A DNA stretch of 64,000 nt from positions 48,044 through 112,043 of the forward strand of contig CAMDUL010000004.1 of assembly GCA_945878135.1 (NCBI GenBank), in the 5' to 3' direction. Origin of the DNA: Chthoniobacter flavus (lineage in GTDB: Bacteria > Verrucomicrobiota > Verrucomicrobiia > Chthoniobacterales > JACTMZ01). Both the position numbers and the translations under genes were made by a program. Below the pieces are notes generated by a model that saw only the letters and a list, made by a program, of their open reading frames with translations, was not told where the DNA came from and did not search any database. This document shows, piece after piece, positions 1 through 64,000 of the stretch. Every line of letters starts with the position of its first letter. Positions within the stretch are counted from its first letter, which is position 1.

Positions 1-1
1 T

Positions 2-655
2 TGGAAAAAAGACCAGCCGTTCCGCTACAAGGACACCCCGGACGTCATCCAGCCGCAATACGTCATCGAGCAGCTCTACAAACTGACCAAAGGCAAGGCC
101 ATCCTCACCACCGGGGTCGGGCAGCACCAGATGTGGGCCGCCCAGTATTACGACTTCGACAAGCCGCGCAACTTCATCACTTCCGCCGGCCTCGGCGCCA
201 TGGGCTTCGGTTACCCCGCGGCCATGGGTGCCAAAGTCGCTTGCCCCGACACCGAAGTGATCGACATTGACGGCGACGGATCGTTCCTCATGAACGTGCA
301 GGAATTGGCCTGCGCCCACGTCGAGAAAATCGCGGCCAAGGCCATCATCCTCAACAACCAGCACCTCGGCATGGTGGTGCAATGGGAAGACCGTTTTTAC
401 GAGAGCAACCGCGGACACACCTTCCTCGGCGACCCCGATGACACCTCGCGCATCTATCCCGATTACGTGGAAATTTGCAAAGGCTTCGGCGTGCCCTGCG
501 AGCGCGTCATCCACAAGAAAGACCTCGAACCCGCGCTCAAACGCCTCATCGCGGCCAAAGGTGTCTACGTCCTCGACGTCATGGTTCCCTACACGGAACA
601 CGTGCTGCCCATGATCCCGTCGGGCATGACGTATAAAGACATCATCACCGAGTAA
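2..655 (+). CDS. ilvB: acetolactate synthase (AHAS) large catalytic subunit, C-terminal part; 5' end outside window
   Basis: Frame open from nt 2 ([50 protein letters not shown]). ThDP-binding C-terminal signature [18 protein letters not shown]...[14 protein letters not shown]...[17 protein letters not shown]. Stop at 653-655. Confidence 0.9.
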
Positions 656-687
656 TTCCTCTCCGCCCCCGCGCGGCGCCGTTTCCC

Positions 688-2229
688 ATGTCCGAAGAAG
701 CCCCGACGCTGGATCTCAGCGCCCTCGACTTCCGCCCGGCGTGGGCCAAGGACCCGTCGTCTGCCCCGTCCGCCCCGCGCGAATTCCGCGAGCCGCGCCC
801 GGAAAAACGCGACGGCTTCCCGCGCGGCAACAAATTCGAGGGCAAGCCCGGCGGCCCGCGCCGCGGCGGACCCAAACCGCACGGCAAGAAGTTCGACGGA
901 CCGCGCCGCGAGGACAACCGCCCGCCGCCCCCCCCGCCCAATCCCTTCCCGTGGCTGCGCATCGCCTTCACCGCCACCGCGCCCGCCGTGGAGACCGTTG
1001 TCGCGCAAGTGCGTCATACCGGAAAGACCTTCAGCCTCTTCGACATCGCCCGCATCCTCCTGCGCAATCCCGCGTCCTACACCATCGACCTCACCTCGGC
1101 ACCCAAGCAACCGGAAGGTCCGTTCTGGGTGGTCGACGCCGACCGCAGCGTGTGGTTGCAGCGCGAAGCCGCGGTGCGCCATCTCCTGCGCAAGAAGCGC
1201 GACGAATTCTACCGGGCCGAAACTGTCGAAACCGAACCGCCCAAAGGCAACTTCCCCGTCGTCGCGGTCTGCGGCATGTCTGGCGTCCTGCTCGGACCGC
1301 CCAATCACCATGACTTCGAACGCAAACTCCGCGATCTCCACCGCGAACGCTTCGCCCGCCTCGACTTCGAAACCTTCCGCAGCCGCCTCAAAATGGAACG
1401 CGATCCGGAAGTCATCGAAAAATGGCGCGCCGAAGCTTCCAAGACGATCGAGTATTTCCCGCTCGCCGGCGAGAATCCCGAAAAGCTGTCCGACCTGGCT
1501 GCGGTCGAACGCCATTTTGCCGAGAACCACGCGCCCGCGCATCTCAAGTTCGCCGATCTGGCCGCCGTTCCCGGCGACCCGAAGACAACCGCCGTCGACC
1601 CCGCCCTGGCGCCCCTGCTCAACCACGCCCGTGATGAAGAGGAACGTTTCCCGTTGCGCCTCGCCCAAAGCCTGAGCCGCGCTCTCAGCGCCGCCGGCCT
1701 GCGTTTCTACAAGAGCCCGAACCGCACCACCTTCGTCTCCGCCGCGCGACCCCGTCACCTCAACCTCGACGAGATCCCGGTAAGCGAAAGCATCAAAAAA
1801 ATCCTCGAACTCATCCGCGCCAGGAAATCCATCCGCCGGCCGCAACTGCTCGATCTCCTCGCGCCGGCCGCTGCCGAGGCGCCCCCTGTAGCGGCGCCGT
1901 CCCCGGCGCCGATTGTTGCCCCCGATCCCATCCCGTCCGCTGAGCCGGCAACGGCGCCAACGAATCCCGAGGTTTCCAACTCGGTGCCGGCTGTTCCCGT
2001 CAATCCCGCCCGCGAAGCCGTGGTCAACGACCTCCTCTGGCTGACCCATGAGGGCTATGTCATAGAATTCGCCGACGGTCGCCTGGAGTCCGTCCCGCCC
2101 CCGAAAAATCCCCCCAAGCCGGAGACTGCCGCCGCCCCGATTTCAACAGAAGGCAACGAAGGCCACGAAGGGAAAGAGCAGGCCGGGCCGGACGCCGAGG
2201 CTCCAACGGACGCTGCACCGGAAGGATAA
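688..2229 (+). CDS. hypothetical protein with Arg/Gly/Pro/Lys-rich low-complexity N-terminus
   Basis: 513-aa ORF starting 33 nt after ilvB. N-terminal ~95 aa read GKPGGPRRGGPKPHGKKFDGPRREDNRPPPPPP, followed by a globular-looking region and a Pro/Ala-rich tail. No family recognised by eye. The antisense 486-aa ORF is judged a GC artefact. Confidence 0.6.
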   Translation: MSEEAPTLDLSALDFRPAWAKDPSSAPSAPREFREPRPEKRDGFPRGNKFEGKPGGPRRGGPKPHGKKFDGPRREDNRPPPPPPNPFPWLRIAFTATAPAVETVVAQVRHTGKTFSLFDIARILLRNPASYTIDLTSAPKQPEGPFWVVDADRSVWLQREAAVRHLLRKKRDEFYRAETVETEPPKGNFPVVAVCGMSGVLLGPPNHHDFERKLRDLHRERFARLDFETFRSRLKMERDPEVIEKWRAEASKTIEYFPLAGENPEKLSDLAAVERHFAENHAPAHLKFADLAAVPGDPKTTAVDPALAPLLNHARDEEERFPLRLAQSLSRALSAAGLRFYKSPNRTTFVSAARPRHLNLDEIPVSESIKKILELIRARKSIRRPQLLDLLAPAAAEAPPVAAPSPAPIVAPDPIPSAEPATAPTNPEVSNSVPAVPVNPAREAVVNDLLWLTHEGYVIEFADGRLESVPPPKNPPKPETAAAPISTEGNEGHEGKEQAGPDAEAPTDAAPEG

Positions 2230-2230
2230 G

Positions 2231-2332
2231 CGCACGCAAAGTCCGCCAAGGGCGCGGAGGGGGAACCGGTCGAGCGGCGAAGGTCGAAGGTCGAGGTTTC
2301 CGCACGTGGCGGCCTTGGCGGACGTGGCGTGA
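2231..2332. repeat. composite GC-rich repeat (words W2-W3-W1), copy 1
   Basis: GCAAAGTCCGCCAAGGGCGCGGAGGGG, then GGTCGAGCGGCGAAGGTCGAAGGTCGAGG, then CCGCACGTGGCGGCCTTGGCGGACGTGGCGTG. The same three words recur at 5335-5478. Confidence 0.8.
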
Positions 2333-2388
2333 CCGGGAAGAGGGTCGCGGCTTGGCTTTGATCCGCGGGAACGGCACTCTCTGGTTTG

Positions 2389-3141
2389 ATGGAATGGTGG
2401 CTCAAGTCGCTCCTGATGCGCTGGGGATTCGTCCTCAAGCGGCGGCGTCAGGTCATGATGCGGAAACCGGCCGGTGACCGGAGCCTTGACCCGGGGGACC
2501 TCATGGAAGCCATCCACGGGACCGATGTTTACCAGGGCTTTGATTTCGCCGCGCTTCCGTGCGACCTGCAGGGCTGGGGCGGTGATTCACCGGCCTTCGG
2601 CGAGTTGATCACAGCGGTGCGGCCGGCGCTGGTCATCGAGGTCGGAACTTGGAAAGGGGCCTCCGCCGTGTCCATGGCGGACGCGGCGGCGCGCGAGGGA
2701 TTATCCACGACGATTGTTTGTGTCGACACCTGGCTCGGCGCCTTGGAGTTCCGCACGGACCAGGCGGACGCCGAGCGTTTCCGCGCGTTGGAGTGCCGCC
2801 ATGGTTACCCGCAAGTCTACTACCGTTTTCTCGCCAACGTTTGTCATCGCGGCCACCAGCAACGCATCGTGCCCTTCCCGATGGACTCCGCTTCCGCCGC
2901 CCTCTGGTTCATGTCGCACGGGGTCAAGGCCGGGCTGATCTACATCGACGCCAGCCATGAGGAAGAGGCCGTCTACCAGGATCTGGTCGATTACCGTCAA
3001 TTGCTGGCGCCCGGCGGCCGGATCTTCGGCGACGACTGGGACTGGGCCGGCGTGCGCGCCGCAGTCACCACCTTCGCCAAGGCTTACGGACTGACCATCA
3101 CCCATTGCCACGACAAGTGGGTGCTAGCCGCTGCGGCATAA
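2389..3141 (+). CDS. class I SAM-dependent methyltransferase (Methyltransf_24 / CmcI-TylF-like)
   Basis: VIEVGTWKGASAVSMADAA...IVCVDTWLG...LIYIDASHEEEAVYQDLVDYRQLLAPGGRIFGDDWDW. ATG at 2389 chosen over the TTG at 2386; exact start uncertain. Confidence 0.75.
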   Translation: MEWWLKSLLMRWGFVLKRRRQVMMRKPAGDRSLDPGDLMEAIHGTDVYQGFDFAALPCDLQGWGGDSPAFGELITAVRPALVIEVGTWKGASAVSMADAAAREGLSTTIVCVDTWLGALEFRTDQADAERFRALECRHGYPQVYYRFLANVCHRGHQQRIVPFPMDSASAALWFMSHGVKAGLIYIDASHEEEAVYQDLVDYRQLLAPGGRIFGDDWDWAGVRAAVTTFAKAYGLTITHCHDKWVLAAAA

Positions 3142-3220
3142 TCCTCAGGGTTCCCCCCCGCCTACCTTGCTCCCTGCGGCCCCAGCCACGGCCCGCCCGT
3201 GGTTTCCTGCCCTGGGGCGC

Positions 3221-3252
3221 ACTGTTGGACAATTGGCAAATTGTCCAACAGT
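3221..3252. repeat. P element copy P1: perfect 32-bp palindrome (14-4-14), centre GGCA
   Basis: ACTGTTGGACAATT-GGCA-AATTGTCCAACAGT. Ends 15 nt upstream of the ArsR-family ATG. Exact reverse complement of P2 and P3. Confidence 0.95.
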
Positions 3253-3267
3253 GGCTATCGTCCCGTC

Positions 3268-3555
3268 ATGAGTGCATATGACCGCGGACGGGCGCGGATG
3301 ACCGCGTCTTTGGGCAATCATCGTCGGATCGAAATCATCCGTCTGTTGCGCAAACAGCCCCTGCAATGCGTCGATGAAATCGCCGCGGCTTGCAAGATCG
3401 ACAAATCCACCGCGAGCGAGCATCTGCGCCGCCTGCATGAGGGCGGCATGATCGGGAAGAAATACCGTGGACGTCGCGTTCTGCTCAGCGTGACCAAACG
3501 CGCCACCACCATGCTGCGCACGATCGACCTTTTGTGGGATGCTGCGGAAAGCTGA
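3268..3555 (+). CDS. ArsR/SmtB-family winged-helix transcriptional regulator
   Basis: LGNHRRIEIIRLLRKQPLQCVDEIAAACKIDKSTASEHLRRLHEGGMIGKKYRGRRVLLSV is the HTH_20 pattern. ATG at 3268 chosen because the upstream GTG (3199) extension is encoded by the palindrome. Confidence 0.85.
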   Translation: MSAYDRGRARMTASLGNHRRIEIIRLLRKQPLQCVDEIAAACKIDKSTASEHLRRLHEGGMIGKKYRGRRVLLSVTKRATTMLRTIDLLWDAAES

Positions 3556-3586
3556 CTGTTGGACAATTTGCCAATTGTCCAACAGT
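3555..3586. repeat. P element copy P2: perfect 32-bp palindrome, centre TGCC
   Basis: ACTGTTGGACAATT-TGCC-AATTGTCCAACAGT. Its first base is the last base of the ArsR stop codon. Confidence 0.95.
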
Positions 3587-3668
3587 GAGAGGGAAAGGGT
3601 GGGACCTCGCGTTTGCGGTATTGCCTATGGCGGTCACATGACACGAGGTCGTGCGCGCCGCGGTCATC
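3587..3668 (+). repeat. conserved right flank of the P element (copy at P2)
   Basis: Hand alignment with 5145-5227 gives about 67/83 identical positions without gaps. It ends in GTCGTGCGCGCCGCGGTCATC, which resembles the methyltransferase codons VRAAV. Confidence 0.8.
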
Positions 3669-3680
3669 AAAGGCCTGAAT

Positions 3681-3998
3681 TCAGGCGGCGGTGAGGACTT
3701 CGGGGTGGTGTTTGGCGATCTCGAGCAGCCGCAAGGCGGCACCCGAAGGTTGGCGTCGCCCTTTTTCCCAGCTGATAGCCGTGACGACAGGAACGTTGAG
3801 CACGGCTGCAAAAACCGGCTGGCTCATCTTCAACCGCGAACGCAAACGTTTGACTTCGCGGGGTCCGAAGGTCGGAGCGGGCTTCGGAAGCGTCGTCGTG
3901 CGCAGGGTGATTTTGCGCCGGCCGGTCACCGCATCGCGGACTTCCTCGACACTGCGGACCAGTTCGTCGGCATTGAAGGCGTGGGTTTTCTTTTTCAT
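3681..3998 (-). CDS. HTH (XRE-type) antitoxin, HigA-2/NadS-like
   Basis: LRSRLKMSQPVFAAVLNVPVVTAISWEKGRRQPSGAALRLLEIAKHHPEVL. Overlaps the upstream toxin gene by 4 nt. Confidence 0.8.
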   Translation of the reverse strand: MKKKTHAFNADELVRSVEEVRDAVTGRRKITLRTTTLPKPAPTFGPREVKRLRSRLKMSQPVFAAVLNVPVVTAISWEKGRRQPSGAALRLLEIAKHHPEVLTAA

Positions 3999-4327
3999 TT
4001 GTTGTGGTGTTTTTTGATTTCATCAACGGCCGCACGCAGTCGCTTTTTCTGGTCCGGCGCGAGGTCGGCAATGTCGCCTTTGGTGTAAGCTTGGAAGAGG
4101 TAGATGAGACCCGGCTGCAACAGCAGCAGGTAGATCACCCGCGCCCCTCCGCGCTTGCCCCGGCCTTTGGCCGACCAGCGCACTTTGCGCAGGCCACCGA
4201 GACCGGGAATGACGTCACCAGCTTCGGGCCGTGCGACGAGGAAATGCTGGAAGGCCGCATACTCGGCGTCCGTCCACAAGTCCGTGCATTGATCGGTGAA
4301 GGCTGGAGACTCAATGAAGGTCAACAT
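3995..4327 (-). CDS. RelE/HigB-2-like toxin
   Basis: FTDQCTDLWTDAEYAAFQHFLVARPEAGDVIPGLGGLRKVRWSAKGRGKRGGARVIYLL...QAYTKGDIADL is the typical HigB-2 pattern. Toxin-first operon with a 4-nt overlap. Confidence 0.8.
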   Translation of the reverse strand: MLTFIESPAFTDQCTDLWTDAEYAAFQHFLVARPEAGDVIPGLGGLRKVRWSAKGRGKRGGARVIYLLLLQPGLIYLFQAYTKGDIADLAPDQKKRLRAAVDEIKKHHNK

Positions 4328-4470
4328 GCACTATTACCATGTAATACCTTACTCGTGTGGCGCAAGGGGAAAAGTAATCCGGGCAGGGGCTGTTAGTGAG
4401 CGGGACGACCTCCCCGGCGTGCCGCGGCCGCCGGAGTGCCGGGTGGCTGGTAAAAAGTAACGGGTCGGCC

Positions 4471-4494
4471 GAAGAAGTATGCTGCGCACTTCGC
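4471..4494 (+). repeat. H-box hairpin repeat, degenerate copy
   Basis: GAAGAAGTATGCTGCGCACTTCGC followed by GGGCTGAAGAGG. Lies between the HigB-like start and the DUF2442 stop. Confidence 0.7.
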
Positions 4495-4513
4495 GGGCTG
4501 AAGAGGTCAAAAC

Positions 4514-4768
4514 TCAGGCGGCGGCGCAGGAGGCGGGATAGAGCCCGAACACGGCGTCGGCAATCCAAATGTCCTCGTCCAGTTCTTCCCAACGCAAGGC
4601 CCGGCCGCCGACGCGCAAGCTGACAGACGCCAACTGGTCGGGAGTGGCTTGGGCTAAGCGCGGGTAGAAGGCGACAGGAAAAGAATGAGTCGAGCCGTCC
4701 CGCAGTTTGAGAAAGATCTGCCTATCGTGGGCAGATGCCTCCAGTGCGATCATTTCGTGTTTAACCAT
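4514..4768 (-). CDS. DUF2442 domain protein
   Basis: MVKHEMIALEASAHDRQIFLKLRDGSTHSFPVAFYPRLAQATPDQLASVSLRVGGRALRWEELDEDIW. The ATG overlaps the TAA of the upstream DUF4160 reading frame (ATGGTTAA). Confidence 0.8.
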   Translation of the reverse strand: MVKHEMIALEASAHDRQIFLKLRDGSTHSFPVAFYPRLAQATPDQLASVSLRVGGRALRWEELDEDIWIADAVFGLYPASCAAA

Positions 4769-4993
4769 GGAACTTGCTCCAAGCGCTGAGAAAATCTTGC
4801 TTATTTTCTTCCACCAAGCCAGCGATTTTCGACAGTTCATGGTTGGCGAAGCCAAAGTTTTCGGCCAGCAGGACCGGGTCGAGCCGGAACTTCGCTTCGA
4901 GGTCATCGCAGGCGAGTGGATGTGCGGCGGTTCCCCGGGTTCACGCGAATAAAAATGGAACCGGTAGGGCCCCTTCCGAAAAAGGGTCGGCAT
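4761..4993 (-). pseudogene. DUF4160 gene with a frameshift
   Basis: MPTLFRKGPYRFHFYSREPGEPPHIH is in one frame. The expected continuation DLEAKFRLDPVLLAENFGFANHELSKIAGLVEENKQDFLSAWSKFHG-stop is in another frame. The span is 233 nt, not a multiple of 3. Confidence 0.75.
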
Positions 4994-5112
4994 TGCTGCA
5001 CGGTGGTGATCTGCTCCTGACGGGAGCAAGCAGGAAGGTATTAGGAGCTGGGGGTCACCTGGGCTGGCGGGTAGCCGCGGGCTGTGCGACGTGGCGCAGG
5101 TTCGGTGCTCTC

Positions 5113-5144
5113 ACTGTTGGACAATTTGCCAATTGTCCAACAGT
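5113..5144. repeat. P element copy P3: perfect 32-bp palindrome, centre TGCC
   Basis: Identical to P2 over all 32 nt. Lies between the divergent DUF4160 pseudogene and the GT2 gene. Confidence 0.95.
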
Positions 5145-5227
5145 CAGCGGGAGTGGGTGAGACCTCCCATTTTCGGTGTTGTCTATGGCCGTCCCATGAC
5201 GCGAGGTCGTGCGCGCCGTGGTTTTCA
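5145..5227 (+). repeat. conserved right flank of the P element (copy at P3)
   Basis: About 80 % identical to 3587-3668 by hand alignment. Runs directly into the methyltransferase-tail remnant. Confidence 0.8.
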
Positions 5228-5298
5228 TCTTCGCCAAGGCTTACGGACTGAGCATCACGCATTGCCACGACAAGTGGGTGCTCTCCCCCGCAATCTGA
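5168..5298 (+). pseudogene. remnant of the 3' end of a methyltransferase gene (paralogue or older allele of 2389-3141)
   Basis: 5230-5298 reads FAKAYGLSITHCHDKWVLSPAI-stop against native FAKAYGLTITHCHDKWVLAAAA-stop (3073-3141). 52 of the first 54 nt are identical. Upstream, IFG (native RIFGDDW) is recognisable in a shifted frame, and an in-frame TGA lies at 5197. Confidence 0.8.
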
Positions 5299-5334
5299 CC
5301 GGCTGACCGCAGCCATTCTACGCCCGAGAGGGTT

Positions 5335-5478
5335 CCGCACGTGGCGGGCTTGGCGGACGTTGCGTGGCACGCGGAGTTCGCCAAGGGCGCGGAGGGGAGG
5401 AAGGGACGGAGTCGAGTGGCGAAGGTCGAGAGTCGAGGGCTGCGCACGTTGCGGCCTTTGCGGACGTTGCGTGCGCGG
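5335..5478. repeat. composite GC-rich repeat (W1-W2-W3-W1), copy 2
   Basis: CCGCACGTGGCGGGCTTGGCGGACGTTGCGTG, then GCGGAGTTCGCCAAGGGCGCGGAGGGG, then GAGTCGAGTGGCGAAGGTCGAGAGTCGAGGG, then GCGCACGTTGCGGCCTTTGCGGACGTTGCGTGCGC. Confidence 0.8.
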
Positions 5479-5530
5479 AAGCCGCAAGTTGCGGGGTGCG
5501 TTTGCTGCCTCGGCGTGTTAGGAACCTCTT

Positions 5531-6529
5531 GTGAAATTCACGGTAGTCACGCCCAGTTTCGGTCAACTCGACTGGCTGGAGCTTTGTCTCGCCAGTGTTC
5601 GGGATCAGGTCGCGCACGCGGCGACGCAGGGAGCAGGCAGCATGGAGCAGGGAGCAGAGATTCCAGAGAGGCAGAAGGAGGAGCGGACCGGTGAAGTATG
5701 CTCCGCACTTCACGGGCTGAAGGTGTCGGGTGAAAGGGGGGCGGCTAGGTTGCTAACGGTCGAGCACATTGTTTGCGATGGCGGCTCCCCGGGGATCGAG
5801 GACTTCAAGCAGCGCATGCTTGAGCGGTTTCCGGAAAGCCCGACCTACCGTCTTGAGTTTGTCATCGGTCCGGATGCAGGCATGTATGACGCAATCAACA
5901 AAGGTCTGCGCCGGGCCGACGGGGAAGTTTGCTCCTACCTCAATTGCGATGAACAACTGCTGCCGGGGTCGCTGGCGGCGGTCAGGGATTATTTTGCCAA
6001 ACATGCGGACACTGATGTGATCTTCGGCGACACGATCGTGGTTGGGCGGGAAGGTGAGCCGCTTTGCTATTGGCGTCCGTATGTGCCCTCGCTCGCCCAT
6101 CTGGCCGGTGCGACTTTGAACACCCTCTCCTGCAGCACCTTTTTCCGCCGCAGAGTGGTCGAGGCCGGCCACCTCTTCGAGCCGCAATGGAAAGCGGTGG
6201 GGGACTTGCGCTGGATCCGCGGGCTCTTGGAAAAGCGCCGTCCCATGGCATGCCTGCCGCGGCCGCTGGGGGCTTTCACCTTTCTCGGCGACAATCTCGG
6301 GGCGGGGGCAAAGGCGCGCGAGGAATTCGAGGCGTCACGCGAGTCCTCCTCCGGTCCCGGGCGCTGGTTCCGCCGCGGTTGGCATGGGGTCCGCAAGCTC
6401 TTCTCCGGGGCCTATGTCCGCCGCAAAGTGACCTACGACCTTTTTGCCTTGTCTGATCCGTCGAGGCGGCGACGCTTCACTTGCGACAGCCTCGGCTGGA
6501 CCTGGCCCGGCCTGACGAAATCCCCATGA
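5531..6529 (+). CDS. glycosyltransferase family 2 (carries an in-frame repeat insertion)
   Basis: GTG start. MKFTVVTPSFGQLDWLELCLASVRDQ ... EHIVCDGGSPG ... DAINKGLRRADGEVCSYLNCDEQL is the GT2 pattern. The stop overlaps the next ATG (ATGA). Confidence 0.8.
   Translation: MKFTVVTPSFGQLDWLELCLASVRDQVAHAATQGAGSMEQGAEIPERQKEERTGEVCSALHGLKVSGERGAARLLTVEHIVCDGGSPGIEDFKQRMLERFPESPTYRLEFVIGPDAGMYDAINKGLRRADGEVCSYLNCDEQLLPGSLAAVRDYFAKHADTDVIFGDTIVVGREGEPLCYWRPYVPSLAHLAGATLNTLSCSTFFRRRVVEAGHLFEPQWKAVGDLRWIRGLLEKRRPMACLPRPLGAFTFLGDNLGAGAKAREEFEASRESSSGPGRWFRRGWHGVRKLFSGAYVRRKVTYDLFALSDPSRRRRFTCDSLGWTWPGLTKSP
5615..5750 (+). repeat. H-box mosaic segment inside the GT2 coding sequence (approximate limits)
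   Basis: H-box core at 5691-5713 (GTGAAGTATGCTCCGCACTTCAC, 22/23 to consensus) followed by GGGCTGAAGG. Translated in frame as TGEVCSALHGLKV, between the conserved VRDQ and EHIVCDGGS motifs. Confidence 0.75.
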
Positions 6530-7308
6530 TTCCCGAGCAGGATAACCAAAGCGATCCCTTCTATGTGGAGGTCCTGCGGGCGGCGCTGCGCGACGGCGCC
6601 CTGCGGGCTGAAGATCGTGTTCTCGTCGTTTGCGGCGGCGTCAAAGATGAAGCATCTTTGCGCGAAGCTGGTCTTCGGAATTTCGAGCTATCGAACATCG
6701 GTGGCGAAATGGAAGTTGATGTCGAAAATCTGTCTTATGCCGAGGGCTCCTTCGATGCCGTCATCGTGCATTCCGGATTGCACCACTGCGCGTCGCCCCA
6801 CCGCGGCTTGCTCGAGATGTATCGGGTGGCTAAGCGGTGCATCATTCTTTTCGAGCCGGCGGACAATCTGGTTACCCGGTTAGGTCAGAAGCTCGGTATC
6901 GGTCAGACCTACGAATTTGCCGCCGTGCAGTGCAACCGTCTAGAGTGCGGGGGCTGGCGCAACACCTCGGCGCCGAACTGGGTCTACCGCTTCAACGCGT
7001 CTGAAATCCGGCAGACGATCAATTGCGCGGCGCCGTTCGGTCCGCACCGCTTCCGGTTCCATTACCGCACCCGTGTTCCGTGGCGCCAATTGCGCGTGCG
7101 GCGCAACAAGCTTCCGCTCGTCATGGCGATGCTTGCCGCGCCCGTGTTGCGTGTATTTGACGCCGTCGGCCCCGTGGCCAGCAATAACATGGCGGCGGTG
7201 ATCGTGAAGCCGGATCTCACCGCAGAAAAATTTCCTTGGCTGGAGAAGTCTGGTTCACAGTGGATAGCGGACCGCGGCTGGTTCCGCGGGAAATTCGGGC
7301 CCTCTTGA
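6526..7308 (+). CDS. class I SAM-dependent methyltransferase (Methyltransf_11-like)
   Basis: DRVLVVCGGVKDEASL...NLSYAEGSFDAVIVHSGLHHCASPHRGLLEMYRVAKRCIILFEP. ATG at 6526 overlaps the GT2 stop. Confidence 0.75.
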   Translation: MIPEQDNQSDPFYVEVLRAALRDGALRAEDRVLVVCGGVKDEASLREAGLRNFELSNIGGEMEVDVENLSYAEGSFDAVIVHSGLHHCASPHRGLLEMYRVAKRCIILFEPADNLVTRLGQKLGIGQTYEFAAVQCNRLECGGWRNTSAPNWVYRFNASEIRQTINCAAPFGPHRFRFHYRTRVPWRQLRVRRNKLPLVMAMLAAPVLRVFDAVGPVASNNMAAVIVKPDLTAEKFPWLEKSGSQWIADRGWFRGKFGPS

Positions 7309-7468
7309 CTTGAAGTGCGGGTTGCAAGCGGTCCAAAGGTACGCTGTTCGTGTCGGATCGTTCCTGCTGATGCGCAACCTTTCCGTCCCGCGAAGCGATG
7401 GTGCGTTCAGGGCGAGAAACGGAAACACCGGGCGTTGAGGCCCGGTGTGGCGTGGTTGCGGCGATCTG

Positions 7469-7500
7469 ACGGTTGGAGAATATGCCAACTGTCTAACAGT
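7469..7500. repeat. P element copy P4, degenerate (5 mismatches in 32)
   Basis: ACGGTTGGAGAATATGCCAACTGTCTAACAGT, centre TGCC. Sits at the left GC transition. Confidence 0.7.
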
Positions 7501-7972
7501 GCGCTCCGTTTAGGGCGTCAGGTGGTACGCAATTGGTATTCGGGTTGAGAACGAAGCCATTAGACGGTTTCATCGACGCTCTTTTGGCGGAAGTTTTAAA
7601 GTGCCATGGAGGGTTACGGAGGTGTCTTGGTATCCGACATCATAATGCTCTGAATGTGCAAGATCCAACGTGGCTGTATTGCAGCCAGTTTTGTAAGGTG
7701 ACCACCAGACGACTTGGTTGCTCACGGCAGGCAGCTTGCAATACTGGGACCGCGTCAACATGGGTTAGAACATTAACTGCACTCCAACTGAGATGTGCCT
7801 CAGGATTCTTTCTTAGGATGACATGCAGAGGCGGAAGTCGGATTGCGCATTAGTCGTATTTTCAGCCGAATATTCTGTTGATGGTTACTTAAGCAATAGT
7901 AGCATAGAAACGCAAAACTTGCAGCTACTTGTTGCTTTGGAGATAAGTTCCATATTCATTAATTTGTCATTT

Positions 7973-8611
7973 ATGCCATTCCGGCCGGAAAACCTGATTC
8001 GCGCCAACCGGGACCAAGTAGCTTCCGAGAAAGATAGCTTTACTATCGAGAGGTATCGACAGTTTGCCAAATACCTGCAGCAAACGACACAACGCATCTT
8101 GGATATCGGGGGCGGGGTAGGCGAGGGAGGACGTGAATTGAAGCGACTTCAGCCTGGCCTATCGCTGGTGGGCTTAGACTGCGTTCCCGAGCGGGTCGAG
8201 GCGATGGATTCGGTTGTTTATGCAGAGAGAGTGTGCGCTTTTGCCGACAATCTTCCGTTCCCTGATGGCTCTTTCGATGCGATCGTCGCCGGGGAATTTA
8301 TCGAGCATGTTCCAGGAGCGTCGGTTGATGCTACCCTCCACGAGTTTTTCCGTGTTCTGCGATTGAGGGGCACTTTGCTGCTCACAACCCCAAACCCTTA
8401 CTACTTAAGAAATAAGCTACAAGGACTTAGTGTGATTAAGGATCCGGCCCACGTCAGTCAACATTATCCCGAAACTCTGGAACTTAGGCTCAAGATGGCT
8501 GGTTTCTCCCACATTTGGATCAAAGGCTCGGGAAAGGTGACGCGCTATCTGGGTGAGATTTGGCCGCTCAGGATTTACGGCAGTTTTTTGTGCTCGGCTT
8601 TGAAATGGTGA
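7973..8611 (+). CDS. class I SAM-dependent methyltransferase (Methyltransf_11-like)
   Basis: RILDIGGGVGEGGRELKRL...FADNLPFPDGSFDAIVAGEFIEHVPGASVDATLHEFFRVLRLRGTLLLTTPN. ATG at 7973 chosen from the longer ORF. Confidence 0.8.
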   Translation: MPFRPENLIRANRDQVASEKDSFTIERYRQFAKYLQQTTQRILDIGGGVGEGGRELKRLQPGLSLVGLDCVPERVEAMDSVVYAERVCAFADNLPFPDGSFDAIVAGEFIEHVPGASVDATLHEFFRVLRLRGTLLLTTPNPYYLRNKLQGLSVIKDPAHVSQHYPETLELRLKMAGFSHIWIKGSGKVTRYLGEIWPLRIYGSFLCSALKW

Positions 8612-8820
8612 CGATTGGGAAAATCTCGTCTTGCCGTTGTCTCAACAAATAAAGATCGATTTAACACAGTCAGTGACTCAACGGAAAATGAACCTTCAAA
8701 ATATCTCAGTCAACCAAATTGCGATCAGCGCTTCTCTTTTCCTTGGTTCGCTGCTGGCGGCGGAGTTGCGAACTGAAGGAGAGTCAGGAACCGCGAACCT
8801 AGGTGCATTATTGCGTTGTC

Positions 8821-8852
8821 ACTGCTCGACAGTTTGCCAATAGCCCAACAGT
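8821..8852. repeat. P element copy P5, degenerate (5 mismatches in 32)
   Basis: ACTGCTCGACAGTTTGCCAATAGCCCAACAGT, centre TGCC. Lies between the convergent methyltransferase and epimerase genes. Confidence 0.7.
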
Positions 8853-8871
8853 GCACCGGAGGGCACGGGAG

Positions 8872-9855
8872 TCAGGTTGCGGTTTCGTACTCGGACTGGG
8901 TTCGAAGCCAGATGATGGTTTCGTCTATGCCTTGTTGGAGGGAGAACTTGGGTTGTCCTAGGAGGGCAAAGGTTTTGTCCATGGGGGTCACGTAGTTGGT
9001 GACCATGCTACGGTAGCGGGAGGAAGTGATGTAGAACGGCCTCCCGGTCAGAGCTGTGATAAGGTCGCCGACGAGGCTGGCGGTGCGAAGGATGGGACGC
9101 GGGACTTTGCGGGCGGATTGGCCGCGGAGAGCACGGCAGAAGGCGTCGGCCCAGTGGTAGATGTCAGAGGCGGGATCGCCCACATAGAAAGTTTGGCGGT
9201 CGACTTTTTCCGCAGGCTCCTCGAGTAGGGCAACCATTTGGTCGGCCACATTACCCACATACCCGTAGCACCGCACGACCGGTTTGCCACCGGGATGCAC
9301 GTAGAGACCCTTTCGCGCAATGCGCCAGAATTCCTGCGGGTAGCGTGGATGCCAAGGACCCCAGATGTTGGTCGGCCGGACCATGACCCACTCGCAGTCA
9401 AGACCGGCCCGACGGGTTTCCTGCTCGGTGATGACCTTGCTTTTTCCGTAGACGGTGGCGGGAAAGTAGTCCTCATCGTGGGCAGGGAGGCGTCCGGGCC
9501 CGCAAACAAATTGCGACGAGCACATGAGCAGACGCCGGACCGATGGGGTGGCTTGGACGGCGGCGAGGAAATTGCGCGTGCCCTGCGTATTGGCGCGAAA
9601 TCCCGTCTCGGCGGATGTCTTCTCGTCCATTTCGGTCCGCGCGGCGAGATGCATGACTTGGTCCGGGCCGAAAGCCGTCATGGTTTCCCGTAGCAAACCG
9701 GCGTCGAGAATATCCACCTCCCTCCAGAACGGCCGGTGTGCCGCCTCGTGCGGGGCTTGGTTGGAGACGTTCATGACCTCGTGGCCTTTGGTAAGCAACC
9801 GACTGACTACATGAGTCCCGATGAAGCCGGAACCACCAGTAATAAGAATTTTCAT
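8872..9855 (-). CDS. NAD-dependent epimerase/dehydratase (extended SDR)
   Basis: MKILITGGSGFIGTHVVSRLL is a Rossmann motif; YGKSK matches the catalytic YxxxK. Confidence 0.85.
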   Translation of the reverse strand: MKILITGGSGFIGTHVVSRLLTKGHEVMNVSNQAPHEAAHRPFWREVDILDAGLLRETMTAFGPDQVMHLAARTEMDEKTSAETGFRANTQGTRNFLAAVQATPSVRRLLMCSSQFVCGPGRLPAHDEDYFPATVYGKSKVITEQETRRAGLDCEWVMVRPTNIWGPWHPRYPQEFWRIARKGLYVHPGGKPVVRCYGYVGNVADQMVALLEEPAEKVDRQTFYVGDPASDIYHWADAFCRALRGQSARKVPRPILRTASLVGDLITALTGRPFYITSSRYRSMVTNYVTPMDKTFALLGQPKFSLQQGIDETIIWLRTQSEYETAT

Positions 9856-9922
9856 GAAGGCACTTTGAATGTATCAAGATGTCTGGTCTCTGAGTTGGCA
9901 TTTTGCAATTGTCAGAGTTCTC

Positions 9923-11056
9923 ATGTCACGAGCAGCGAAGCCAATAGTTGTGATCGCCGGGCAGAAGCCTCCTCCCACTGGAGGGCAAAATCTGATGATT
10001 GCCAGCCTCCTCGATGATCTACGCGGAGACCCTCGCTGGTTGACGGAACATCTTGAGTTTCGCTTCACGTCAACTTTCTCAACGGTTCGCCGAGCAAACT
10101 TGGCAAAAGTCTGGGAACTGCTGAAGGTTTACGGCCGACTGGCGCGCATCGTCTTTCGGTATAGGCGCGTAGATCTGGTGATTTATCCGAGTGGCGGCCC
10201 GCAAACAGTGCCGTTAGTCCGGGATATTATGTTGTTGCCCTTCGTCCGAATCGCTACCAAGCGACTTTGGGTCCAATTTCATGCAGCAGGCATTGCGAAT
10301 CGTCTCAAGGAACGGAAGGGAATATTAGAGGCTCTCCTAAAGCTCGTGTATCGTTCCGTCGATGGAGCGATTGTGATGACCGAGTTTAATCGTTGTGATC
10401 CAGAGTTGTTGGGAGTCAAGGATGTTGAGGTGATTCCGCACCGCCTGAAAGATGAAAACCCCCAAGGAGAGCTGCCCGACTATTCCAAACGGCCTCTGCG
10501 AATCCTTCATGCTGGCCATCTTTGCAGCCTCAAGGGCACGCCGCAACTCTTGGAGGCCTTTGGTCAGTTGGCCCACCAATTTCCGGATTGGCATCTTGTA
10601 CTAATGGGAGAATTCTTGCCGCCCTACAGCGAAAAAGAGTGCCTTGAACGGTGTCGCGAACTTGGAATACAGAAAAGGGTGGAGATCACGGGAGTTCTAC
10701 GGGGCACCGAAAAGGCATCGCATTTCGCCACAGCCCATCTGTTCGTTTTCGCCTCAGTAGCACCTTACGAGTCATTTGGTCTGGTTATGGCTGAGGCAAT
10801 GATGTGGGGATTACCCGTATTGGCGTCAAACTGGCGGGGCAATCATGATGTAGCCGGTGACAGCGCAGTCTATTTTGAGGTTGATTTAGAAATAGAATCA
10901 AAATTGGCTGAAAAACTGCAGATTCTCCTTGAACGCCCTCGGGCTTTGCGGTCTATCGCCAAGGAGTCGCGGAGACGATATGTTTCGGAATTTTGCAGGG
11001 ATCCCGAAGATATTAATTTTGTCTCACGCTTAATTGCGTCTCCCTCGAAACCGTAA
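9923..11056 (+). CDS. glycosyltransferase family 4 (GT-B fold)
   Basis: HLFVFASVAPYESFGLVMAEAMMWGLPVLASNWRGNHDV is the typical GT4 C-terminal motif. ATG at 9923. Confidence 0.8.
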   Translation: MSRAAKPIVVIAGQKPPPTGGQNLMIASLLDDLRGDPRWLTEHLEFRFTSTFSTVRRANLAKVWELLKVYGRLARIVFRYRRVDLVIYPSGGPQTVPLVRDIMLLPFVRIATKRLWVQFHAAGIANRLKERKGILEALLKLVYRSVDGAIVMTEFNRCDPELLGVKDVEVIPHRLKDENPQGELPDYSKRPLRILHAGHLCSLKGTPQLLEAFGQLAHQFPDWHLVLMGEFLPPYSEKECLERCRELGIQKRVEITGVLRGTEKASHFATAHLFVFASVAPYESFGLVMAEAMMWGLPVLASNWRGNHDVAGDSAVYFEVDLEIESKLAEKLQILLERPRALRSIAKESRRRYVSEFCRDPEDINFVSRLIASPSKP

Positions 11057-11381
11057 ATAGCCTCTGCACTTTCAAATGCTTCACGCGGCGCAGCCACTTG
11101 CTCGTCCATAGCGTGCTGCCTGTGAATTGATTCGGGTGATAGAAGAGCTTAGCGATCCGGAGCGCAGCTGAGCTCTCTTATGGGTGCTGCTACACCCAGC
11201 AGCAGAACCAACCCCAGCAACCTACCAAATTTCTCATAGAGCCCAGCCCAAAAAGCGGGGTCGGATCAGCAGCACGCCACACTGCCGGGGAGTTGATGAT
11301 ACGCTTCGTGAGTTAGTGCATATTGTTTGCGCCCTAGACTGGACGTGGTCCGAAACAGGCCCTAGTAGTAAACGGGCTCTC

Positions 11382-12962
11382 ATGAATTTTCACAATATAT
11401 CGGCCAACCAAATCATTGTGTGGTCTGCATTGCTACTCGGGTTACTTGCGGCTGTCATGATTGGAAGCGCCGTGGGTAGCTCCGATATGCGTTTAGCTGC
11501 GGGCGTCGTTGCTGCGATTCCTATCGCTGTCATTTTTGTCAAACTAAAAACAAACATATGGGTGCTGATACCCCTTAGTTGGTTTCTCACGGGACGTTTG
11601 CCGTGGCTACCTGTGCCATTCACCGTGCGCGATCTGTGCTTCATGGCGGTTATTTTCTTTTTTACGCTTTTCTTTGCTACACGCGTTTTACCTTGGAAGC
11701 GCAAATCAGAGATGTTGGATTACCTCATTTATATCAACCTCGCATATCTTGCATCGGTATACGCACGTAATCCGGCAGGTTTCTGGGCGCTCCAGACCGA
11801 GATCGTCGGAGGCCGTCCGTATTTCGAGATCGTCCTGGCATTCGGTGCGTTTGCCATTCTGAGTCGCGTGCACATCACAGATTTTATCGCAAAAATATTC
11901 CCATTATTTTTTGTCATTCCAGCGTGGTGTGTCGGCATTCTTGATGTCACTGCGCGCTTGGTGCCTCGGTTGTCCTATCCACTGTCCATGATGTACTCCG
12001 GTGTGGGGTCGAGCGGTGTGACGAGTGTCTTCCAACAAGAAGAGAGGCTAGGCGAGACTCGAATGACAGGACTACAAACTGCGGGTTGGAGTTCGGTTTT
12101 GGCGCTCTACTCGAAATACAATTCGCTTACGCTTATTTCACCTCTCTTTCCCTTTCGCATTATACTTTTTATTTTTGCGCTTGGCGCCATATTTCTTTCG
12201 GGATATCGGAGTATGATTCTTTTTGCCATGGTGGCTTACCTGCTATCGTCGCTTCTGCGCGGTAACTTAAAAGACTTGTGGGTTGCTGGGGCGGCGATGC
12301 TTTTAGGCTTAGTGATGCTCGTCTCCGTCCAAGGCAGCTTGATTCAGTTACCGAAAACTGCTCAGCGCGCTCTCTCTTGGCTGCCAGGTGATTGGGATCA
12401 AGAAGCAGTCGCTGAGGCTGAAGACTCATCAACTTGGCGATTTGAAATGTGGGAGTGGGCATGGAATGACGAACGCATTATACGCGACAAAACGTGGGGC
12501 ACCGGGTTTGGTTTATCGTTGGATGACATGAGCTTGATTGCGGCATCGTTTATGGCGGGTGGAGGTGGCGGGACCCTTCTTGGCGGTTCGGATCGGGAAA
12601 ACTTCATGATTACGGGCACTTTTCACAGTGGACCTCTCTCAACAATTAAATACATCGGAGTCGTCGGCTTGGCGCTTTACTATCCCTTGCTCTGCTACAT
12701 GGCCGTGCTCGCGTGGCGACTGTGCCGGCGTGCTCAAGGAACAAAAGCGTTCCCTTTGGCCCTCTTTGTGGGGATTCCCATTATCTACGAACCGTTTAAT
12801 TTTGTTATGGTGTTTGGAGCTTTGGAGCTTAGTTACGTGAAAACGCTGTTTTGGGCGGGGTTGCTCAATATGACGAACAGTTACCTCAATCGCTCGACGC
12901 CGCCGTCCCGTGGCGTAGAGGTGCTAAATACCGGCGAAGCGAATAAACTCGCTTACTCGTGA
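11382..12962 (+). CDS. wzy: O-antigen polymerase/ligase-family polytopic membrane protein
   Basis: Many predicted TM helices, a large loop after about TM9-10, and a polysaccharide locus context. ATG at 11382 (MNFHNISANQIIVWSALLLG). Confidence 0.6.
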   Translation: MNFHNISANQIIVWSALLLGLLAAVMIGSAVGSSDMRLAAGVVAAIPIAVIFVKLKTNIWVLIPLSWFLTGRLPWLPVPFTVRDLCFMAVIFFFTLFFATRVLPWKRKSEMLDYLIYINLAYLASVYARNPAGFWALQTEIVGGRPYFEIVLAFGAFAILSRVHITDFIAKIFPLFFVIPAWCVGILDVTARLVPRLSYPLSMMYSGVGSSGVTSVFQQEERLGETRMTGLQTAGWSSVLALYSKYNSLTLISPLFPFRIILFIFALGAIFLSGYRSMILFAMVAYLLSSLLRGNLKDLWVAGAAMLLGLVMLVSVQGSLIQLPKTAQRALSWLPGDWDQEAVAEAEDSSTWRFEMWEWAWNDERIIRDKTWGTGFGLSLDDMSLIAASFMAGGGGGTLLGGSDRENFMITGTFHSGPLSTIKYIGVVGLALYYPLLCYMAVLAWRLCRRAQGTKAFPLALFVGIPIIYEPFNFVMVFGALELSYVKTLFWAGLLNMTNSYLNRSTPPSRGVEVLNTGEANKLAYS

Positions 12963-12998
12963 AGGTCGCTAAATTTAGCTCGAACGGGCGCAGGTTTG

Positions 12999-14048
12999 CT
13001 ATTTTTCGAGCGCACTAGTTAGCCAACGAAGTGATCTCTCCGCATGCTCTCCGATGAGCTCATTGGCAGACACCCAGTCAATTTTCCGATCAAGCGCAAC
13101 GTCAAGGCGTGAAGCCTTGGCCACAAAGCGATTCGACAAGCCGAGTTGCTTAAGCCAGTGGCTGGTCTTGTTGAGCATGTCCTCAGTGGCCAAGCAAACG
13201 AAAGGTTTGTTTTCTCTTATAGCAAATAGGGTCCCATGAAAGGTAGCGCTTACAATGCAGGCAGCCTGCCGACAGGCGGCGGGCCAAGCAAGGGGGCCGA
13301 TATCAGCACGATTCATGTCGCACCAAGGTTGGTGGTAACCGACCGCGACTGTCCGCAGTCCTTTTTTCTTCGCACACTCGGCAATGGCCTTGGCGGCGGA
13401 GGGTTCGACAATCGGAGCGTAAATGAGCATGTCGGAAGGTCCGATACCTCGGCAAGGCGCGCCGAGCCCTCGTGCGGTCGGCAGCCACGTTGGGTCAACC
13501 ACGTTCACTGCATCCACTGCGCAGATGTTTTGAAGCCAGTCTCGTGATGACTCGTCACGGACAGAAAGGTGATCGAAATGACGGATACCATTTATAATAT
13601 TTTGCGTGGGTTTGTAGTCCAGCCTCATACTACCAATGCTCGGTGCGTATGCGATACGCTTTCCCGTGAAAGAACGCGCAAACACGCCGGCGTAAACAGG
13701 GTCGCTGCCGAGACGCGCGTTCTGAAAGTTCCACACGACGTCACTACCAACGACAATCGCATCATAGTGTTGAGTGGGAATGCTGGAACTGGAGTGAAAG
13801 CGCTTGGAACGAGCCAGCAATTTTCGGTCCTCGCGAAATGCTAAGCGCTTGACTACATCAAACAACAACCGCCGCGGACGCCGGTAGATCCAAGGTCGAA
13901 ATCGCTCAGAATTCCTTAATCGCGGATGGGTATAGTCGATCACCTCGGCTTGGTGGCCACACTGTCTGATGCTGGCCAGCAGACTTGCAGCTTGTAGAAA
14001 CGCGCCGTGGTTGGGCCCGGCGTGGAAGGTAAGAACTCCGATACGCAT
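12999..14048 (-). CDS. polysaccharide pyruvyl transferase family protein
   Basis: MRIGVLTFHAGPNHGAFLQAASLLASIRQCGHQAEVIDY ... IVVGSDVVWNF is the PS_pyruv_trans pattern. A TTG at 14057 is an alternative start. Confidence 0.75.
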   Translation of the reverse strand: MRIGVLTFHAGPNHGAFLQAASLLASIRQCGHQAEVIDYTHPRLRNSERFRPWIYRRPRRLLFDVVKRLAFREDRKLLARSKRFHSSSSIPTQHYDAIVVGSDVVWNFQNARLGSDPVYAGVFARSFTGKRIAYAPSIGSMRLDYKPTQNIINGIRHFDHLSVRDESSRDWLQNICAVDAVNVVDPTWLPTARGLGAPCRGIGPSDMLIYAPIVEPSAAKAIAECAKKKGLRTVAVGYHQPWCDMNRADIGPLAWPAACRQAACIVSATFHGTLFAIRENKPFVCLATEDMLNKTSHWLKQLGLSNRFVAKASRLDVALDRKIDWVSANELIGEHAERSLRWLTSALEK

Positions 14049-14058
14049 ACGCGTCAAT

Positions 14059-15141
14059 TCAGGGATTCAGGCTTATGGTGTTGGAGCCGGCGCGGGCGAT
14101 CAATCTGGACAAGCGCAAAAGCATATTCCCAAACAAAGTTTTGCGGGGTGACATCATATCGGGCCGCCTTGGTATAACGATCTTGAGGAGGGAGGCTAAA
14201 TGCTCAGCGATAACCCACTGTCCCTCAGCGCTCGGATAATTTCCCTGCTCCATGTAAGAGCTTGGGTTTGTCATGAGTAAACTGTGTATATCAACCAATT
14301 TGATGTGAGTTCCGCGCAGGCGCTGGCTGAGTGCCTTGTTCCATTCCGAGACATGAGCCTCCAGTGACTTCACCGGAGGCAGATTTGCGATCCACACATC
14401 CCGTGCACCAGCGCCCTCCAGCACGGTCAAAAGTTTGTCAACATTTCGCAGGAGAGATTCGATTCCGTGGCCTTCGATCAGGTCGTCTGTTCCCATCGCG
14501 ACAATCACGTTGGTATTTCGTATTCGTGGAGCAAGTCTCACCGCTAATGTGAGCACTCGTCTGCTGTTGGCCGCGGCAACACAAGCGTTCAGATAGCGGA
14601 GAGTTGTTCCGAATAGCAACTCCGGCCAACTGACAAAGTGCCGATTAGGCCACCGATTGTTGCTGAAGCCGTCACCAAGCACTATCCACTCAAGATCTTG
14701 CTTAGGGCGATGGGCGATCTCAATACTAGGCCTTGAGAGCCGGCTTCGTCCGGCCACCCCGAAGCCCCATTCTCCCTCCGCATTGCCATCATGAAGCACA
14801 CTAATTAAACCATAGCCGGAAGAACTGACTGATAGAAAGTCCGCATCTTGAAGAATCTCGAGGGCCGCATTCTCCGGAAGTCGTACCAGAACATGGTTGA
14901 GGTACACCGGTATACCGTCCTTGATGTGATAAACGGCAATAAGTCCGCGTTGCCGGCATACTTTGACCAGAAAATGGCAGCCAACGCCTTGAAAACCAAA
15001 AACAAAGTGACCGGCGTTCCGGTCCAGTAGCGGCAAGTGATATGTAACTTGGCAATCGCGGGCGCTTTCCGTGCCGAGCAAAACATAGCCGGGACCGAGA
15101 ATTTGTCCGTGATAGTGAGTTGCGCCTTTAATTAGCTTCAT
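14059..15141 (-). CDS. SGNH/GDSL-type hydrolase-fold protein with an unknown N-terminal domain
   Basis: C-terminal half reads WIVLGDGFSNN...VIVAMGTDDLIEGHG...WIANLPP...KLVDIHSLL. N-terminal about 150 aa unassigned. Confidence 0.5.
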   Translation of the reverse strand: MKLIKGATHYHGQILGPGYVLLGTESARDCQVTYHLPLLDRNAGHFVFGFQGVGCHFLVKVCRQRGLIAVYHIKDGIPVYLNHVLVRLPENAALEILQDADFLSVSSSGYGLISVLHDGNAEGEWGFGVAGRSRLSRPSIEIAHRPKQDLEWIVLGDGFSNNRWPNRHFVSWPELLFGTTLRYLNACVAAANSRRVLTLAVRLAPRIRNTNVIVAMGTDDLIEGHGIESLLRNVDKLLTVLEGAGARDVWIANLPPVKSLEAHVSEWNKALSQRLRGTHIKLVDIHSLLMTNPSSYMEQGNYPSAEGQWVIAEHLASLLKIVIPRRPDMMSPRKTLFGNMLLRLSRLIARAGSNTISLNP

Positions 15142-15168
15142 AAATCCGTTACCTATCCTTATTAGAAG

Positions 15169-16653
15169 TCACGATCGGGTCAGCAGCGGGCCGTAAAGTT
15201 GCCGGCTCAGGAAAAAGACGGTAATCGCGCCGACAGCCAAGGCGAGCAAGCTGCTGGAAAAGGATAACGTGTTTCCCATGCCGGTTTGGCTACCAAGCAA
15301 AAGCCAGGCAAGCAGGAAGCCGAGCAACGCCGGTAAAAGTTGCTTGATCCCGAGTAGCCAGCGGCGTGAACCGAATGCCCTTTGATAGACAAGCACACGG
15401 CTGACAATTGCGATGGGGAGGCCGGCCAACCGTGAAACAGCGGCACCAATCACACCTACCCAGCCAATGAGCAAATATCCGCCAAGCGCAATACTCAGCC
15501 CGCTCGCTAAGGCGGCGAAGGCGGCCAACCGAAAGTGCCCCATACCGAACATCAGATACGAAGGGAGAATGCTAGTCGATGTGAGGGCATTACTTAAGGC
15601 CAAGATTCGGAGAGCGGTAGCGATCTCTGCCGGCACATCCTGCCGCAACCACATTTCCAAGATAAACGGAGCCCAGATAAACAGAATCAGAGAAGCAGTT
15701 GTCCCCAACATTGTGGCGATGAACATCCCACGATTGAAAAGAGCAAGTCGGGCGGGATCGTTGGCCGAGAGGGACGCGAATTTGGGGAAGGTGAATGCGA
15801 GGGTCTGAGCTAAAATGGAGTGAGCCAGTTGGGCAAGCTGCAAGCAGGCGGCATAATAAGCGAGCACCGCGGGCCCCAAGAAGAGCGAGACCAACAGCCG
15901 GTCGGCCTGAGTCGACAATGTGCCAGCCAAACCTTGCAGCCAGCCATACAAGCTTAGGTTTAAGAACTCCCTGAGACTGTGTGCGTGGATCCATGGCACA
16001 AGCCAAACAGATCTCTGCAGGAGTCGGCAAACAGTCCATATGCCGATCAAAAGAATCGCCGTTAACACCATAGTTTGACCAATGATCATGCCGCCCAGCG
16101 AGCCACCAAACGCAACAATCGAACAGTAAGTGATTACGTTGGCCGAGCCACTGATGACACGTAGGAAGGATGACAGGTCGTAGCGCTCAAAACCGCGGAC
16201 TACGCCATCAAGAGCGGAAAAAAGGAACTGCATGGCTACGCCAAGCACGAAGATCGGTAGAAACGGGGCAAGAGCAGATAACATGCGCGGCGGCACGCCA
16301 AGCCAGCCCAGAAACGGTTCCCCGAGAAAAAAAAGAGCGACAGCCAACAGAATGACAAGGACAAGATAGAGTCCCCAAGCTGTTTGGATGACCCGAAGCA
16401 ACGTCTCCGACTCTTGTGTGCCGCGATAGCGGGCCACATAGAGAGTGGTAGCCGGACCGATGCCAAAGTCGGCCAAACCGGCAATGGTGAAAAGATTCGA
16501 GAGGAGTGTCCAGACACCGAAACCTTCCGCTCCTAATCTGCTCAAGAGAAAGGGTGTCGCAAAAAAGTAGAGGGCCGGAATAGCGAGCGCGGCAAAGCCA
16601 CTGGAGGAGGCGTTGCGGAGACTCCGTGAGGATGAAATCAAGCGAAGCGCCAT
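15169..16653 (-). CDS. wzx: oligosaccharide/polysaccharide flippase (MOP superfamily)
   Basis: 494 aa, about 12-14 TM helices. The N-terminal pattern matches Wzx-type flippases, and the locus context agrees. Confidence 0.7.
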   Translation of the reverse strand: MALRLISSSRSLRNASSSGFAALAIPALYFFATPFLLSRLGAEGFGVWTLLSNLFTIAGLADFGIGPATTLYVARYRGTQESETLLRVIQTAWGLYLVLVILLAVALFFLGEPFLGWLGVPPRMLSALAPFLPIFVLGVAMQFLFSALDGVVRGFERYDLSSFLRVISGSANVITYCSIVAFGGSLGGMIIGQTMVLTAILLIGIWTVCRLLQRSVWLVPWIHAHSLREFLNLSLYGWLQGLAGTLSTQADRLLVSLFLGPAVLAYYAACLQLAQLAHSILAQTLAFTFPKFASLSANDPARLALFNRGMFIATMLGTTASLILFIWAPFILEMWLRQDVPAEIATALRILALSNALTSTSILPSYLMFGMGHFRLAAFAALASGLSIALGGYLLIGWVGVIGAAVSRLAGLPIAIVSRVLVYQRAFGSRRWLLGIKQLLPALLGFLLAWLLLGSQTGMGNTLSFSSSLLALAVGAITVFFLSRQLYGPLLTRS

Positions 16654-16740
16654 GAATTAATTGCAGCGAGGCGTTGGTCCTCGGCACGAAAAAGGTCAGG
16701 TGTTCGTTTGCTGAACACAAGATACCAATCGGACGGAGGG

Positions 16741-17850
16741 TTACCCCTTGATCGCGTCACGAAATACGTCTTGGTAAAGGGTCGCCACTTGCGTGGCACA
16801 GCGCGCCCAGGTGAACCTCCCAGCACGTTCTTGACCTGCCGCCGACAACTTGAGCTGCAGGGACTTGTCGGAGAAAACCTGTCCAATAGCGACTGCCCAG
16901 TTCTCGGGACGAACAGGGTCGAGTAAGAGGCCAGCCTCGCCCACGACTTCGGGCAAGGAGGAAGCATTCGAGGCGAGCACCGGGCATCCTGAATGCATGG
17001 CCTCGAGGGGAGGCATGCCAAAGCCCTCGTAGCGGGACGGATAAACCAGGGCGATGGCATAGCGATACCATGTGGCTAGATCCTCGTCCGAGCATCGGGG
17101 CACAAACATCACTCGATCTCCCAGGACATGCTCCAGTTCAGCTGGTGTTGGCGTTTCGCCACCTAAGAAGACCAAGTGTAAACCCCGGCACAGAGGGCTC
17201 TGCATCACCTCGTAAAGAAGGGATGCGTTCTTATAGCCGCCCCGCTGGCCGACATAGAGAAGGTATGGCGACGCAAGAGGGGTTGCTGGTCGAGGCTTTC
17301 CCGGGAAGCTGGACCCGTGATGAACCACCGATGTCTTACCGGCGAGGTGAGGATGGAGCAACAGCAGGTCCTTCTCAGTATGCTTGGAAACGCAGATGAC
17401 GCGTGACGCAGCCGTCGCGGCTGCCAACTTCCTTGCCGGAGTAGGATCAGCAACCCCCGCCGGCAGCGGATAAAGCTCCGCGATCATGTCATGCACCGTC
17501 ACAAAAAGAGGTAGTCCAAGAGTTGTATCGATTGGGTGGTAATAAGTTGCGTGGTAAATATCTGGGTGAACAGAAGCGGCAAAACGCTTGAGGGCCAAGT
17601 TGTTGATGAAGGAAAAAGCGCGTTGTGGATATGCGCGGCACGGCAAACGTAATCCGGTGACCTGGACGCCAACGTCGCACAATGAGGCGAGCAGGCTGCT
17701 CGAGTGAAAGCCGGCAAATACCACCGGTTCGATCGAACCGGTGGCGTGCAATGCCCGGATAAGTTCAGTGAAATATCTGCTCACGCCGCCGACCGGCTGC
17801 ATGAGGAAAATACGGTGGTCAAAAAGGACCCGAATTTTACGGTGCTGCAT
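16741..17850 (-). CDS. glycosyltransferase family 4
   Basis: ALVYPSRYEGFGMPPLEAMHSGCPVLASNASSLPEVVGEAGLLLDP. Confidence 0.85.
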   Translation of the reverse strand: MQHRKIRVLFDHRIFLMQPVGGVSRYFTELIRALHATGSIEPVVFAGFHSSSLLASLCDVGVQVTGLRLPCRAYPQRAFSFINNLALKRFAASVHPDIYHATYYHPIDTTLGLPLFVTVHDMIAELYPLPAGVADPTPARKLAAATAASRVICVSKHTEKDLLLLHPHLAGKTSVVHHGSSFPGKPRPATPLASPYLLYVGQRGGYKNASLLYEVMQSPLCRGLHLVFLGGETPTPAELEHVLGDRVMFVPRCSDEDLATWYRYAIALVYPSRYEGFGMPPLEAMHSGCPVLASNASSLPEVVGEAGLLLDPVRPENWAVAIGQVFSDKSLQLKLSAAGQERAGRFTWARCATQVATLYQDVFRDAIKG

Positions 17851-17867
17851 CGTAAGCCACGCGCCGC

Positions 17868-18632
17868 CTACAAGGACGTAAGAAACTCCCGCTTCACCCA
17901 GAGAGCATCCATTTGCACAGCCCGCCCGGCTTTGTCATGCAGGCAGGGGTAAGTGTTTTTGAGCACTAATCCACAGTCGCCCTCGAGTAATGCCCGGATT
18001 TCGCCGAAGGAACTCTGGCCCTTATACATGCTCCCAAGCATGACCTCGCCGTAAAAGGCGGCGCAGTGGTCGCGGATAAAGTCCATGCCCCCCTGGATAA
18101 CCAGACCCTCCGCACCTTGGGTGTCGCATTTAATGATGCATGGCCCTGTTGTATGATGCTCGGCGGCCCAACTATTCAGGGTTCGGGTCTCGACCTCGCA
18201 TGAACCTACCGGAGTAGTATCCTCGGTAAACGAGTCAAGGTTCCCAGCGTCATTGTCCAAGAGTGAGGAGGTTTGCTCGTTCTTGTTGAGGTAAAATCGA
18301 GCCTGGCCATTCGTGTTCGAGAGCGCCAACTGGTAAAAGTTGATGCGGGGATACGGCTGCAGCAAACGCTTGGCCTTCTCGATGTTTTCACCAAACGGAT
18401 CAAAAGCAGCCACCGGGCAAGAAACTCCTGATTCGATAAAGCGAAGAAGGGTGTCTCCGTGGTGACAACCAATATCAAGAAACAGTCGGGCGTTTGACGC
18501 GCGGACAACGTGTGCGAGGCCGTAAAAAGGGTCCGAGTATCCAGCCACGGACTGCAGACGAGCCCGGAACCCGCGAAGTAAGCGACGCAACGGGCTAAAG
18601 CGAAGGAGGTAGAGGTAAGTACCTTTGATCAT
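17868..18632 (-). CDS. FkbM-family methyltransferase
   Basis: FLDIGCHHGDTLLRF...ALSNTNGQARFYLN...IIKCDTQGAEGLVIQGG. The ATG at 18632 overlaps the upstream stop (ATGA). Confidence 0.8.
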   Translation of the reverse strand: MIKGTYLYLLRFSPLRRLLRGFRARLQSVAGYSDPFYGLAHVVRASNARLFLDIGCHHGDTLLRFIESGVSCPVAAFDPFGENIEKAKRLLQPYPRINFYQLALSNTNGQARFYLNKNEQTSSLLDNDAGNLDSFTEDTTPVGSCEVETRTLNSWAAEHHTTGPCIIKCDTQGAEGLVIQGGMDFIRDHCAAFYGEVMLGSMYKGQSSFGEIRALLEGDCGLVLKNTYPCLHDKAGRAVQMDALWVKREFLTSL

Positions 18633-19903
18633 AGATTGGAAGACTCCGGGGCTTGGAGGCCGAGAAAATCGAGTGCACGTGCCGCCACATTGACAGCGTG
18701 AAACTCGTTGCACCAGATGTGGCTGATACGTATGGGCTCGCGTTGCCCCGTGTCCCAAGCTTCCGCTTCAAGCTGCAAGGCCTCGGCCAGTGAATCGGCA
18801 TCCATCCCAAGAGCCAGACGCCCGCTCTCCCGGCTTACATAATGATGGAAGCAACTAAGAGTTCCGGAGTTGCCCGCTACAACGGAGCATCCACAGCATA
18901 AAGCTTGTGCACCCGTTCCGATCTGGCCCTCGCTGCGGGAAGACCAGCAAGCAATCTTGGCCCTATTGTAAAAGGGGACGAGGTCGTCTGGTTGGAGGAA
19001 GTCGATGAACTCGCATCGGCTCAAGCTAGCTGATTGGGATTTGCCGAGGGCGGCAGCAAGACCGCTTGCTCCTTTGCCTACGATGCATGCCTTCCAATCC
19101 GGACGCGCCGAGAGAAACCTCTCAAAAGCATCCAGCAGAACGGCAGGGTTTTTCTGCACCCAGTCTTCCTTCTCCCATCGGGCAACAGAAAGGAGCAGAT
19201 TTTCCTTGCCCTCTCGACTGTAAGTGAACACGCGCATTTGCGGGTGCGGTAGATACCGAATTTTCGGCACCAAGTGTGGCTTCCCAAGACCGAGCGCCTC
19301 CCTCTGCAGCCATAGGGTAGCCAATGGTGAAACCCCGCAGACCACCGTTGCCGCCTCGTATGTGTTTAAGCGGGCACGCGCTACACGACGGATGCCGAAG
19401 TTGTCGAAAATGTCGGATATAAATCGAGCTGCCTCAAGCGGGGACGTCGCCTTCGTCCAAAGGTAGGAAAGCAAGTCACGTCTCCACAACCGCGGGTTTG
19501 CTGATCTGGAAACCAAACCGCACGAGTCAACGTTCACCAAGAAAGGAATGCCAGCACTCTGGACTGCCTTCGCAATAGAAAGATAGCGAGGCGCGGCCCA
19601 GCTGTAGAGAATGAGTCCATCAAGTTCTAGGCCGCGCCAGAAGTCAGCACTTTCAAGTTGCGGATAAGGGACGCGCAGCAAGGATTGCGCATCGTCTTGC
19701 TTCGCGGGTCCCGGCATGACTGATCTGCTGTCTATCCCCAGAGCAGCCAACCCTTTGGAAAACAAGCCGCTCTCTCTGGTAAAAAACCATGAGTCACCCC
19801 GAAAACACATTGGGGTTGAGGTGTAGACCCGCAGTGGTCGTTTACCTGATAGTGATGATGATTTCTCGTTCAATTTATTCAGAAGGAGTAGTCCCGCAAT
19901 CAC
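18629..19903 (-). CDS. glycosyltransferase, GT-B (GT4-like), divergent
   Basis: C-terminal half reads FLQPDDLVPFYNRAKIACWSSRSEGQIGTGAQALCCGCSVVAG. GTG start at 19903 is uncertain. Confidence 0.55.
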   Translation of the reverse strand: MIAGLLLLNKLNEKSSSLSGKRPLRVYTSTPMCFRGDSWFFTRESGLFSKGLAALGIDSRSVMPGPAKQDDAQSLLRVPYPQLESADFWRGLELDGLILYSWAAPRYLSIAKAVQSAGIPFLVNVDSCGLVSRSANPRLWRRDLLSYLWTKATSPLEAARFISDIFDNFGIRRVARARLNTYEAATVVCGVSPLATLWLQREALGLGKPHLVPKIRYLPHPQMRVFTYSREGKENLLLSVARWEKEDWVQKNPAVLLDAFERFLSARPDWKACIVGKGASGLAAALGKSQSASLSRCEFIDFLQPDDLVPFYNRAKIACWSSRSEGQIGTGAQALCCGCSVVAGNSGTLSCFHHYVSRESGRLALGMDADSLAEALQLEAEAWDTGQREPIRISHIWCNEFHAVNVAARALDFLGLQAPESSNL

Positions 19904-19936
19904 TGGTTATAAACAATATGTAGCAATCAAGCCTGC

Positions 19937-20290
19937 CTACAGAACCCATGGATAATCCAAAGAAGGTTGCTGGCCGTGCATCAATCCCAAGCGCATCTGT
20001 CGAATAGCTGAACACGCTGACTTGTCCAAGGGTCTTAGCAATCGGGTATTATCTAGACGCTGCCCATCTACATAGAACAAGTCCATCCAAAGACAAGCTG
20101 CGCCAGAAATCCGCGGATTCCAGTTCCGCATAGGCTACTCGCCTGAGCAGCGGATCTCTGTCCTCGACAGGCGGTCCTGGAAGAAGAGTCCGAGTGTCGA
20201 CCCCAAGCATGCCGAGCCCTTCGCATAGCAGGCCACTTTCGCGACTGAAAGAGTATCACCCCCGCGAAACCGAACGTGTGTGGACAAGTA
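19937..20290 (-). pseudogene. decayed partial duplicate of the N-terminal part of the adjacent glycosyltransferase (18629-19903)
   Basis: Reading across frames gives YLSTHVRFRGGD / PYAELESADFWRSLSLDGLVLCRWAASR-stop / YPIAKTLGQ. The intact gene reads VYTSTPMCFRGD / PYPQLESADFWRGLELDGLILYSWAAPRY / LSIAKAVQ. The copy has stops and frameshifts. Confidence 0.7.
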
Positions 20291-20295
20291 GACAC

Positions 20296-21051
20296 TCATA
20301 AGCGGGACGCTCCAGATCTGTGCGTTCGAACAAACGCGAAGACCGCATGCTTGACTTCCGCTAGGGCAAAACCTTCGCTTTGCAGTGCCTCTACAAAGTA
20401 TTTTCTTTTGATATCATCGCCATGGACTTCGGCCACTATTGCCTGGCAATTCATAAGACTGGGAGCATCCCTTGCTACAAGATCAAACTCACTTCCCTCT
20501 ATATCCATGACGAGCGAAAAGTCTCCTAACTCGTGCTTTTGAATAATTTTGGCCAATGTTATGCATGGCGTCAAAATACCGCTAGGGTTCCCTTCTTCGG
20601 CCACCTTACCGCGCACGTGCTCTCCGTGTTCGGCAAAGTTTACGTAGTCGCCTTGGTAATGCACGGCGCCGTGAATCGCCTCAAACCGAGATGAATGCCC
20701 GGCGGCAGCAACATTTACCCTCGACAATTCCAGCAGCGATTCAGAAGCCTCGACAGCCACAAGACGCTTTGTAGGCTCCAACTTGTGAAGAATGAGACGA
20801 CTGATAATGCCTATGCTGCAGCCCAGTTCAATGCAATCCTTGTCACGGGGTAACCAACGTTGAATCAAGATCCGCTCGGGATACTCGTATACTCCAAAAA
20901 TAATTGCGCCTGCGATATCGGCTTTGGCCTCAGAAGGCAAAGCAACAGGTCCAGCGCAATCGAAGCACCGATGTCGAAAAACCCAACCCGTTAAAATCCC
21001 AACAGGCCCAGTGGTCAAAAGCCAATAAATAAAGCCGCGCAAATGATTCAT
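20296..21051 (-). CDS. FkbM-family / class I SAM-dependent methyltransferase
   Basis: CIELGCSIGIISRLIL...LVAVEASESLLELSRVNV...VMDIEGSEFDLV. Confidence 0.75.
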   Translation of the reverse strand: MNHLRGFIYWLLTTGPVGILTGWVFRHRCFDCAGPVALPSEAKADIAGAIIFGVYEYPERILIQRWLPRDKDCIELGCSIGIISRLILHKLEPTKRLVAVEASESLLELSRVNVAAAGHSSRFEAIHGAVHYQGDYVNFAEHGEHVRGKVAEEGNPSGILTPCITLAKIIQKHELGDFSLVMDIEGSEFDLVARDAPSLMNCQAIVAEVHGDDIKRKYFVEALQSEGFALAEVKHAVFAFVRTHRSGASRL

Positions 21052-21165
21052 GAATTAATGCCAATTAGTATGTAAACGCTTTGCTGTTTATTTTAGACGG
21101 CTTTTACCGTGTCAGCTAAAGCAAGCTATACTCTGCAATATTGCGTGGCAATTCCAAAACACTGA

Positions 21166-22086
21166 TTAACTTTTCGTAAGGATATGAGCAGTTTCCCGCG
21201 CCGCAGATAAAGGTGAACACGTTTTCTCCCACCAGTCCCGCGTGGCTGAAGCGATGCTGTGCAATCTGTTATTGTCGGCAATAAGACTCGTAAGTATCTT
21301 GTGAATGCCCCGCCAATTGTCCAACTGGATGATCGGGCTATTTGTATAATAAGGGGATACAGGCAAAGTCTTGGAAACTACAACACAGCCAAGTTTCATA
21401 GCCTCAAAGTGGCGCATCGTCTCATTAGTGATGAAACCAGGAGGGCAAAGACAAATCTTACTCTTGGCTAAGACTTCAGCATACTCCCGACGCGTGAGCC
21501 CCGTGGCGAACCCGCCATTAAATCTGATGAATGATGACGGAAGCGAGTGAATGTCATGAGAGATAGCACGCAGGCCTTTGCTGAACAGAGATAAACTGCA
21601 TGTTGCTGCCGTTCCTAGAGTAGACGAAGGTAGAATATCTAAGGTGGGAAATTTTAGACGGAGAAACAACGGGGCCCTTTGCCGATTCAAGTTACCCGAA
21701 AAAAAAACCTGATAGTCGCGGCGATCAAACTCGATTAGGTCCGTGTGCAAAACGGCGGAAGCACCAAACAATGGAAAAGCGTGAACGTTGATCGGACATG
21801 GGTCCGGCAAGGCATAGCACTTAAAGACATGTTCGAATTTCGCAGCAGCATCGTCGGCTGGTCCGCTACTCTCGTCGCTGAACCAGATGAGAACGTGGCC
21901 TTTGCCAAAGCAAGGGAGTTGGAGTGGTCGCACGGCCAGATTGTGGTGTAGCAAATGAAAGGTCCACTTGCGGAACCCTTCGCCTAGGAACACGCTGAGG
22001 TGCTGGAAATACTCTTCCAGATGAGCAGCCTCGAAACCACCACGCCAATTGCCTCCAGTCGGCTCGGTTGCAACATTACTGAACAT
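21166..22086 (-). CDS. exostosin-like (GT47-like) glycosyltransferase, putative
   Basis: YAEVLAKSKICLCPPGFITNETMRHFEAMKLGCVVVS resembles the exostosin C-terminal motif. Confidence 0.5.
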   Translation of the reverse strand: MFSNVATEPTGGNWRGGFEAAHLEEYFQHLSVFLGEGFRKWTFHLLHHNLAVRPLQLPCFGKGHVLIWFSDESSGPADDAAAKFEHVFKCYALPDPCPINVHAFPLFGASAVLHTDLIEFDRRDYQVFFSGNLNRQRAPLFLRLKFPTLDILPSSTLGTAATCSLSLFSKGLRAISHDIHSLPSSFIRFNGGFATGLTRREYAEVLAKSKICLCPPGFITNETMRHFEAMKLGCVVVSKTLPVSPYYTNSPIIQLDNWRGIHKILTSLIADNNRLHSIASATRDWWEKTCSPLSAARETAHILTKS

Positions 22087-22127
22087 CGTGACGAGATTTC
22101 CGGGAACGCTGGGACGTGTTCCAGCAC

Positions 22128-23390
22128 TTACTCCGAGCGATCATAGCTCCTTGAGGCTAAGGCGTAGGCCTTCGCTAGTGTCTTCTGCAAGTGGCATGCA
22201 AGATAGCTTTGACGGATTTCGGTTACGGCGTGTCGCGAAAGATGGCTGGTGCATTTCTCGTCCCTCCATAATCGTTCAAGCTCGGTAGCAATCTCGTTGA
22301 TTGTTGCCTCCGGGGTCTTGAGCGAAAGGACCACGCCAAATCTACTCTTCACGATATCACCAGGGCCACCATTGCATAGCACGAGCGGCACACAGCCCGC
22401 AGCCATAGCCTCAAGCAAGGTAATTGGTGAGTTATCACGAAGACTTGGAAACGCAAAAACATGGGATGAACGAAGTGCGCTATAGAATGCGGACGTGGAC
22501 AGCGTAGGCTGAAAAGTGACATGGGAGCACAAATCAAGCTGCCTCACGAGGAGTTTGAGGGTGTCCAGCTCCAAACCTTGTCCACCAATTACGAGGTGGA
22601 TGGGTATTTGTGCAATGAAGACTAGCTTGTGTACAGCATGCAACAGAAGTCGGTATCCCTTACGATCTTCCATTGAGCCTCCTGTAAAAATTCTCAGTGC
22701 TTCTGGTGTTCGCTGGCTGGTTGCGGATTGGATTGTATCGAAAGCATCCTGCGTCAAAATATTCTGCTGAAATAATATGGGTTTTGTCCTCCCCATTCGT
22801 TTGAGCATCGACCCTGTCTGGTGGTTAGTGCAGATGATCACATCGACACTTCGTACGGCTCTACGTATTGAGGGATGAAACCGCATAAGACCAGTGTTCA
22901 GCGAGCGGAAGATCTCGAAAGCAAGGGTTTTCCTGCCCACGGCGTTCGCATAGCTCCAAGGGAACGTTTCTCCTCCTCCTATCGGACCCCAGACGGTTGG
23001 TGCGCCCAATCCGTGGTAGGGCATGCCGTAACGCCAGGACGCGATAGTCGTCTGATGTATTATGTCTACGCGTGTCGAGGAACATGACTCCTTAACTAGC
23101 CGGTAAAAGGCCCTGAGGTCGTAACGGGCTTTGAGGCTCTGGTTGAGGCGGACTGCAAGTGGATGTTTAACTTTTAGATCCCATTGGGTTCCAGAATCCC
23201 GAATCTCCGTAAGCTTTGGTGGGTTAAATCCATTACGGTGCCCCCATCTAACTTCGCTGGCGCATAGCGGTGTTGTGAGCAACGTTACTCGGGAATCCTC
23301 AGGAACGCTGTTCAGGCAGGACCATCCGACGTAGCCCTCGGAGCCCCATCGCGGTGACACGGCTGATGCAACCATTAAAATGTTTCTCAC
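22128..23390 (-). CDS. glycosyltransferase family 4
   Basis: VFAFPSLRDNSPITLLEAMAAGCVPLVLCNGGPGDIV. GTG at 23390, or ATG at 23375. Confidence 0.8.
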   Translation of the reverse strand: MRNILMVASAVSPRWGSEGYVGWSCLNSVPEDSRVTLLTTPLCASEVRWGHRNGFNPPKLTEIRDSGTQWDLKVKHPLAVRLNQSLKARYDLRAFYRLVKESCSSTRVDIIHQTTIASWRYGMPYHGLGAPTVWGPIGGGETFPWSYANAVGRKTLAFEIFRSLNTGLMRFHPSIRRAVRSVDVIICTNHQTGSMLKRMGRTKPILFQQNILTQDAFDTIQSATSQRTPEALRIFTGGSMEDRKGYRLLLHAVHKLVFIAQIPIHLVIGGQGLELDTLKLLVRQLDLCSHVTFQPTLSTSAFYSALRSSHVFAFPSLRDNSPITLLEAMAAGCVPLVLCNGGPGDIVKSRFGVVLSLKTPEATINEIATELERLWRDEKCTSHLSRHAVTEIRQSYLACHLQKTLAKAYALASRSYDRSE

Positions 23391-23699
23391 GTGATGCTGT
23401 CGCTCAAATTAGTGATGCTGTAAACACCGTTGCTGATCTTGATCGAGACTGGGTGGTCTCTCATATCTCCTGCACGTTCGACGCAAATTATCTTTAGATA
23501 TTTTGGTGCTGTCTGTACTACTTTTAGTTAAAATCTCCTGAATTGATCCGGTTAAGCGGTTAAGGGGCTAGAAAGGGATAAAACGAATTGCGAAATCACA
23601 AGCTGGTGAAATTGGGCCGAGTGCAGATTATAGGCCGTAGGTTTTTAGTTACCTTGGCAACAATACCTCTCTAGACGGGTCAGCGGCGCAGCAGTCGTG

Positions 23700-23783
23700 C
23701 CGGCAGTTGCGTCGGGTGATAGGGATGACGGTGAATCTGTAGCCGCGGACGATGGGTTTGAGGAGAAGTTCGACTGAAACGCG
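23700..23783 (-). pseudogene. internal fragment of a GT2 gene, truncated at the low-GC island boundary
   Basis: VELLLKPIVRGYRFTVIPITRRN against intact VELPLKAIVRGYSFTVIPITWRN (24.3 kb). Similarity ends where GC content drops. Confidence 0.75.
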
Positions 23784-23805
23784 GAAACGAGGAAATACTT
23801 AAGAT

Positions 23806-24193
23806 GCCCTAAAGAAGTATGCTGCGCGCTTAACAGAGTGAAGGGTCAAGTTACGGTCTTTTTGTAGTCACCTCGCGAAAAATATTTTTCGAGCCAGACA
23901 AACGGCTCAGCTGCGGTGACGAGTGGCCTGGTGAAGTAGGCTTTGCACTTCACGGGCCAAGTGAAAGTGAAAGGGATGCGCGCCACGCGCGCAGTAACAA
24001 GTGGCTAGTGGCTGGTGGCGGGTAGCTGGTTACTGAACCGGAACGAAGTGGAGATAGCCGCAGGCAAACTTGAGGCCTGAGGGAGCCTTTGCTATCGCAA
24101 TTTGCGATGTCAAAGATTCGAGCTCTTGTTTGCTAAGCTGGAAACGAAAGTCCTTGCGAAAGTGGGCTTGGTCGCACTTCACGGGCTCAAGCG
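23806..24193 (+). repeat. H-box mosaic block M1
   Basis: H-box copies at 23813-23834 (degenerate), 23931-23953 and 24162-24182 (half). Also GTGAAAGTGAAAGGG, CTGAACCGGAACGAAGTGGAGATAG (24033-24057) and the small palindrome ATCGCAATTTGCGAT. Confidence 0.85.
23846..23899 (-). pseudogene. remnant of a GT2 3' terminus
   Basis: VWLEKYFSRGDYKKTVT-stop against intact VWLEKYFSRGDYRKTAA-stop (24194-24247). Confidence 0.75.
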
Positions 24194-25147
24194 TCAAGCC
24201 GCGGTCTTTCGGTAGTCGCCGCGAGAGAAATACTTCTCCAACCATACATAGAGGACGATGAAGAGGTAGCGGCTGCCCATTTCTTTGATTTTGAGTTTGG
24301 CTAGGCCGGTGCGGCGGTTGCGCCAGGTGATGGGGATGACGGTGAAACTGTAGCCGCGGACGATGGCCTTCAGGGGGAGTTCGACCGTGACGTTGAAATG
24401 CGGGGCAAGAATTGGCCGGATGCCGTCGATGACTTCTTTGCGGTAGGCTTTGAAGGCGTTGGTCGTGTCGTTCAAGCCGTGACGGAAAAGGAAGCGCACG
24501 AAGGCGTTGGCCAGGCGGTTCATGAAGAGCTTGATCGGCGGGTAGTCGATGGTGCCGCCTCCCTTCATGAAGCGGCTGCCGAAGACGCAGTCGTAGCCTT
24601 CGTTGAGCTTTTTCCAATACCGGACGACATCGCGGCAGTCGTCGCTCTCGTCGGCCATGAAGATGACCGCTGCGTCGCCGTTCATGGCGTCGAGGCCGAG
24701 GGTGATGGCGCGGCCGAAGCCCTTGGGGCCGGGATTTTGCACGCAGTGTAGAATCCTGTGACGAGGGTCGAGTGACGAGTGAGGAGTGGGTGTAGCTGGG
24801 GGCGGCCCGGTGAAGTATGCTTCGCACTGCACGGGCTGAAGGGGGGACTGGAGACCTGAGTCGGAAGCCTGAGTGACTGCGCCTTTGGCGCGGGTATCGC
24901 CAACCTCCGAATTTCTATCTTCCATCTTCCGCGGCACGCCGTTCAGCCGCGCTGCTTCTTCTTGGAGGATTGGCCAGGTGCGGTCTTTGGAGCCGTCGTC
25001 GACGACGATGATTTCGTGCGGGACGCCGCGGAGGTCCAACTCGAGATGCAGGTGCTCGACGGTGGACGCGATGCAGCCTTCCTCGTCACGCGCGGGGATG
25101 ATGACGGAGAGGAGCCGGAGAGGGGAATTTTTAACAGAAGGTAACAA
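24194..25147 (-). CDS. glycosyltransferase family 2, DPM1/GtrB-like (carries an in-frame repeat insertion)
   Basis: LLSVIIPARDEEGCIASTVEHL...HEIIVVDDGSKDRTW...NPGPKGFGRAITLGLDAMNGDAAVIFMADESDD...FGSRFMKGG...KLKIKEMGSRYLFIVLYVWLEKYFSRGDY. Confidence 0.85.
   Translation of the reverse strand: MLPSVKNSPLRLLSVIIPARDEEGCIASTVEHLHLELDLRGVPHEIIVVDDGSKDRTWPILQEEAARLNGVPRKMEDRNSEVGDTRAKGAVTQASDSGLQSPLQPVQCEAYFTGPPPATPTPHSSLDPRHRILHCVQNPGPKGFGRAITLGLDAMNGDAAVIFMADESDDCRDVVRYWKKLNEGYDCVFGSRFMKGGGTIDYPPIKLFMNRLANAFVRFLFRHGLNDTTNAFKAYRKEVIDGIRPILAPHFNVTVELPLKAIVRGYSFTVIPITWRNRRTGLAKLKIKEMGSRYLFIVLYVWLEKYFSRGDYRKTAA
24750..24925 (+). repeat. H-box mosaic segment inside the GT2 coding sequence (approximate limits, about 57 codons)
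   Basis: GTGACGAGGGTCGAGTGACGAGTGAGGAGTGGG, plus an H-box at 24810-24832 (22/23) followed by GGGCTGAAGGGG. Read on the minus strand in frame as ...LQPVQCEAYFTGPPPATPTPHSSLDPRHR... Confidence 0.8.
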
Positions 25148-25302
25148 AGTGAACGAAGGGGAGGGGCGCCCCGGTGAAGTATGCTGCGCGCTTCACAGGC
25201 CAAGTGAAGAGGGAAAGTGAAAGTGAAAGGGAGCCAGAGACCGGAGATCGGAGGTCGGCCCGGTGAAGTATGCTGCGCACTTCACGGGGTGAAGGAGAAA
25301 GG
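25148..25302 (+). repeat. H-box mosaic block M3
   Basis: Two H-boxes (25174-25196, 25263-25285) separated by AAGTGAAGAGGGAAAGTGAAAGTGAAAGGG. Confidence 0.9.
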
Positions 25303-25614
25303 TTAGGGGTCGTAGCGGGCTTCTTCCTCGGCTACGACCGGCGTGTTGGCGTGAGCTTGACGGGCCCATGCCGGCGCGGATCCGGTGAGCAATTGGTATA
25401 GGTATTCGGGCGAGAGATCGAAGCCGCATCTCCAGGCCAAGGTGGGCCATTCGTCGAGATAGAAGTCCGCGAATTTTCCGGGATCTCGAAGGTCCGCCGC
25501 CGCCTCGTATTTGCCGATGGTGTCGCGCAAATCAATGACACCGGAAAGGCCATCGCTGAACTCGATCGAGATCAGGTGGTCCTCAAGGTGTCGGGCGTTC
25601 TTAACTGATATCAT
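25303..25614 (-). CDS. DUF2442 domain protein
   Basis: MISVKNARHLEDHLISIEFSDGLSGVIDLRDTIGKYEAAADLRDPGKFADFYLDEWPTLAWRCGFDLSPEYLY. Confidence 0.8.
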   Translation of the reverse strand: MISVKNARHLEDHLISIEFSDGLSGVIDLRDTIGKYEAAADLRDPGKFADFYLDEWPTLAWRCGFDLSPEYLYQLLTGSAPAWARQAHANTPVVAEEEARYDP

Positions 25615-25616
25615 GC

Positions 25617-25956
25617 TCAAGTTAATGGTTCGATTTTGTGGAACTCTTTGCTGTCCCACATTTGCAGAAGTTGCCTCCCTCGCCCCGCTCGTGTCGCCCT
25701 ACGGGCTGCCTTCGGCAGGGTTGATGCTCGTCCTGCGAGCGAGCACCCCTGCGGGGCACAGACTTGCGCTGTGTCTATCTCCAACTGCACGGCAGTTTCC
25801 GGTTCCCCGCGCGGCCATCCGCGCCGGTGGTCAGCACTTGCTGCTGATCGAAACGACTGCGCGCCATTCGTTGTATCGCACGTGGAAATGGGGCGGGTTG
25901 TGCTCGTCGAAATACATGCTAATGACGACACCGAGGAATCGACTTATTTCGGGCAT
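25617..25956 (-). pseudogene. disrupted DUF4160 gene
   Basis: MPEISRFLGVVISMYFDEHNPPHFHVRYNEWRAVVSISSKC then an in-frame TGA. The family-typical C-terminus ...LLQMWDSKEFHKIEPLT-stop is in another frame, after a second GEPETAVQLEIDTAQV segment. Confidence 0.65.
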
Positions 25957-26002
25957 GTCATTAGGTAACCGGGACGCTTTGGCAATTGAAAGATGCAATC
26001 TA

Positions 26003-26056
26003 TCATTGCGTGAGGGACTTTTGGTAATTCCCGCGGGAGAAGTATTTTTCAGCCGG
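26003..26056 (-). pseudogene. remnant of a GT2 3' terminus
   Basis: EKYFSRGNYQKSLTQ-stop. It shares the upstream sequence CTCGTCACCGCRGCTGAGCCG with the remnant at 23846-23920. Confidence 0.7.
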
Positions 26057-26286
26057 ACAAGCGGCTCAGCCGCGGTGACGAGTGGCGCGTGAGGGGGGCG
26101 GCCCGATGAAGTATGCTTCGCACTTCACGGGCCAAGTGAAGAGGGAAAGTGAAAAGTGGAGGGTGGAGAGCTGAACCGGAACGAAGTGGAGATAGCAGAT
26201 GGCCCCAAGGCAAATGGGTCGCTCCTGCGACCAAATTTTGAAAAACTGAAAAGCTGAAATACGGCGAACTGCGCGCTTGGCGCGGT
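26057..26286 (+). repeat. H-box mosaic block M4
   Basis: GCGGTGACGAGTGGCG, H-box 26106-26128, GTGAAGAGGGAAAGTGAAAAGTGGAGGGTGGAGAG, CTGAACCGGAACGAAGTGGAGATAG (26171-26195), CTGAAAAGCTGAAA. Confidence 0.9.
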
Positions 26287-26288
26287 TC
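26266..26288 (-). terminator. putative intrinsic terminator downstream of hicA
   Basis: Minus-strand RNA GAACCGCGC-CAA-GCGCGCAGUUC (9-bp stem, one mismatch) followed by GCCGUAUUUCAGCUUUUCAGUUUUUCAAAAUUU. Confidence 0.4.
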
Positions 26289-26493
26289 AAATGTCGTCCT
26301 CGACCAAACCGGCTATTTTCATCTGGGAGCGCAGCAAGCCGATCTTCAGTGGTTGGTTGCCGTGGATGGGGATGACGATGCGCTCTGGTCGGCCGGTTAG
26401 CGTGAAGACGTGATGGCTGCCTTTGATGCGGACAAGAATCCAACCCTTCTTCTGCAAGGCCCGGGCCAGCTCTTTACCGGAAACTTGTTTCAA
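26287..26493 (-). CDS. hicA: HicA-family mRNA interferase toxin
   Basis: MKQVSGKELARALQKKGWILVRIKGSHHVFTLTGRPERIVIPIHGNQPLKIGLLRSQMKIAGL. Confidence 0.9.
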   Translation of the reverse strand: MKQVSGKELARALQKKGWILVRIKGSHHVFTLTGRPERIVIPIHGNQPLKIGLLRSQMKIAGLVEDDI

Positions 26494-26693
26494 AGAGCGA
26501 GTTCCAGCACGCGGCTTTCCTTTTCGGCGACCGCCGAAGCCTCACCGGCTTCGAACCAAAGCTCGACGGCCTCCAGAAGATTGGTGCGGATCTCCTCCTC
26601 ACTTTCCCCCTGCGTGACGCAGCCGGGAAGTGCCGGGACTTCAGCCCAAAAACCACCTTCTTCTGCCTCGTGAACTATGGCTTTGATCGTCAT
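26490..26693 (-). CDS. hicB: HicB-like antitoxin (UPF0150 fold, no DNA-binding extension)
   Basis: TIKAIVHEAEEGGFWAEVPALPGCVTQGESEEEIRTNLLEAVELW. 4-nt overlap with hicA. Confidence 0.85.
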   Translation of the reverse strand: MTIKAIVHEAEEGGFWAEVPALPGCVTQGESEEEIRTNLLEAVELWFEAGEASAVAEKESRVLELAL

Positions 26694-26887
26694 GACTGCA
26701 GCATATCGGCGGTGGGTTGAGGAGGCAAGCGGAGCGGCGCGCTACGCGCGCAGTAGCGGATGGCTGGGCCTGGTGAAGTAGGTTACGCACTTCACGGGGT
26801 GAAGGAGAGTGAAAGTGAGAGGGGGGAGTTACGGAAAGGCTGAAAGACTGAAACGCTGAACGGAGTGAAGATGGGTCGCGAATTCGC
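26694..26887 (+). repeat. H-box mosaic block M5
   Basis: H-box 26773-26795, GTGAAGGAGAGTGAAAGTGAGAGG, GGCTGAAAGACTGAAACGCTGAACGGAGTGAAG. Confidence 0.9.
26700..26728 (-). promoter_or_regulatory. putative sigma70-like promoter of hicBA
   Basis: Minus strand reads TTGCCT - 17 nt - TATGCT, with the -10 hexamer ending 6 nt before the ATG (a leaderless-type layout). Confidence 0.3.
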
Positions 26888-27304
26888 TCACGCCTTTCGC
26901 TTCATGGTGGGTTCGATGACGGTCAGGTTGGTGAAGTAGTCGCGGTAGTATCCCCTGTCTCTGGCCAACAGGCGGCTGGCCTGACAAGACGCGTGTGCTC
27001 CGATGAGAAAATCCGGAAGGACGCGCTTCGATGCACGATTTCGGCGGAGGTAGTCGCGATACATTTCACCGGCCAAGATGGAAGATTCCCGCGAGGACGG
27101 CACAAAGAGGATGTTCCAATCGGCCAAGAAGGAACTTAGATTGTCCTTGGTCAGCGCGGGGGTGATCTCGGCCAGCACGCATTCCCCGATGACCAGCGGT
27201 CCGTTGCCGAGCGCCCGTTTCAAGGCTTCTTCCGAGGCTTGACCCCACTGTGGGTCGTCAGTCAACACGTCAAGAATGACACTGGAATCCAAGGCGGTCT
27301 TCAT
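26888..27304 (-). CDS. vapC: PIN-domain toxin VapC
   Basis: MKTALDSSVILDVLTDDPQWG...GECVLAEI...DFLIGAHASCQASRLLARDRG. ATG at 27304 overlaps the antitoxin stop. Confidence 0.85.
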   Translation of the reverse strand: MKTALDSSVILDVLTDDPQWGQASEEALKRALGNGPLVIGECVLAEITPALTKDNLSSFLADWNILFVPSSRESSILAGEMYRDYLRRNRASKRVLPDFLIGAHASCQASRLLARDRGYYRDYFTNLTVIEPTMKRKA

Positions 27305-27525
27305 CCTCCGCGCACGAGGCCCAAATATTCGTCGACCGAGCGACCAACCGGAAGAATCCCTTTTCCGCGCCAAGCCGAAATCGGATTTTCCTGGAGTATT
27401 TTTGTCACAATGATGCGGCCCTCGTCCTCGGCAAACGCGAGAACGGAACCGGCCTCGAGCCCCAGGTCATCGCGAATGGGTTTGGGGATGGTCACTTGGC
27501 CCTTTTCCGAGACAATAGCATTCAT
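27301..27525 (-). CDS. vapB: AbrB/MazE/SpoVT-family antitoxin (VapB)
   Basis: MNAIVSEKGQVTIPKPIRDDLGLEAGSVLAFAEDEGRIIV. Confidence 0.85.
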   Translation of the reverse strand: MNAIVSEKGQVTIPKPIRDDLGLEAGSVLAFAEDEGRIIVTKILQENPISAWRGKGILPVGRSVDEYLGLVRGG

Positions 27526-27531
27526 ACTTTT

Positions 27532-27559
27532 ACGGTAGGCATTCTTACAACTGTGTCAA
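27532..27559 (-). promoter_or_regulatory. putative sigma70-like promoter of vapBC
   Basis: Minus strand reads TTGACA - 16 nt - TACCGT, with the -10 hexamer ending 6 nt before the ATG. Confidence 0.3.
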
Positions 27560-27896
27560 TCAAGAGGGCGCGGCGGACGCAGACAGCCCGCGGGGGACGA
27601 GCGATGAGTGATGAGTGAAGAGTGAAAAGTGGAGGGTGGAGAGCTGAACCGGAACGAAGTGGAGATAGGTCGCTTTAGCGATCAACTGATACCGGAACGA
27701 AGTGGAGATAGCCCGAAGGCAAAAGCTGAAAGGCTGAAAGGCTGAGAGGGGACGAGTGGCGTGTGACGAGTGACGAGTAGCCCAGTGAAGTATGCTTCGC
27801 ACTTCACGGGGTGAAGGGAAAGTGAAAGGGGAGGCGCGCTTCACAGGCTAAAGAACCCTCCAGCGCTTCGCGCTTACGGGTTGGAGAGAGTGAATC
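27560..27896 (+). repeat. H-box mosaic block M6
   Basis: GATGAGTGATGAGTGAAGAGTGAAAAGTGGAGGGTGGAGAG, CTGAACCGGAACGAAGTGGAGATAG twice (27644-27668, 27692-27711), GCTGAAAGGCTGAAAGGCTGAG, GACGAGTGGCGTGTGACGAGTGACGAG, H-box 27785-27807, half copy 27831-27850. Confidence 0.9.
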
Positions 27897-28286
27897 TCAG
27901 CCGAGGGACTTGACGTGGGGGTAGTCGAGGATGAGGCGGTCGGTTGTGATGATGGTGAGATTTTCCAGGCGCGCCGTGGCGATGATGATGCGATCGGCGG
28001 GATCACGATGGACGGGCTCGGGCAGGGAGTAAGCTTCTTCGATGATCTCGAGGGAGATCGGGACGATGTTCCATCCGTTCCGTTCCGTTTGGGTGCGGAA
28101 CCATTTCTTCCAATGTTGCGGAAGACGGATCTTTTGCCGCTCCTGCAAGCAGGCCAGTTCGGCCGCGACGATCGGGCTGCAGTGGACGATCTGCTCGGGC
28201 GAAGCGACCAACTCGAGGGCCGCGGTGCTGAGTCGCTCCGGTGCGGCGGCAAGATAGAGCAACGCGCAGGTATCGAGCAGGATCAT
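27897..28286 (-). CDS. vapC: PIN-domain toxin VapC
   Basis: MILLDTCALLYLAAAPERLS...DPADRIIIATARLENLTIITTDRLI. Confidence 0.85.
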   Translation of the reverse strand: MILLDTCALLYLAAAPERLSTAALELVASPEQIVHCSPIVAAELACLQERQKIRLPQHWKKWFRTQTERNGWNIVPISLEIIEEAYSLPEPVHRDPADRIIIATARLENLTIITTDRLILDYPHVKSLG

Positions 28287-28534
28287 CGGGCGCCTTCAGG
28301 CCCGGCCAAGATTCCCCAGTCCTCCGGTGGAATGGCGGGTCCTTCCAAGTCGGCGTGGATTTGGACGGTTGGATCGAATCCCGTGGTCGAGCGGTTGGGG
28401 CGTGAGGCGAGGGGTGTGATTTTCGCCACCGGCTTGTTGCGTGAGCAGACCAAGATGGAATCGCCAGACTGCACTTTGCCGAGGAACTCGCTCAGGCTGT
28501 TTTTCAGGACAGCGACGTTCACTGTGTGAGTCAT
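28283..28534 (-). CDS. Phd/YefM-type antitoxin
   Basis: MTHTVNVAVLKNSLSEFLGKVQSGDSILVCSRNKPVAKITP. 4-nt overlap with vapC. Confidence 0.75.
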   Translation of the reverse strand: MTHTVNVAVLKNSLSEFLGKVQSGDSILVCSRNKPVAKITPLASRPNRSTTGFDPTVQIHADLEGPAIPPEDWGILAGPEGAR

Positions 28535-28800
28535 GGCTTGAAATGTGGCTATAAAGTTGGCCAGGTCAAGCGTGAAGAGCGGCCTGGTGATCTATACTTT
28601 GCACTTCATGGGCTGAAGGGGACGAGTGGCGAGTGAAATGTGAAATGTGAAAAGTGGAGGGAGGGAAAAAAGAGAAGAAAAGCTGAAAGACTGAAAGGCT
28701 GAAAGACGGACGGGGTGCGTGTGGCGAGCGGCTCGTTGAAGTATGCTTCGCACTTCACAGGCTGAAGGGGGTCCGCTTCGGGGTTTCAGTTTCCTTTGTG
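28535..28800 (+). repeat. H-box mosaic block M7
   Basis: H-boxes at 28587-28609 (degenerate) and 28736-28758. Also GTGAAATGTGAAATGTGAAAAGTGGAGGG and GCTGAAAGACTGAAAGGCTGAAAG. Confidence 0.85.
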
Positions 28801-29005
28801 CTCTCCGTGCCTCCGTGAGAGCCAGTCGGTTTGCTGCGGGACACTGCGGAGCAGGCTGCCGCCTTTGGTCGGCGGGTTGGCGAACCAAGGCGGAGGCTCC
28901 GGTTGGAGCCAGTGATTCAGTTTTCGGTGGTTCAGTGTTCAGTAGCCCTGAGGCACTTGAAACGAACGGCAGAAGAAAGGTGTTTCACGGGAATGGAAAA
29001 ATTGC

Positions 29006-29617
29006 TCAGCCGCCACCGAGGATTTTTCTGGCGAGGGGTAAAATGGTGCGGGCACTGCGGTGCCATTTGGCCACGCGGTCGAGGCGGAAGCGCATGGAAG
29101 AGAGGGCGGAAGGCTGGGACCTCAAAGATGAGTTGAGGGATGAGGGATGAGAGTTGAGGGAGGCGCGCAGGGCTTTGATGCGGGATTCGGTGGATTCGAG
29201 GCGGGGGATGACGCGTTCTTTGAGGAAACCGGAGATGAGGAGCTTCATTTCGAGCTTGGCGGTGTAAAGCGCCTGACGAGAGCCGTCGGTGCGCTCTTTG
29301 ACCACCGCGCCGAAGGCCTCGAGTTGCCGCAAGCCCTGGCTGGCCGATCCCTGGCTGATGCCGAGGCGCCGGGCGATGTCCTCCATGCTCAAAGGAGTCT
29401 CGTGGGCGAAGAGAAGTCCGTAAATTTGTCCGTAAGACTTGGGGTTGCCGAACAATTCGGCGAGATCCGTGAAGATGTCGACCAGGCCGGATTCGTAATC
29501 GGCCGGGAGCAGGGAGCCGGGAGCGGGGAGCGAGCCCTGCGGCCCGGAGATCCTGCGGGTCGGAGAGAGGCGGGCGACGCGTGACGGGTCACGGGCCAAC
29601 TTGGGGGCCGGGGGCAT
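29006..29617 (-). CDS. GbsR/MarR-family transcriptional regulator
   Basis: FGNPKSYGQIYGLLFAHETPLSMEDIARRLGISQGSASQGLRQLEAFGAVVKE. ATG at 29617. The N-terminal about 40 codons overlap a repeat also found at 33165-33214. Confidence 0.75.
   Translation of the reverse strand: MPPAPKLARDPSRVARLSPTRRISGPQGSLPAPGSLLPADYESGLVDIFTDLAELFGNPKSYGQIYGLLFAHETPLSMEDIARRLGISQGSASQGLRQLEAFGAVVKERTDGSRQALYTAKLEMKLLISGFLKERVIPRLESTESRIKALRASLNSHPSSLNSSLRSQPSALSSMRFRLDRVAKWHRSARTILPLARKILGGG
29520..29569. repeat. 50-nt repeat (copy a) inside the 5' part of the GbsR-family ORF
   Basis: GAGCGGGGAGCGAGCCCTGCGGCCCGGAGATCCTGCGGGTCGGAGAGAGG. 41/50 identical to 33165-33214 by hand count. Confidence 0.75.
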
Positions 29618-29888
29618 GGGGAAAGTGAAGAGCGAAGAGTGAGGAGTGAGGAGTGGAGAGTGAAGATCCACGATAGAGGGGTGGGAGGGAATGTCAATTC
29701 AAAATGAAATTGGTAGCGGAGGCCCCGGTGAAGTATGCTGCGCACTTCACGGGGAGAAGAACGGGGGTTACTGAAACGCTGAAAGGCTGAAGGGCTGAAA
29801 CGCTGAATGGCCGAGGGACCAGTGGCACGGTGAAGTTGGCTTCGGCCTCGGGAAGGGGGCCCTTAAAGGGGGAGCGGGGCGGCGTTGG
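29618..29888 (+). repeat. H-box mosaic block M8
   Basis: GTGAAGAGCGAAGAGTGAGGAGTGAGGAGTGGAGAGTGAAG, H-box 29728-29750, CTGAAACGCTGAAAGGCTGAAGGGCTGAAACGCTGAA, degenerate H-box 29830-29852. An AT-rich TTGACA-16-TATCGT (minus strand, about 29676-29703) is a possible GbsR promoter. Confidence 0.85.
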
Positions 29889-31475
29889 TCAGGGGGTGGT
29901 GCCTGGCAGGGGGTCGCCTTCGCGGGTGAAGATGGTGAAGGCTTGCAACTGCAGGGCGGGGACGAAGCGGTTTTCGGCGGCGTAGCGGGCAACGGAACCT
30001 TGCGGGTCGTAGATGTCGGGTTTGCTGATGACGATGAGCCGCGGGGGAAATTTGAAGCGGATGGAATCCCACGACGGGGCCTGCATGGCCCAGGCGCGGC
30101 CGGGGACTTTCTCGAGGGCCACGGGGGTGAGGTAGATGTAGGCGGCGGCTGGATCGGCCGCCCACCAGACTTCGCGGTTTTCCCGCAAGGCGGCGGCGGC
30201 GATGGCGGAGGCCTCGCGGTAGTTGTCTTTGGCATGCGCCGGTTGCCAGCGGAAGTTCAAGCTCGAGCCGAGCCAGAGCAAGGGGAGCAGCGCGGCGACG
30301 GCGCGCCAGAACTTGGATTTGCCTTCGAGTGCGCGCTGCATCACGGCGGCGATGGCGAGGAGCAGGGCGGGCAGTGCCGGGATCAAATGGCGCGGCAGGA
30401 GGCGGTGGTCGAAGAGGAAGAGGGCGCCGAAAACGGCCAACAGCGGCAGCCCGAGCGCCAAGATCCAGGCGACCACTGCTTCCCGCCGCCACGGGCGCGT
30501 GGCGATCTGGCGTCCGCCGTAATAGGCGAGCAGGCCGAAGGTGAGGGCCAAGGGCAAAAGGACCGGAAGGCTGCGCAGGATGGAGCGGACCGGTTCGCCG
30601 CGCATCTCGACTTTCCCCGGACCGAAACCGGTGAAGCCGAGCAATTCGTAAGCGACGAAGGGAAGGCTGAGCAAGGAGGCCCCGGCGCGATGGTAGCCGC
30701 GGCCCGCGTCACCCCAGGTTATGACATAGTAGGCGGCAAAAACCGCGAGGAGGGCCACGGCGGGAAGGATGACGCGCCATGGCGTGCTTCGCGGAGTGCC
30801 CGTCTCCGGGCGTCCGCGCAGCAGAAAAAGAAGGGCCAGCACATAAGCTCCGGCCCAGGCCACGCCGAGGAGACTCGAGGCGAAGAGCACGACGGTCGCG
30901 GCGGCGAGGGCGGCGAGGAGAGGCGACGAGTGACGGGTGACGAGGAGTCGAGAGTCGGGGGCCGAGGGTTGAGAGGTCGGGGCGGACGAGAAGCGGGCGA
31001 CGGCGGCCGCGAGCCAACAGGCGGCGGCGTATTGCATGACATAGGGCCTTGTTTCGTCGAGATACATCCAGAGGATCGGGCTGACCGCGGCGAGGAGGCA
31101 GGCGAGGAGGGCGAGGCGGGGTTTGTGGCGCAGGAGAACGAGGAAAGCGAGTTGGCCGAGGACGAACCATGGGATGTTGGAGGCGCGCATGGCCCATTCG
31201 CCGCCGCCGAAGACTTTGTGCCAGACGTAGAGATAGCCCTGGTAGACCGGCATCTGCAGGGTGGAACCGCTGACCGCCTGCATGTATTTCCAGGCCTCGG
31301 CCGGGGTCGAGGACATGGCGACGATGAGCGAGAGGGCTTCATCGATCCAGTAGCTCTGCGTGCTGATGGCGAAACCGGCGACGATGGCCGAGGTGGCCAG
31401 GACGGCGAGGATGACGGCGCGGGAGAGGGTGAGGTCGCCGGCGGGGTGCTCCGCCGGGGCATGCGGGTCGTCCAT
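29889..31475 (-). CDS. glycosyltransferase family 39/83-like (ArnT/PMT-type) membrane protein
   Basis: SYWIDEALSLIVAMSS...MPVYQGYLYVWHKVFGGGEWAMRASNIPWFVLGQLAFLVLL. Many TM helices. ATG at 31475. Confidence 0.6.
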   Translation of the reverse strand: MDDPHAPAEHPAGDLTLSRAVILAVLATSAIVAGFAISTQSYWIDEALSLIVAMSSTPAEAWKYMQAVSGSTLQMPVYQGYLYVWHKVFGGGEWAMRASNIPWFVLGQLAFLVLLRHKPRLALLACLLAAVSPILWMYLDETRPYVMQYAAACWLAAAVARFSSAPTSQPSAPDSRLLVTRHSSPLLAALAAATVVLFASSLLGVAWAGAYVLALLFLLRGRPETGTPRSTPWRVILPAVALLAVFAAYYVITWGDAGRGYHRAGASLLSLPFVAYELLGFTGFGPGKVEMRGEPVRSILRSLPVLLPLALTFGLLAYYGGRQIATRPWRREAVVAWILALGLPLLAVFGALFLFDHRLLPRHLIPALPALLLAIAAVMQRALEGKSKFWRAVAALLPLLWLGSSLNFRWQPAHAKDNYREASAIAAAALRENREVWWAADPAAAYIYLTPVALEKVPGRAWAMQAPSWDSIRFKFPPRLIVISKPDIYDPQGSVARYAAENRFVPALQLQAFTIFTREGDPLPGTTP

Positions 31476-31591
31476 GAGGTGCAGTGTGACGCGGCGCGCG
31501 TCCGGAGGAAAGGATGAAAGGGGGCGGTGAAACCGCGTGTGGAGCTTGGAGCAGGGGGCTTGGAGTCGGAGAGGGAAAGGAAAGGGGTGGC

Positions 31592-31713
31592 CTGAAGGAC
31601 TCGGGATTACAAATTTGAAATTGGAGATTTTAGAGGGAGGCAAGAAGAAGACGTGCCGCGGGCTTGAAGGACTTAGGATTACAAATTTGAAATTGGAGAT
31701 TTCAGCAAGAGGC
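31592..31713. repeat. two about 50-nt direct repeats, 72-nt period, with an AT-rich core
   Basis: 31592-31641 and 31664-31713 share TGAAGGACTNNGGATTACAAATTTGAAATTGGAGATTT. They lie between the Zn-ribbon bactofilin stop and the GT39-like start. Confidence 0.85.
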
Positions 31714-31718
31714 TCCGG

Positions 31719-32642
31719 TCAGATCGCGAGGGTGGCTTGTTTTTGCGGGAGGACGGCTTCTTCGAGGGCCATGTAGCAGGTCCGTTCCTGCAGGGTGCCG
31801 AGGATTTCGGGGTCGAGTTCGTCGAAGCGGCCGATGTTGAGCTCGGCTTGGAGGAGTCCGCCTTTGTCCACCATGATCGAGCGGGCGTGGACCTCGCCCT
31901 TGAGGAAGCCGCGTTTGAGGATGCGCAGGGTGCCGTTGCAGTAGATGCGGGCGGTCACTTTGCCGCGCACCACCATGTCGTGGACGCGGATGGGGTGGGC
32001 GACGATGACGTCGGCGCCTTTCTCGACGCGGACGCGGCGCGAGCCGATCTCGCAGTTGAGGCGTCCGGAGGTGCGGATGCGCGTCTCGCCGTCGCAGAAA
32101 ATCTTGCCCGCCGCCCCGCCGCCGATATCGGCATTCCCGCAGATGGTCAGCTGGTTGTTGAGGTAGCCGAATTTTTTTATGACAAGATTGCCGCGGGTCC
32201 GGACGACGCGGCTGACGCGTTTCTCGACAAGGGCGTCATAGAGATCGATGTGCGCGTTGCAGTTCGGGCAGGAAGTGGAAGAGGCCAGGCGGGGGACTTC
32301 ATGGAGGCGGCCGCATTCGTGGCAGCGCACCCGTTTGAATTCGGGCGGGCGCCAGCGTTCGTAGTATTCGCGCAGCCGGGCGATCTGGGGTTCGTAACGC
32401 AGGAGCCAAGGCTCGGCGTGGCGCAGGGCACGCTCTTTGAACGGGGCGAGGCGGACCGCGAGGGGGGCGAGCTTTTCCCGCCAGGCGGGGGCGGCAACGG
32501 CCGCGCGTGCGGGTTTCCGGTCATCCAGCTCGAAGTGCTGGCCGCAAGCGCGGCAGAACGTGCTGATGACGCCCGGTGATTCCTGCTGGCTGACGCCGCA
32601 TTGGGGGCAGGTGACCGCCTTTGTCGCGGGGCGGGGCGGCAT
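31719..32642 (-). CDS. bactofilin-domain protein with two N-terminal zinc-ribbon motifs
   Basis: CPQCG...CRACG and CHECG...CPNC pairs, then a beta-helical repeat region GNLVIKKFGYLNNQLTICGNADIGGGAAGKIFCDGETRIRTSGRLNCEIG...VVRGKVTARIYCNGTLRI. Confidence 0.7.
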   Translation of the reverse strand: MPPRPATKAVTCPQCGVSQQESPGVISTFCRACGQHFELDDRKPARAAVAAPAWREKLAPLAVRLAPFKERALRHAEPWLLRYEPQIARLREYYERWRPPEFKRVRCHECGRLHEVPRLASSTSCPNCNAHIDLYDALVEKRVSRVVRTRGNLVIKKFGYLNNQLTICGNADIGGGAAGKIFCDGETRIRTSGRLNCEIGSRRVRVEKGADVIVAHPIRVHDMVVRGKVTARIYCNGTLRILKRGFLKGEVHARSIMVDKGGLLQAELNIGRFDELDPEILGTLQERTCYMALEEAVLPQKQATLAI

Positions 32643-32657
32643 GACGGCTCCGCCTTT

Positions 32658-33104
32658 TTAGAGGAGGCCTTTTTTCGGTTCGCCGCCGGGCACACCGCCG
32701 GACGGGCGAGTCGCTTCGGCGCGCTGCAGGGCGGTTTTGTTCGGGCTGACTTCGGATTTGCCGACGAACGTGGCGCCGTCCTCGATAATGATACGCCCGG
32801 CGCGGAGGTCGCCGATGAGTTGCGCGGTGGCCTTGAGTTCGACGCGTTCGGCCGCGTCGATATTGCCCTGCACGGAACCGTGGATGATGACGGACTTGGA
32901 TTTCACTTCGCCTTGCACGTTGGCGCTTTTGCCGACGGTGAGGGTGGCGTTTGATTGGATTTCGCCCTCGATTTTGCCGTCGAAAACAAGATCGTTCTGG
33001 AATTTGAGGGTGCCTTTGATTTCCACGTCGCTGGAAAGATGGTTGCGGTTGCTACCGCCGGTGGGTGATTCGCTCATGGGATTGACGATATTGCTGAGGT
33101 TCAT
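32658..33104 (-). CDS. bactofilin (polymer-forming cytoskeletal protein)
   Basis: VEIKGTLKFQNDLVFDGKIEGEIQSNATLTVGKSANVQGEVKSKSVIIHGSVQGNIDAAERVELKATAQLIGDLRAGRIIIEDGATFVGKSEV. Confidence 0.85.
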   Translation of the reverse strand: MNLSNIVNPMSESPTGGSNRNHLSSDVEIKGTLKFQNDLVFDGKIEGEIQSNATLTVGKSANVQGEVKSKSVIIHGSVQGNIDAAERVELKATAQLIGDLRAGRIIIEDGATFVGKSEVSPNKTALQRAEATRPSGGVPGGEPKKGLL

Positions 33105-33164
33105 TGATTGATGGAGCGTTCACGTTACCGGCTGGGTCCGGGGTGTCAAAACGAAAGGAGGTGA

Positions 33165-33214
33165 GAGCGTGGAGCGGGCCCTCCGGTTGGGAGATCCTAC
33201 GGGTCGGAGAGGAG
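33165..33214. repeat. 50-nt repeat (copy b), intergenic
   Basis: GAGCGTGGAGCGGGCCCTCCGGTTGGGAGATCCTACGGGTCGGAGAGGAG. See 29520-29569. Confidence 0.75.
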
Positions 33215-33233
33215 CCGGGAGGCGGAGGGAGCG

Positions 33234-34634
33234 TCAGCCGGCGAGTTCTTCGGCGGGGTAGGTCCAGATTTCGCTCAGGGTGGGGTGGTAGTGGGGGATT
33301 TTGAGGAATTCGGCGGCGGTGGCGTGGTAGCGCATGGCCACGACGACCTCGTGGATCAACTCGGAGGCGTGGGGTCCGACCACGGCGCCGCCGATGATTT
33401 CGCCCTTGGGGCGGTCGGCGATCAGTTTGACGAAGCCGTCGGTTTTGCCGTGCACCATGGATTTGCCGTGGTCGGCGAACGGGTAGGTGGCGGCGGCGAA
33501 GTCGAGGCCGAGTTCGGCGGCTTCGCGTTCGGTCAGGCCGACCATGGCGGTTTCGGGCTGGGTGAAGACGGCGAAGAGGCGCAGGCGGTAGTCGATGGTC
33601 TCGAGTGGTTCGTTCTTGCCGCGGAGGAGGCGGGCGGCGTTGCGGGCGGCGATCTCGCCTTGCTCGATGGCGATGTGGACAATCTCCAATTTTCCGGTCA
33701 CATCGCCCGCGCCGAAGATGTGCGGGACAGCCGTTTGCTGCGTATCGGACGTGGCCAAGGGGCGGCCGGGGGCGATGTCTAGTCCGGCAGCGGACAAATC
33801 GAGTCCGGCCGTGGCGGGGTCGCGTCCGAGGGCGAGGAGGATTTCGTCCGCCTCGATCGTCTCCTCTCCGTCCTCGTGGGCGACGCGCACCCATTTGCCG
33901 CGCGAGGATGTGCCGGCGCCGAGGATGCGGCGTCCGAGGATAAACTTCGTGCCATGGCGTTCCATGCCGTGCTGGACGGCATCGGCCACGTCGCGGTCCA
34001 TCGAGCTGAGGATTTGTTTGCTGCGCTGGATGACGGTGACGGCCGCACCGAGCGCGCGGTGGTAGTGGGCCATTTCCAGCGCGACGGGCCCGGCGCCGAG
34101 GACGATGAGGGATTCGGGCGGATGCTCGTTATCCAAGACCTCGTCGCTGGTCAGGGGTTCGGCTTCCGCGAGGCCGGGGATGTCGGGATGACGGACGACC
34201 GACCCGGCAGCGACGAGGATGTTTTTGCTGCGGACATTTTGTTCGCCGCCTTCGCGCAGGCGCACGATGAGTTCATGGGGCGAGGCGAAGCGGGCGTGTC
34301 CGCGGATCAAAGTGAATTTGCCGCTTTCCAATTGGTCTGCGCGGTATTTGGCGAATTCGGCGATGAGGCGGCGTTTGCGTCCGATGATTTTGGCGCCGTC
34401 GAATCCGGTGTCCTTGGCATGGAGCCCGAACTCGTCCGCTTCGCGCATATCCTGCAGGCGGTTGGCCGACTCGATGAGCGTTTTGCTCGGCATGCAGCCG
34501 CGCAAGATGCAGAGACCGCCGAGCTCCGCGGATCCGTCGATCACCGCGGTGCGCAGGCCTTCGCCGGCCGCGGTTCTAGCCGCGGCGTAACCGGCGCTCC
34601 CGCCGCCGACCACGAGGAAATCGAAATCACTCAT
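33234..34634 (-). CDS. pyridine nucleotide-disulfide oxidoreductase (dihydrolipoyl dehydrogenase / mercuric reductase-like family)
   Basis: FDFLVVGGGSAGYAAA (FAD Rossmann), GGLCILRGCMPSK redox-active disulfide, second Rossmann LIVLGAGPVALEMA, C-terminal dimerisation HPTLSE. Confidence 0.8.
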   Translation of the reverse strand: MSDFDFLVVGGGSAGYAAARTAAGEGLRTAVIDGSAELGGLCILRGCMPSKTLIESANRLQDMREADEFGLHAKDTGFDGAKIIGRKRRLIAEFAKYRADQLESGKFTLIRGHARFASPHELIVRLREGGEQNVRSKNILVAAGSVVRHPDIPGLAEAEPLTSDEVLDNEHPPESLIVLGAGPVALEMAHYHRALGAAVTVIQRSKQILSSMDRDVADAVQHGMERHGTKFILGRRILGAGTSSRGKWVRVAHEDGEETIEADEILLALGRDPATAGLDLSAAGLDIAPGRPLATSDTQQTAVPHIFGAGDVTGKLEIVHIAIEQGEIAARNAARLLRGKNEPLETIDYRLRLFAVFTQPETAMVGLTEREAAELGLDFAAATYPFADHGKSMVHGKTDGFVKLIADRPKGEIIGGAVVGPHASELIHEVVVAMRYHATAAEFLKIPHYHPTLSEIWTYPAEELAG

Positions 34635-36168
34635 CCTTCACTTTGTAGACGCGGAAAAATCGGTTGGCGAACACGGGTTCGAGGAAAGGAGGAAGGTCTT
34701 GTCCTCTGGCGAGGCGGACAATAAGCGGATTGTCCGGCGCGGGAACGCCGAGCAACTGCGCGGAAGTCGCGATGACGCGCCCGGGATCATCGGTCACCAC
34801 GTAGCGGACTTTGCGCAAGTGCAGTTGGCCGAGGGCGATTCCATCGTCATCGGAGAGGAAGAAGCGCGCCGAGTCGGCCGATCCCGGCAGACTTTGGTGC
34901 GAGGTTCCGGCGACCATTCGCTGACCACTCTGCTGCGCAAGTGCCGGGGAAATCCACCACGGCGCGAGGACACCGCCGTGCGGTTGCGTGGCGAGAAATT
35001 GCGCGGTTTGTTCGAGCAGCGCGGCTTCGAGGACGCGCTCCTGCTGTCTGGCCCGCTCGGCCGGGGCGGGGAAAATTCGCGCATCCCACGCCCATGCCAC
35101 CGGCCAGAGGCTGGCCAGAAACAAGGTCCACACGAGCCAATTTTTGCGCAGCGGCGCGAGAATCCACGGCAGCGCGAGGCAGAAGATTGCCGCTTGCCAC
35201 GCGTTCCAACGCGCCTGCCATCCGGTCAGGGCAGTGACCACGACAAGAAGCAGAAGAACGGCGAGCGCGAGCGGGTCGCGCGACTTGTAATAGTTCCAGG
35301 CGAGCAGCAGCGGCGCAGGAACGAGCAACCATCCGGTCCACGTGAACATTGCTTCCGGCGTGGCGCCCTGCAGTTCGCCGAGCAACTCGGCCCAGCGGGG
35401 AAATAGTGCGCGGATATTCTTTGGCGGCCAAGGGTTGCGGAATCCTTCGAGCGCCCACGCGCCCAGGGCGAGGCCTGCGGTCAGGACCAAGGCATGGCGC
35501 CAAGCGGATGGCCAGGCCGCGCGGCGCAGAACGAGGCTGCGGGCGATTTCCTGGGTGGCGAGCAGGATGAGCGGCTCGAACCACGACACCCACAGCGCAA
35601 GTCCCCATGCGGTGCCAGAGGCCCAAGCCCAGCCGCTTCGCGCGGTGCGGACGAAGGCGAAGTTGGAGGCAAGCGCAACGGTGGTGAGCGTGACGAGAAG
35701 CGACTGGTGATCCGGACGTCCGAGCGCAAAGGCATGGGTCAGCGCGGGCGAGATCGCGAAAAGGATCAGCATCGGCCAGCGCGGACGCAGGTCGAGGGCG
35801 CGCGACCAAAAGAAAAGAAAGAGCAGTGTGGCCAACCCGAGGAGCGGCGAGATCAAAGCCCCCGCTGCGTCAAGAGGACGGATGATCACGCCGAGCGCGG
35901 CGATGAGGTAGTCCATCGGCGCGGTGGTGTGCGGGACGGTGCCCTGGGGAAAATTCTCGAAATCGTGCGATCGGATGATGGTGCCGGGATTTTGCGTGAC
36001 CGCGGCCGCGCGTTGCATGCGGCTGTGGCAATCACCGTCGGCGTAGACAACGAGCATCGCGCCGTCGGATTTTGGCACGAAGACTTGGGCGCGGTTCCAC
36101 GACACGGCAGCGAGGAACAAGGCGGCCAAGACGGCAGCTCCGGCGAGGGACGGGATGATCTTGGGCAC
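34627..36168 (-). CDS. polytopic membrane protein, STT3/AglB/PglB-like (putative)
   Basis: N-terminal YADGDCHSRMQR and FPQGTVPHTTAPMDYLIAAL resemble the first external loop of STT3-family enzymes. Later APWWISPALAQQSGQRMVAG resembles the WWDYG region. About 11-13 TM helices. Matches are from memory only. Confidence 0.45.
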   Translation of the reverse strand: MPKIIPSLAGAAVLAALFLAAVSWNRAQVFVPKSDGAMLVVYADGDCHSRMQRAAAVTQNPGTIIRSHDFENFPQGTVPHTTAPMDYLIAALGVIIRPLDAAGALISPLLGLATLLFLFFWSRALDLRPRWPMLILFAISPALTHAFALGRPDHQSLLVTLTTVALASNFAFVRTARSGWAWASGTAWGLALWVSWFEPLILLATQEIARSLVLRRAAWPSAWRHALVLTAGLALGAWALEGFRNPWPPKNIRALFPRWAELLGELQGATPEAMFTWTGWLLVPAPLLLAWNYYKSRDPLALAVLLLLVVVTALTGWQARWNAWQAAIFCLALPWILAPLRKNWLVWTLFLASLWPVAWAWDARIFPAPAERARQQERVLEAALLEQTAQFLATQPHGGVLAPWWISPALAQQSGQRMVAGTSHQSLPGSADSARFFLSDDDGIALGQLHLRKVRYVVTDDPGRVIATSAQLLGVPAPDNPLIVRLARGQDLPPFLEPVFANRFFRVYKVKDE

Positions 36169-36248
36169 GGCGGGATGGTGGCCAAAGGGCGTCCGGCTGG
36201 CCAGATTGTGCTATTGACAAGTTCAACTTGAAGTGGCATTTAAACACC

Positions 36249-36488
36249 ATGGAAACAATTTCCATGCTTGAGATACGCCGTAATGCCAAGGGTCTGGTCG
36301 AGCGATTGGGCCGCGGGGAGAGTTTCCGGATCACGTATCGCAACCGCACGGTTGGAGAGCTTTTTCCGCCCAAGGTAAGCTACGAAATCAGCCCGGACGA
36401 CCCCGTTTACCGCGTCGCTGAGATGGCTGAGGATCTGGGGGGTGGTCTGGACTCCCGCGAGATCGATCAGATTGTTTACGGCCGGTGA
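36249..36488 (+). CDS. Phd/YefM-type antitoxin
   Basis: METISMLEIRRNAKGLVERLGRGESFRITYRNRTVGELFP. The stop overlaps the GTG start of vapC. Confidence 0.7.
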   Translation: METISMLEIRRNAKGLVERLGRGESFRITYRNRTVGELFPPKVSYEISPDDPVYRVAEMAEDLGGGLDSREIDQIVYGR

Positions 36489-36892
36489 AGCCCGTCTTCA
36501 TCGATACGATGGGCTGGGCTTGCCTGCTCGACCGTCGCGAGGCGAAGCACGGGGCCACAGCCCGCTTGATGGCTGAGTGGGGACAAACACGCCGGCCGCT
36601 CGTTACGACCGACTACGTGGTGGATGAGACGGCCACACTGCTCATGGCGCGCCGAGCCGGCGGAGTGCTCGGGGAGTTTTTCGATTGCATCGAGCATTCG
36701 GCCGCGTTGACCTTGACGCCGGTTGGTCTGGGGCGGTTCCGGGAGGCTTGCGGCTATCTGCTGAAACATCGCGATCAGGGCTACTCGTTCACGGACGTGA
36801 CGAGCTTCATCGTCATGAACGAACTCGGAGTGTCCGACGCCTTGACTGAGGATCGGCACTTCGAAAAAGCGGGCTTCCGCTGTCTGCTCTAG
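36485..36892 (+). CDS. vapC: PIN-domain toxin VapC
   Basis: VKPVFIDTMGWACLLDRRE...TTDYVVDETATLL...SFTDVTSFIVMNELGVSDALTEDRHF. Confidence 0.8.
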   Translation: MKPVFIDTMGWACLLDRREAKHGATARLMAEWGQTRRPLVTTDYVVDETATLLMARRAGGVLGEFFDCIEHSAALTLTPVGLGRFREACGYLLKHRDQGYSFTDVTSFIVMNELGVSDALTEDRHFEKAGFRCLL

Positions 36893-36963
36893 GAGGCATG
36901 GCCGGCCGCTTTATGACCCGAAAATCCGGAAAAAAGACTGGAGCGGTGGGGCTGGCGGGATAG

Positions 36964-39606
<2,643 letters not shown>

Positions 39607-39619
39607 CCCAACCAACCCG

Positions 39620-40669
<1,050 letters not shown>

Positions 40670-40678
40670 GCAAGGCAG

Positions 40679-40734
40679 GGACGAGCGGCTCGCTCGTCCG
40701 CCTGTTTGATCCGGACACGCGAGACCGCGTGTCC
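40679..40734 (+). terminator. two GC-rich hairpins after recA (possible terminator or attenuator)
   Basis: GGACGAGCG-GCT-CGCTCGTCC (40679-40699), followed by GCCTGTTT, then GGACACGCG-AGAC-CGCGTGTCC (40713-40734). Both have weak U tracts. Confidence 0.4.
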
Positions 40735-40752
40735 CCACCATCAGCACCACGC

Positions 40753-41937
40753 ATGAACATCCACGAATACCAAGCGAAGGAACTCCTGACCAAGTTCGGG
40801 GCGGACAATCCGCGCGGTGCGGTGGCCCGCACGGCGGCCGAGGCGGAGAAAGTGGCCCGCGAACTGGGCACGAATTCCATCGTGGTCAAAGCGCAGATCC
40901 ACGCGGGCGGACGCGGCAAAGGGAGCTTCACCAACGGATTCCAGGGCGGCGTGCATCTTTGCAAGACGGCCGGCCAAGCCCGCGACATCGCCGCCAAGAT
41001 GATCGGGCAAACCTTGGTCACGCACCAGACCGGACCGGAAGGTCGCGTGGTCAACCAGGTGCTCGTCGCCGAGTCGGTCGAGATCGAGAAAGAGTTTTAT
41101 TTCGCCATCCTCATGGATCGCGCCACCGGGGCGCCTGTGATCGTGGCCAGCCGTGAAGGTGGCATGGACATCGAGGAAGTTGCCGAGAAGAGCCCGGAAA
41201 AAATTCTGCGCGAACCGGTCAATCCGGCCTTCGGGCTGCAACCTTACCAGACGCGCAAGCTGGCCCGGGAACTCGGATTCGCGCCGACGCAGATGCGCGC
41301 GGCCTGCAAACTTTTCGCCTCCCTCTACCGCTGCTTCACGGCGTGCGATTGTTCGATGGTCGAGATCAATCCGCTCGTCTTGACCAAAGGCGGCGAGGTG
41401 CTGGCGCTCGACGCCAAGTTTTCTTTCGACGACAACGCGCTCTTTCGTCACCCCGACATCATCGCCCTGCGCGACGTGGCCGAGGAAGACCCGCGCGAAG
41501 TGGCCGCTTCGAAGCATCACCTCAGCTATATCGGATTGGATGGAAACATCGGCTGCATGGTGAACGGTGCCGGGCTGGCCATGGCCACGATGGACATCAT
41601 CAAGCACCACGGCGGCGAGCCGGCCAACTTCCTCGACGTCGGCGGCGGGGCCAGCGAGGAGCAGGTGACCGAGGCCTTCAAGATTTTGCTCTCGGATGCC
41701 AAGGTGAAAGCCATCCTGGTCAATATTTTCGGCGGCATCATGAAGTGCGATGTCATTGCCCAGGGCATCCTCAACGCGGTGAAGTCCGTGCAGCTCGGTA
41801 TCCCGCTCGTTGTCCGGCTCGAAGGGACGAACGTCGAGCAAGGCCGCAAGCTGCTCGCCGACTCGGGCCTGCCCATCGTCACCGCGACCGACCTAGATAC
41901 TGCCGCCAGCGAAATCGTCAAACTCGCCAAACCCTGA
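40753..41937 (+). CDS. sucC: succinate--CoA ligase (ADP-forming) beta subunit
   Basis: [16 protein letters not shown]...[14 protein letters not shown]...EINPLVLT...[18 protein letters not shown]. Confidence 0.95.
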
Positions 41938-41939
41938 CC

Positions 41940-42812
41940 ATGTCCGTTCTCGTCGACAAAAACACCCGCCTTGTTGTCCAGGGCATCACCGGAAAATCCG
42001 GCGCCTTCCACACGCGCAACTGCATGGAATACGGCACCAATGTCGTGGCCGGCGTCACGCCCGCACGCGGCGGCGAGATGTTCGACGAGAAAGTCCCCGT
42101 CTTCGACACCGTCCACGAGGCGCGCGAGAAGACCGGGTGCAACGCGACGATGATTTTCGTCCCGCCGGAGTTCGCCGCGGACGCCATTCTGGAGGCGGCC
42201 GACGCGGGGGTGGAGCTGATCGTCTGCATCACCGAAGGCATTCCGGTCATGGACATGATGCGGGTCAAAGAGATGCTCCAAGCCACGAAGTCCCGGCTGA
42301 TCGGACCGAACTGTCCCGGCATCATCACACCCGGGCAATGCAAGATCGGCATCATGCCCGGATACATCCACAAGCCGGGTCATGTCGGCGTGGTCTCGCG
42401 TTCCGGCACGCTGACTTACGAAGCGGTCTGGCAACTGACCAGCCGCGGGGTCGGCCAATCGACCTGCATCGGCATCGGCGGTGATCCGATCATCGGCACA
42501 ACGACGCTCGACGCGGTGCAACTTTTCGCCGCCGATCCGGACACGCACGGGATCATTCTGATCGGCGAAATCGGCGGCAGCGCCGAGGAAGAAGCCGCCG
42601 CGTGGCTGAAAGACCATTGCGACAAACCCGTGGCCGGTTTCATTGCCGGAGCCACCGCCCCGCCCGGACGCCGCATGGGTCATGCCGGCGCGATCATTTC
42701 CGGCGGCAAAGGCACGGCCTCCGCGAAAAAAGACGCGCTGCGCGAGGCCGGCATTGCCGTGGCCGAGACACCCAGCACCATCGCCGACACCTTGTTGGCG
42801 GTGATGAAGTAG
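41940..42812 (+). CDS. sucD: succinate--CoA ligase alpha subunit
   Basis: [23 protein letters not shown]...GVTPARGG...[11 protein letters not shown]...[15 protein letters not shown]. Confidence 0.95.
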
Positions 42813-42828
42813 GACGCGGCAAGCGTCC
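42812..42828. terminator. hairpin between the convergent sucD and a hypothetical gene
   Basis: GGACGC-GGCAA-GCGTCC followed by GTTCTT. Short stem; the position suits a bidirectional terminator. Confidence 0.35.
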
Positions 42829-42832
42829 GTTC

Positions 42833-43357
42833 TTACTCCGCGCAGTAGTGCAGGCTGATGCGGCGCATCTTTTGCTCCCCTTGCTGCGCCGTGTAGTGGA
42901 CGAGACGCAGGGAGACGAAGTTCTGCAGCCAGAGCCAGCCGCGCAGGGTGTGTTGCACGCCGTCGGCGTCGCCGCGCTCGTCGGCGTAGAGGCGTCCGGG
43001 TCCGTATTTGCGGTCGGCCTGGGTTTTGATCGTGCTGACCCAGGAACCGACCCGGGCATCATCCCATCCCTCGCGGTCGTATTGCAGCTCCACCTCGCTG
43101 AGTCCGCCCTCCTCGAAATAGAACAGCGTGCGCTTGAGTCCCTCCTGCACGATGCCATCGACCGCCATGACTTCACGTTTGCCCGAGGTGCGTTCCTCCA
43201 CGACTTTGGCTTTGGCATTGGTCACCACCGTGCGGATACGGTCCGGGGATTCGCCCCACTGCATGCCGAAGGGGGCTTTGATTTCCTGCTGCGCCCGGAC
43301 CGGACCGGCGGAAAGCGCGACGGCCAGCACAAATATCTGGAAGGAGCGGAGCGGCAT
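42833..43357 (-). CDS. secreted hypothetical protein
   Basis: MPLRSFQIFVLAVALSAGPVRAQQ looks like a signal peptide. No family recognised. Confidence 0.55.
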   Translation of the reverse strand: MPLRSFQIFVLAVALSAGPVRAQQEIKAPFGMQWGESPDRIRTVVTNAKAKVVEERTSGKREVMAVDGIVQEGLKRTLFYFEEGGLSEVELQYDREGWDDARVGSWVSTIKTQADRKYGPGRLYADERGDADGVQHTLRGWLWLQNFVSLRLVHYTAQQGEQKMRRISLHYCAE

Positions 43358-43459
43358 GGCGGTCGGGCTTCTTTCCTGTCTAACGCCGGATACCCCGTCA
43401 GGCAAACCCGCTCATTCACGGGTTGACCGGCGCTAAATATTACCAGAGAGTAATACTTT

Positions 43460-43849
43460 ATGAAAACGCTGCTTCTTCTCCTTGTGCTGGTCGTCGTTTT
43501 GTTCGTGGTCAAGCGGGTCATGGCCGGTCCTTCGATCAGCCCGGCCGAGGCCGAGGCCCGGGTCAAGGCGGGCACGGCGGTATTGATCGACGTGCGCGAG
43601 CCGGATGAGTGGTCCGGCGGCGTGGCGGAACCGGCGCGGCTCTGTTCCCTCAGTGACCTGCGCGGCGACCGCGCGCAATGGAAGACGGTGCTGGAGGAGA
43701 ACAAAGGCAAGGAACTCATTGTTTATTGTGCGAGCGGGGCGCGATCGGGAATCGTGGCCGGCATGCTGCGCAAGGAAGGATTCGAGGCGGTGAATGCCGG
43801 CGGGTTCGGCGGCTGGCGTTCGGCGGGATTGCCGGTGCGGATGCCGTGA
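43460..43849 (+). CDS. rhodanese-domain protein with an N-terminal membrane anchor or signal
   Basis: AVLIDVREPDEW...LIVYCASGARSGIVAGMLRKEGFEAVNAGGFGGW (CxxGxRS active-site loop). Confidence 0.85.
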   Translation: MKTLLLLLVLVVVLFVVKRVMAGPSISPAEAEARVKAGTAVLIDVREPDEWSGGVAEPARLCSLSDLRGDRAQWKTVLEENKGKELIVYCASGARSGIVAGMLRKEGFEAVNAGGFGGWRSAGLPVRMP

Positions 43850-43902
43850 ATGGCCGGACTCCGGGCGTCCGCGATTCCCGGCCCGGTTGCGCCGGACAAC
43901 CG

Positions 43903-44565
43903 CTAAAAGGCAAGCAGGCGCTGCGCATCGAGTTTGCGGTAGAAGCGCAGGGCCTCGATGGGACTGCCGAACTCGGATAGGTAATAGAGCCCGTCCTTGT
44001 GGCGCGGGCCGGGATCGCGGACGAGGTATTCGTAGCCTTGTTTGCCGACGATGACGACGAAGTGGGTGATGCCGTCGGGGAAGCGGAGGCGGACAATGAC
44101 CGGATTGCCGCGGAGCAGGTTCCAGTCGATGAGGAAGTGCGAGGCATCGTCCTCGTAAACATGCTCGGCGAGGACCGGCGGATACTCGGAAGCTTTTTCC
44201 CAGTAGAGCCAGCCGCGTTCGGTGAAGCCGCCATTATTCTGCAGGAAGGCGTTGAGGCGACCCGGGTCGAGGTCAGACCCGTAGGAGGCGAGGACCATGG
44301 CGGCGGAGGCCACGGCGCAACCTTCGGCGCCGAGCGAACCGCGCGTCGGTCCGAGCCGGTCGGAAGCCCAGCGGCTGTCCGCTTGGGCAAAGTGCGGGAC
44401 ATCGTTGAGCACGGTGCGGGGAAAATACAGTCCGCCGGAAGCGGGCAGCGGCGAAGCAGTGGTTTGCCACACACCGACCCAGCGCCAGCCGAAGAACGCG
44501 CCGACGGCAAGGGCGGCGAACAGCAGCAGGGCGATCGCGATGAGGAAGGGGCGCACGAGGGGCAA
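43903..44565 (-). CDS. C39-like cysteine peptidase domain protein (Peptidase_C39_2-like), membrane anchored
   Basis: VPHFAQADSRWASD...GAEGCAVASAAMVLASYG...GITHFVVIVG. The start is uncertain (TTG 44565 or GTG 44556). The 321-aa ORF extension would run into the divergent GH57 gene. Confidence 0.5.
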   Translation of the reverse strand: MPLVRPFLIAIALLLFAALAVGAFFGWRWVGVWQTTASPLPASGGLYFPRTVLNDVPHFAQADSRWASDRLGPTRGSLGAEGCAVASAAMVLASYGSDLDPGRLNAFLQNNGGFTERGWLYWEKASEYPPVLAEHVYEDDASHFLIDWNLLRGNPVIVRLRFPDGITHFVVIVGKQGYEYLVRDPGPRHKDGLYYLSEFGSPIEALRFYRKLDAQRLLAF

Positions 44566-44744
44566 GAAACGGAAAATGGCGGCGGGGTCAACGGATTTCG
44601 CGGTGGTGGAGGAGAAAAGCGGAAAGGGCTTTGGCGTCCGGCGGTCGCAGACCGCCGCTACAACATCGGACGAGCGCCGCCGGGGGCGACGGGAAACGCG
44701 CCTTGCGGTGGCCGATGGCGATGGCGATGGTAGCCGCCCCGAAG

Positions 44745-46325
44745 ATGAAGAAAGGAAAGTTCGTCCTACTCTTGCATGCGCATCTGCCCTACGTGAGGCA
44801 TCCGGAGCACGGGGACTTTCTCGAGGAGGACTGGTTTTACGAGGCGATCGCGGAGACTTATGTGCCACTGTTGCGGACGTTCGAGCGGTTGGTTGCGGAC
44901 GGCGCCCCGGTGCGTCTGACCATGTCGATCACCCCGACGCTGGCGGCCATGATGGAGGATCCTTTGCTGCAGGAGCGCGCGGCGCGGCATCTTGAGCGGT
45001 GCGTGGCGCTGGCCGCGAGCGAGGTGCGGCGGACGGCGGGCGACGAAAAGCTCAATGCCCTGGCGCGGTTTTACCGCGACCGTTTCGGCGCGGCGCGGGA
45101 TTATTTCGAGGCGCGCGGCCGGCGGTTGATCCCGGCATTCCGCGAACTGCAGGACGCGGGGTTTCTCGAGATCATCACCTGTGCGGCGACGCACGGATTC
45201 CTGCCCCTGATGGCCGGCTATCCGGAGGCGGTCCGCGCGCAGATCATGGTGGCGCGCGACTACCACACGAAATTGTTCGGCCGGCCGCCGGCGGGGATCT
45301 GGTTGCCCGAGTGCGCGTATTTCCCGGGTGTGGAAAACTATCTGCGCGAGGCCGATTTGAAATGGTTCGTGCTCGACGCGCACGGCCTGATGTTCGGACG
45401 TCCGCAACCGCGTTTCGCCATCCACGCACCCTGCTACACACCAGAGGGTCCGGCGGTTTTCGCCCGCGACCGCGATTCGAGCCGCCAGGTCTGGAGTCAG
45501 GAGGAAGGCTACCCGGGCGATCCGGCTTACCGCGATTTTTACCGGGATATCGGCTACGATCTCCCGCTGGATTATTTGCGTCCGTTCCTCGGGGCGGACG
45601 GACAGCGCAAATTCACCGGCCTGAAATACCATCGCATCACGGGACGGACGGGGGACAAGGAGGTTTACCATCGTCCGTGGGCCGAGGGCGCGGCGGACGC
45701 CCATGCGTCGGATTTCCTGGCTTCCCGTCTGCGGCAATTCGAGCCTCTGTGCGCGGAGATGCCGCTCGATCCGTTGGTGGTCAGTCCTTATGACGCCGAA
45801 CTGTTCGGGCACTGGTGGTTCGAAGGCCCGGAGTTCCTCGACCTTTTCCTGCGCAAAGCGGCTTACGACCAGACGCTTTTCGAGTTCACCACTCCTTCCG
45901 CTTACCTCGCAGCCAACGAAGTCCTGCAGGTTGTCCAACCCTGCGCGTCGAGTTGGGGCAACAAAGGTTATTGGGAAGTCTGGCTCGACCGTTCGAACGC
46001 GTGGATCTATCCGCATCTCCACGCCGCGGCCCGGCGCATGACGGAGATGGCGCGTCGCCATGCGCGCACGCGGGCCCGTTGGAAAGAGGACACCTTGCAG
46101 CAGATGGCGCGCGAGTTGTTGCTGGCGCAGTCGAGCGACTGGGCCTTCCTCATGCGCACGGGCACGGCCAAGGACTATGCCGCGCGGCGGACCAGGGACC
46201 ATCTGTTGCGGTTCAACCGGCTGCACGACACCCTGGCCGCCGGCCGGCCGGACAAGGATTTTCTCGCCGCCTGCCGGGAACGTGACAACATCTTCCCCGA
46301 CCTCGCATGGCGATACTACATTTAG
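44745..46325 (+). CDS. glycoside hydrolase family 57 1,4-alpha-glucan branching enzyme
   Basis: KGKFVLLLHAHLPYVRHPEHGDFLEEDWFYEAIAETYVPLL...ITPTLAAMMEDP...SPYDAELFGHWWFEGPEFL. ATG at 44745; alternatives at 44715-44727. Confidence 0.85.
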   Translation: MKKGKFVLLLHAHLPYVRHPEHGDFLEEDWFYEAIAETYVPLLRTFERLVADGAPVRLTMSITPTLAAMMEDPLLQERAARHLERCVALAASEVRRTAGDEKLNALARFYRDRFGAARDYFEARGRRLIPAFRELQDAGFLEIITCAATHGFLPLMAGYPEAVRAQIMVARDYHTKLFGRPPAGIWLPECAYFPGVENYLREADLKWFVLDAHGLMFGRPQPRFAIHAPCYTPEGPAVFARDRDSSRQVWSQEEGYPGDPAYRDFYRDIGYDLPLDYLRPFLGADGQRKFTGLKYHRITGRTGDKEVYHRPWAEGAADAHASDFLASRLRQFEPLCAEMPLDPLVVSPYDAELFGHWWFEGPEFLDLFLRKAAYDQTLFEFTTPSAYLAANEVLQVVQPCASSWGNKGYWEVWLDRSNAWIYPHLHAAARRMTEMARRHARTRARWKEDTLQQMARELLLAQSSDWAFLMRTGTAKDYAARRTRDHLLRFNRLHDTLAAGRPDKDFLAACRERDNIFPDLAWRYYI

Positions 46326-47854
46326 CCTTGGTCGCGGCCGTGGCGGCGGTATCCGTCCGCGCGGAAGACCCCGTGACGGAAGCGCCGGTCTCGCGCGGTC
46401 CGGAAGTCCGTTTCGTCCCGCCGGGAGCATCGGGCACGGTCAGTCTCGGTCTCTATGACGCCAGTGGCCGTCTGGTCCGCGTGCTTTGCGACGAATGGAC
46501 GTTCAACCGTTTCCGGATCGGATTGAACGGGCTTTCGACCGGGTGGGACGGCCTCGACGACCAAGGCCGGCCGGTCCCGGCGGGAACCTATGCCGCCCGG
46601 GGTTTTGTCGTCGGCAATGTGGAGGTGGCGGGCGAGGCGTTCCACTTCAACGACTGGATCGAGAGCGCCGATTCGCCGCGCATCGTCTCGGTCGCCGCCC
46701 AGCAGTTGCTGCCCGGCGGGGATATCCTGCTCGCCGCGCGGCTGGCCGGCGCGCAGGGCGCGTTGATCCGGTATTCTCCGGAGAGCGAGGCGCGCTGGCG
46801 CACGATGAAGAGCGAGTCGCGGACCCAAGCGGCTTCGGTCGCGCCATTGGCGGTGTCGGCAACAACCGCATTTCTCCTTCTCGACGGCAAGCTGCGTGCG
46901 GCGGGATTGGCCGACGGCGCGGAGATCGAATTGCCGGTCGAGGCCGCGGGGATCATCGCGGTGGCGGCGCGGAATGACCGTCTGGCTCTGCTCGAGGCGG
47001 GGCGCGTGCGATTCTACCGGATGCCGGACTTCGCCTCGCAGGGCGAGGCGGCCGATTTTCCGGTGCCGTTGAATTCCTTGGCCCTGCTCGATCAGGGCGC
47101 GGTGGCGGCCGGCGAGGACGGGTCGGTCTGGCGCTGGCAAGCCGGGTGGTCGCCGGTGGAAATGCCTGCGGGGGCGAAAGTCCGCGGTGTTTCCCCCGGG
47201 CCGGGCAACACGTTTTGGATTCTCGAAGAGCGCGCCGACGGGTCCACGGGTGTGGCGCAATACAATCCGGACGAGGGGCGGTTGGCCGAGTGGTTCCCCC
47301 GGCCGGAGGACGGCAAACTTGTCTCGGTCACGGGCACGACGGAGAAGGATTATTTCCTCGCGTTGCTGGCCGGCGGGGACACGCGGCGATCCGTGGCCAT
47401 CCGGCGCAAAGAAGCGGGTGGATGGGAGTTTGTTTTCGACAAGAAGATCACGAGCTGTGCGGACTTCGGATGGGCCGACGGGGTTTTGTCCGCTTCATCG
47501 AACGCCTTGCCCGAGGAATTGACCATCGAGGTGGCGGAGAATCCTTTGGATTCCTCGGTGCCGCGGAGTCTGACCTTGAGGGCGGTGGCCGACGGCAGCG
47601 GCACGGGCCTGGCCACGACGGACGGCTTGCCGTTGTTGCGGATCTCCGGTCAAGCGGGCTACGGCCGCGTCATGATGGTGGAAGGTCCGGCGCCGGGCAC
47701 CGCGCGGTTTTTCCAGGGCGACGGGGCGAGCGTGGAAGAATATTCGATCGCCAATCTGGCCGATATCACGGCGTTCGACGCGGGCACGATCGAGATGGCG
47801 GGCGAGCGGGAGGCGGAGACGGCGGCGGAAGAGGATGCCGGGGTTGAAGAATGA
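46307..47854 (+). CDS. secreted hypothetical protein (FlgD-Ig-like N-terminal module?)
   Basis: Signal-like MAILHLALVAAVAAVSVRA. GTVSLGLYDASGRLVRVL...WDGLDDQGRPVPAGTYAARG resembles FlgD-Ig/FLgD_ig folds. The remainder is unassigned. Confidence 0.55.
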   Translation: MAILHLALVAAVAAVSVRAEDPVTEAPVSRGPEVRFVPPGASGTVSLGLYDASGRLVRVLCDEWTFNRFRIGLNGLSTGWDGLDDQGRPVPAGTYAARGFVVGNVEVAGEAFHFNDWIESADSPRIVSVAAQQLLPGGDILLAARLAGAQGALIRYSPESEARWRTMKSESRTQAASVAPLAVSATTAFLLLDGKLRAAGLADGAEIELPVEAAGIIAVAARNDRLALLEAGRVRFYRMPDFASQGEAADFPVPLNSLALLDQGAVAAGEDGSVWRWQAGWSPVEMPAGAKVRGVSPGPGNTFWILEERADGSTGVAQYNPDEGRLAEWFPRPEDGKLVSVTGTTEKDYFLALLAGGDTRRSVAIRRKEAGGWEFVFDKKITSCADFGWADGVLSASSNALPEELTIEVAENPLDSSVPRSLTLRAVADGSGTGLATTDGLPLLRISGQAGYGRVMMVEGPAPGTARFFQGDGASVEEYSIANLADITAFDAGTIEMAGEREAETAAEEDAGVEE

Positions 47855-47900
47855 GTTGTCGCGGCGCCCGGTGAGCGCCGCGACAAGGAGCCGCGACGGC

Positions 47901-49478
47901 TCAGGCTTTCAGTTCCTCGCCGGTGTTGGCATCGGTGATGATGAACTTCTCGCGGTGCAAGGTCGGGTCGGGTTTGAAGGAGAGGCGTCCGCCGTAACGG
48001 CGTTCGATATCGACCAGCAGTTCCTCGTCTTCGGTGCGTAGGCGGTTGAGGAGATCGGGATTCACCACGACTTTGATCTCGTGGATGGTGTCGATGTTTT
48101 TGCGCATCACGCCGTGGAGGGCGCGCTGCAGCTCGACGCTCATGGTCATGGTGTTCTTGATCAGTCCGCGGCCCTCGCAATACGGGCAGGGGTCGAATTG
48201 CGACATGCGCATGCTCTCGGCGGCGCGCTGGCGGGTCATTTCCATGAGTCCGAGCTGCGAAATGGGCAGGACATGGGTGCGGGCCTTGTCGCGCTTGAGG
48301 CGCTGGCGCATGAGCTGGTAGACGGCCTGCTGGTCCTTGCGCGATTTCATGTCGATGAAGTCGGCCACGATGAGTCCGCCGATGTTGCGCAAGCGCATCT
48401 GGCGGGCGATCTCGTCGGCCGCCTCGAGGTTGGTCTGCGCGATGGTGCGCTCGACGTCCTTGCCGCCCTTGTTGCGTCCGGTGTTGACGTCGACCGAGAT
48501 AAGGGCCTCGGTTTCATCGATGACGATGTAGCCGCCGCAGGGGAGCCAGACCTGGCGGTGGAAGGCCTTCTCGATCTGCTTGTTCACGCCGTATTTTTCG
48601 AAGATGTGCTGTTCTTCCTGGTAGAATTGGATGCGCTTTTTCGAGCGCGGGGAGACTTGGGCGACCAATTCCTGCATGCGTTCGACCGAAGGGAGGTCGT
48701 CGCAGATGACGGCGTCGACTTCCTCGGTGAGGAAGTCGCGCACGGTGCGCTCCACGAGGTCGGGTTCCTCGAAGAGTTGGTAGGGCGAGCGCTGCGAATC
48801 CATGTTTTTCTCGATGTCGTTCCACCGCTCGAGGAGGAGGTGGAGGTCGCGGACAAAATAGCGCGAGCGCTGACCGGCGCCGACCGTGCGGATGATGACG
48901 CCCATGCCGTCGGGAATTTCCAATTCGTTGAGAATTTTGCGCAGGCGCTCGCGTTCTTTCGGATCGTCGATCTTGCGCGAGATACCGCATTGCGGGCTGT
49001 AGGGCATGAGGACGAGGTAGCGTCCGGGCATGCTGATATTGGTCGTGATGCGCGGGCCTTTCGTCCCGATGGGACCTTTGCTCACCTGCACCATGATGTC
49101 CGAGCCGGGCGGGTAGATGGTGGGGATATCCTTGGCCGTGATTTTCTTGGGCAGCTTCTTGTTGTTGGTGCGGCGCACCTCCTCGATGCCGCTGTCGAGT
49201 GCGGCGGGGATGGCGTCCCAGAAGTGGAGGAAAGCGTTCTTCTCGAAGCCGATGTCGACGAACATGGCTTTGAGGCCCTGCTCGATATTTTTGACGCGGC
49301 CCTTGTAAATCGAACCGACGATATTCCGGTCCGAGACGCGCTCGACATTGTATTCTTCGAGTTGTCCGTCCTCGAGCACGGCCACGCGTTTCTCGAGTTT
49401 TTCGGCGTTGACGATGAGACGGATGCCGCCACCGGATTTGGTGGGCAGACCCAGGAGTTTTTTGACTTTTTCGATCAT
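47901..49478 (-). CDS. rng: ribonuclease G (RNase E/G family)
   Basis: S1 domain VGSIYKGRVKNIEQGLKAMFVDIG...; GGYIVIDETEALISVDVNTG...; IGGLIVADFIDM. Confidence 0.9.
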   Translation of the reverse strand: MIEKVKKLLGLPTKSGGGIRLIVNAEKLEKRVAVLEDGQLEEYNVERVSDRNIVGSIYKGRVKNIEQGLKAMFVDIGFEKNAFLHFWDAIPAALDSGIEEVRRTNNKKLPKKITAKDIPTIYPPGSDIMVQVSKGPIGTKGPRITTNISMPGRYLVLMPYSPQCGISRKIDDPKERERLRKILNELEIPDGMGVIIRTVGAGQRSRYFVRDLHLLLERWNDIEKNMDSQRSPYQLFEEPDLVERTVRDFLTEEVDAVICDDLPSVERMQELVAQVSPRSKKRIQFYQEEQHIFEKYGVNKQIEKAFHRQVWLPCGGYIVIDETEALISVDVNTGRNKGGKDVERTIAQTNLEAADEIARQMRLRNIGGLIVADFIDMKSRKDQQAVYQLMRQRLKRDKARTHVLPISQLGLMEMTRQRAAESMRMSQFDPCPYCEGRGLIKNTMTMSVELQRALHGVMRKNIDTIHEIKVVVNPDLLNRLRTEDEELLVDIERRYGGRLSFKPDPTLHREKFIITDANTGEELKA

Positions 49479-49501
49479 GGTTTGAACAGGTTGGTTTTTG
49501 G

Positions 49502-51667
49502 TCAGCGGCGCTGCGGCGAAGGTTTCTTCTCCTTCTTTTGGCCGAGGCCTCCGAAAATTCTCTGGAAGATGTTGGGCTTTTTCCGTGCGACGCTGCCTTC
49601 GGTATCGGCGGCCGGACGCACGGTGGGGGCTGCCGCGCCGCGCGGGGGGCCCTCGGACGAGGCGGCGGCCGTTTCGCCGGGCGGGGCCGCGGCGAGGGCG
49701 GCGGGGACGGCGCGGCCGAAGTCGACGCTGGAAATGTGCTGGAAACTTCCTTTGGCCGGGGCGAGCGAAGCGATCTCCAGCGGGTCGCCTTCCTCGAGCT
49801 TGAAGGCGTCCGCGAGGATCTTGGCCGCGATGGGGGCGGCCACGCCGCCGCCGGACTGCGCGCCCTGCACGATGACGGCCACGGCGTAGCGGGGATTGTC
49901 ATAAGGGGCAAACGCGATGAACCACGTGTGGTTGTCCTTGACGCGTCCGCGCCAGAATTGCGCCGTGCCGGTCTTGCCGGCGACCTCGTATCCCTTGAGG
50001 CGCGCGGCGGGGGCGGTTCCTCCGCCGCGGTTGACGGCGTCCCACATGCCGCGGCGGACGGTTTCGATCTGTTCCGGGGCGAGGCCCTGCTCGCGCAAGT
50101 CGGCGCGGACTTTGACCGGCTCGCGGCGGATGACGTCGCCGTTGCGGTCGAGGACGCGGTCGACAATGCGCGGGTAGTAGCTGGTCCCGCCGTTGGCCAC
50201 GGTGGCGGCGACCATGGCCATTTGCAGCGGCGTGGTCAAAACGTAGCCTTGGCCGATCGAGACGTTGGCGGTCTGGCCGGAGGACCAGGTTTCGCGCGGA
50301 CGGTTGGCCCGGAGCCATTCGGGGCCGGGGAGGATGCCGGGTGCTTCCCCGGAGAGCGGGAGGCCGCTTTTCTCGCCGAGCCCGAGCATTTGCCCGACCG
50401 CGGTGATCTGGTCGATACCGGCCGCGTTGCCGTATTGGTAGAAGAAGGCGTTGCAGGACACGCGGATAGCGGATTGGAGGTCGAGGGCGCCGTGCGCGCC
50501 GCCCTGGGAGGCGATCCAGCATTGCATGAATTTGCTGCCGTATGACACGCCTCCGCGGCAGGTGAAGCGGCGCCGGTCGAGTCCGGCACGGAGTCCGGCC
50601 AGAGCAACCGGGATCTTGTAGGTCGAGCCCGGGGCGTAGGCGCTGAGGGCGCGGTTGACCAGCGGGTCGGTGGCATCGCCGGTCAGTTCGTTCCAAGCGG
50701 CGGCGGGGATGGCCGGGATGAAGCTGTTCGGGTCGTAGGAAGGCACGCTGGCCATGGCGAGGATGTCACCGTTTTGCGGATCGACAACGACGGCGGCGCC
50801 CCGGCCGACCGCGCGCAGGGCCTGCTCGGCGATGTATTGGATACGGGCATCGATGGTCAGCCGGACATCGCGGCCCGGCACGGGGTCCCGGTGGCTGACC
50901 TCGCCCTCGATGACGCCTTTGGCATTGCGCTGCAGGACGCGCGCCCCGGCTGCGCCGCGGAGGTCGTCATTGAGGGCCAGTTCGAGCTGCGCTTTGCCCT
51001 CGGGGTCGGGTTGGTAGTAGTTGAAGCGGGCGGCGTCCTGCTTGTCGATTTGCGAGGGGTTGCCGACATAGCCGAGGAAGTGCGCGCCGAGGGCACCGTA
51101 ATCGTAGCGGCGCACCGGCCGCACGGTGAGGTTGACGCCGGCCACCCCGATGTCGTTTTCCGCCAGGCGGCCCGCGGCGTCGAAGTCGAGATCCTCGAGG
51201 TAGAGGTAAGGGACTTCGGTGTTGTTGCGGAAGTGGAGGCGCAATTGGCCGGCGTTGTAATCGCGGGCCAGGCCGAGTTCGGCCAGGCGCGGCATGGCGG
51301 TTTCGTTGACGATCTTGACGATGTCGGGCTCGGATTTTTCGGTGAGCATGCCGCCCACCGTGGTGCGGTAATTGTGGCGCGGCACATCGCCGTGGCGGTT
51401 GCGGTAGTCGCGCACCATGTCGGGCAGGTAGAATTCCACCGCGTTGCTGGCGCGGTTGCCGGCCAAGGGAAGTCCGTGGCGGTCGGTGATTTGTCCGCGC
51501 ACCGCGGGGAGGCGGACATTGACCTGCGAGTTGCCGCGGAGGCGGGTCGTGTATTCCTCGCCGCGTGAGACCTGCACCTGCCAGAGCCGGGCGGCGAGCA
51601 GGATGAAGCAGGCGGCGAAGACGGAGGCGACGACGGCGATGCGGAATTCGTTCGAGCGGCGAATCAT
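49502..51667 (-). CDS. mrdA: penicillin-binding protein 2 (elongasome transpeptidase) with a long low-complexity C-terminal tail
   Basis: MIRRSNEFRIAVVA...; active-site motifs PGSTYK, SCN, KTGTAQ. The ATG at 51667 overlaps the mreD stop. Confidence 0.9.
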   Translation of the reverse strand: MIRRSNEFRIAVVASVFAACFILLAARLWQVQVSRGEEYTTRLRGNSQVNVRLPAVRGQITDRHGLPLAGNRASNAVEFYLPDMVRDYRNRHGDVPRHNYRTTVGGMLTEKSEPDIVKIVNETAMPRLAELGLARDYNAGQLRLHFRNNTEVPYLYLEDLDFDAAGRLAENDIGVAGVNLTVRPVRRYDYGALGAHFLGYVGNPSQIDKQDAARFNYYQPDPEGKAQLELALNDDLRGAAGARVLQRNAKGVIEGEVSHRDPVPGRDVRLTIDARIQYIAEQALRAVGRGAAVVVDPQNGDILAMASVPSYDPNSFIPAIPAAAWNELTGDATDPLVNRALSAYAPGSTYKIPVALAGLRAGLDRRRFTCRGGVSYGSKFMQCWIASQGGAHGALDLQSAIRVSCNAFFYQYGNAAGIDQITAVGQMLGLGEKSGLPLSGEAPGILPGPEWLRANRPRETWSSGQTANVSIGQGYVLTTPLQMAMVAATVANGGTSYYPRIVDRVLDRNGDVIRREPVKVRADLREQGLAPEQIETVRRGMWDAVNRGGGTAPAARLKGYEVAGKTGTAQFWRGRVKDNHTWFIAFAPYDNPRYAVAVIVQGAQSGGGVAAPIAAKILADAFKLEEGDPLEIASLAPAKGSFQHISSVDFGRAVPAALAAAPPGETAAASSEGPPRGAAAPTVRPAADTEGSVARKKPNIFQRIFGGLGQKKEKKPSPQRR

Positions 51668-52206
51668 GGTGTCAGCCGCCGGCCCCGCGGCGTGCCGGTG
51701 CGGAAAGCACCGGGCCAGAGACGGAAAAAGAAGTAGAAGAGCGGCGCGACAAACAGGGCGGCGAGGGCCGGCCCGGCGATGTGCCAGAAAATGGTGCTGT
51801 CGAAATGGAACGACTCGCGGCGCAGGCAGACCATGGCATAGCGGCCGGCTTGGAGCAGGAGCGTGAGAACCCCGCTGGCCAGGGCGTGGATTTCCCAGCG
51901 GCCGCCGGCGAAGGCGTCGCGCCAAGCCTGCAAGACGGTGCCGGCGAGAACATAGAACAACATAGTCCAGCCGAGTCCGATTTCAACGCGGTCACCCGCG
52001 ACGTGCATATCGGCCAGATCCGAAAGCAGTCCGCTCCACAGGGCGAATCCGAGCATGGCGGGGAAAGGCAGCCAGAGGGCGCCGTAGCAGAAGACAACCG
52101 GGACGAGGAGCAGCCGGGCGTTGGCGAAGAAGGGCAACGCGGGCAGGAACTCCTGCGCGATGATGACCAGGTAGACGGCGGCGAACAGGACCAGCGCGCG
52201 GATCAT
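51664..52206 (-). CDS. mreD: rod shape-determining protein MreD
   Basis: Small polytopic protein between mreC and mrdA. MIRALVLFAAVYLVIIAQEFL... Confidence 0.75.
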   Translation of the reverse strand: MIRALVLFAAVYLVIIAQEFLPALPFFANARLLLVPVVFCYGALWLPFPAMLGFALWSGLLSDLADMHVAGDRVEIGLGWTMLFYVLAGTVLQAWRDAFAGGRWEIHALASGVLTLLLQAGRYAMVCLRRESFHFDSTIFWHIAGPALAALFVAPLFYFFFRLWPGAFRTGTPRGRRLTP

Positions 52207-53009
52207 TTGCTTTCCAGGACGACGAAGACGTCCTCCAGTGTGGAGAAGTCCGCCGCGGGCTCGACGGTGGCCTGGCCGTCGAGTTCGCGTGTCCGGAATT
52301 CCTTGATGACCCCGAGGGGGATGCCTGCGGGGAAGACGCCTCCGCTCACCCCGGCGGTGAAGACTTTCATGCCGGGTTCCAATTTGGCTTCGCGCCGGAG
52401 AAAGTTCAGCACGAGTTCGGGCGCGGCGTTGCCGGCGGCGCGGCGTCCGCTGATGATCCCTTGTTCATCGGTCCCCTCGACGCGGGCGGCCACGCGGCAG
52501 TTTTCGTCGGTGAGCAGGAGCACGATGGAAAGATCCTTGGCCACGGTGGTGGTGCGTCCGACCAGTCCGCCGCCGCTGAGCACGGGTTGGGCCGTGTCGA
52601 GGCCGGCGGAAAAGCCCCGGTTGATTTTGACGGAGCTCCACCAGCTGTCCGTGTCCCGGCTGACCACCTCGGCCGGCAGGAGTTTGAAGGCGGCGCGCTC
52701 GCGGTATTCGAGGGCGGCGCGCAGGCGGCGGTTTTCGGCGTCGAGTTCGCCCCGCAGGTGGTGGGCGGCGCGCAGTTCCTCGTTTTGCGCGGCGAGGGCG
52801 GCGTTTTCCGCCTCCAGTTCGTCGAGGCTTTTCAGCCCCTTGTTGAGTTTTTCGATTTTGCCGCTGAGGGCCGAACCGGCCTGCAGCGCCGGGGTGGACA
52901 CGTCGAGGAACCGTCCCTGCCAGGCTTGCATGCGTCCGGTGGAGAACCCGAGAAAGACGAGCGAAACGAGCACGGCGACCGCCAGCAGGACGATGTTCAG
53001 TTTCTTCAT
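52203..53009 (-). CDS. mreC: rod shape-determining protein MreC
   Basis: N-terminal TM helix, coiled coil (ELEAENAALAAQNEELRAA), C-terminal beta domains GLVGRTTTVAKDLSIVLLLTD...GVFPAGIPLGVI. Confidence 0.9.
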   Translation of the reverse strand: MKKLNIVLLAVAVLVSLVFLGFSTGRMQAWQGRFLDVSTPALQAGSALSGKIEKLNKGLKSLDELEAENAALAAQNEELRAAHHLRGELDAENRRLRAALEYRERAAFKLLPAEVVSRDTDSWWSSVKINRGFSAGLDTAQPVLSGGGLVGRTTTVAKDLSIVLLLTDENCRVAARVEGTDEQGIISGRRAAGNAAPELVLNFLRREAKLEPGMKVFTAGVSGGVFPAGIPLGVIKEFRTRELDGQATVEPAADFSTLEDVFVVLESK

Positions 53010-53056
53010 CGGGTCGGGACCATGCGTGTCCGGTGTGGACCTCGGGGGGCGGCGCG

Positions 53057-54109
53057 TCAGGCGGCGACGGGTGTGCTGCGACCCATGCTGTTTTGCGCGA
53101 TGCTGCGGAGAACTTCGATCTCGCTGAGCACGCGGCCGGTGCCTTCCGCGACCGCGCTGAGCGGATCGTCGGCGATATGGACCGGCAGGCCTGTTTCGTC
53201 GCGCAACAATTGGTCGAGACCGCGCAGGAGGGCGCCGCCGCCGGCCAGCACCATGCCGCGATCGACGAGATCGGAGGCCAGTTCGGGCGGGCAGCGTTCG
53301 AGGGTGGTGCGCACGGCGTCGACGATGCTGTTGAGCGGTTCGGTCAGCGCCTCGCGCACTTCCTGCGAGGTCAGGGTGATGGTTTTGGGGAGTCCGGCCA
53401 CCAGGTCACGGCCTTTGACTTCCATGGAGGTCTCTTTGGGCAGCTTGATGGCGGATCCGAGTTTGATTTTGATGTCCTCGGCGGTGCGTTCGCCGATGGC
53501 CACGTTGAAGTTGCGTTTGAGGTATTGGACGATCGCCTCGTCGAGTTCGTCGCCGGCCACGCGCACGCTGCGGCTGAAGACGATGCCGGCCAGCGAGATG
53601 AGGGCGACTTCCGTCGTGCCGCCGCCGATGTCGATGATCATGTTGCCGGCTGCCTCCTGGATGGGGAGTCCGACGCCGATGGCCGCGGCCATGGGTTCCT
53701 CGATGAGATAGACTTCGCGGGCGCCGGCGTGGGTGGCGGAGTCTTTCACCGCGCGTTTTTCCACTTCGGTGATGCCGGAGGGGACGGCGATGACGACGCG
53801 CGGGCGCACCATGCGCCGGCCGCCGTGGGCCTTGCTGATCAGGTGGGCGAGCATGGCCTCGGTGATTTCGAAGTCGGCGATGACGCCGTCCTTGAGCGGA
53901 CGGATGGCCACGATGTTGCCCGGGGTGCGGCCGAGCATGCGCTTGGCTTCGTTGCCGACGGCGAGAACTTTATTGGTGCCGGCCTGAACGGCGACCACGG
54001 AGGGTTCGCGCAAAACGATGCCTTGGTCACGGACGAAAACGAGGGTGTTGGCCGTGCCCAAATCGATCCCGATGTCACTCGAAAAGAGGCCGAAGAATTT
54101 TCTGAACAT
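53057..54109 (-). CDS. mreB: rod shape-determining actin homologue MreB
   Basis: [30 protein letters not shown]...[20 protein letters not shown]... ATG at 54109. Confidence 0.97.
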
Positions 54110-54317
54110 GGGTGGTGCTGGAAATGGGAAAGCCTTGGACGGCTTATTTGTGTCCACCGGATCTCTCCCGGCGAAAGAACGGGTATTTATTCAGTTAGGA
54201 CAGAGGGGGTCAAGGATATTAGCTAGTGCCTCGGGCGGGTCGACAGCCAAGGTCAACTTGGGGGCTCGTTACTTAAGCAGACCGGTCAGGCGGTCCGCGA
54301 CAGGCCGGAAAACCGCC

Positions 54318-54346
54318 TTGACACGTTATTGAGATTGAGACACAAT
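54318..54346 (+). promoter_or_regulatory. putative sigma70-like promoter upstream of the PEP-CTERM gene
   Basis: TTGACA - 17 nt - CACAAT, about 80 nt upstream of the ATG at 54426. Confidence 0.35.
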
Positions 54347-54425
54347 CGCACTAACTTGGCGCATGTCTAAAACTGCCTCCGGTCATTTGGGGAGTGGCTG
54401 AAGACGTGTCATCTTAAACTTCACT

Positions 54426-55112
54426 ATGTTTACCCGATTCGTTTTTGTTCCGGTCGTTTTGTTCTGCACGGTGCTGCCGTCGGGGGCTCTTATTGTCCCT
54501 TTCACCGAGGATTTCACGTCGGGCAACGCGGGCTGGAGCACGGGCAACACCAACGTGGCGGCGGTTTGGTCGGCGACGGGCGGGGTGGCCGACGCCGGCT
54601 ATGTTGCTTCGACCGGCACCGTGTTGGCCAGCGGGTTCGGCGCCATTGTGTTCCGCGGCAATGCGTCGGCCGATGCCAGCGGTGATGCTTTTGTCGGGGA
54701 CTGGCTGACGGGAGGGGTGAGCGCATTCTCCGCGTTTGTGCGTCATGATGCGCCGACCTCGCTGAATTTTTACGCGCGACTGGATGCCGGTGCCGGGCGC
54801 GCCGGCAGCACCGTCGACTTCAGCGTTCCCTCGGGCACGTGGTTCCAACTCAATGTCCCGCTGGTTGACTCGCCCTCTTCGTTCCAATCGTTCGGAGCGG
54901 GCAGTTTCAACACGGTGTTCAGCGGCATCCAGAACGTGCAGATTGCCATTTCGACCAACCAAGCGCCGGCGGTGGTCGGCCAGACTTACAACATCGGCTT
55001 GGACCGCGTTGCCATCGTGCCCGAGCCGGGAACAATGAGCTTGCTGGTTCTCACGGCCTGCTTGGCCGCATTTGGCGCCTGGCGAAAGCTCCGCGCCGCT
55101 TCCCCAAATTGA
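54426..55112 (+). CDS. PEP-CTERM sorting-domain secreted protein
   Basis: Signal peptide. C-terminal VPEPGTMSLLVLTACLAAFGAWRKLR is a PEP-CTERM anchor. Confidence 0.85.
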   Translation: MFTRFVFVPVVLFCTVLPSGALIVPFTEDFTSGNAGWSTGNTNVAAVWSATGGVADAGYVASTGTVLASGFGAIVFRGNASADASGDAFVGDWLTGGVSAFSAFVRHDAPTSLNFYARLDAGAGRAGSTVDFSVPSGTWFQLNVPLVDSPSSFQSFGAGSFNTVFSGIQNVQIAISTNQAPAVVGQTYNIGLDRVAIVPEPGTMSLLVLTACLAAFGAWRKLRAASPN

Positions 55113-56245
55113 ACCGCTGCCTGTCCGTCATAGCCTTGATGGCCTTGCTTCTTCCCCTGCGGGGAGAGGCCGCGGGCAACGTGGTGCTCCGGCCGGAGGG
55201 CGACAAATACATTTATCCGTTCATCGATGACTCTTCGGTTTCGTCCCGTCGCGGGGTGGCCGGCGTCTTCGGTGCTTATGGGGAGATCGACAGCATTCCC
55301 GGGTGGAGTTTCGACGATCGTGACGGCCAGTATTTTCTCGATTTTTCCACCGCGGATCTCGCGCCTCCGGGCCGGGGCGCGCAGAACTACAGGATTTTGA
55401 GTTTTGTCCTCACCATCGTCGTGGCCAACGAGCAGGTCTTTCCCTACGACCCGACCCCCGATGCGCTTGCCACGTATGGCGCGGGTGCTCTTGATCCGGA
55501 TCCCGGCCGTCCGATCGAGCTTTACGGGGTCGGCTATCGGGGAGGTTGGACGCGGGAAACATTCACCGAGGAAGCCCCTTTCCAGACGATATCGTTCGGC
55601 GCTCAAAATCTGACCGGCGTGAGGAATGCTTTCGCCCTGGGTTTTGCCGCGGATGGTTCCGCGCGGGATGTTTCGAACAATGTCGAGGAGGGATTCGAGC
55701 CGAGTCCTTGGGCCGTGGCCGACTCGCCGGGATTCATCGACTGGGAAGGCAACTACGTGGCGGGCGGGATAGCCGAAGGCAGCCTTGTGCCGGAAGGCCG
55801 GGTTTTCCGGTTCCGGGTCGAACCGACCGACGCGAACATCGCCGCTTACCTGCAGGACGGGCTCAACGCCGGCCGGTTGCACCTGATGGTGAGTTCACTT
55901 TTCGGGACCTCGCAGGAAAGCACCGATATCCCCAAGTTTTACACCAAGGATGTTTCCGATCCCGGTATCTCCTACTACCTCGGCCCCCAACTTGAGGCCG
56001 AGGTCGTGCTCCTTCCCTCGACCACGGTCTCCCGCCACGGGAGCGCATACCGTCTGAGCTTTGACACCGTGATCGGCCAAAGCTACCAGGTCGAATACTG
56101 GGACGGTCTCACCTCCGACCAGTGGCTCCCGCTCGGGAGTCCGCGCGCCGGCAACGGCGAGACGCTGACCCACGATGACGCTCCGCCCGCGGGGGTCAGC
56201 AGCAGATTTTACCGCGTGGCGGTTTCCCAAGAGTCTCAGTCATGA
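55109..56245 (+). CDS. secreted hypothetical protein
   Basis: Signal-like LSVIALMALLLPLRGEAAG. C-terminal beta-sandwich-like YQVEYWDGLTSDQWLPLG...RFYRV. TTG start at 55109, or ATG at 55140. Confidence 0.6.
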   Translation: MNRCLSVIALMALLLPLRGEAAGNVVLRPEGDKYIYPFIDDSSVSSRRGVAGVFGAYGEIDSIPGWSFDDRDGQYFLDFSTADLAPPGRGAQNYRILSFVLTIVVANEQVFPYDPTPDALATYGAGALDPDPGRPIELYGVGYRGGWTRETFTEEAPFQTISFGAQNLTGVRNAFALGFAADGSARDVSNNVEEGFEPSPWAVADSPGFIDWEGNYVAGGIAEGSLVPEGRVFRFRVEPTDANIAAYLQDGLNAGRLHLMVSSLFGTSQESTDIPKFYTKDVSDPGISYYLGPQLEAEVVLLPSTTVSRHGSAYRLSFDTVIGQSYQVEYWDGLTSDQWLPLGSPRAGNGETLTHDDAPPAGVSSRFYRVAVSQESQS

Positions 56246-57009
56246 AAAACTTCAACCTCGCCGCGAAAACATCTTCCGCCTTCACCCTGATCGAGGTGCT
56301 GGTGGTCATCGCGGTCATCGCGGTGCTCGCTTCCATTGCGGTGCCGGTTTTGGCGGGATCGGGCAAAGTTGCCAGGCAAGCGGCGGAAGTGGCCGCCGCC
56401 CGGTCCGTGGCGAACGCCATGCAGGTCTATTCCTCGGAAAACAACGGCGCCGTGCTTCCCGGATTTCACGTCAGGCCCGGGGAGGCGGTGACAGACAGCC
56501 AAGGCAAACCGATCGGCGGGCAGCCCGCGAAACGCTATCCGTGGAGATTGGCACCGTATCTCGGCTACGATGTGGAAACGGCGTTTCTGGCCAGCGGGCA
56601 GAAGATCAACGATCCCGGAGAGATGCAATACATGGTCAGCCTGGTTCCGTCGCTGGGCATGAACACGGTTTACCTGGGCGGCGACGACCGCAAATCCCCC
56701 AATCCTTTCAATCCCCGCTTTGCGCCGAGCTTTGTTGAGCGGGGCGGCATCACGCGCATGACACAGGTCTTGCGACCCGGGCAAATGATCGCGTTCGTCT
56801 CCGCCGCTTACGACGGGTCCGGAGGCGGCGACAAGCAACCGGGCTACTTCAGCGTGGAATACCCGGCGGTCAACGTGGACTTCCGCCATTCCACCGACAA
56901 AGCGCTCGTGGTGTTCGTCGACGGGCACACCGAACTGCTGGACCGCGCACAGCTGAACAACGAACGGCTGTGGAAGAATGTTCCCGACGCGGATTACGCC
57001 ATGCACTGA
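56242..57009 (+). CDS. prepilin-type N-terminal cleavage/methylation domain protein (H-X9-DG / DUF1559-like)
   Basis: SSAFTLIEVLVVIAVIAVLASIAVPVL ... VVFVDGHTELL. Confidence 0.85.
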   Translation: MKNFNLAAKTSSAFTLIEVLVVIAVIAVLASIAVPVLAGSGKVARQAAEVAAARSVANAMQVYSSENNGAVLPGFHVRPGEAVTDSQGKPIGGQPAKRYPWRLAPYLGYDVETAFLASGQKINDPGEMQYMVSLVPSLGMNTVYLGGDDRKSPNPFNPRFAPSFVERGGITRMTQVLRPGQMIAFVSAAYDGSGGGDKQPGYFSVEYPAVNVDFRHSTDKALVVFVDGHTELLDRAQLNNERLWKNVPDADYAMH

Positions 57010-57088
57010 GATTGCTTTCGGGCGCCTGCTCCTTTTGACTTTACCTGTTCCGGACAACCCGCGAATCCCCATCCCATCCCACAAGCAT

Positions 57089-57721
57089 ATGACCACTGCC
57101 ACCGCTCCCGCCGGCATCATGGGCCGCCTCAAGGCCGAGACGGCCGAACAGCATGCCATCGCCGAAGCCAAACCGCTCGAAGCCGCCCTCATCGGCGGTT
57201 CCATTGCGCACGACCAATACAAGGACTATCTCGCCCAGCGCTGGCTCATCCATCGCGAGCTGGAAGCCGCGACCGACCGAGTGCTCGAAGAAGACCGGCG
57301 TCTTTCCGGTCTCGGTCTCCCGGACCTCTACCAGACGGCCAACCTCGAAGCCGATCTCGCCCACCTCGGGCTGGACACGGCCGCGATCAAGCCGCTCAAG
57401 GGCTCGGAAGACCTCATCGGCACGATCCGCAACGCGCCGTCGCCGGCCGTGCTCATGGGCATCTACTATGTTTTCGAAGGCAGCAAAAACGGCGCGCGTT
57501 TCATCGCCCGTTCGCTCGGCAAGGCCTGGGGCAAAACCGACCTCGAGGGCATGAAATACCTCGACCCGCACGGCGAAGCGCAGCGCGGGCTGTGGATGAA
57601 GTTCCGCGAGGACATGAACGCCATCGACTGGTCCGCCGAAGAGCAGGACGTCATGGTCAAAGCAGCGCAGGACACGTTCGACGCCATCTCCGCGCTCGAC
57701 GACGAAATCCACGCCGCCTGA
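57089..57721 (+). CDS. heme oxygenase (biliverdin-producing family)
   Basis: LKAETAEQHAIAE (proximal His region) ... GIYYVFEGSKNGARFIARSL (GxxYVxEGSxxG). Confidence 0.75.
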   Translation: MTTATAPAGIMGRLKAETAEQHAIAEAKPLEAALIGGSIAHDQYKDYLAQRWLIHRELEAATDRVLEEDRRLSGLGLPDLYQTANLEADLAHLGLDTAAIKPLKGSEDLIGTIRNAPSPAVLMGIYYVFEGSKNGARFIARSLGKAWGKTDLEGMKYLDPHGEAQRGLWMKFREDMNAIDWSAEEQDVMVKAAQDTFDAISALDDEIHAA

Positions 57722-57740
57722 CCCGTCGGCCTCCCGTCCG

Positions 57741-58571
57741 ATGATCCGTCCGGCGACCATCCTGGCCGTGCTGCTGGCCGTCTCATCCGTGCACGCCGGG
57801 CCGTCGCGCCTGGTCACGGCGGGTTCGGCCGTCACGGAAATCGCCGCGGCCCTCGGCCTCGCGCCGCAGATCGTCGCGGTCGATACCTCCGGCCGGGAAA
57901 TCGAAGGCATGGGCGACAAACCCGACGTCGGCTATGTCCGCATGCTCGGGGCCGAAGGCATCCTCGCGCAGAAGCCCGACCTCGTTCTGGTTTCCGGCGA
58001 AGCCGGTCCGCCGCCCGTTCTCGGGCAAATCAAATCGGCGGGCGTCGAGGTGGTGGTTATTCCGAACGGCTACTCGCTCGACAACATCGGCGACAAAATC
58101 CGCGCCGTCGCCGCCGCGACCGGGCGGGCCGGGGAAGGGGAAAAACTCGTCGCGCAGGTGGAGGCCGATGTGGAAACGCTTCGCGCCGCGACCGCCGACA
58201 ACACCGGCGAGCGCCCCGGCGTGGTCTTCCTCCTCGCCCGCCATGGCGGCAACCTGATGGCCGCCGGCAGCGCCACCGCCGCGCATGCCATGATCGAGGC
58301 GAGCGGCGGACGCAACATTTGCGCCGGTTTCACCGGCTACAAACCGCTCTCGGCGGAAATTTTCGCCGCGGCCACGCCGGATTTTGTCATAGTCTCGGAA
58401 AGTGTCGGCGGCGATGACGCGCAACTCCTGGCCAGCGTGCCCGGTCTGGGGGCCACGCCGGCCGGACGCGCCTTGCGCGTCATCCGCGTCGACGATGCCG
58501 CCTTCCTCGGTTTCGGTCCGCGCACGCCATCCGCCGCGGCCGAAGTCGCCGCGGCGCTGCGGCAGCCGTGA
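57741..58571 (+). CDS. hmuT: heme/iron-complex ABC transporter periplasmic binding protein
   Basis: RLVTAGSAVTEIAAALGLAPQIVAVDTSG...KPDLVLVSG... is the cluster A-2 PBP pattern, and the gene is adjacent to heme oxygenase. Confidence 0.7.
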   Translation: MIRPATILAVLLAVSSVHAGPSRLVTAGSAVTEIAAALGLAPQIVAVDTSGREIEGMGDKPDVGYVRMLGAEGILAQKPDLVLVSGEAGPPPVLGQIKSAGVEVVVIPNGYSLDNIGDKIRAVAAATGRAGEGEKLVAQVEADVETLRAATADNTGERPGVVFLLARHGGNLMAAGSATAAHAMIEASGGRNICAGFTGYKPLSAEIFAAATPDFVIVSESVGGDDAQLLASVPGLGATPAGRALRVIRVDDAAFLGFGPRTPSAAAEVAAALRQP

Positions 58572-59599
58572 ACCGCGCGGCGGCAGACGACGCGTCGCGG
58601 CGCGCCCGCGGGCGCCTCGTGTTGTTGGCCGCTTGCCTGCCGCTTGTCCTTCTCGCCGCCGCGGCGCTCGGCGCGGTGACCATCGGTCCGGCGGACTTGT
58701 GGAAACTCCTCTCCGGTTCCGCCGACGTGCCCGCGGTGGTGCGCGCCGTGTTCTGGGAGATCCGCGTGCCGCGGGTGTTCCTCGCCGCTCTGGTCGGCGG
58801 TTCCCTCGCCCTGGCCGGGGCGGGGGTGCAGGGATTGTTCCGCAATCCGCTGGCCGATCCCGCCTTGATCGGGGTGAGCGCGGGTGCGGCCCTCGGCGCG
58901 GTGCTGTGTTTCTTTTTCGGCTGGGAGGGTTTGCTCGGCGGCTGGCTCCTGCCGCTGGCCGCGTTTGCCGGCGGGTTGCTCGCGGTGCTCATCCTCATGT
59001 CTTTCCACTCCGGCTTTGCCGCGGGCGGCACGGCCAAGCTCATCCTCGCCGGCGTTGCGCTCAACGCCATGGCCGGCAGTGTGCTCGGATTTTTCCTTTT
59101 TTCGGCCAGCGACGACGCGCTGCGCTCTATGACATTCTGGACACTTGGAAGTTGCGCCTCCGCGCAGTGGCCGCAGGTCCTGGTCCTCCTGGTCTTTCTG
59201 GCCGCCGGGTCCTTCATTCTCCGGCGTCACGCCCGCGCCCTCGACGCCCTGCAACTCGGCGAGGAGCAGGCCGCGCATCTCGGGGTGCCGGTGGCGCGGG
59301 TCCGGGGCGAGACCATCGCGGCGGCCGCGTTGCTCGTCGGGGCGGCCACGGCTTTCGCCGGGACGATCGGTTTCATCGGTCTCGTCGCGCCGCACATGGC
59401 GCGTCTCTTGCTCGGCGGCCTGCACCGTCTCGTCCTGCCCGCGGCGCTGCTCCTCGGGGCCATGCTCCTGGTGCTGGCCGATCTCGGCGCGCGCACCTTG
59501 ACCGCGCCGGCCGAGCTGGCGGTCGGCATCCTCACCGCGGCCATCGGCGGTCCGTTTTTCCTCTGGCTCCTGCGGCGTCCTTCCTCGTGGTCCGTATGA
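58568..59599 (+). CDS. hmuU: FecCD-family ABC permease
   Basis: RVPRVFLAALVGGSLALAGAGVQGLFRNPLADPALIGVSAGAALGAV...; start and stop overlap the neighbouring genes. Confidence 0.8.
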   Translation: MNRAAADDASRRARGRLVLLAACLPLVLLAAAALGAVTIGPADLWKLLSGSADVPAVVRAVFWEIRVPRVFLAALVGGSLALAGAGVQGLFRNPLADPALIGVSAGAALGAVLCFFFGWEGLLGGWLLPLAAFAGGLLAVLILMSFHSGFAAGGTAKLILAGVALNAMAGSVLGFFLFSASDDALRSMTFWTLGSCASAQWPQVLVLLVFLAAGSFILRRHARALDALQLGEEQAAHLGVPVARVRGETIAAAALLVGAATAFAGTIGFIGLVAPHMARLLLGGLHRLVLPAALLLGAMLLVLADLGARTLTAPAELAVGILTAAIGGPFFLWLLRRPSSWSV

Positions 59600-60387
59600 A
59601 CAACACCTTCGCACCCGGTTTGGTCGCGGAGGCGGTCACCCTCACGCGTGACGCGCGGCGTATTCTCGACGGCGTTTCCCTCGAGGTGAAACCCGGCCGG
59701 CTCCTCGCCGTCATCGGTCCGAACGGGGCCGGCAAATCGTCGCTGCTTTCGGTGCTGTCCGGTTTGTGGAAAGCCGACCGCGGGGAAGTGCGCCTCGATG
59801 GCAAAGCCATCGGCGATTACGGTCCGCGCGAGCGGGCGCGGCGTTGCGCGGTGATGCGTCAGGACAACCTGCGGCCCGCGGGGATGTCCGTGCTCGAGGC
59901 GGTGGAGCTCGGACGCTTGGCGCACGGCGCGGCGGACGACGCGCGGGCCGTGGCCCGCGGGCAGCTGGCGCAAATGGATCTGTCCGACTTGGCCGCCCGC
60001 GATTGCGCGCGCCTCTCCGGCGGGGAATGGCAGCGGGTTGCTTTCGCCCGCACCGCGGCCCAGCTCGCGTCGCCGGGCCGGGGCGGTGTGCTTTTGCTCG
60101 ACGAACCCGTTTCCAGTCTCGATCCCGCCCACCAGCATCAACTGCTCGGCGCGGCCCGGCGCCTGGCCGCCGCCGGTCACGCCGTGCTGGCCATCCTGCA
60201 CGATCTCAATCTCACGGCGCAGTATGCCGATGAAGTGGCCTTGCTGGTCGCCGGGCGCCTGACGGTGTGCGGTCCGGCCGCGCAGATCATGCAGCCCGCG
60301 GTGTTGTCGGACGCCTACGGCTGCCGGGTCGTGGCGGTGGGGAGCGCGGATGGTCCGGCCCGCGCTCTGGTCAGTCTGCCGGATTGA
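59596..60387 (+). CDS. hmuV: ABC transporter ATP-binding protein
   Basis: Walker A GPNGAGKSSLL, signature LSGGEWQRV, Walker B LLLDEP. ATG at 59596 inside a longer spurious ORF. Confidence 0.85.
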   Translation: MNNTFAPGLVAEAVTLTRDARRILDGVSLEVKPGRLLAVIGPNGAGKSSLLSVLSGLWKADRGEVRLDGKAIGDYGPRERARRCAVMRQDNLRPAGMSVLEAVELGRLAHGAADDARAVARGQLAQMDLSDLAARDCARLSGGEWQRVAFARTAAQLASPGRGGVLLLDEPVSSLDPAHQHQLLGAARRLAAAGHAVLAILHDLNLTAQYADEVALLVAGRLTVCGPAAQIMQPAVLSDAYGCRVVAVGSADGPARALVSLPD

Positions 60388-61741
60388 CTCCGGGGGCGGA
60401 CGGCAGGCCGGCCAACGCGGAAATTTCCGCGAGAATTTCCGGACCGACCGTGACCGTTTCGCCGTTCCCTTCGACCCGCGCGTAGGTGTTGCCATCCGGT
60501 GCGCTCCGGCCGAACTCCGCGCCGGCCAGGAGATGACCACCGGCCGGTTCCTCCGCGCTGTTTTCCGAGAGCCAGGAGTAAAACCGGAGGCGGATGGCCG
60601 GTTGGTCGAGGCCTGTTTCCGAGGCTCCGGTCGAGGAAGCGAATGAAGCAACGCGCGCCCCGTTGAAGACCTCGAGCAGGCGGGTCACCGCGCCCGCCTC
60701 GATCTCCCGCGTGCCATCGCCGGTCGCCCAGCCGTCGCCGCGACGGCGGATGACCGCGGTCTCTCCGTCCGCTTCGACGACAATCCGGTCGATGGTGTCT
60801 GCCTCGACATAACCCAGCGAGCGGTCGCGCAGCGCCTCGGGCGAAATGTCGAAGAGGAGAGCGGCAGCCGGGGCGACGTCGAGCGTGCCGCCGCGCGGGG
60901 CGAAGCGGGCCGTGAATTTTTCCGCGGCGGGTGACCGCGAGATCTCGACGGCAAGTTCCTCGCCGCCGCCGCGCGGGGTAAGCGCGAGGCGCGCAGCTTG
61001 TCCGGGCAAGGTGGCACCCGCGGCACCGCCGTCCCCGGCGAAAGCGGTGACGCGCAATCCGAGGAGCCGCTCGAGGAAATCGCGCACCGCGCGCGGGTCG
61101 GCGGGTGCCTGCACGGGTTTCTCGATGAGCCAGCGGCCGCGCTCGAGGCGCACGGTCAATTCCCCGTCGGCGCGCTGCACGGTGAATTTTTCGATGTCAT
61201 CGGCCGAAAGCTCGGTCAGCCGCGGGTCGCGGAATGATTCCGCCGGCACACCCGTCACCTCGAGGATCGTGTCCGGCACGCGCAGCACGAAGGGTTGCCC
61301 GGCCACGCGGGCGAAGATATCGCCGGGCAAGGCGGTGGGACCACCCAGGTCGAGGCGCACATCGCGGGCCCCGCGCAGGTCGAGTCGCACGCGGGGCGCG
61401 GCGAGACCGCTTTCCGGAACGGCGGCCGGGTCTTTGGCCGCCTCGCGGTCGCGCACATCGAGGAAGCGCGCGGCGAGCAACAGGCGGTCGACCAGTTCCG
61501 GGTCGGCGCGGTCCTCGACCGGTTCGGTCACCCGCCACCCGCCGTCGGTGCGGCGCAACCGGATGCTTTCGTTGCCGCGCACCAGACCGATCTCCGTGAT
61601 TTCGCCGGGTTCGAAGACCGCGGCATAGCGGCGTTTTTCCGCCGCGGTGCGGGTCGGATCGACCGCGCTGCGCAGGTAAACCAAGCCGCCGACGGCCAGC
61701 AGGGTCGCGAGGAAAAGGGCAATGGTCGCGCGCGGATTCAC
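60371..61741 (-). CDS. DUF4340 domain protein
   Basis: N-terminal anchor, then ITEIGLVRGNESIRLRRTDGGWRVTEPVEDRADPELVDRLL. Sits in the usual position downstream of a GldG-like gene. Confidence 0.7.
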   Translation of the reverse strand: MNPRATIALFLATLLAVGGLVYLRSAVDPTRTAAEKRRYAAVFEPGEITEIGLVRGNESIRLRRTDGGWRVTEPVEDRADPELVDRLLLAARFLDVRDREAAKDPAAVPESGLAAPRVRLDLRGARDVRLDLGGPTALPGDIFARVAGQPFVLRVPDTILEVTGVPAESFRDPRLTELSADDIEKFTVQRADGELTVRLERGRWLIEKPVQAPADPRAVRDFLERLLGLRVTAFAGDGGAAGATLPGQAARLALTPRGGGEELAVEISRSPAAEKFTARFAPRGGTLDVAPAAALLFDISPEALRDRSLGYVEADTIDRIVVEADGETAVIRRRGDGWATGDGTREIEAGAVTRLLEVFNGARVASFASSTGASETGLDQPAIRLRFYSWLSENSAEEPAGGHLLAGAEFGRSAPDGNTYARVEGNGETVTVGPEILAEISALAGLPSAPGVNPAD

Positions 61742-61744
61742 GGC

Positions 61745-63223
61745 TCAGCGGCGGCGGCGCCACCAGACGAACGCGCCGGCCACGAGGGCGGCGGCGGGAA
61801 TGGCGACCATCGTGTACAGCGCGAGGCGCCCGGTCTCGAGATCGGTGAGGTTGAGGTTGAAGGCCCGGACCGGTTTGGGGGTCACGCGGGCGAGGTGCCC
61901 GCGGTCGAGCATCCAGTTGAGCGCGCCGAGGATGAAATCGAGGTTCGGTTCGGTGATCGAACCGTCGGCGACGAACGTGCTGTTGCCCGTCACCACGAGG
62001 CGCGACGAGTCGACTTCGACTTTCTCGTCCGCGACCCCGCCGCGCTCGGCCATGGCGGCGAGCACGAGGGGCGGCGCATGGTCCGTCTCCGCGGCGAAGG
62101 CCACGCCCTTCTCGCCGTCGGTCACGTATTCCGTCTCACCCCAGAACGGATCCCCGGCCGTGATCATGGGCAGGATGACCGTATCCGGCGTGTCGCGATC
62201 CAACGCGAGGGAGCAGGTCCCGCCGGGCAACATGGCCTCGGCGCCCTGCAGGCGGCGCGTCACGCGGTTTTCCGGATCGAAACGTCCGGCCACGTCGCGG
62301 AGGATCCCGGTGGCGAAACCGAGTTGCACCGTGCGCAGCACCCGGTCGTTGCGCGGGGTGATGCCGGCCTCGGAGAGAAAAGCGCGGAGCAGCGGCGCAT
62401 CCGCCTCCGGATCGATCAGCACCATGAGCCGGCCCTCCTTCTGCCAGTAGGACCGCAGCGCCTCGAGGGAAGCCGGGGCGAGATCGTAGCGCGGGCCGGC
62501 GACGATCACCGCGCCGGCATCGGGCGGCACGGCGCCGGTCATCGACAAATTGAGCGGCGCGACGCGCACGCCCTGGCGCGCGACGTATTCCTCGAGGAGG
62601 GAAAGGGGCGAACCCTCGCCGACCGCCGGCTCGCCGTGGCCTTGCAGGAAATAGACGGTCCGTTCCTCCGGCGCGGTGAGTTCGAGCAGGGCGCTGGTCA
62701 GCAACTGCTCGCCTTTGAACGCGGTGACGCGCGGCGGGTTGCCGGTGACCTGCGGCAGATAATCGTATTCGGCCATGTCCACCGCGGCGATCTGTTTGGA
62801 GCGTCCGCCGGTTTCGACAATGACGAGATTTTCCTCGGGTCCGAACTGGTGGAGCGACTGCAGTTCGCGGGCCCGGGCGAGGTTGCGCATCGGGTCCACG
62901 TATTCGACGGTGATGCGGCTGCGGTCGGCCGACTGGTATTCTTTGAGCAGGTTGACCACGTCGCCGTAGACCTCGAAACCCGGCGCGGCCGTGGTGGGGG
63001 AGAAGAAGACGTAGATATTGACCGGCGCGGGGAGGTTGCGGAGAAGGCTCTTGGTTTGTTCGCTCAGGCGGTATTTCTGGCCCGGCGACCAATCACCGCG
63101 CAGGTAGTAGTGGAAACCGGCGTAGTTGGCCGCGCCGAGCAGGATGAGGGCCAGCACGATCTGCACGGCGACCCCGAAACGGATGCCGGCCCGGCGGCGC
63201 GAGGATTCCTGGGGCGGTTTCAT
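61745..63223 (-). CDS. GldG-family ABC-transporter auxiliary component (ABC_transp_aux)
   Basis: N- and C-terminal TM anchors. LSEQTKSLLRNLPAPVNIYVFFSP...GEQLLTSALLELT...VYFLQGHGE. Confidence 0.75.
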   Translation of the reverse strand: MKPPQESSRRRAGIRFGVAVQIVLALILLGAANYAGFHYYLRGDWSPGQKYRLSEQTKSLLRNLPAPVNIYVFFSPTTAAPGFEVYGDVVNLLKEYQSADRSRITVEYVDPMRNLARARELQSLHQFGPEENLVIVETGGRSKQIAAVDMAEYDYLPQVTGNPPRVTAFKGEQLLTSALLELTAPEERTVYFLQGHGEPAVGEGSPLSLLEEYVARQGVRVAPLNLSMTGAVPPDAGAVIVAGPRYDLAPASLEALRSYWQKEGRLMVLIDPEADAPLLRAFLSEAGITPRNDRVLRTVQLGFATGILRDVAGRFDPENRVTRRLQGAEAMLPGGTCSLALDRDTPDTVILPMITAGDPFWGETEYVTDGEKGVAFAAETDHAPPLVLAAMAERGGVADEKVEVDSSRLVVTGNSTFVADGSITEPNLDFILGALNWMLDRGHLARVTPKPVRAFNLNLTDLETGRLALYTMVAIPAAALVAGAFVWWRRRR

Positions 63224-63230
63224 GGACGGT

Positions 63231-63986
63231 TCAACTCCACCAGCGGCGCGACTGGAAAACGTGGAAGGTGAGGAAAAGGGTGAAGGCGGTCAACGAGAGG
63301 TAAAAAACGAGCGGCCGCGTGTCGAAAAATCCGCGCGAGGCCTCGCTCATGTGTTCGATCGCGGAAAAATAAGCGGTCAGTTCCCGCAGGGCGGGGGTCA
63401 CGCTCAGGATAAAAAACGACAGGAGTCCCATGAAGAAAAGCAGCGCGATGATGCTGAACGACATGACCGCGGCGATGATCTGGTTGCGCGTCATGGCCGA
63501 GGCGAGGCAACCGATGGCGAGGTAGAACATGCCCATGAGCAGGAGCATCGCGTAAGCGCCGATGTAGGGCCCGGCCGCCCCGCCGGCTTCGACTCTGGTG
63601 ATCTGCTGGAATATGACAAAGTAAAGGAGGCTCGGCAGCCAGAGGACGATGAAGAAGAAAACGGCGGCGAGGTATTTGGCCAGCACGACCTGGCTGTCGC
63701 GCACCGGCGCGGTCATGAGCGGCTCGATCGTGCCCATTTTGTATTCTTCGGAAAACAGGCGCATGGTGATGAGCGGCAGGACGAGGATGAAACCGAACCA
63801 GAAAAAGACGGTGTTGAAAAACGCCTCGACCACCGTGACCTCGCTCGGCCCGCGGTTGAGCGCCGCCACCCCGGCGTAGAAATTGAACCCGGTCAGCAGG
63901 AGGAAAAAGAAGAGCACGACCCACGCGACGGGGGAGAGGAAGAAGGCGCGGATTTCGCGGTTGAGGAGCGTGAGGAAGGTGAGCAT
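63231..63986 (-). CDS. ABC-2 type transporter permease (GldF-like)
   Basis: Six TM helices. MLTFLTLLNREIRAFFLSPVAWVVLFFFLLLTGFNF. A further minus-strand gene ends at 63991-63993 and continues outside the window. Confidence 0.75.
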   Translation of the reverse strand: MLTFLTLLNREIRAFFLSPVAWVVLFFFLLLTGFNFYAGVAALNRGPSEVTVVEAFFNTVFFWFGFILVLPLITMRLFSEEYKMGTIEPLMTAPVRDSQVVLAKYLAAVFFFIVLWLPSLLYFVIFQQITRVEAGGAAGPYIGAYAMLLLMGMFYLAIGCLASAMTRNQIIAAVMSFSIIALLFFMGLLSFFILSVTPALRELTAYFSAIEHMSEASRGFFDTRPLVFYLSLTAFTLFLTFHVFQSRRWWS

Positions 63987-64000
63987 GGCGTCAGATTTCC

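Follow-up and report, generated by a model that had tools for sequence, protein, structure and literature searches.

In the stretch of 64,000 nucleotides from Chthoniobacter flavus analysed here (the window), a 32-bp palindrome flanks a small regulator gene on both sides, and this palindrome is probably the operator recognised by the gene's own product, a 95-aa ArsR/SmtB-fold protein. Its first two copies, P1 and P2, enclose the gene. The flanking pairs of the palindrome are specific to the lineage of the regulator, the centre of the upstream copy is a -35 element, and a -10 element follows at fixed spacing. An operator was one of the two readings offered in a preliminary description of this DNA, and it now gains comparative support. 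A full-text literature search did not find the arrangement described.

The same description presented P1 and P2 as perfect 14-4-14 palindromes inverted relative to each other, centre included, and as tightly bracketing a 288-nt ArsR/SmtB gene. The sequence, the pattern and repeat searches, the coordinates and the Pfam match bear out both statements (Table 1). In the repeat search of the window, 3220-3252 and 3555-3587 were 100% complementary over 33 nt, so each of the two sites is the exact reverse complement of the other. The arms of P1 are fully symmetric, and the asymmetry of the centre (GGCA vs TGCC) concerns two of its four bases. A gap of 15 nt separates P1 from the ATG, whereas P2 overlaps the TGA stop codon (3553-3555) by one base, its own first. 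All five copies in the window lie inside 5.6 kb beside the regulator gene, and the remaining 58 kb contain no copy; chance matches in 100 dinucleotide-preserving shuffles amounted to 0.00. Three further copies had been listed. The one at 5113 is perfect, but those at 7469 and 8821 are degenerate and have lost their symmetry, with 5 mismatches each over 28 arm positions.

Table 1. Features of the regulator locus, in window coordinates.
Feature	Position	Strand	Description and basis
Methyltransf_24/CmcI-like methyltransferase gene	2386-3141	+	Pfam PF13578, 9.1e-17; orientation reference
P1	3221-3252	.	ACTGTTGGACAATT-GGCA-AATTGTCCAACAGT, 14-4-14, 0 mismatches; sequence, pattern search, repeat search
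Sigma-70-like promoter	3233-3261	+	-35 TTGGCA 3233-3238, -10 TATCGT 3256-3261; promoter scan
ArsR/SmtB-fold winged-helix regulator gene	3268-3555	+	288 nt, 95 aa; Pfam, PDB profiles, AlphaFold, Foldseek
P2	3555-3586	.	Arms of P1, centre TGCC, 0 mismatches; sequence, pattern and repeat searches
Tail repeat after P2	3587-3669	+	Recurs at 5145-5227 after P3
TA cassette	3681-4327	-	MqsA/HigA-like antitoxin 3681-3998, RelE/HigB-like toxin 3995-4327; Pfam matches of both below gathering score
D1 hairpin repeat copy	4469-4503	.	GTGAAGT-N9-ACTTCAC type, between two cassettes, unrelated to the palindrome
DUF2442 cassette	4514-5029	-	DUF4160-like N-terminus; Pfam
P3	5113-5144	.	Exact sequence of P2, centre TGCC; followed by tail repeat 5145-5227
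Methyltransf_24 3' fragment, duplicated	5208-5291	+	Copy of 3051-3134 (86-89%); repeat search, blastn self-match
P4	7469-7500, within feature 7425-7500	-	Degenerate copy with adjoining terminator-like hairpin
P5	8821-8852	.	Degenerate copy between convergent genes

The regulator matches HTH_5 of Pfam (arsR family, PF01022; E = 7.8e-12) with 45.3 bits, the curated cut-off being 22 bits. In a search of PDB profiles, ArsR-family chains ranked first (2kko/3gw2, HlyU, CadC, SmtB and CzrA). The AlphaFold monomer model (pLDDT 88) has helices at residues 3-29, 35-41, 46-58 and 77-94 and strands at 62-67 and 70-75. This order of three helices, a β hairpin and a helix agrees with the ArsR/SmtB fold, which is composed of α1-α2-α3-αR, a β hairpin wing and a C-terminal α5. 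The best Foldseek matches of the model were 3gw2, SmtB, YgaV, CzrA, HlyU and NolR, and AspA was also found. By profile and predicted fold, the protein is a member of the ArsR/SmtB winged-helix family. M1, G7 and A9 at the N-terminus are invariant in the family alignment, favouring the first ATG as the initiation codon, and T48, A49, H52, R55 and L56 of the recognition helix are invariant in the family alignments. Neither His nor Cys is found in α5 (TKRATTMLRTIDLLWDAAES) in the sequence or in family alignments A2 and A3. In the sequence and alignments, the CXC motif is absent and QCVDE carries one Cys; C34 and C42 are each missing in some members of the wider family alignment (A2). The regulator thus has no conserved metal or thiol sensor residues, and no ligand can be proposed; such inducer-sensing residues (an α3N Cys cluster, an α5 His/Asp/Glu site or the Cys pair of thiol sensors) mark sensor subgroups of ArsR/SmtB, not membership of the superfamily.

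Six lineages of the regulator, 40-100% identical to the window protein, have the gene flanked by a palindrome pair, and the pair is alike inside one lineage and different among lineages. The reference protein of the window has the ACTGTTGGACAATT-GGCA-AATTGTCCAACAGT type. In loci L039 and L041-43 (71-74% identity to it), ACACATGGACATTT-GGCA-AAATGTCCATGTGT stands upstream and a like type with the centre TGCC downstream; L047/L048 have an upstream copy only, of the L039 type. L054 (65%) has CTACAATT-GGCA-AATCATCG upstream and CGACAATT-TGCC-AATTGTCA downstream, the latter beginning within the stop codon. The AATTCGACAATT-GGCA-AAAAATCGAATT type accompanies L046 and L044 (60-61%), on both sides in L044 and upstream only in L046. 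Sites centred on TTCTGCAGAA occur on both sides in L030 and L040 (53-56%), and the ATGAYATTCTTAAGAATRTCAT type on both sides of the L005 paralogue (40%). The upstream site was thus found in every family lineage examined and downstream sites in all others than the contig-limited L046 and L047/L048; the arrangement of GGCA upstream and TGCC downstream was seen in four lineages. A GAC-N12-GTC core is common to most sites, its conservation in the metagenome copies being partly imposed by the search pattern. The half-site spacing of this core differs from the classic ArsR/SmtB 12-2-12 geometry, and both points would count against the operator reading. In the MAG GCA_040881795.1, two paralogues (L003 and L046) each adjoin their own site type, and the contig of L005 combines a window-type site with a paralogue that lies between copies of another palindrome. 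Judged from these comparisons, the two-site bracket appears to be an ancient trait of the regulator family.

At P1, the -35 element is the centre of the palindrome and is separated from the -10 element by a spacer of 17 nt. The ATG starts 6 nt past the -10 element, so a leaderless mRNA is predicted. TTGGCA, 16-17 nt, TAnnnT, 6-7 nt and ATG follow one another in this order at 11 of 11 upstream sites and also in L054, and the bases around the two elements vary among those sites. We infer the following mechanism. The centre of P1 would provide the -35 element, the right arm would fill the spacer, and the -10 element would come next; transcription would start at or a few bases from the ATG, and the mRNA would have no leader. 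A dimer bound at P1 would block RNA polymerase, and self-repression of the regulator gene is predicted on this ground. Promoters at P2 and P3 were rejected because, on reading the sequence, no -10 element was present at the correct distance on either strand, so simple promoter occlusion leaves the role of these two copies unexplained. P2 may be an auxiliary operator, through cooperative binding or looping over the 334-bp P1-P2 unit; it may be a roadblock to convergent genes; or its 14-bp hairpin may form the 3' end of the mRNA. Most likely, P2 would act in at least one of these ways.

In a scan of 185,579 GTDB species genomes, the palindrome core was found in two contigs only, both of this locus, and in these two genomes every exact-core copy lies within ~3.5 kb of the regulator gene. 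The generic, high-copy REP that, according to the preliminary description, would have refuted both readings is not what we found, since the copies are local in the window and in the two GTDB genomes. Membership of the REP/RAYT (REPIN) class was also discarded, the flanked gene being a wHTH gene and the copies few and local. Under the operator reading, the preliminary description had further derived from the additional copies a small regulon over glycan-modification genes. This idea is not supported: the start of the GT2 gene is 387 nt away from P3, on its downstream side, P4 and P5 are decayed, and P5 is located between the convergent genes for a methyltransferase (7823-8611, +) and an epimerase (8872-9855, -). 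The decay of P4 and P5 in the window genome would count against the operator reading itself, as would the many metagenome copies on contigs without a visible regulator gene. L003, L005 and L022 have a copy positionally equivalent to P3 ahead of their GT2 gene, and L015 has a near-perfect palindrome at the position orthologous to P4.

The locus is chromosomal, with gyrB, recA, mreBC and RNase E/G within the window. A known mobile element was rejected because a plasmid search gave no match for the locus and the lone viral match, in a giant-virus MAG (contig of L012), concerns an unrelated palindrome centred on TTAA. The Methyltransf_24 gene is collinear with the regulator gene and in the same relative orientation in L002, L003, L004 and L022, and homology to these four loci stops at 3586/3587, the outer edge of P2. 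The tail repeat after P2 and that after P3 belong to segments (3552-3669 and 5110-5227) that are 86% identical in the repeat search. The tail repeat is also homologous to the leader before the second regulator copy (ArsR2) in L036, whose two regulator units are 100% identical; L002 carries a second regulator copy that is truncated. The duplicated Methyltransf_24 fragment, joined to the tail of P3, is a relic of an earlier rearrangement.

The core of the TA cassette (3677-4392) is 94% identical to L049 7581-8296, compared with ~83% for the regulator backbone, and the DUF2442 cassette is 93% identical to L049 6599-7134. The DUF2442 cassette is missing at the corresponding position in L036, L022 and L003; the junctions of this indel relative to L036 (~4535 and ~5075) fall at an imperfect short direct repeat and not at P3, one of them being ~40 nt off P3. 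Homology of the cassettes ends 70-400 nt before the palindromes. The palindrome as a cassette boundary was rejected because the homology ends and the indel junction fall outside it. The extra palindrome copies follow TA-cassette junctions, not promoters. An insertion of P2-P5 into an ancestral regulator/epimerase pair was considered and dropped, since tblastn found no counterpart of the window epimerase in the simpler loci. Under the operator reading, operator-bearing DNA would have been copied locally in the window lineage, as regulator units, as palindrome with tail and as palindrome with terminator, and the identical copies lie at the joints of a strain-variable TA array beside a horizontally acquired glycan locus. 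There the copies probably serve ordinary recombination as patches of homology and are not sites of a dedicated recombinase.

Copies of the D1 hairpin repeat are also held by the inter-cassette spacers of L049. In the window, D1 copies flank a MarR-like gene (29006-29671) that has no homologue in the fetched loci; this flanking carries no weight because 11 of 14 D1 copies lie in ~6 kb. The D1 array as a parallel regulator-plus-repeat system was rejected on account of this density and the missing homologue. The window contains a second TA array, which is without an ArsR-type gene.

It is unlikely that the palindrome is a REP-like RNA or DNA hairpin (a terminator, mRNA stabiliser or insulator) without a specific connection to the ArsR-type protein, the copies around the regulator gene being accumulated intergenic repeats. 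All intact copies fold to a 14-bp hairpin, arm changes at positions 2, 3, 4 and 10 are fully compensated, and P2 touches the stop codon, all of which would favour such a hairpin. On the cassette-sense strand, array copies are followed first by a spacer and then by a GC hairpin with a T-run, and this layout recurs with compensatory hairpin changes in L049, L005, L002 and L003. The GC hairpin is a separate structure ~22 nt past some array copies, including P4, where it occupies 7448-7425 of the minus strand and resembles an intrinsic terminator. An array copy at L049 5169 has a symmetric double change within the conserved GACA (GGATAATT...AATTATCC), which would fit hairpin maintenance better than operator constraint. 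That the unrelated D1 hairpin occupies the same inter-cassette spacers and that the second array does without an ArsR-type gene also favour a hairpin. However, transcription probably starts downstream of P1, which is thus expected to be absent from the regulator's own RNA. No U-tract directly follows the palindrome; a Rho-independent terminator was discarded because purine-rich sequence, not a T-run, comes next. The mismatches are not biased towards G·U (13 are G·T, 8 are A·C and 19 are of other kinds), and this wobble count was uninformative as to strand-specific selection for an RNA hairpin. Lineages whose arms have otherwise changed still share the GGCA centre and the GAC-N12-GTC core, flanking copies agree in a lineage and differ across lineages, and the copies cluster by the regulator and not genome-wide. 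An Rfam E-value scan of 2200-9900 found no known RNA family.

It is likewise improbable that the palindromes are core sites (lox, dif or attC-like) of a recombinase encoded elsewhere, at which TA cassettes are inserted and excised. The locus would then be integron-like or pdif-module-like, and the ArsR-type protein at most an accessory factor. TA cassette arrays are split by palindrome copies in L049, L036 and the window, the cassettes are better conserved than the backbone and vary in order and place, and synteny breaks exactly at the edge of P2. Metagenome contigs frequently terminate at the palindrome. A 13-6-13 or 12-8-12 reading of the site is geometrically possible. The centre polarity relative to the regulator is shared by 22 of the 25 copies other than P1, but this is more simply explained by a repeat unit that exceeds the palindrome in length and is in direct orientation. 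The site covaries with the wHTH protein over six lineages, simple loci carry the two bracket sites alone without cassettes, and the arms are perfectly symmetric around a centre that is asymmetric at only two positions, all of which argues against recombination sites, as do the cassette ends and the DUF2442 indel junction lying outside the palindrome. As the preliminary description had stated, no recombinase is visible in the window: domains of recombinases, integrases, invertases or transposases were found neither in ~50 of its ORFs that were scanned nor in the called genes of L036 and L049. GTTGGAC and GTCCAAC in the arms fit the attC motifs GTTRRRY and RYYYAAC, but their order is wrong, the palindrome is perfect and intI is missing, and the resemblance is judged a coincidence. 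Membership of the integrons was rejected since there is no intI, there are no imperfect attC hairpins and the boundaries lie outside the site. To our knowledge, the palindrome is also unlike the proteobacterial or firmicute dif consensus.

We consider it quite unlikely that the wHTH protein and the palindrome together organise the cassette array, with marked sites recruiting host recombination or repair. If this were true, TA and other small cassettes would be gained, lost and shuffled next to variable glycan loci in an integron-like manner without an integrase. Very improbable is the lox-like invertible cassette proposed earlier, in which P1 and P2 would bound a phase-variable segment whose inversion turns the regulator gene round: their exact 33-nt inverted repeats with asymmetric centre and the GGCA/TGCC arrangement in four lineages would suit it, but the regulator has one orientation in all readable assemblies (five with the Methyltransf_24 gene, namely the window, L002, L003, L004 and L022, and L049/L052 behind other genes), so that comparison among relatives gave no inverted arrangement; inversion would yield the same expressed unit again and no on/off switch, because the -35 element is in the repeat and the -10 element within the segment; L004 and L052 carry copies in direct centre orientation and retain the gene; the indel junction falls outside the palindrome; and the ~50 window ORFs scanned include no invertase.

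If the palindrome is the operator of the regulator, at least six matched protein/palindrome pairs spanning 40-100% identity would constitute a natural specificity series from a poorly studied phylum, which could be used to map how residues read bases in the ArsR/SmtB winged helix. The locus would also represent a minimal autoregulated gene, with its promoter core in the operator, a probably leaderless mRNA and a second operator at the stop codon. It suggests how a site for a transcription factor can structure a strain-variable TA array beside an acquired glycan locus. The palindrome repeats break metagenome assemblies.

Several known systems resemble parts of this arrangement. Integrons and the Xer-dependent pdif modules of Acinetobacter likewise have TA-rich arrays, a recurring palindromic site, consistent polarity and strain-variable content. 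Unlike them, the present locus has no adjacent intI, no extrahelical bases and no distinct XerC/XerD arms; its cassette boundaries lie outside the site, and the site covaries with a wHTH protein. In REP/RAYT (REPIN) and IS200/IS605 elements, a small gene also stands between inverted palindromes with extra copies elsewhere, but here there is no HUH/Y1 domain, the copy number is low and local, and no GTAG-type guide is evident. The lac O1/O2, gal OE/OI and lambda OL/OR operators are related sites on both sides a few hundred bp apart, and lambda OL/OR bracket the repressor gene (cI) itself, as P1 and P2 do. Those systems belong to unrelated protein families. Looping in them requires a tetramer or higher oligomer, as it would here, and the present locus also differs in that its downstream site abuts the stop codon.

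AspA is a small ArsR-like wHTH protein that binds a palindrome upstream of its own operon. The AspA of the Sulfolobus plasmid pNOB8 is among the closest structural matches of the regulator (4rs8, TM 0.73-0.84 by Foldseek); it works in plasmid partition with ParA and ParB, whereas the locus described here is chromosomal and without such partners. The autorepressors SmtB, CzrA and CadC and the non-metal members HlyU, NolR and BigR/SqrR share the fold and the Pfam family and are small dimeric wHTH proteins. The present regulator differs from them: it conserves no residues for metal or thiol sensing, its palindrome is long and perfect (14-4-14) and has the -35 element at the centre, an identical second site lies where the gene ends, the site has multiplied locally, and the gene is solitary and does not head a resistance operon. 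As in these autorepressors, the palindromic site lies over the regulator's own promoter, which implies negative autoregulation.

The gene for the regulator, a 95-aa protein of ArsR/SmtB fold, lies between palindromes that are exact reverse complements of each other across 33 nt. A 15-nt gap separates P1 from the ATG; at the other end, P2 overlaps the TGA stop codon by one base, its first being the codon's last. In 100 dinucleotide-preserving shuffles, 0.00 matches to the P1/P2/P3 palindrome were expected by chance. Sequence, pattern search, repeat search and Pfam agree with the preliminary description, which had reported two perfect, mutually inverted palindromes around an ArsR-type gene. It had also listed further copies at 5113, 7469 and 8821; the first is perfect, and the other two are genuine but degenerate relatives.

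Features of the locus (window positions)
Feature	Position	Strand	Remark
Methyltransf_24 gene	2386-3141	+	upstream neighbour of regulator
P1	3221-3252		ACTGTTGGACAATT-GGCA-AATTGTCCAACAGT, perfect
Predicted promoter	3233-3261		TTGGCA-17 nt-TATCGT
Regulator ORF	3268-3555	+	288 nt
P2	3555-3586		P1 arms, centre TGCC, perfect
Tail repeat	3587-3669; 5145-5227		after P2; after P3
D1 copies outside main array	4469-4503; 5688-5722
DUF4160-like/DUF2442 ORF	4514-5029	-	171 aa
P3	5113-5144		P1 arms, centre TGCC, perfect
Methyltransf_24 3' fragment	5208-5291		84-nt copy of 3051-3134
Methyltransf_24 upstream copies	5304-5478		two copies of 2232-2336
GT2 (glycosyltransferase) ORF	5531-6529
D1 copy within GT2	5680-5723		in frame, residues ~50-65; overlaps 5688-5722
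P4; P5	7469-7500; 8821-8852		5 arm mismatches each
Polysaccharide locus	~7000-24000		GC 0.48-0.56, flanks 0.62-0.65
D1 main array	23809-29759
MarR_2/GbsR-like winged-helix gene	29006-29671	-	end of D1 array

The reading best supported, and one that we consider rather probable, is that the palindrome is the regulator's own operator. A cognate operator predicts sites that are identical within a genome, differ between genomes and share a common core, and all three were observed. Contigs with regulator homologues were fetched at falling identity to the window protein. In every lineage with both flanks readable, two copies of one palindrome flank the gene, and the palindrome sequence varies between lineages. 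A GAC-N12-GTC core is kept in most sites, and the recognition-helix residues T48, A49, H52, R55 and L56 are kept in the alignment. The most divergent helix (ATASVHAKRL) and the most divergent site occur in the same lineage, that of L030. A single MAG has two regulator paralogues (L003 and L046), and beside each of them a site of its own type; the L005 contig has both a site of window type and a paralogue that another palindrome brackets. The operator proposed in the preliminary description is supported by comparison, through lineage-specific site pairs, the shared core and a conserved predicted promoter geometry; its extension to a regulon of glycan genes is unproven.

Site pairs flanking the regulator gene, by identity to the window protein
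Lineage	Identity	Upstream site	Downstream site
Window type	100%	ACTGTTGGACAATT-GGCA-AATTGTCCAACAGT	same arms, centre TGCC
L039, L041-43, L047/L048	71-74%	ACACATGGACATTT-GGCA-AAATGTCCATGTGT	same type, centre TGCC; not seen in L047/L048
L054	65%	CTACAATT-GGCA-AATCATCG	CGACAATT-TGCC-AATTGTCA, begins within stop codon
L046, L044	60-61%	AATTCGACAATT-GGCA-AAAAATCGAATT type	L044: same type, centre TGCC; none found in L046
L030, L040 (conserved recJ-X-recG context)	53-56%	TATTGGATTTTCTGCAGAATAACCAATA	CATGGTAATTCTGCAGAATTACCATG, within recG 5' end
L005 paralogue	40%	ATGATATTCTTAAGAATGTCAT	TTATGATGACATTCTTAAGAATATCATCATAA

The most distant family members (L030-L035 and L040, 53-56% identity) have the conserved order recJ - regulator - recG, which the collection index lists in 97 blocks. 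There the regulator stop codon and the recG start overlap, with the second palindrome inside the recG 5' end; this suggests that control of recG may be the ancestral role.

In the promoter found by scanning, the -35 element TTGGCA is the palindrome centre. At 11 upstream sites from different loci, a -10 hexamer (TATCGT, TATCCT, TATCTT, TATTAT, TATGGT, TAAAAC, TAAGGT, TATACT, TATAAG or TAGCGT) stands 16-17 nt past the centre, the bases around it differ, and the ATG follows 6-7 nt after it. In L054 the hexamer is TATCAG. Since this spacing is accompanied by conservation of the N-terminal residues from that ATG, the regulator mRNA is probably leaderless. A dimer on P1 would cover the -35 element and the spacer; this would explain the nearly constant GGCA, read along the gene, at the centre of the upstream site. 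In the sole exception, L052, the flipped centre gives TTGCCA, with TAAGGT at the right distance.

At P2, no -10 element was read on either strand. The downstream site touches the stop codon in the window, L041 and L054, lies 150 nt past it in L039 and is inside the next gene in L030; in four lineages its centre, read in the direction of the gene, is TGCC. P2 may be an auxiliary operator, acting by cooperative binding or looping across ~334 bp, or as a roadblock against convergent genes. In RNA it would fold into a 3'-end hairpin of 14 bp, and P2-type copies likely serve both as operators in DNA and as hairpins in RNA. A pure hairpin element, for which the 14-bp hairpin of intact copies and compensated arm changes could speak, is argued against by the position of P1 upstream of the probable transcription start and by the primary-sequence core kept across lineages. 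After some array copies there is a spacer, then a terminator-like GC hairpin and T-run with compensatory changes, but the palindrome itself has no U-tract after it and its region has no Rfam match, and the arm mismatches are not biased towards G·U (13 G·T, 8 A·C, 19 other).

The presence of gyrB, recA, mreBC and RNase E/G in the window indicates a chromosomal locus. The regulator locus borders a low-GC island of glycan biosynthesis (~7-24 kb). This polysaccharide locus, probably horizontally acquired, encodes a Wzy_C-like protein (called in L001), a MatE/Polysacc_synt flippase, several GT1/GT4 enzymes, FkbM methyltransferases, a pyruvyl transferase and a GDSL acylhydrolase, and has toxin-antitoxin (TA) arrays on both sides. 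Between P2 and P3, Pfam identified two TA-like cassettes on the opposite strand, MqsA/HigA-like plus RelE/HigB-like genes and a DUF2442/DUF4160 pair. The latter is a single ORF here and two overlapping genes in L049, so the DUF4160 gene may be frameshifted or fused in the window. This cargo is absent from that position in related genomes, whose homology to the window stops exactly at the outer edge of P2. In the near-identical strain L036, another small gene pair is enclosed by two regulator units of 100% identity; in L002 the second copy is truncated and an ATPase-like ORF intervenes between copies; in L049 the bracketed regulator is followed by at least four TA-like cassettes, the first three separated by palindrome copies. 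Cassettes are 93-94% identical between lineages versus ~83% for the regulator region, and from these sequence comparisons they seem to move.

The alternative in the preliminary description, that the palindromes are lox-like recombination sites of an invertible cassette, is not supported. Cassette homology ends 70-400 nt before the palindromes, and the junction of DUF2442 cassette gain or loss, seen against the empty site in L036, is ~40 nt from P3 at an imperfect short direct repeat (GGCGGGaTAGaGCC / GGCGGGTAGCC). All assemblies agree in how the regulator is oriented with respect to the gene upstream, and inversion would in any case restore an identical expressed unit. As previously remarked for the window, no recombinase is visible, nor any integrase or transposase, among ~50 ORFs scanned in it or the genes called in L036 and L049. 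These observations point to ordinary recombination: the identical repeats would serve as homology patches for it and for gene conversion, and microhomology events would gain or lose cassettes. One centre polarity is common to 22 of the 25 non-P1 copies because the repeated unit, directly oriented, extends beyond the palindrome (by 25-40 and 15-80 nt on its flanks, up to ~280 nt). The putative operator is now a local repeat at TA-array joints. The Methyltransf_24 3' fragment, also present in L036, is joined to the P3 tail at GTGCGCGCC microhomology and is followed by the upstream-sequence copies with their CCGCACGTGGCGG...GGCGGACGT motif; these are relics of earlier duplication and deletion.

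A generic high-copy REP is dismissed, as the core occurs in just two contigs among 185,579 GTDB species genomes, both at this locus. It was found in 26 metagenome stretches, 19 of them true relatives with a GGCA/TGCC centre; for several of these no regulator is visible, and their neighbours are small ORFs that by eye only are PIN-like, MazF-like and DUF433-like. Contig ends are frequent at the palindrome, many of them within ~100-400 nt of it, and most close regulator homologues in the protein search are on contigs of only 0.5-3.5 kb. Metagenome assembly seems to fail systematically at this locus, via repeats or strain variation. Two copies of an AT-rich palindrome, 1168 nt apart, in an IMG/VR giant-virus MAG (L012 / L053, Ga0222713_10000430) have the same 20-nt core with a TTAA centre (AGTTTTGGACAATT-TTAA-AATTGTCCAATTTT) and are probably unrelated.

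An unrelated hairpin repeat, D1 (core GTGAAGT-N9-ACTTCAC), has 14 copies in a single orientation, 11 of them packed into ~6 kb as separators between genes: a GT2 gene and small minus-strand ones, with DUF2442, PIN and Phd/YefM-like types among them. Together these make up a second TA array at the opposite end of the glycan island. D1 also stands beside the palindrome in inter-cassette spacers of L049, L005, L028 and L052. The MarR_2/GbsR-like gene has D1 at 54 nt on its upstream and at 240 nt on its downstream side, possibly a counterpart of the ArsR/palindrome arrangement, but this flanking carries no weight because D1 is so dense there; no homologue was found in the fetched loci. The D1 copy within GT2 falls in a ~45-aa insertion present in the window and L005 orthologues, with differing sequence, and absent from other GT2 proteins.

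The arrangement is that of a putative ArsR/SmtB-type autorepressor whose predicted operator would double as promoter core and bracket the gene. The protein is HTH_5 (arsR family), far over the Pfam cut-off, and a family-profile search of solved structures first matched 2kko/3gw2, HlyU, CadC, SmtB and CzrA. Its AlphaFold model is confident (pLDDT 88, 29 homologues as input) and has the expected order of helices, recognition helix (46-58), beta-hairpin wing and C-terminal helix. Alignments A2 and A3 of the family contain no conserved metal or thiol sensor motif; the regulator is a predicted DNA binder without an evident ligand site. The folds nearest to the model are 3gw2, SmtB, CzrA, HlyU, NolR and AspA, the last of which is a palindrome-binding protein.

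Follow-up and report, generated by a model that had tools for sequence, protein, structure and literature searches.

REPs are short hairpin repeats of 20–40 nt that occur in many copies, mainly downstream of ORFs; they lie mostly between genes that run in the same direction or converge, and sometimes flank exopolysaccharide clusters (Di Nocera et al. 2013, PMC3733652). Intragenic REPs, occasionally in frame and in loops, reach their highest numbers in the verrucomicrobium Opitutus terrae and in Rickettsia conorii (PMC3733652). REP super-families carry a tag at one end of the stem, either GTAG (or GYAG, GTRG, GTGG) or CGTC, and RPEs are mentioned in the same paper (PMC3733652).

The repeat described here, the H-box, occurs between genes and inside genes in the window (the whole stretch of DNA that was analysed, 64,000 nucleotides). 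Among the systems with which it can be compared, Rickettsia palindromic elements (RPEs) are ~100–150 bp long and come from an obligate intracellular alphaproteobacterium; Ogata and colleagues, in 2000, reportedly found them inserted in frame in functional genes, with the peptide at a tolerant site. The BIMEs of E. coli and the NIMEs of Neisseria are mosaic intergenic repeats, and integron attC sites are 57–141 nt long. We consider it likely, with a probability of about 0.7, that the H-box is a dispersed hairpin repeat of the REP kind in freshwater Chthoniobacterales-type Verrucomicrobiota, mainly intergenic, and that one copy was inserted in frame as a passenger in a disordered loop of a GT2-family glycosyltransferase. 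Palindromic repeats inside genes have already been described in Rickettsia and in Opitutus terrae, and the H-box is a further example, not a new phenomenon. It is a previously undescribed family, from uncultured freshwater Verrucomicrobia, that joins the few bacterial palindromic repeats found inside working genes.

Sequence, structure and distribution of the H-box

Conservation per position among 137 unique copies defines an H-box core of 39 nt with sharp edges. The conserved unit (~39 nt) is GGCCCRGTGAAGTAKGCTKCGCACTTCACGGGCYGARGG, and the copy in the GT2 gene is GGACCGGTGAAGTATGCTCCGCACTTCACGGGCTGAAGG (5685–5723, + strand). The repeat folds into a stem of 10–12 bp, in which a single base bulges out, and a loop of 9 nt. 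Pair counts place the arms of the GT2 copy at 5691–5697 and 5707–5713 and the loop at 5698–5706, with outer pairs joining 5688–5689 to 5714–5716. At each position of the stem, Watson-Crick pairing holds in 112 or more of 134 unique copies, and one pair that lies outside the search pattern has swapped from G:C to C:G in 9 copies. The predicted fold of the GT2 copy is −13.2 kcal/mol; ten better-preserved copies in the window have predicted folds of −12 to −20 kcal/mol, and the degraded copies at 28583 and 28732 have −7.5 and −9.3 kcal/mol. Predicted folds showed no clear difference in hairpin strength between in-gene and intergenic copies. Folds of the + strand are somewhat more stable than those of the − strand and, with the outermost pair excluded, G:T-type wobbles outnumber A:C-type wobbles in a tally by 41 to 26; both observations are suggestive, though not decisive, as to the strand on which the H-box acts. 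The whole window had no match in Rfam at gathering thresholds, and permissive E-values for 23.5–30 kb returned six sub-threshold, chance-level matches to unrelated families. Full-text searches of the literature with the core, in both orientations and as DNA or RNA, returned unrelated primers only.

The + strand of the window carries all of its copies, 12 full and 4 partial. A 24-mer search allowing up to 3 mismatches gave 10 matches, compared with 0 in 100 shuffles, and a looser pattern gave 12 matches where 0.04 were expected. The copy nearest to the GT2 insert (4466–4504, + strand) differs from the core at 4 positions and lies ~10–17 nt past the stop codon of a minus-strand DUF2442 gene. Pattern scans located nine more full copies in a cluster spanning 23925–29760 (+ strand, at 23925, 25168, 25257, 26100, 26767, 27779, 28581, 28730 and 29722), and partial copies at 23814, 24172, 27835 and 29823 (+ strand) in the same cluster region. 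There is approximately one H-box per gap between the minus-strand toxin-antitoxin units of this cluster, among which are DUF2442, HicAB, PIN, Phd/PIN and MarR-like genes. The housekeeping half of the window contains zero copies.

Genome and metagenome scans identified 174 copies in 97 loci, the window included, on contigs of 35–66% GC across which the core is nearly invariant; more than 150 of these copies are on other Verrucomicrobia-type contigs. A scan of viral contigs with the exact pattern gave 0 matches. PIN, DUF2442, HEPN/MNT, HicAB and polysaccharide genes are frequent among the neighbours, and the copies are grouped in toxin-antitoxin islands that adjoin a surface-polysaccharide gene cluster. 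An adjacent gene points at the H-box 88 times, as against 28 (~3:1), such that the reverse complement of the repeat comes just after the stop codon of the gene; many copies are ~15 nt from a stop codon. Divergent genes flank 8 of the 86 copies that have a called gene on both sides. These gene orientations come, for the metagenome loci, from a crude caller based on third-position GC that was hand-checked only in the window. H-box orientation is constant over whole clusters, but one locus (L107) has both orientations among genes on the same strand.

The gaps between genes consist of a few short modules in varying combinations: the H-box, GTGACGAG, GCTGAAAG and shared flanks of 42–48 nt. The sequences flanking the H-box are purine-rich simple repeats derived in part from its own tail (GCTGAAAG, GTGAAAG, GTGACGAG). 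In at least five places, the H-box has a GTGACGAG-type module immediately on its 5ʹ side, namely at three intergenic copies in the window, in the GT2 gene of 5531–6529 as it appears in a contig of another metagenome (L068), and in a second GT2 gene of the window.

As an imperfect palindrome of 39 nt with many dispersed copies, the H-box is a REP in the broad sense. It resembles REPs further in that its copies lie mainly outside genes and downstream of ORFs, seldom between divergent genes, as far as the crude gene caller can tell, and in that they adjoin polysaccharide clusters and are occasionally in frame in the loops of genes. It differs from the tagged REP super-families in that the flanks of its stem read sGnGG-CCC... 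and ...GGG-CYGARGG, with only a GTAK at the junction of stem and loop. In contrast to REPs, H-box copies are single and locally co-oriented and do not form the typical inverted dimers; their flanks carry short tandem repeats from the tail of the element; and genomes that differ widely in GC content share the conserved core. No RAYT gene was seen among the ORFs scanned. The construction of the gaps from short modules is reminiscent of what is generally said of BIMEs and NIMEs, but the module sequences differ.

An in-frame insertion in a glycosyltransferase gene

The gene at 5531–6529 (+ strand) encodes a protein of 332 aa. A match to PF00535 that begins at residue 77 (E = 1.8e-07), together with GT-A motifs on either side of the insert, places the protein in the GT2 family. 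Alignment to both the nearest solved structure and the Pfam GT2 family starts only at residue 75–77; 29 aligned relatives share the N-terminal VVTPSFGQLDWLELC..SV.DQ block and the EHIVCDGGS block. Among 120 listed homologues, full-length BLASTP identity reaches 81%; MAFFT alignment gives up to 87%, and partial matches 86–87%. The commonest length among the 120 is 287 aa, with ~5 residues between ...DQ and (I/V)EH, whereas the window protein has 50 residues at this place. The preliminary description had noted some 40–50 extra codons between LASVRDQ and EHIVCDGGS, and the difference from the 287-aa orthologues is indeed 45 codons. The next gene, for a methyltransferase, overlaps the 3ʹ end of the GT2 gene; orthologues show the same overlap and the same conserved gene order.

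Protein and DNA alignments delimit the whole extra segment, from ...VRDQ to VEHIVCDGG, at 5609–5755 (+ strand, 49 codons), and show that it is a composite of several modules. The left module (5621–5683, + strand) consists of purine-rich repeats of the GGAGCAGG type followed by AGAGATTCCAGAGAGGCAGAAGGAGGAG; its first part is common to an H-box-free relative (L005), whereas L068 has a GTGACGAGTG-type module instead. The right module, GGGGCGGCTAGGTTGCTAACG (5738–5758, + strand), is also present in relatives that lack the H-box. Between the two lies a unit of 54 nt (5684–5737, + strand), RTGEVCSALHGLKVSGER, that corresponds to codons 52–69 and consists of the 39-nt core and a 15-nt tail, TGTCGGGTGAAAGG. 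Within the core, GGTGAAGTATGCTCCGCACTTCAC at 5690–5713 is followed by GGGCTGAAGG at 5714–5723, and these are read as TGEVCSALHGLKV in the frame of the gene. The 54-nt unit is present in the window and in L068, a contig of a second, unrelated metagenome, and is missing from L108, L007, L005 and L003. Compared with the empty-site orthologue in L108, the window and L068 each have 54 extra nt between GAGGAG and GGGGC. The H-box event in this gene is a discrete, in-frame insertion of 54 nt (18 codons); the ~27 further codons belong to older modules of low complexity, a mosaic that H-box-free relatives also carry. The preliminary description was right to place an H-box inside the extra DNA, and alignment with insert-free orthologues, as it had proposed, yields an empty site in L108 and a GT2 family that does not natively carry the H-box segment. 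Its attribution of the extra codons to H-box insertion is correct for 18 of them but not, from the L108 comparison, for the remaining ~27.

The junctions in L068 are identical to those in the window, and a contig assembled from public run X1 covers 5438–5840 with one difference. In read contigs, the edges of the repeated unit lie at 5681–5688 and 5720–5723; H-box k-mers in read contigs are much deeper than their flanks. No clear target-site duplication was seen at the one junction examined, where the flanks are GAGGAG and GGGGC and direct repeats are no longer than 2–3 nt. With respect to features of the MITE type, the hairpin arms could act as inverted repeats, and the direct repeats of at most 2–3 nt come from one filled/empty pair. 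A check for excision or splicing in contigs of four DNA runs and one RNA-labelled run, which are blind to rare excised forms, found nothing but alleles from other strains, whose sequence between the joints differs.

Comparison of the GT2 genes of the window and L068, both of which bear the insert, gave a dN/dS of 0.09 at a dS of 0.49, and the host gene has been kept under purifying selection since the insertion. The H-box peptide is unchanged between the two lineages. At the DNA level, 1 of the 39 nt of the core differs, whereas the rest of the gene has diverged enough to predict ~4.7 differences (an estimate, P ~ 0.05); this hints at constraint on the nucleic acid itself. One insertion common to two lineages at a dS of ~0.5, together with a relative that retains the empty site, could serve as a gauge of the tolerance of enzymes to passengers.

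What allows an enzyme under constraint to carry such an insert? The loop is length-variable across the family and is a site of repeated insertion: many relatives have inserts at exactly the same site that differ in sequence and length. In an AlphaFold model of low overall confidence (mean pLDDT 53.6), residues 37–71 have a pLDDT below 50 and lie between a helix (13–36) and a strand (76–83). The loop, which follows the first helix of the nucleotide-binding fold and precedes its second strand, appears to be disordered. We propose that one H-box copy with its 15-nt tail entered a loop that was already expanded and variable in length, adding 54 nt. The frame in which it is read is the one frame of its + strand that lacks stops. 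Since the insert is a multiple of three, has a stop-free frame and sits in an apparently disordered loop, it could persist as an 18-residue passenger peptide in a constrained enzyme. We infer that the peptide itself is without function. In its in-frame position in an intact and constrained ORF, the insert behaves as RPEs do, a likeness of behaviour and not of common descent. The H-box differs from RPEs in that its unit is 39–54 nt, shorter than the size usually given for RPEs, its sequence is unrelated, and most of its copies are intergenic.

Further copies inside genes

A second GT2 gene in the window (DPM1-like, 24194–25147, − strand) contains a copy at 24804–24842 (+ strand) that is read as LQPVQCEAYFTGP, has one stem mismatch and adjoins a GTGACGAG module. 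The insertion site is again variable in length, with relatives of 250–362 aa. On other contigs, a Wzt-like ABC ATPase (7 loci) and an exosortase contain the H-box in frame. All of the genes that host H-boxes are from repeat-rich polysaccharide regions, and the same DNA is read in other frames or on the other strand in different genes. A three-frame peptide query for proteins with the H-box peptide gave 1 candidate. A profile of the + strand translations of the window copies, searched against 1.84 billion representatives, gave 2 matches: an unrelated repeat protein and a spurious ORF of 36 aa.

These copies bear on several further suggestions in the preliminary description. The insertion at 5684–5737 is, as suggested, independent of that in the second GT2 gene, since the two are in different genes, in different loops and in opposite orientation relative to the gene. 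Similarly, the element is read from opposite strands, both copies (5687 and 24806) being on the + strand in genes that are on the + (5531–6529) and − (24194–25147) strands. Both strands are therefore open, but this is not special: 3 of the 6 frames of the H-box are open, while composition-matched shuffles average 4.2. Our data support filtering of insertions, in that 2 of the 12 full copies (2 of 16 with the partial ones) are coding in a window most of which is estimated to be coding, both are in insert-tolerant loops, and the dN/dS of the host is 0.09. A target preference for glycosyltransferases as such is not supported, given the in-frame copies in the Wzt-like ATPase and the exosortase. 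That two glycosyltransferases were hit is explained by the density of repeats in this region, by the tolerance of both loops to inserts and, possibly, by a preference of the H-box for GTGACGAG-type simple repeats as targets. For annotation, these observations mean that length variation in such glycosyltransferases and ABC ATPases comes from repeat DNA and not from new domains, and that many small “hypothetical proteins” in H-box regions are translations of repeats.

Possible cassette junctions and alternative explanations

An alternative explanation is that the H-box is a functional site, either the junction of a cassette-shuffling system that resembles attC in function but not in sequence, or a conserved gene-end signal that acts as RNA or DNA; the GT2 copy would then be a by-product or an internal point of recombination or regulation. 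The near-invariance of the core at 35–66% GC and the single change in 39 nt relative to L068 are consistent with this idea, as is the maintenance of one orientation over whole clusters. Cassette content also varies among relatives, with homology that ends at H-box edges. In L020, the second GT2 gene is joined directly to the MarR-like gene, whereas the window has 3.69 kb of toxin-antitoxin cassettes in between that start exactly at the H-box at 25170; single cassettes common to L056, L065, L031 and L097 also stop at H-box edges. However, the right-hand junction of the 3.69-kb block is 87 nt beyond an H-box, not at one. Internal breakpoints of homology fall within 5 nt of an H-box 3.5 times as often as random positions do, but this is about the enrichment of any intergenic feature because divergence and rearrangement are concentrated between genes. 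Moreover, the orientation of the H-box is a 3:1 bias and not a rule (as the mixed locus L107 illustrates), the hairpin is not followed by a T run, has no Rfam match and does not coincide with any terminator-like site, and no integrase or recombinase was found nearby in the ORFs scanned or the commonest neighbour families. We therefore regard a functional site as unlikely. It is very improbable that the insert is instead a native, functional part of the GT2 family, such as a regulatory or interaction loop, whose likeness to the repeat is secondary. Many relatives do have some insert at this exact site, and the H-box form persists in two diverged lineages with its peptide unchanged, but the commonest form of the family (287 aa) lacks any insert, the inserts of relatives differ in length and sequence, and the region is predicted to be disordered. 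In addition, the DNA of the 39-nt core matches that of intergenic copies, and other genes read the same DNA in other frames or on the other strand.

Also very improbable is an integron attC site or a CRISPR-type repeat that lies in the gene by chance, or an assembly chimera at a repeated k-mer. Co-oriented H-box hairpins do resemble attC sites in that they separate small, often toxin-antitoxin, units with a cassette-like spacing of 0.1–1 kb, and the content of these cassettes varies between relatives. Nonetheless, the ends of the conserved block lack RYYYAAC and GTTRRRY cores, the hairpin is much shorter (39 nt, below the 57–141 nt of attC sites), and it is the sequence that is conserved, not just the structure. 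H-box spacing is irregular, with genes between the copies, and neither an integrase nor a cas gene was found in the ORFs scanned. The much greater depth of repeat k-mers than of their flanks would be expected to favour a chimera, but the junctions are confirmed both by the X1 contig and by the contig from another metagenome.

How might a REP-like passenger have spread? The case for mobility of the H-box is built on a single filled/empty site and on the scattered positions of the copies. We infer that the H-box spreads either by recombination or by a single-strand mechanism of the HUH/RAYT type that is directed by the hairpin. No transposase, recombinase, integrase or cas gene was present in the ORFs scanned in the window or in the commonest families beside the 174 copies. 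RAYT is usually a single-copy gene. None was found in the scanned ORFs of the window, which at 33–64 kb include part of the larger ones, or in the 25 commonest neighbour families; inverted H-box pairs in L062, L090 and L082 enclose ORFs that were considered as RAYT candidates but are PIN and ParE toxin-antitoxin operons. A more speculative scenario, which we think quite improbable, is that the H-box is the sequence-specific site of a putative ssDNA or RNA enzyme that inserts, duplicates and swaps toxin-antitoxin and polysaccharide cassettes in Verrucomicrobia. This would be a non-integron exchange system in which occasional hits inside genes (two GT2s, the Wzt-like ATPase and the exosortase) give rise to in-frame loops. 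If H-boxes do mark the junctions of toxin-antitoxin cassettes, this would bear on the diversification of surface-polysaccharide regions.

We also considered the H-box as an intrinsic terminator. The hairpin is not followed by a T run, its flanks being purine- or pyrimidine-rich, and none of the 8 terminator-like sites in 23–30.5 kb coincides with an H-box hairpin; shuffled sequences average 8.1 such sites. Two terminator-like stems on the + strand (28762–28781 and 28768–28787) begin in the tail of the copy at 28730–28768 and use the downstream GGGGTCCGCTTCGG.

Insertion of an H-box into a glycosyltransferase gene

The ORF at 5531–6529 (+ strand) encodes a 332-aa protein in which the Pfam GT2 match (PF00535) starts only at residue 77, and the alignment with the nearest solved structure only at residue 75 (residue 33 of the solved chain). 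The commonest length among the 120 homologues listed is 287 aa, and in these proteins the ...SV.DQ and (I/V)EHIVCDGGS motifs are ~5 residues apart, versus 50 in the window protein. The sequence GGTGAAGTATGCTCCGCACTTCAC lies at 5690–5713 and is followed by GGGCTGAAGG; its in-frame translation is TGEVCSALHGLKV. The AlphaFold model, poor overall (mean pLDDT 53.6), places a low-confidence stretch (residues 37–71) between a helix (13–36) and a strand (76–83). Orthologues keep the gene order: downstream of GT2 comes a methyltransferase gene that overlaps it. The ORF, the motif and the homologue lengths together bear out the preliminary description of a GT2 gene carrying an insert of the H-box, a ~39-nt hairpin repeat; the finding is real and was well described. 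The window comes from a metagenome contig in ENA, and those relatives of its proteins and its repeat that have names are metagenome-assembled genomes of Chthoniobacterales and other Verrucomicrobia. A chimeric contig at the insert was ruled out: a contig assembled from a public sequencing run (X1) covers 5438–5840 with one difference, and the same junctions occur in L068, a contig from another metagenome.

How much DNA did the H-box bring with it? DNA alignments of orthologues resolve the extra segment into a mosaic of modules. The window has a GGAGCAGG-type left module, the H-box block and a right module, and L068 has the same arrangement with a GTGACGAGTG-type left module. The H-box block is missing from L005, which has both left modules and the right module, and from L108 and L007, which have the GTGACGAGTG-type left module and the right module; L003, with the 287-aa form, has none of these parts. 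The decisive pair is L068 and L108. Since these are collinear apart from 54 nt (CGGACC-GGTGAAGTATGCTCCGCACTTCAC-GGGTTGAAGG-TGTCGGGTGAAAGG, flanked by GAGGAG and GGGGC), the H-box event added 18 codons, not 45. The corresponding block in the window is 5684–5737, codons 52–69. The 40–50 extra codons reported initially are indeed present in the window protein, but only these 18 come from the H-box event, which struck a loop where further low-complexity DNA was already present. Both the window gene and the L068 gene have the insertion and differ with a dS of 0.49 and a dN/dS of 0.09 outside the insert; the enzyme has thus been kept functional with the passenger segment in place.

The surroundings of the gene contain further repeats. 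A second repeat family, a 33-nt near-perfect palindrome (CACTGTTGGACAATTKGCMAATTGTCCAACAGT), occupies five intergenic gaps around the GT2 and methyltransferase genes (3220–3252, 3554–3586, 5112–5144, 7468–7500 and 8820–8852). The 3ʹ end of a CmcI-like methyltransferase gene (2386–3141) recurs a short distance before the GT2 gene with 86% identity; the duplicated stretches in this region pair 3051–3134 with 5208–5291, and 3552–3669 with 5110–5227. Because the two genes are adjacent in L005 and L108, the intervening ~2.1–2.4 kb (an ArsR-type regulator, an MqsA/RelE-like pair, a DUF2442 gene and one H-box) looks like an insertion with a duplicated flank as its boundary.

A REP-like family and its surroundings

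The H-box is not a chance motif: the window has 10 matches at ≤3 mismatches versus 0 in shuffles, and a looser pattern gives 12 matches versus 0.04 expected. A search with an HMM derived from these copies identifies 12 full copies and 4 partial ones, all on the + strand and all confined to 4.4–5.7 kb or 23.8–29.8 kb. An exact scan of reference genomes yielded 8 loci, mostly in Verrucomicrobia, and a metagenome scan yielded 91; at ≤5 mismatches, 97 loci including the window hold 174 copies, on contigs of 35–66% GC. Conservation is limited to ~39 nt with sharp edges, and the flanks are merely purine-rich. Each stem pair keeps Watson-Crick pairing in 112 or more of the 134 unique copies, and at one pair outside the search pattern G:C is swapped to C:G in 9 copies. 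The flanks contain short tandem repeats similar to the tail or stem of the element itself (GCTGAAAG, GTGAAAG, GTGACGAG). In at least five different places, both GT2 inserts among them (the first as seen in L068), a GTGACGAG module immediately precedes the core on its 5ʹ side. No T run or terminator-like signal accompanies the hairpin, no Rfam family matched the window at gathering thresholds (a permissive scan of 23.5–30 kb gave six sub-threshold matches at chance level), viral contigs gave no match in an exact-pattern scan, and no literature match for the sequence was found. An exact core also occurs in two AT-rich contigs, L010 (binned as WOR-3, 35% GC) and L053 (42% GC), which could mean that the repeat spread horizontally or that the contig was assigned to the wrong genome. 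In L010 a direct repeat, TTTGTTT(G/A)GTTTATTTAGT, stands on either side of the core; it may be a target duplication, though a long one, or a tandem repeat that the element landed in.

With the H-box written as +, the right-hand gene points at it 88 times versus 28. Many copies lie ~15 nt from a stop codon, and copies between divergent genes are rare. This orientation is a tendency with exceptions: L107 mixes orientations among same-strand genes. The window contains a Wzx/Wzy-type surface-polysaccharide cluster (~2.4 to 25 kb) with methyltransferases, GT2 and GT4 glycosyltransferases, a Wzy-like protein, a flippase and a pyruvyl transferase. It is flanked by two toxin-antitoxin islands (MqsA/RelE-like, DUF2442, HicAB, PIN and Phd/PIN genes), and it is in these islands that the H-boxes sit; none lies in the half of the window with housekeeping genes (RecA, MreC, bactofilin). 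Across all loci, neighbours are rich in PIN, DUF2442, HEPN/MNT, DUF4160, DUF5615/DUF433, PemK and polysaccharide genes, and the commonest neighbour families include no transposase. The GC content of the cluster (5.5–23.4 kb) is 50–56% versus 60–70% in its flanks, typical of a horizontally exchanged surface-glycan region.

This behaviour matches that of the REP elements surveyed by Di Nocera et al. (PMC3733652), which are located downstream of ORFs, flank exopolysaccharide gene clusters and have their most numerous intragenic copies in the verrucomicrobium Opitutus terrae and in Rickettsia conorii. Unlike REP elements, the H-box lacks a GTAG or CGTC end tag, forms no inverted dimers, has no RAYT gene among the window ORFs scanned or the commonest neighbour families, and has a core that is unusually constant across different genomes. 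We therefore regard it as a new, REP-like family whose behaviour is that of REPs and RPEs and which lies outside the tagged REP super-families. What was first described is real, yet less DNA was inserted, and the phenomenon is more ordinary, than was proposed.

H-boxes as possible cassette junctions

An alternative explanation, that the H-box is a recombination or processing site, seems to us rather improbable. It would account for the constancy of the core, which differs between the window and L068 at 1 of 39 nt where, by our estimate, divergence elsewhere in the gene predicts ~4.7. Cassette content also varies between relatives, with homology stopping at H-box edges, and single cassettes are common to the window and L056, L065, L031 and L097. 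In L020 (6134–6253) the second GT2 gene, which is DPM1-like, directly adjoins a MarR-like gene; in the window (25166–28855) 3.69 kb of toxin-antitoxin cassettes (DUF2442, HicAB, PIN, Phd/PIN) lie between them. This block begins exactly at the H-box at 25170, but its other end is 87 nt beyond another H-box. Breakpoints are 3.5 times enriched at H-boxes relative to random positions, but this enrichment is not separable from a general intergenic effect.

Duplicated pieces are found around several copies. L031 (1180–1450, reverse strand) has the second-GT2 leader with an H-box twice, ~190 nt apart, and L097 has a DUF2442 cassette with an H-box twice, at 1858 and 4828, 2970 nt apart. In the window, identical 48-nt modules (26148–26195 and 27621–27668) and 88% identical 42-nt modules (23886–23927 and 26045–26086) lie beside different H-box copies; the intergenic gaps are mosaics of reusable pieces. 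A 92-nt coding fragment of the second GT2 gene (24312–24403) is repeated downstream of the gene at 23701–23792 with 82% identity, as a gene remnant in the repeat-rich gap.

Coding copies of the REP-like element

The second GT2 gene (24194–25147, − strand) repeats the pattern of the first. Insert-free relatives are 250–257 aa long and others reach 362 aa, with all of the length variation confined to one loop. Of these, the window copy alone carries an H-box at that loop, translated as LQPVQCEAYFTGP. In metagenome loci, H-boxes lie in frame in two further genes: a Wzt-like ABC ATPase (7 loci), where the H-box sits between GFHPELT and NIFLNG and divides the Pfam match, and an exosortase. These occurrences do not fit the suggested target preference for glycosyltransferases as such. 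Among the second GT2, ABC ATPase and exosortase cases all three open frames are used, and the + strand has just one usable frame, the one read in the first GT2. Both strands had been described as open. Three of the six frames of the core are stop-free, but this is no special property, since shuffled sequences have 4.2 on average and three or more in 94% of cases; there is no sign that the H-box is shaped for translation. By our own estimate the window is mostly coding, and coding sequence holds only 2 of its 12 full copies (2 of 16 counting partial ones), both in loops of variable length across relatives. This fits the strong filtering that had been proposed. The pattern also fits repeats that are locally dense and may prefer GTGACGAG-type repeats as targets. 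Not all of the inserts found in these lineages are harmless, as indicated by L024, where a different repeat breaks the Walker A motif of an ABC ATPase gene that also has a stop codon; this gene may be dead.

In the Wzt-like ABC ATPase gene (L024, L026, L048, L059, L091 and L096) there are five or more distinct small inserts of repeats, all in frame, and each of them is found in some close relatives but not in others. One ~87-nt element (ACCCAGGCGGCGGGGCAGCC...GAGCGAATCAAC, read TQAAGQP.GRLPQ...GSERIN) occurs at three different sites, all at a lysine codon and one of them within the Walker A motif of L024.

Follow-up and report, generated by a model that had tools for sequence, protein, structure and literature searches.

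The H-box, a covarying hairpin repeat between toxin-antitoxin genes of a Chthoniobacter flavus contig

What is the short hairpin that recurs between the small accessory genes of this Chthoniobacter flavus contig, and how did it come to spread there? An earlier note on the 64,000-nucleotide stretch analysed here (the window) had described a GTGAAGT-N9-ACTTCAC repeat, named H-box in the following, as filling every intergenic gap between 23.8 and 29.9 kb.

H-box copies in the window

The window was searched with this pattern, up to 3 mismatches being tolerated. Fifteen matches were obtained against 1.49 expected, a number reached in 0 of 100 shuffles, and all of them lay on the + strand, as had been described. 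A match at 38824, within gyrB, was discounted as a chance hit. A covariance model (R1), trained on H-box copies from other loci and then run on the window, returned 12 copies at E<0.05 which, like one further fragment, were all on the + strand. The H-box repeat is confirmed as a genuine, non-random feature. The copies are restricted to two accessory patches, at 4.4-5.8 kb and 23.8-29.9 kb. The R1 scan found none in the 30-64 kb core or in the low-GC island, in agreement with the earlier note, and none was present in the 20 kb flanking the window ends.

In the left patch, a degenerate copy at 4466..4505 (30 bits; also a 3-mismatch pattern match) lies just 3' of a DUF2442 gene (4514-5029, - strand), and GCAGGGA heptamer words (5626-5657) precede the second, at 5684..5724 (59 bits). 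In the main patch, R1 copies occupy 23924..23964 (loop AGGCTTTGC), followed in that order by GTGAAAG words, C-box, GTGGCT words and E-box; 24803..24843 (61.5 bits), flanked by GTGACGA words (24758-24788); 25167..25207, upstream of the start of a family-2 glycosyltransferase (GT2) gene; 25256..25296, downstream of a DUF2442 stop; 26099..26139, behind which come GTGAAG words, CTGAA and then an E-box (26175-26197); 26766..26806 (loop AGGTTACGC), between hicB and a PIN gene, and 27778..27818, both also found with the pattern; 28580..28620, degenerate and weak (19 bits, E 0.035), upstream of the Phd/PIN operon; 28729..28769; and 29721..29761, between a MarR-like gene and a 584-aa core gene, with AGTGAAG words on one side (29624-29666) and CTGAAACG words on the other (29771-29811). 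The nine good copies first reported, and the two of the left patch (4471 and 5691), were all recovered by the scan. The proposed half copies fared less evenly: the one at 24162..24191 (+, repeat family D6) is a 3' half adjoining the GT2 stop codon, 27822-27844 is a degenerate second copy next to 27778..27818 matching with 3 mismatches, that at 28580 is the weak copy above, and that at 29830 found no support from the model. A fragment of the loop region only lies at 23815..23831 (R1 16.9 bits, E 0.11).

On the - strand of the main patch, Pfam identified DUF2442 (25303-25659), DUF4160 (25831-25998), HicA (26287-26493), HicB (26490-26693), PIN (26888-27373), AbrB/MazE (27301-27525), a second PIN (27897-28286), Phd (28283-28534) and a MarR-like HTH gene (29006-29671). 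Nearly all operon gaps hold an H-box, in one or two copies, but not every gap does: that between DUF2442 and DUF4160 (25660-25830) has an 85-nt insertion of a different element instead. Two copies are, moreover, not intergenic. The copy at 24803..24843 (24810 in the earlier note) lies in frame and antisense within a GT2 (dolichol-phosphate-mannosyltransferase-like) gene (24194..25147, -; split Pfam match), and that at 5684..5724 lies in frame within a second GT2 gene on the other strand (5531-6529, +; sequence, ORF and Pfam), at an unrelated position. In the first gene, words and H-box together make up an in-frame, hypervariable stretch of about 65 inserted residues, the translation including PVQCEAYFTGP, and among GT2 orthologs that are 85-88% identical the inserts span 0 to over 100 aa. 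An ortholog of the second gene (locus L042) retains the H-box with different upstream words, and loci L045 and L063 show the same kind of insert difference at a single site of a single ORF. In-frame REPs in genes are documented, and are most abundant in the verrucomicrobium Opitutus terrae (PMC3733652).

Hairpin structure and the wider family

The H-box follows the arrangement N-CCC-(G bulge)-GTGRART-(AT)-GC-TNN-GC-AYTYCAC-GGG-N', then a short YRARG tail. Outermost is the N-CCC/GGG-N' stem, which a bulged G separates from the 7-bp stem; the AT that comes next is unpaired, and a GC/GC pair closes the 3-nt loop. The repeat measures about 33-41 nt, or about 37-41 nt as the miniature element favoured below, and its hairpin reaches past the 23-nt core first described, to about 33 nt. 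The free energy is -10.5 kcal/mol, with a z-score of -3 to -4.

Among 125 distinct copies, pairing was retained at 96.8% of pair positions and 7 of the 13 pairs exhibited changes on both sides. The observed values were reached by 0 of 500 shuffles, and slid controls were 27-52% paired. With the inner stem left free in the search, the variants AAGT/ACTT (44), AAAT/ATTT (14), GAAT/ATTC (12) and AAAA/TTTT (2) were found, and the outermost pair N:N' is GC in 73 copies, CG in 25, AU in 5 and UA in 3. The stem is thus maintained through compensatory change, and is not a stem without covariation. The covarying stem contrasts with a conserved foot, bulge and loop, the invariance of loop and foot across the family being partly by design since the search pattern held both fixed.

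The H-box was found in 7 loci of Verrucomicrobiota genome bins and in 79 metagenome loci, and the covariance model gave 169 matches in 83 loci; the repeat is thus far from private to this genome, about 80 other loci carrying it. An identical 31-nt core occurs amid unrelated flanking words in different genera and different Verrucomicrobiota classes. In each representative genome the exact core was hit just once or twice, and copy number per genome looks modest. Nesting of whole units, one within the loop of another and as many as three deep, is seen in L040, L050, L049, L017, L059, L086 and L082, nested unit and host unit belonging to different subfamilies. Several stem subfamilies coexist within single loci (L059, L013), and others (L045, L057, L078, L043, L006) carry tandem arrays whose units recur every 37-50 nt. 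Orthologous sites are occupied either by words or by hairpin arrays, and the hypervariable flanks kept comparison of related loci from yielding a clean pair of filled and empty sites for any single unit. No catalogued REP/BIME family or other entry matched the H-box, and the Rfam scan was without hit.

The orientation of the hairpin ignores that of genes, as had been claimed: flanking ORFs run in the same direction in 83 cases and in the opposite one in 67. G-T and A-C mismatches are near parity (32 versus 26), and a T run downstream of the hairpin is absent. There is no sign of one H-box strand acting as RNA. When loci were set with the hairpin on the + strand, ORF GC skew was positive in 25 of 34, a fit between orientation and replication that holds for about 16 of 25 independent groups, several loci being syntenic, and is not statistically secure. 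A link to replication is suggestive only.

Mosaic gaps and cassette junctions

At least three small hairpin modules, the H-box, E-box and C-box, are combined in the gaps with runs of 7-8-nt tandem words into mosaics of recurring order; the companion words were recovered by TRF and repeat search. The C-box, GCGCGC-CAC-GCGCGC-AGTAAC, lies at 23978..23999 (+, repeat family D18) and, just upstream of the 26766 H-box, at 26737..26758 (+). An E-box head (CCGGAACGAAGTGGAGATAG) lies at 24037..24059 (+, D12) with CTGAA directly before it, and 27648..27713 (+, D9 and D12) holds a complete 43-nt E-box, CCGGAACGAAGTGGAGATAG-GTCGCTTTAGCGATC-AACTGATA, with another head after it. A degenerate E-box was also observed at about 26857-26890, within GCTGAAAG words at the left edge of the PIN/AbrB cassette. 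The word CTGAACCGGAACGAAGTGGAGATAG is a small mobile element in its own right, which had been overlooked before. The E-box exhibits clean presence/absence differences, with insertion 3' of CTGAA, and the single empty site available shows no evident target duplication. The 85-nt insertion (25720..25804, -), recognised by comparison with relatives, has a reversed E-box-like head and is missing at the same site in L020, L077 and L029.

Comparison with related loci showed that the boundaries of shared blocks fall at H-box edges, a feature which, like the in-frame copies, had escaped the earlier note. The block common to L037 and L015 closes at 25199, the 3' edge of H-box 25167..25207, and that common to L077, L020 and L029 opens at 25252, the 5' edge of H-box 25256..25296. 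The block shared with L037 that contains the MarR-like gene opens at 28730, the 5' edge of H-box 28729..28769. In the same way, the PIN/AbrB toxin-antitoxin cassette (26841..27816, -; Pfam and comparison with L037) is 96.5% identical to L037, compared to 80-87% for the flanking core genes; on the left it begins within GCTGAAAG words, and on the right it stops where an H-box tail ends (27816). L011 is without the whole cassette array: its GT2 homology is followed within about 120 nt by MarR-like homology, and 25.15-28.97 kb has no match. H-box edges thus mark cassette swaps among related strains, and the recombination may take place at the hairpin itself. Elsewhere, the gene neighbours of H-boxes are PIN, HEPN/MNT, DUF4143 ATPases and AbiEii.

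Origin of the H-box

REP/REPIN elements go with RAYT (TnpA-REP, Y1 HUH) transposases (PMC6006769, PMC3116915, PMC3733652). Like them, the H-box is a short (about 35 nt) imperfect palindrome with bulges, its stem covaries between subfamilies, and its many copies lie mostly between genes and some in frame in genes, with the mobilising gene absent near most. Its GTGGAAT subfamily, in which the stem starts GTGG with complement CCAC, resembles the double foot of REPs that go with RAYT subclass 2.4 (PMC6006769). As in enterobacterial BIMEs, the intergenic gaps hold a palindromic unit along with a limited set of other short motifs, arranged in recurring orders. However, the window copies start GTGA without the unpaired 5' GT[AG]G tag, the upstream tetranucleotide being unconserved (consensus merely a weak GC[GTA]), and they are limited to accessory patches. 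Inverted doublets are absent, the copies being co-oriented, tandem or nested; BIME units alternate in orientation whereas H-boxes all point one way, and their companion words are tandem 7-8-nt repeats. Searches by Pfam on the main ORFs, gene calls and phmmer with E. coli RayT, the sensitivity of phmmer being low, found no RAYT/Y1, IS200-type transposase or integrase in the window, the earlier note having reported the lack of RAYT and IS200-like genes there, and likewise none in 20 kb of flanking sequence or in about 0.45 Mb of loci carrying the hairpin. The modular REP/BIME architecture thus holds, but since tag, inverted doublets and cognate RAYT are all absent, the H-box works like REP/BIME and yet cannot be filed as a member. 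H-box core strings are also absent from the Opitutus terrae GTAG-17 to GTAG-20 supplementary files (PMC3733652), the REP peptides of that species being GTGVPPV, VGPALAAG and HGRHARAT as against VKYAxHFTG for the H-box.

Other systems share single features. Hairpin-based recognition, proposed here for the H-box, is that of IS200/IS605 and their non-autonomous derivatives (PATEs), and neighbouring copies share orientation as lagging-strand targeting predicts; no TnpA/TnpB was found, however, the units of 37-43 nt are far smaller than an IS or PATE, and the H-box target site is not definable in these data. The E-box, which like IS200/IS605 inserts 3' of a fixed pentanucleotide with no duplication at the one empty site, hints at single-strand transposition of this type. 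Rickettsia palindromic elements likewise persist in coding genes by keeping the frame, but most of those described are longer, belong to another lineage and have no association with cassette arrays. The cyanobacterial small dispersed repeats (SDR), which Elhai et al. reportedly described in 2008, are very small (21-27 nt) and apparently mobile. They are reported from coding as well as non-coding sequence, where they insert into each other and into runs of tandem heptamers; no enzyme is known to us for them. Phyla and sequences differ, and the H-box is a full hairpin with covariation. STRR-type heptameric repeats show an intergenic excess and rapid turnover between strains (PMC4692102).

That no dedicated enzyme is needed, hairpin and words arising by replication slippage, by switching of template where the hairpin stalls replication and by ordinary homologous recombination or gene conversion, and the copies spreading just locally and by horizontal transfer of carrier cassettes, appears unlikely to us, although the hypermutable word runs around the copies, the frequency of tandem arrays and local co-orientation, the alternation of words and hairpin arrays at orthologous sites and the lack of a transposase in window and related loci all accord with it. 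An excess of heptameric repeats in some bacteria has been ascribed to polymerase slippage (PMC4692102), and the block boundaries are compatible with plain homologous recombination. Against this stand one 31-nt core in unrelated flanks of different classes and at two unrelated positions in two GT2 genes, the precise nesting of whole units in loops of other subfamilies and the multiple subfamilies of L059 and L013; conservation of foot, bulge and loop alongside a covarying stem would also be left unexplained. Somewhat less probable still is a functional host site under selection at each location, which would be either the DNA target of a nucleoid or topology protein or an RNA hairpin stabilising or delimiting toxin-antitoxin transcripts. 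E. coli BIMEs bind gyrase and IHF. Occupancy of almost all inter-operon gaps, the conserved foot, bulge and loop and the folding energy would suit such a role, and REPs are mostly downstream of ORFs, many being thought to act as RNA (PMC3733652). But orientation ignores gene direction, copies lie upstream, downstream and inside genes alike, and G-U versus A-C asymmetry, T run and Rfam family are lacking; since the hairpin is missing from about 55 kb of core operons within the window and from 20 kb beyond, a general transcript or topology signal is disfavoured.

An integron-like origin, in which the H-box would be a folded single-strand attC-like site where a recombinase inserts and excises toxin-antitoxin cassettes, seems improbable. 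Small co-oriented cassettes rich in toxin-antitoxin genes (HicAB, two PIN pairs, DUF2442/DUF4160) are each bounded by co-oriented hairpins, as in attC/CALIN arrays; their content and order vary among strains, the boundaries falling at the hairpin, the similarity of one cassette across strains far exceeds that of its surroundings, the neighbours elsewhere are typical cargo, and unpaired G and AT with a variable terminal loop are attC-like. However, the hairpin lacks the R''/R' core sites (RYYYAAC/GTTRRRY) and is half the minimal attC length, no tyrosine recombinase (IntI) is present in the window or array vicinity, solitary intragenic, tandem and nested copies also occur, genes flank the hairpin in either orientation and some block edges fall in words.

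We therefore favour, at roughly even odds (about 0.5), a REP/BIME-like miniature hairpin repeat that acts at the DNA level, is mobilised in trans and doubles as a recombination junction. Its spread in multiple contexts, nesting, tandem arrays and independence from gene orientation are plain in the loci compared. In this proposal, the H-box would fold once the DNA is single-stranded, and an enzyme encoded elsewhere in the genome would recognise it by the invariant GTG/CAC foot, the bulged G and the loop and copy it to new sites; the likeliest candidate would be a Y1 HUH (RAYT/TnpA-like) single-strand transposase at replication forks, which would couple the repeat to replication. Fresh copies would land beside or within older ones and in slippage-prone 7-8-nt word runs, building BIME-like mosaics with E-box and C-box, and copies in tolerant protein loops would persist only if the reading frame is kept. 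Because nearly identical 35-40-nt copies accumulate between accessory genes, the H-boxes would serve as crossover points, at which toxin-antitoxin cassettes may be traded among strains.

H-box copies and companion words in the window

We searched the window for the core of the H-box hairpin repeat, GTGAAGT-N9-ACTTCAC, allowing up to 3 mismatches. Fifteen matches were found against 1.49 expected from shuffles, and the H-box observation, made earlier from the sequence, holds. All 15 matches are on the + strand. Twelve of them fall in 23.9-29.8 kb and two further left, at 4472 and 5691; the last, at 38824 inside gyrB, is a chance match. Scanning the window with R1, a covariance model of the H-box built from copies found elsewhere, gave 12 copies at E<0.05 and one fragment, all on the + strand, and no H-box in 30-64 kb or in the low-GC island. 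The repeat is also absent from the 10 kb past each window end (20 kb in total). The 12-14 copies per 64 kb are confined to two accessory patches, with 0 in the core.

The toxin-antitoxin array at 23.8-29.9 kb comprises the genes for GT2, DUF2442, DUF4160, HicA/HicB, PIN/AbrB, PIN/Phd and a MarR-like regulator, all on the - strand, with polysaccharide-synthesis genes to its left and core genes (bactofilins, Lpd, GyrB, RNase E/G, PBP2) to its right. The earlier note had the H-box filling every intergenic gap of this array, which is nearly right: the DUF2442-DUF4160 gap is without an H-box and the copy at 24810 is not intergenic. A CRISPR array was ruled out, as the copies are spaced by 89 to 1679 nt with genes between them.

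Repeat finding and TRF bore out both the family and the companion words described in that note. Tandem runs of 6-8 nt (AAGTGA, GTGACGA, AAAGGCTG, GACGAGT, AGTGAAG, CTGAAACG) cluster in 23.5-31.5 kb and 5.4-5.66 kb. The 7-8-nt words are similar to heptameric repeats that occur in excess in Nostoc and Xanthomonas, an excess that has been attributed to slippage (PMC4692102). Heptamer and 22-nt tandem repeats (TGAGGGA, GGGAGCG, GAGGAGTCGAGAGTCGGGGGCC) are found at 29134-29161, 29502-29532 and 30920-30982, within two ORFs, the MarR-like one and the 584-aa core one; words thus invade coding sequence away from the hairpins too. A third small hairpin module, beside the H-box and the E-box described below, the C-box (GCGCGC-YAC-GCGCGC-AGTARC), is present at 23978-23999 and 26737-26758, and in two other H-box-bearing loci, L015 and L037; it is followed by GGCTGGT-type words and its orientation is always that of the H-box.

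Two further features of the array were recorded. A good sigma-70-like promoter match, TTGACA-16-TATCGT (29697-29670, - strand), is located upstream of the MarR-like gene and just downstream of the H-box at 29728. In the gap left of GT2, a 92-nt fragment (23701-23792) is 82% identical to the GT2-internal segment 24312-24403, 600 nt away, and is the remnant of a GT2 copy that was duplicated or displaced.

Structure, covariation and occurrence of the hairpin

The H-box is larger and better defined than the 23-nt core. It reads N-CCC, a bulged G, GTGRART, an unpaired AT, GC, a 3-nt loop TNN, GC, AYTYCAC and GGG-N', i.e. an imperfect palindrome of 13 pairs with a DNA fold of -10.5 kcal/mol. A short tail with the consensus Y-R-A-R-G (e.g. 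CTGAAG, CCAAGG, GCAAGC) follows the hairpin on its 3' side, while only a weak GC[GTA] consensus is seen upstream.

The metagenome scan, in which the foot and the loop were fixed and four inner stem positions left free, returned 79 loci, only three of which look like chance matches in coding DNA. The free inner stem is complementary in nearly all of these loci, as AAGT/ACTT (44), AAAT/ATTT (14), GAAT/ATTC (12) and, more rarely, AAAA/TTTT (2), GAGT/ACTC (1) and AAAC/GTTT (1). Among 125 distinct copies, the base 5' of CCC covaries with the base 3' of GGG, with 73 G:C, 25 C:G, 5 A:U and 3 U:A. Pairing was then measured in two alignments, one of 62 distinct sequences not fitted to the model and one of the 125 R1-found copies, which is biased toward pairing because it was fitted to R1. 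Standard pairs occupy 97.6% and 96.8% of the pair positions, respectively, compared with 23-51% and 27-52% in slid-partner controls. Pairs altered on both sides number 4 in the first alignment and 7 of 13 in the second, and none of 500 shuffles attained the observed values in 3 of 5 measures and in 5 of 5, respectively. Hardly any variation is seen in the foot GTG/CAC, at stem position 5 (A-U), in the bulged G or in the loop letters; for foot and loop this is partly built in, because the search pattern fixed both, while stem position 5 was free in the pattern.

In public genomes the exact core was found at seven loci, all from Verrucomicrobiota bins (Chthoniobacterales, Chthoniobacter, Puniceicoccaceae and Verrucomicrobiae). 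The exact core is also present in a bin labelled Pirellulaceae, whose flanks match those of a Chthoniobacterales bin from that study; the sequence around the hairpin is identical in the two (loci L005 and L007), and one of these contigs is probably mis-binned. Across the exact-core genome loci the extended core GGCCCGGTGAAGTATGCTGCGCACTTCACGGGC is identical and the flanks are unrelated short tandem words. The exact core occurs at 1-2 places per representative genome, a count to be read with the fact that metagenome assemblies may collapse repeats. No copies were found in viral contigs or plasmids. In locus L057 (280-800) the hairpins are flanked by GGGATTG/AGGAATT heptamers, which are similar to G-rich heptamers of the GGGAATC type reported from Xanthomonas and Nostoc.

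Copies inside genes, signs of mobility and cassette junctions

The GT2 gene at 24194-25147, highly conserved and dolichol-phosphate-mannosyltransferase-like, remains open through about 190 nt of words and an H-box, which is translated as PVQCEAYFTGP. This stretch forms a hypervariable in-frame loop insert at about 24745-24935: orthologs are 85-88% identical outside it and carry 0 to >100 residues between ...EEAARLN and ILHCVQNPGPHGFG. The inserts consist of tandem words, sometimes with a hairpin; L011 and L015 have other words without hairpin, and L080 has one. In a second GT2 gene (5531-6529, + strand), the H-box at 5691 is in frame after GCAGGGA heptamers, and the ortholog in L042 keeps the hairpin with different words upstream. 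In L045 (7327-7575), six tandem units lie in one long ORF with a period of 37-38 nt, two units making 25 codons; at the corresponding position (about 4130-4224) the L063 ortholog of this ORF carries GGGGTTA heptamers. The frames in use are stop-free through the hairpin, giving VKYAxHFTG on one strand and PVKCxAYFTG on the other. Intragenic REPs have been described before, with the highest frequency in the verrucomicrobium Opitutus terrae (PMC3733652). The H-box is a family other than these, since its core strings are absent from the supplement of that study and the REP-encoded peptides shown there differ.

Whole H-box units are nested in the loops of other units in seven loci (L050, L040, L049, L017, L059, L086 and L082), as in L050, TGCCCGGTGAAGT-A-[CCCCGGTGGAATATGCTTCGCATTCCACGGGGCGAGG]-ACTTCACGGGCC, and nesting in L017 reaches three levels. 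The inner and outer units are often of different stem subfamilies. Tandem arrays with a period of 37-50 nt are also present and, together with the nesting, point to a unit of about 37 nt, hairpin plus tail. A clean pair of filled and empty sites for a single H-box unit was sought among orthologous loci and not found, because the flanks are hypervariable and turn over too fast.

Clean presence/absence differences between strains are exhibited by the E-box, a separate 43-nt unit of which CTGAACCGGAACGAAGTGGAGATAG is the head. It is built of CCGGAACGAAGTGGAGATAG, a 6-bp hairpin of its own, GTCGCTTTAGCGATC, and then AACTGATA; it is located at 24037-24059, 26175-26197 and 27648-27713 in the window and elsewhere in L056 (about 9770-9840) and L011 (6960-7045). 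In L056/L064/L079 the hicA ortholog is broken by a 70-nt copy, inserted exactly 3' of a CTGAA that is present at the empty hicA site of the window (26341-26345). An 85-nt relative (25720-25804, - strand) is missing from L020/L077/L029, and at one orthologous site L011 has two tandem units and L079 one. Five of six E-box copies are preceded by CTGAA or CTGATA. On these sequence comparisons the E-box shows the target behaviour of IS200/IS605-type single-strand transposition, and its targeting is the best hint to the kind of enzyme active in these genomes.

In related metagenome contigs the flanking GT2 and 584-aa genes are common and the content between them differs. In L011 (6134-6253) the GT2 homology is followed within about 120 nt by MarR-like homology, with no match to the 3.8-kb cassette array at 25.15-28.97 kb, and some cassettes of this array recur in L037 and L015 in a different setting. 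Identity to L037 1986-2962 is 96.5% for the PIN/AbrB cassette (26841-27816), compared with 80-87% for the neighbouring core, which suggests recent cassette exchange. The edges of the similarity blocks fall at the 5' edge of an H-box (25252, 28730), at its 3' edge (25199, 27816) or within GCTGAAAG words (26841, 28696). Elsewhere, the hairpin neighbours are the usual small accessory, cassette-type cargo: among the 25 Pfam families listed, of 79, for the 150 ORFs adjoining hairpins are PIN (5), DUF4143/AAA_14 ATPases (4), DUF5615 (3), HEPN, MNT, 23S-IVS four-helix proteins and DUF2442 (2 each) and AbiEii (1), and no transposase is among them. One protein neighbouring the AT-richer subfamilies is itself a mobile AAA ATPase.

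Orientation, known repeat families and significance

Neighbouring copies are nearly always co-oriented, in the window and in L004, L017, L018, L037, L053 and L057, among others, with mixed orientation limited to four loci (L009, L013/L040, L049 and L070). Rfam gave no match at the gathering score anywhere in the window, and at E<=1 the array region (23.5-30.2 kb) likewise had no relevant match. Of 150 non-redundant ORFs adjoining hairpins over all loci, 83 point in the direction of the hairpin and 67 in the opposite one; relative to the toxin-antitoxin operon, the hairpin has the same direction as vapBC in L049 and the opposite direction in the window. The mismatches would be G-U wobbles in 32 cases if the + strand were transcribed and in 26 if the - strand were. 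On these gene-orientation counts and this mismatch symmetry the reading as a strand-specific RNA was rejected, and the H-box is taken to act at the DNA level. An intrinsic terminator was likewise rejected, as the hairpin is not followed by a T run, whichever way it is read; none of the terminator-like sites is an H-box, and their number equals the shuffle expectation. When the hairpin is turned to the + strand, ORFs of both strands show a positive GC skew in 25 of 34 loci; with duplicates and synteny taken into account, about 16 of 25 groups do so. This would fit placement of one strand of the element on the template for lagging-strand synthesis, a behaviour known from IS200/IS605 elements (PMC6006769). 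The skew is suggestive only.

Like REP/REPIN sequences, the H-box is a small folded palindrome with covarying subfamilies and copies between and inside genes, for which an enzyme acting in trans is proposed. Unlike them, it is without the conserved 5' GT[AG]G tetranucleotide at the hairpin foot: the tetranucleotide preceding the stem lacks conservation (GGCG 16, AGCT 8, GTGG 3; n=124), and the first four stem bases are GTGA in all window copies, GTGG being confined to the GTGGAAT/GTGGAGT subfamily of other loci. Of the H-box variants, only GTGG...CCAC is reminiscent of the double-foot REPs of RAYT subclass 2.4 (PMC6006769). Moreover, neighbouring H-boxes are co-oriented, tandem or nested and not inverted doublets. 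Pfam on ORFs, gene calls and phmmer detected no RAYT in the window, in the 20 kb beyond or in 83 loci. Querying the six-frame window and all loci with E. coli RayT, a phmmer search of limited reach, gave nothing below E 0.6, and this search, with the same limited reach, found no IS200/IS605-type TnpA either. Pfam on the ORFs scanned in the window showed no transposase, RAYT or integrase. The H-box, C-box, E-box and words recur in a set order as in a BIME, with the difference that unit orientation in the window never alternates.

An integron attC site shares with the H-box co-oriented cassettes, unpaired bases and a variable terminal loop. This identity was rejected on reading the sequence by eye: it has neither the R'' RYYYAAC nor the R' GTTRRRY core site, and the foot is CCCGGTG...CACGGG. 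In addition, attC is a palindrome of 55-140 nt compared with 33-41 nt for the H-box unit, no recombinase domain was detected among the window ORFs scanned, and the H-box occurs where attC sites do not. A Xer/dif-type site was also rejected by reading the sequence, as core sites are missing and the outermost pair is complementary in all four base pairs, which fits a folded strand and not a dimer-bound duplex. The nearest behavioural analogue is the cyanobacterial SDRs, reported by Elhai et al. in 2008, which are said to be very small dispersed repeats nested in one another and in heptamer runs.

The H-box is a real, structured and widespread small hairpin repeat family in a BIME-like mosaic. 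We could not find it in any catalogue (Rfam, two REP catalogues, literature): its sequence is absent from the supplements of both REP catalogues, and a literature search with the core in both orientations returned only chance primer matches. We consider it, with a probability of about 0.5, a non-autonomous element that folds as single-stranded DNA and is moved in trans, and that serves as a recombination junction for toxin-antitoxin cassettes; we infer the enzyme, the link to replication and the recombination mechanism. It is rather improbable that the H-box is, instead of a RAYT-type REP, the folded single-strand site of an unrecognised recombination/transposition system found in Verrucomicrobiota and other uncultured phyla. 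This system would place units of only 37 nt in the loops of existing H-box copies, and it would integrate, cut out and reorder toxin-antitoxin and defence cassettes, as a functional analogue of the integron with a different site and enzyme.

The H-box breaks the usual REP rules, with no GTAG tag, one orientation and loop nesting, and its enzyme, once found, would either extend what is known of single-strand DNA transposition or bring to light a new system for shuffling cassettes. Repeats of this type explain fragmented assemblies and spurious ORFs in such genomes and could serve as strain markers. They can remodel conserved enzymes in frame, one glycosyltransferase having from 0 to >100 residues in a single loop, and they mark the exact places of accessory cassette exchange between strains. 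A well-supported repeat family, with structure, covariation, about 170 copies and 80 loci, is added to the almost unstudied lineages of Chthoniobacterales, other Verrucomicrobiota and unidentified uncultured bacteria.
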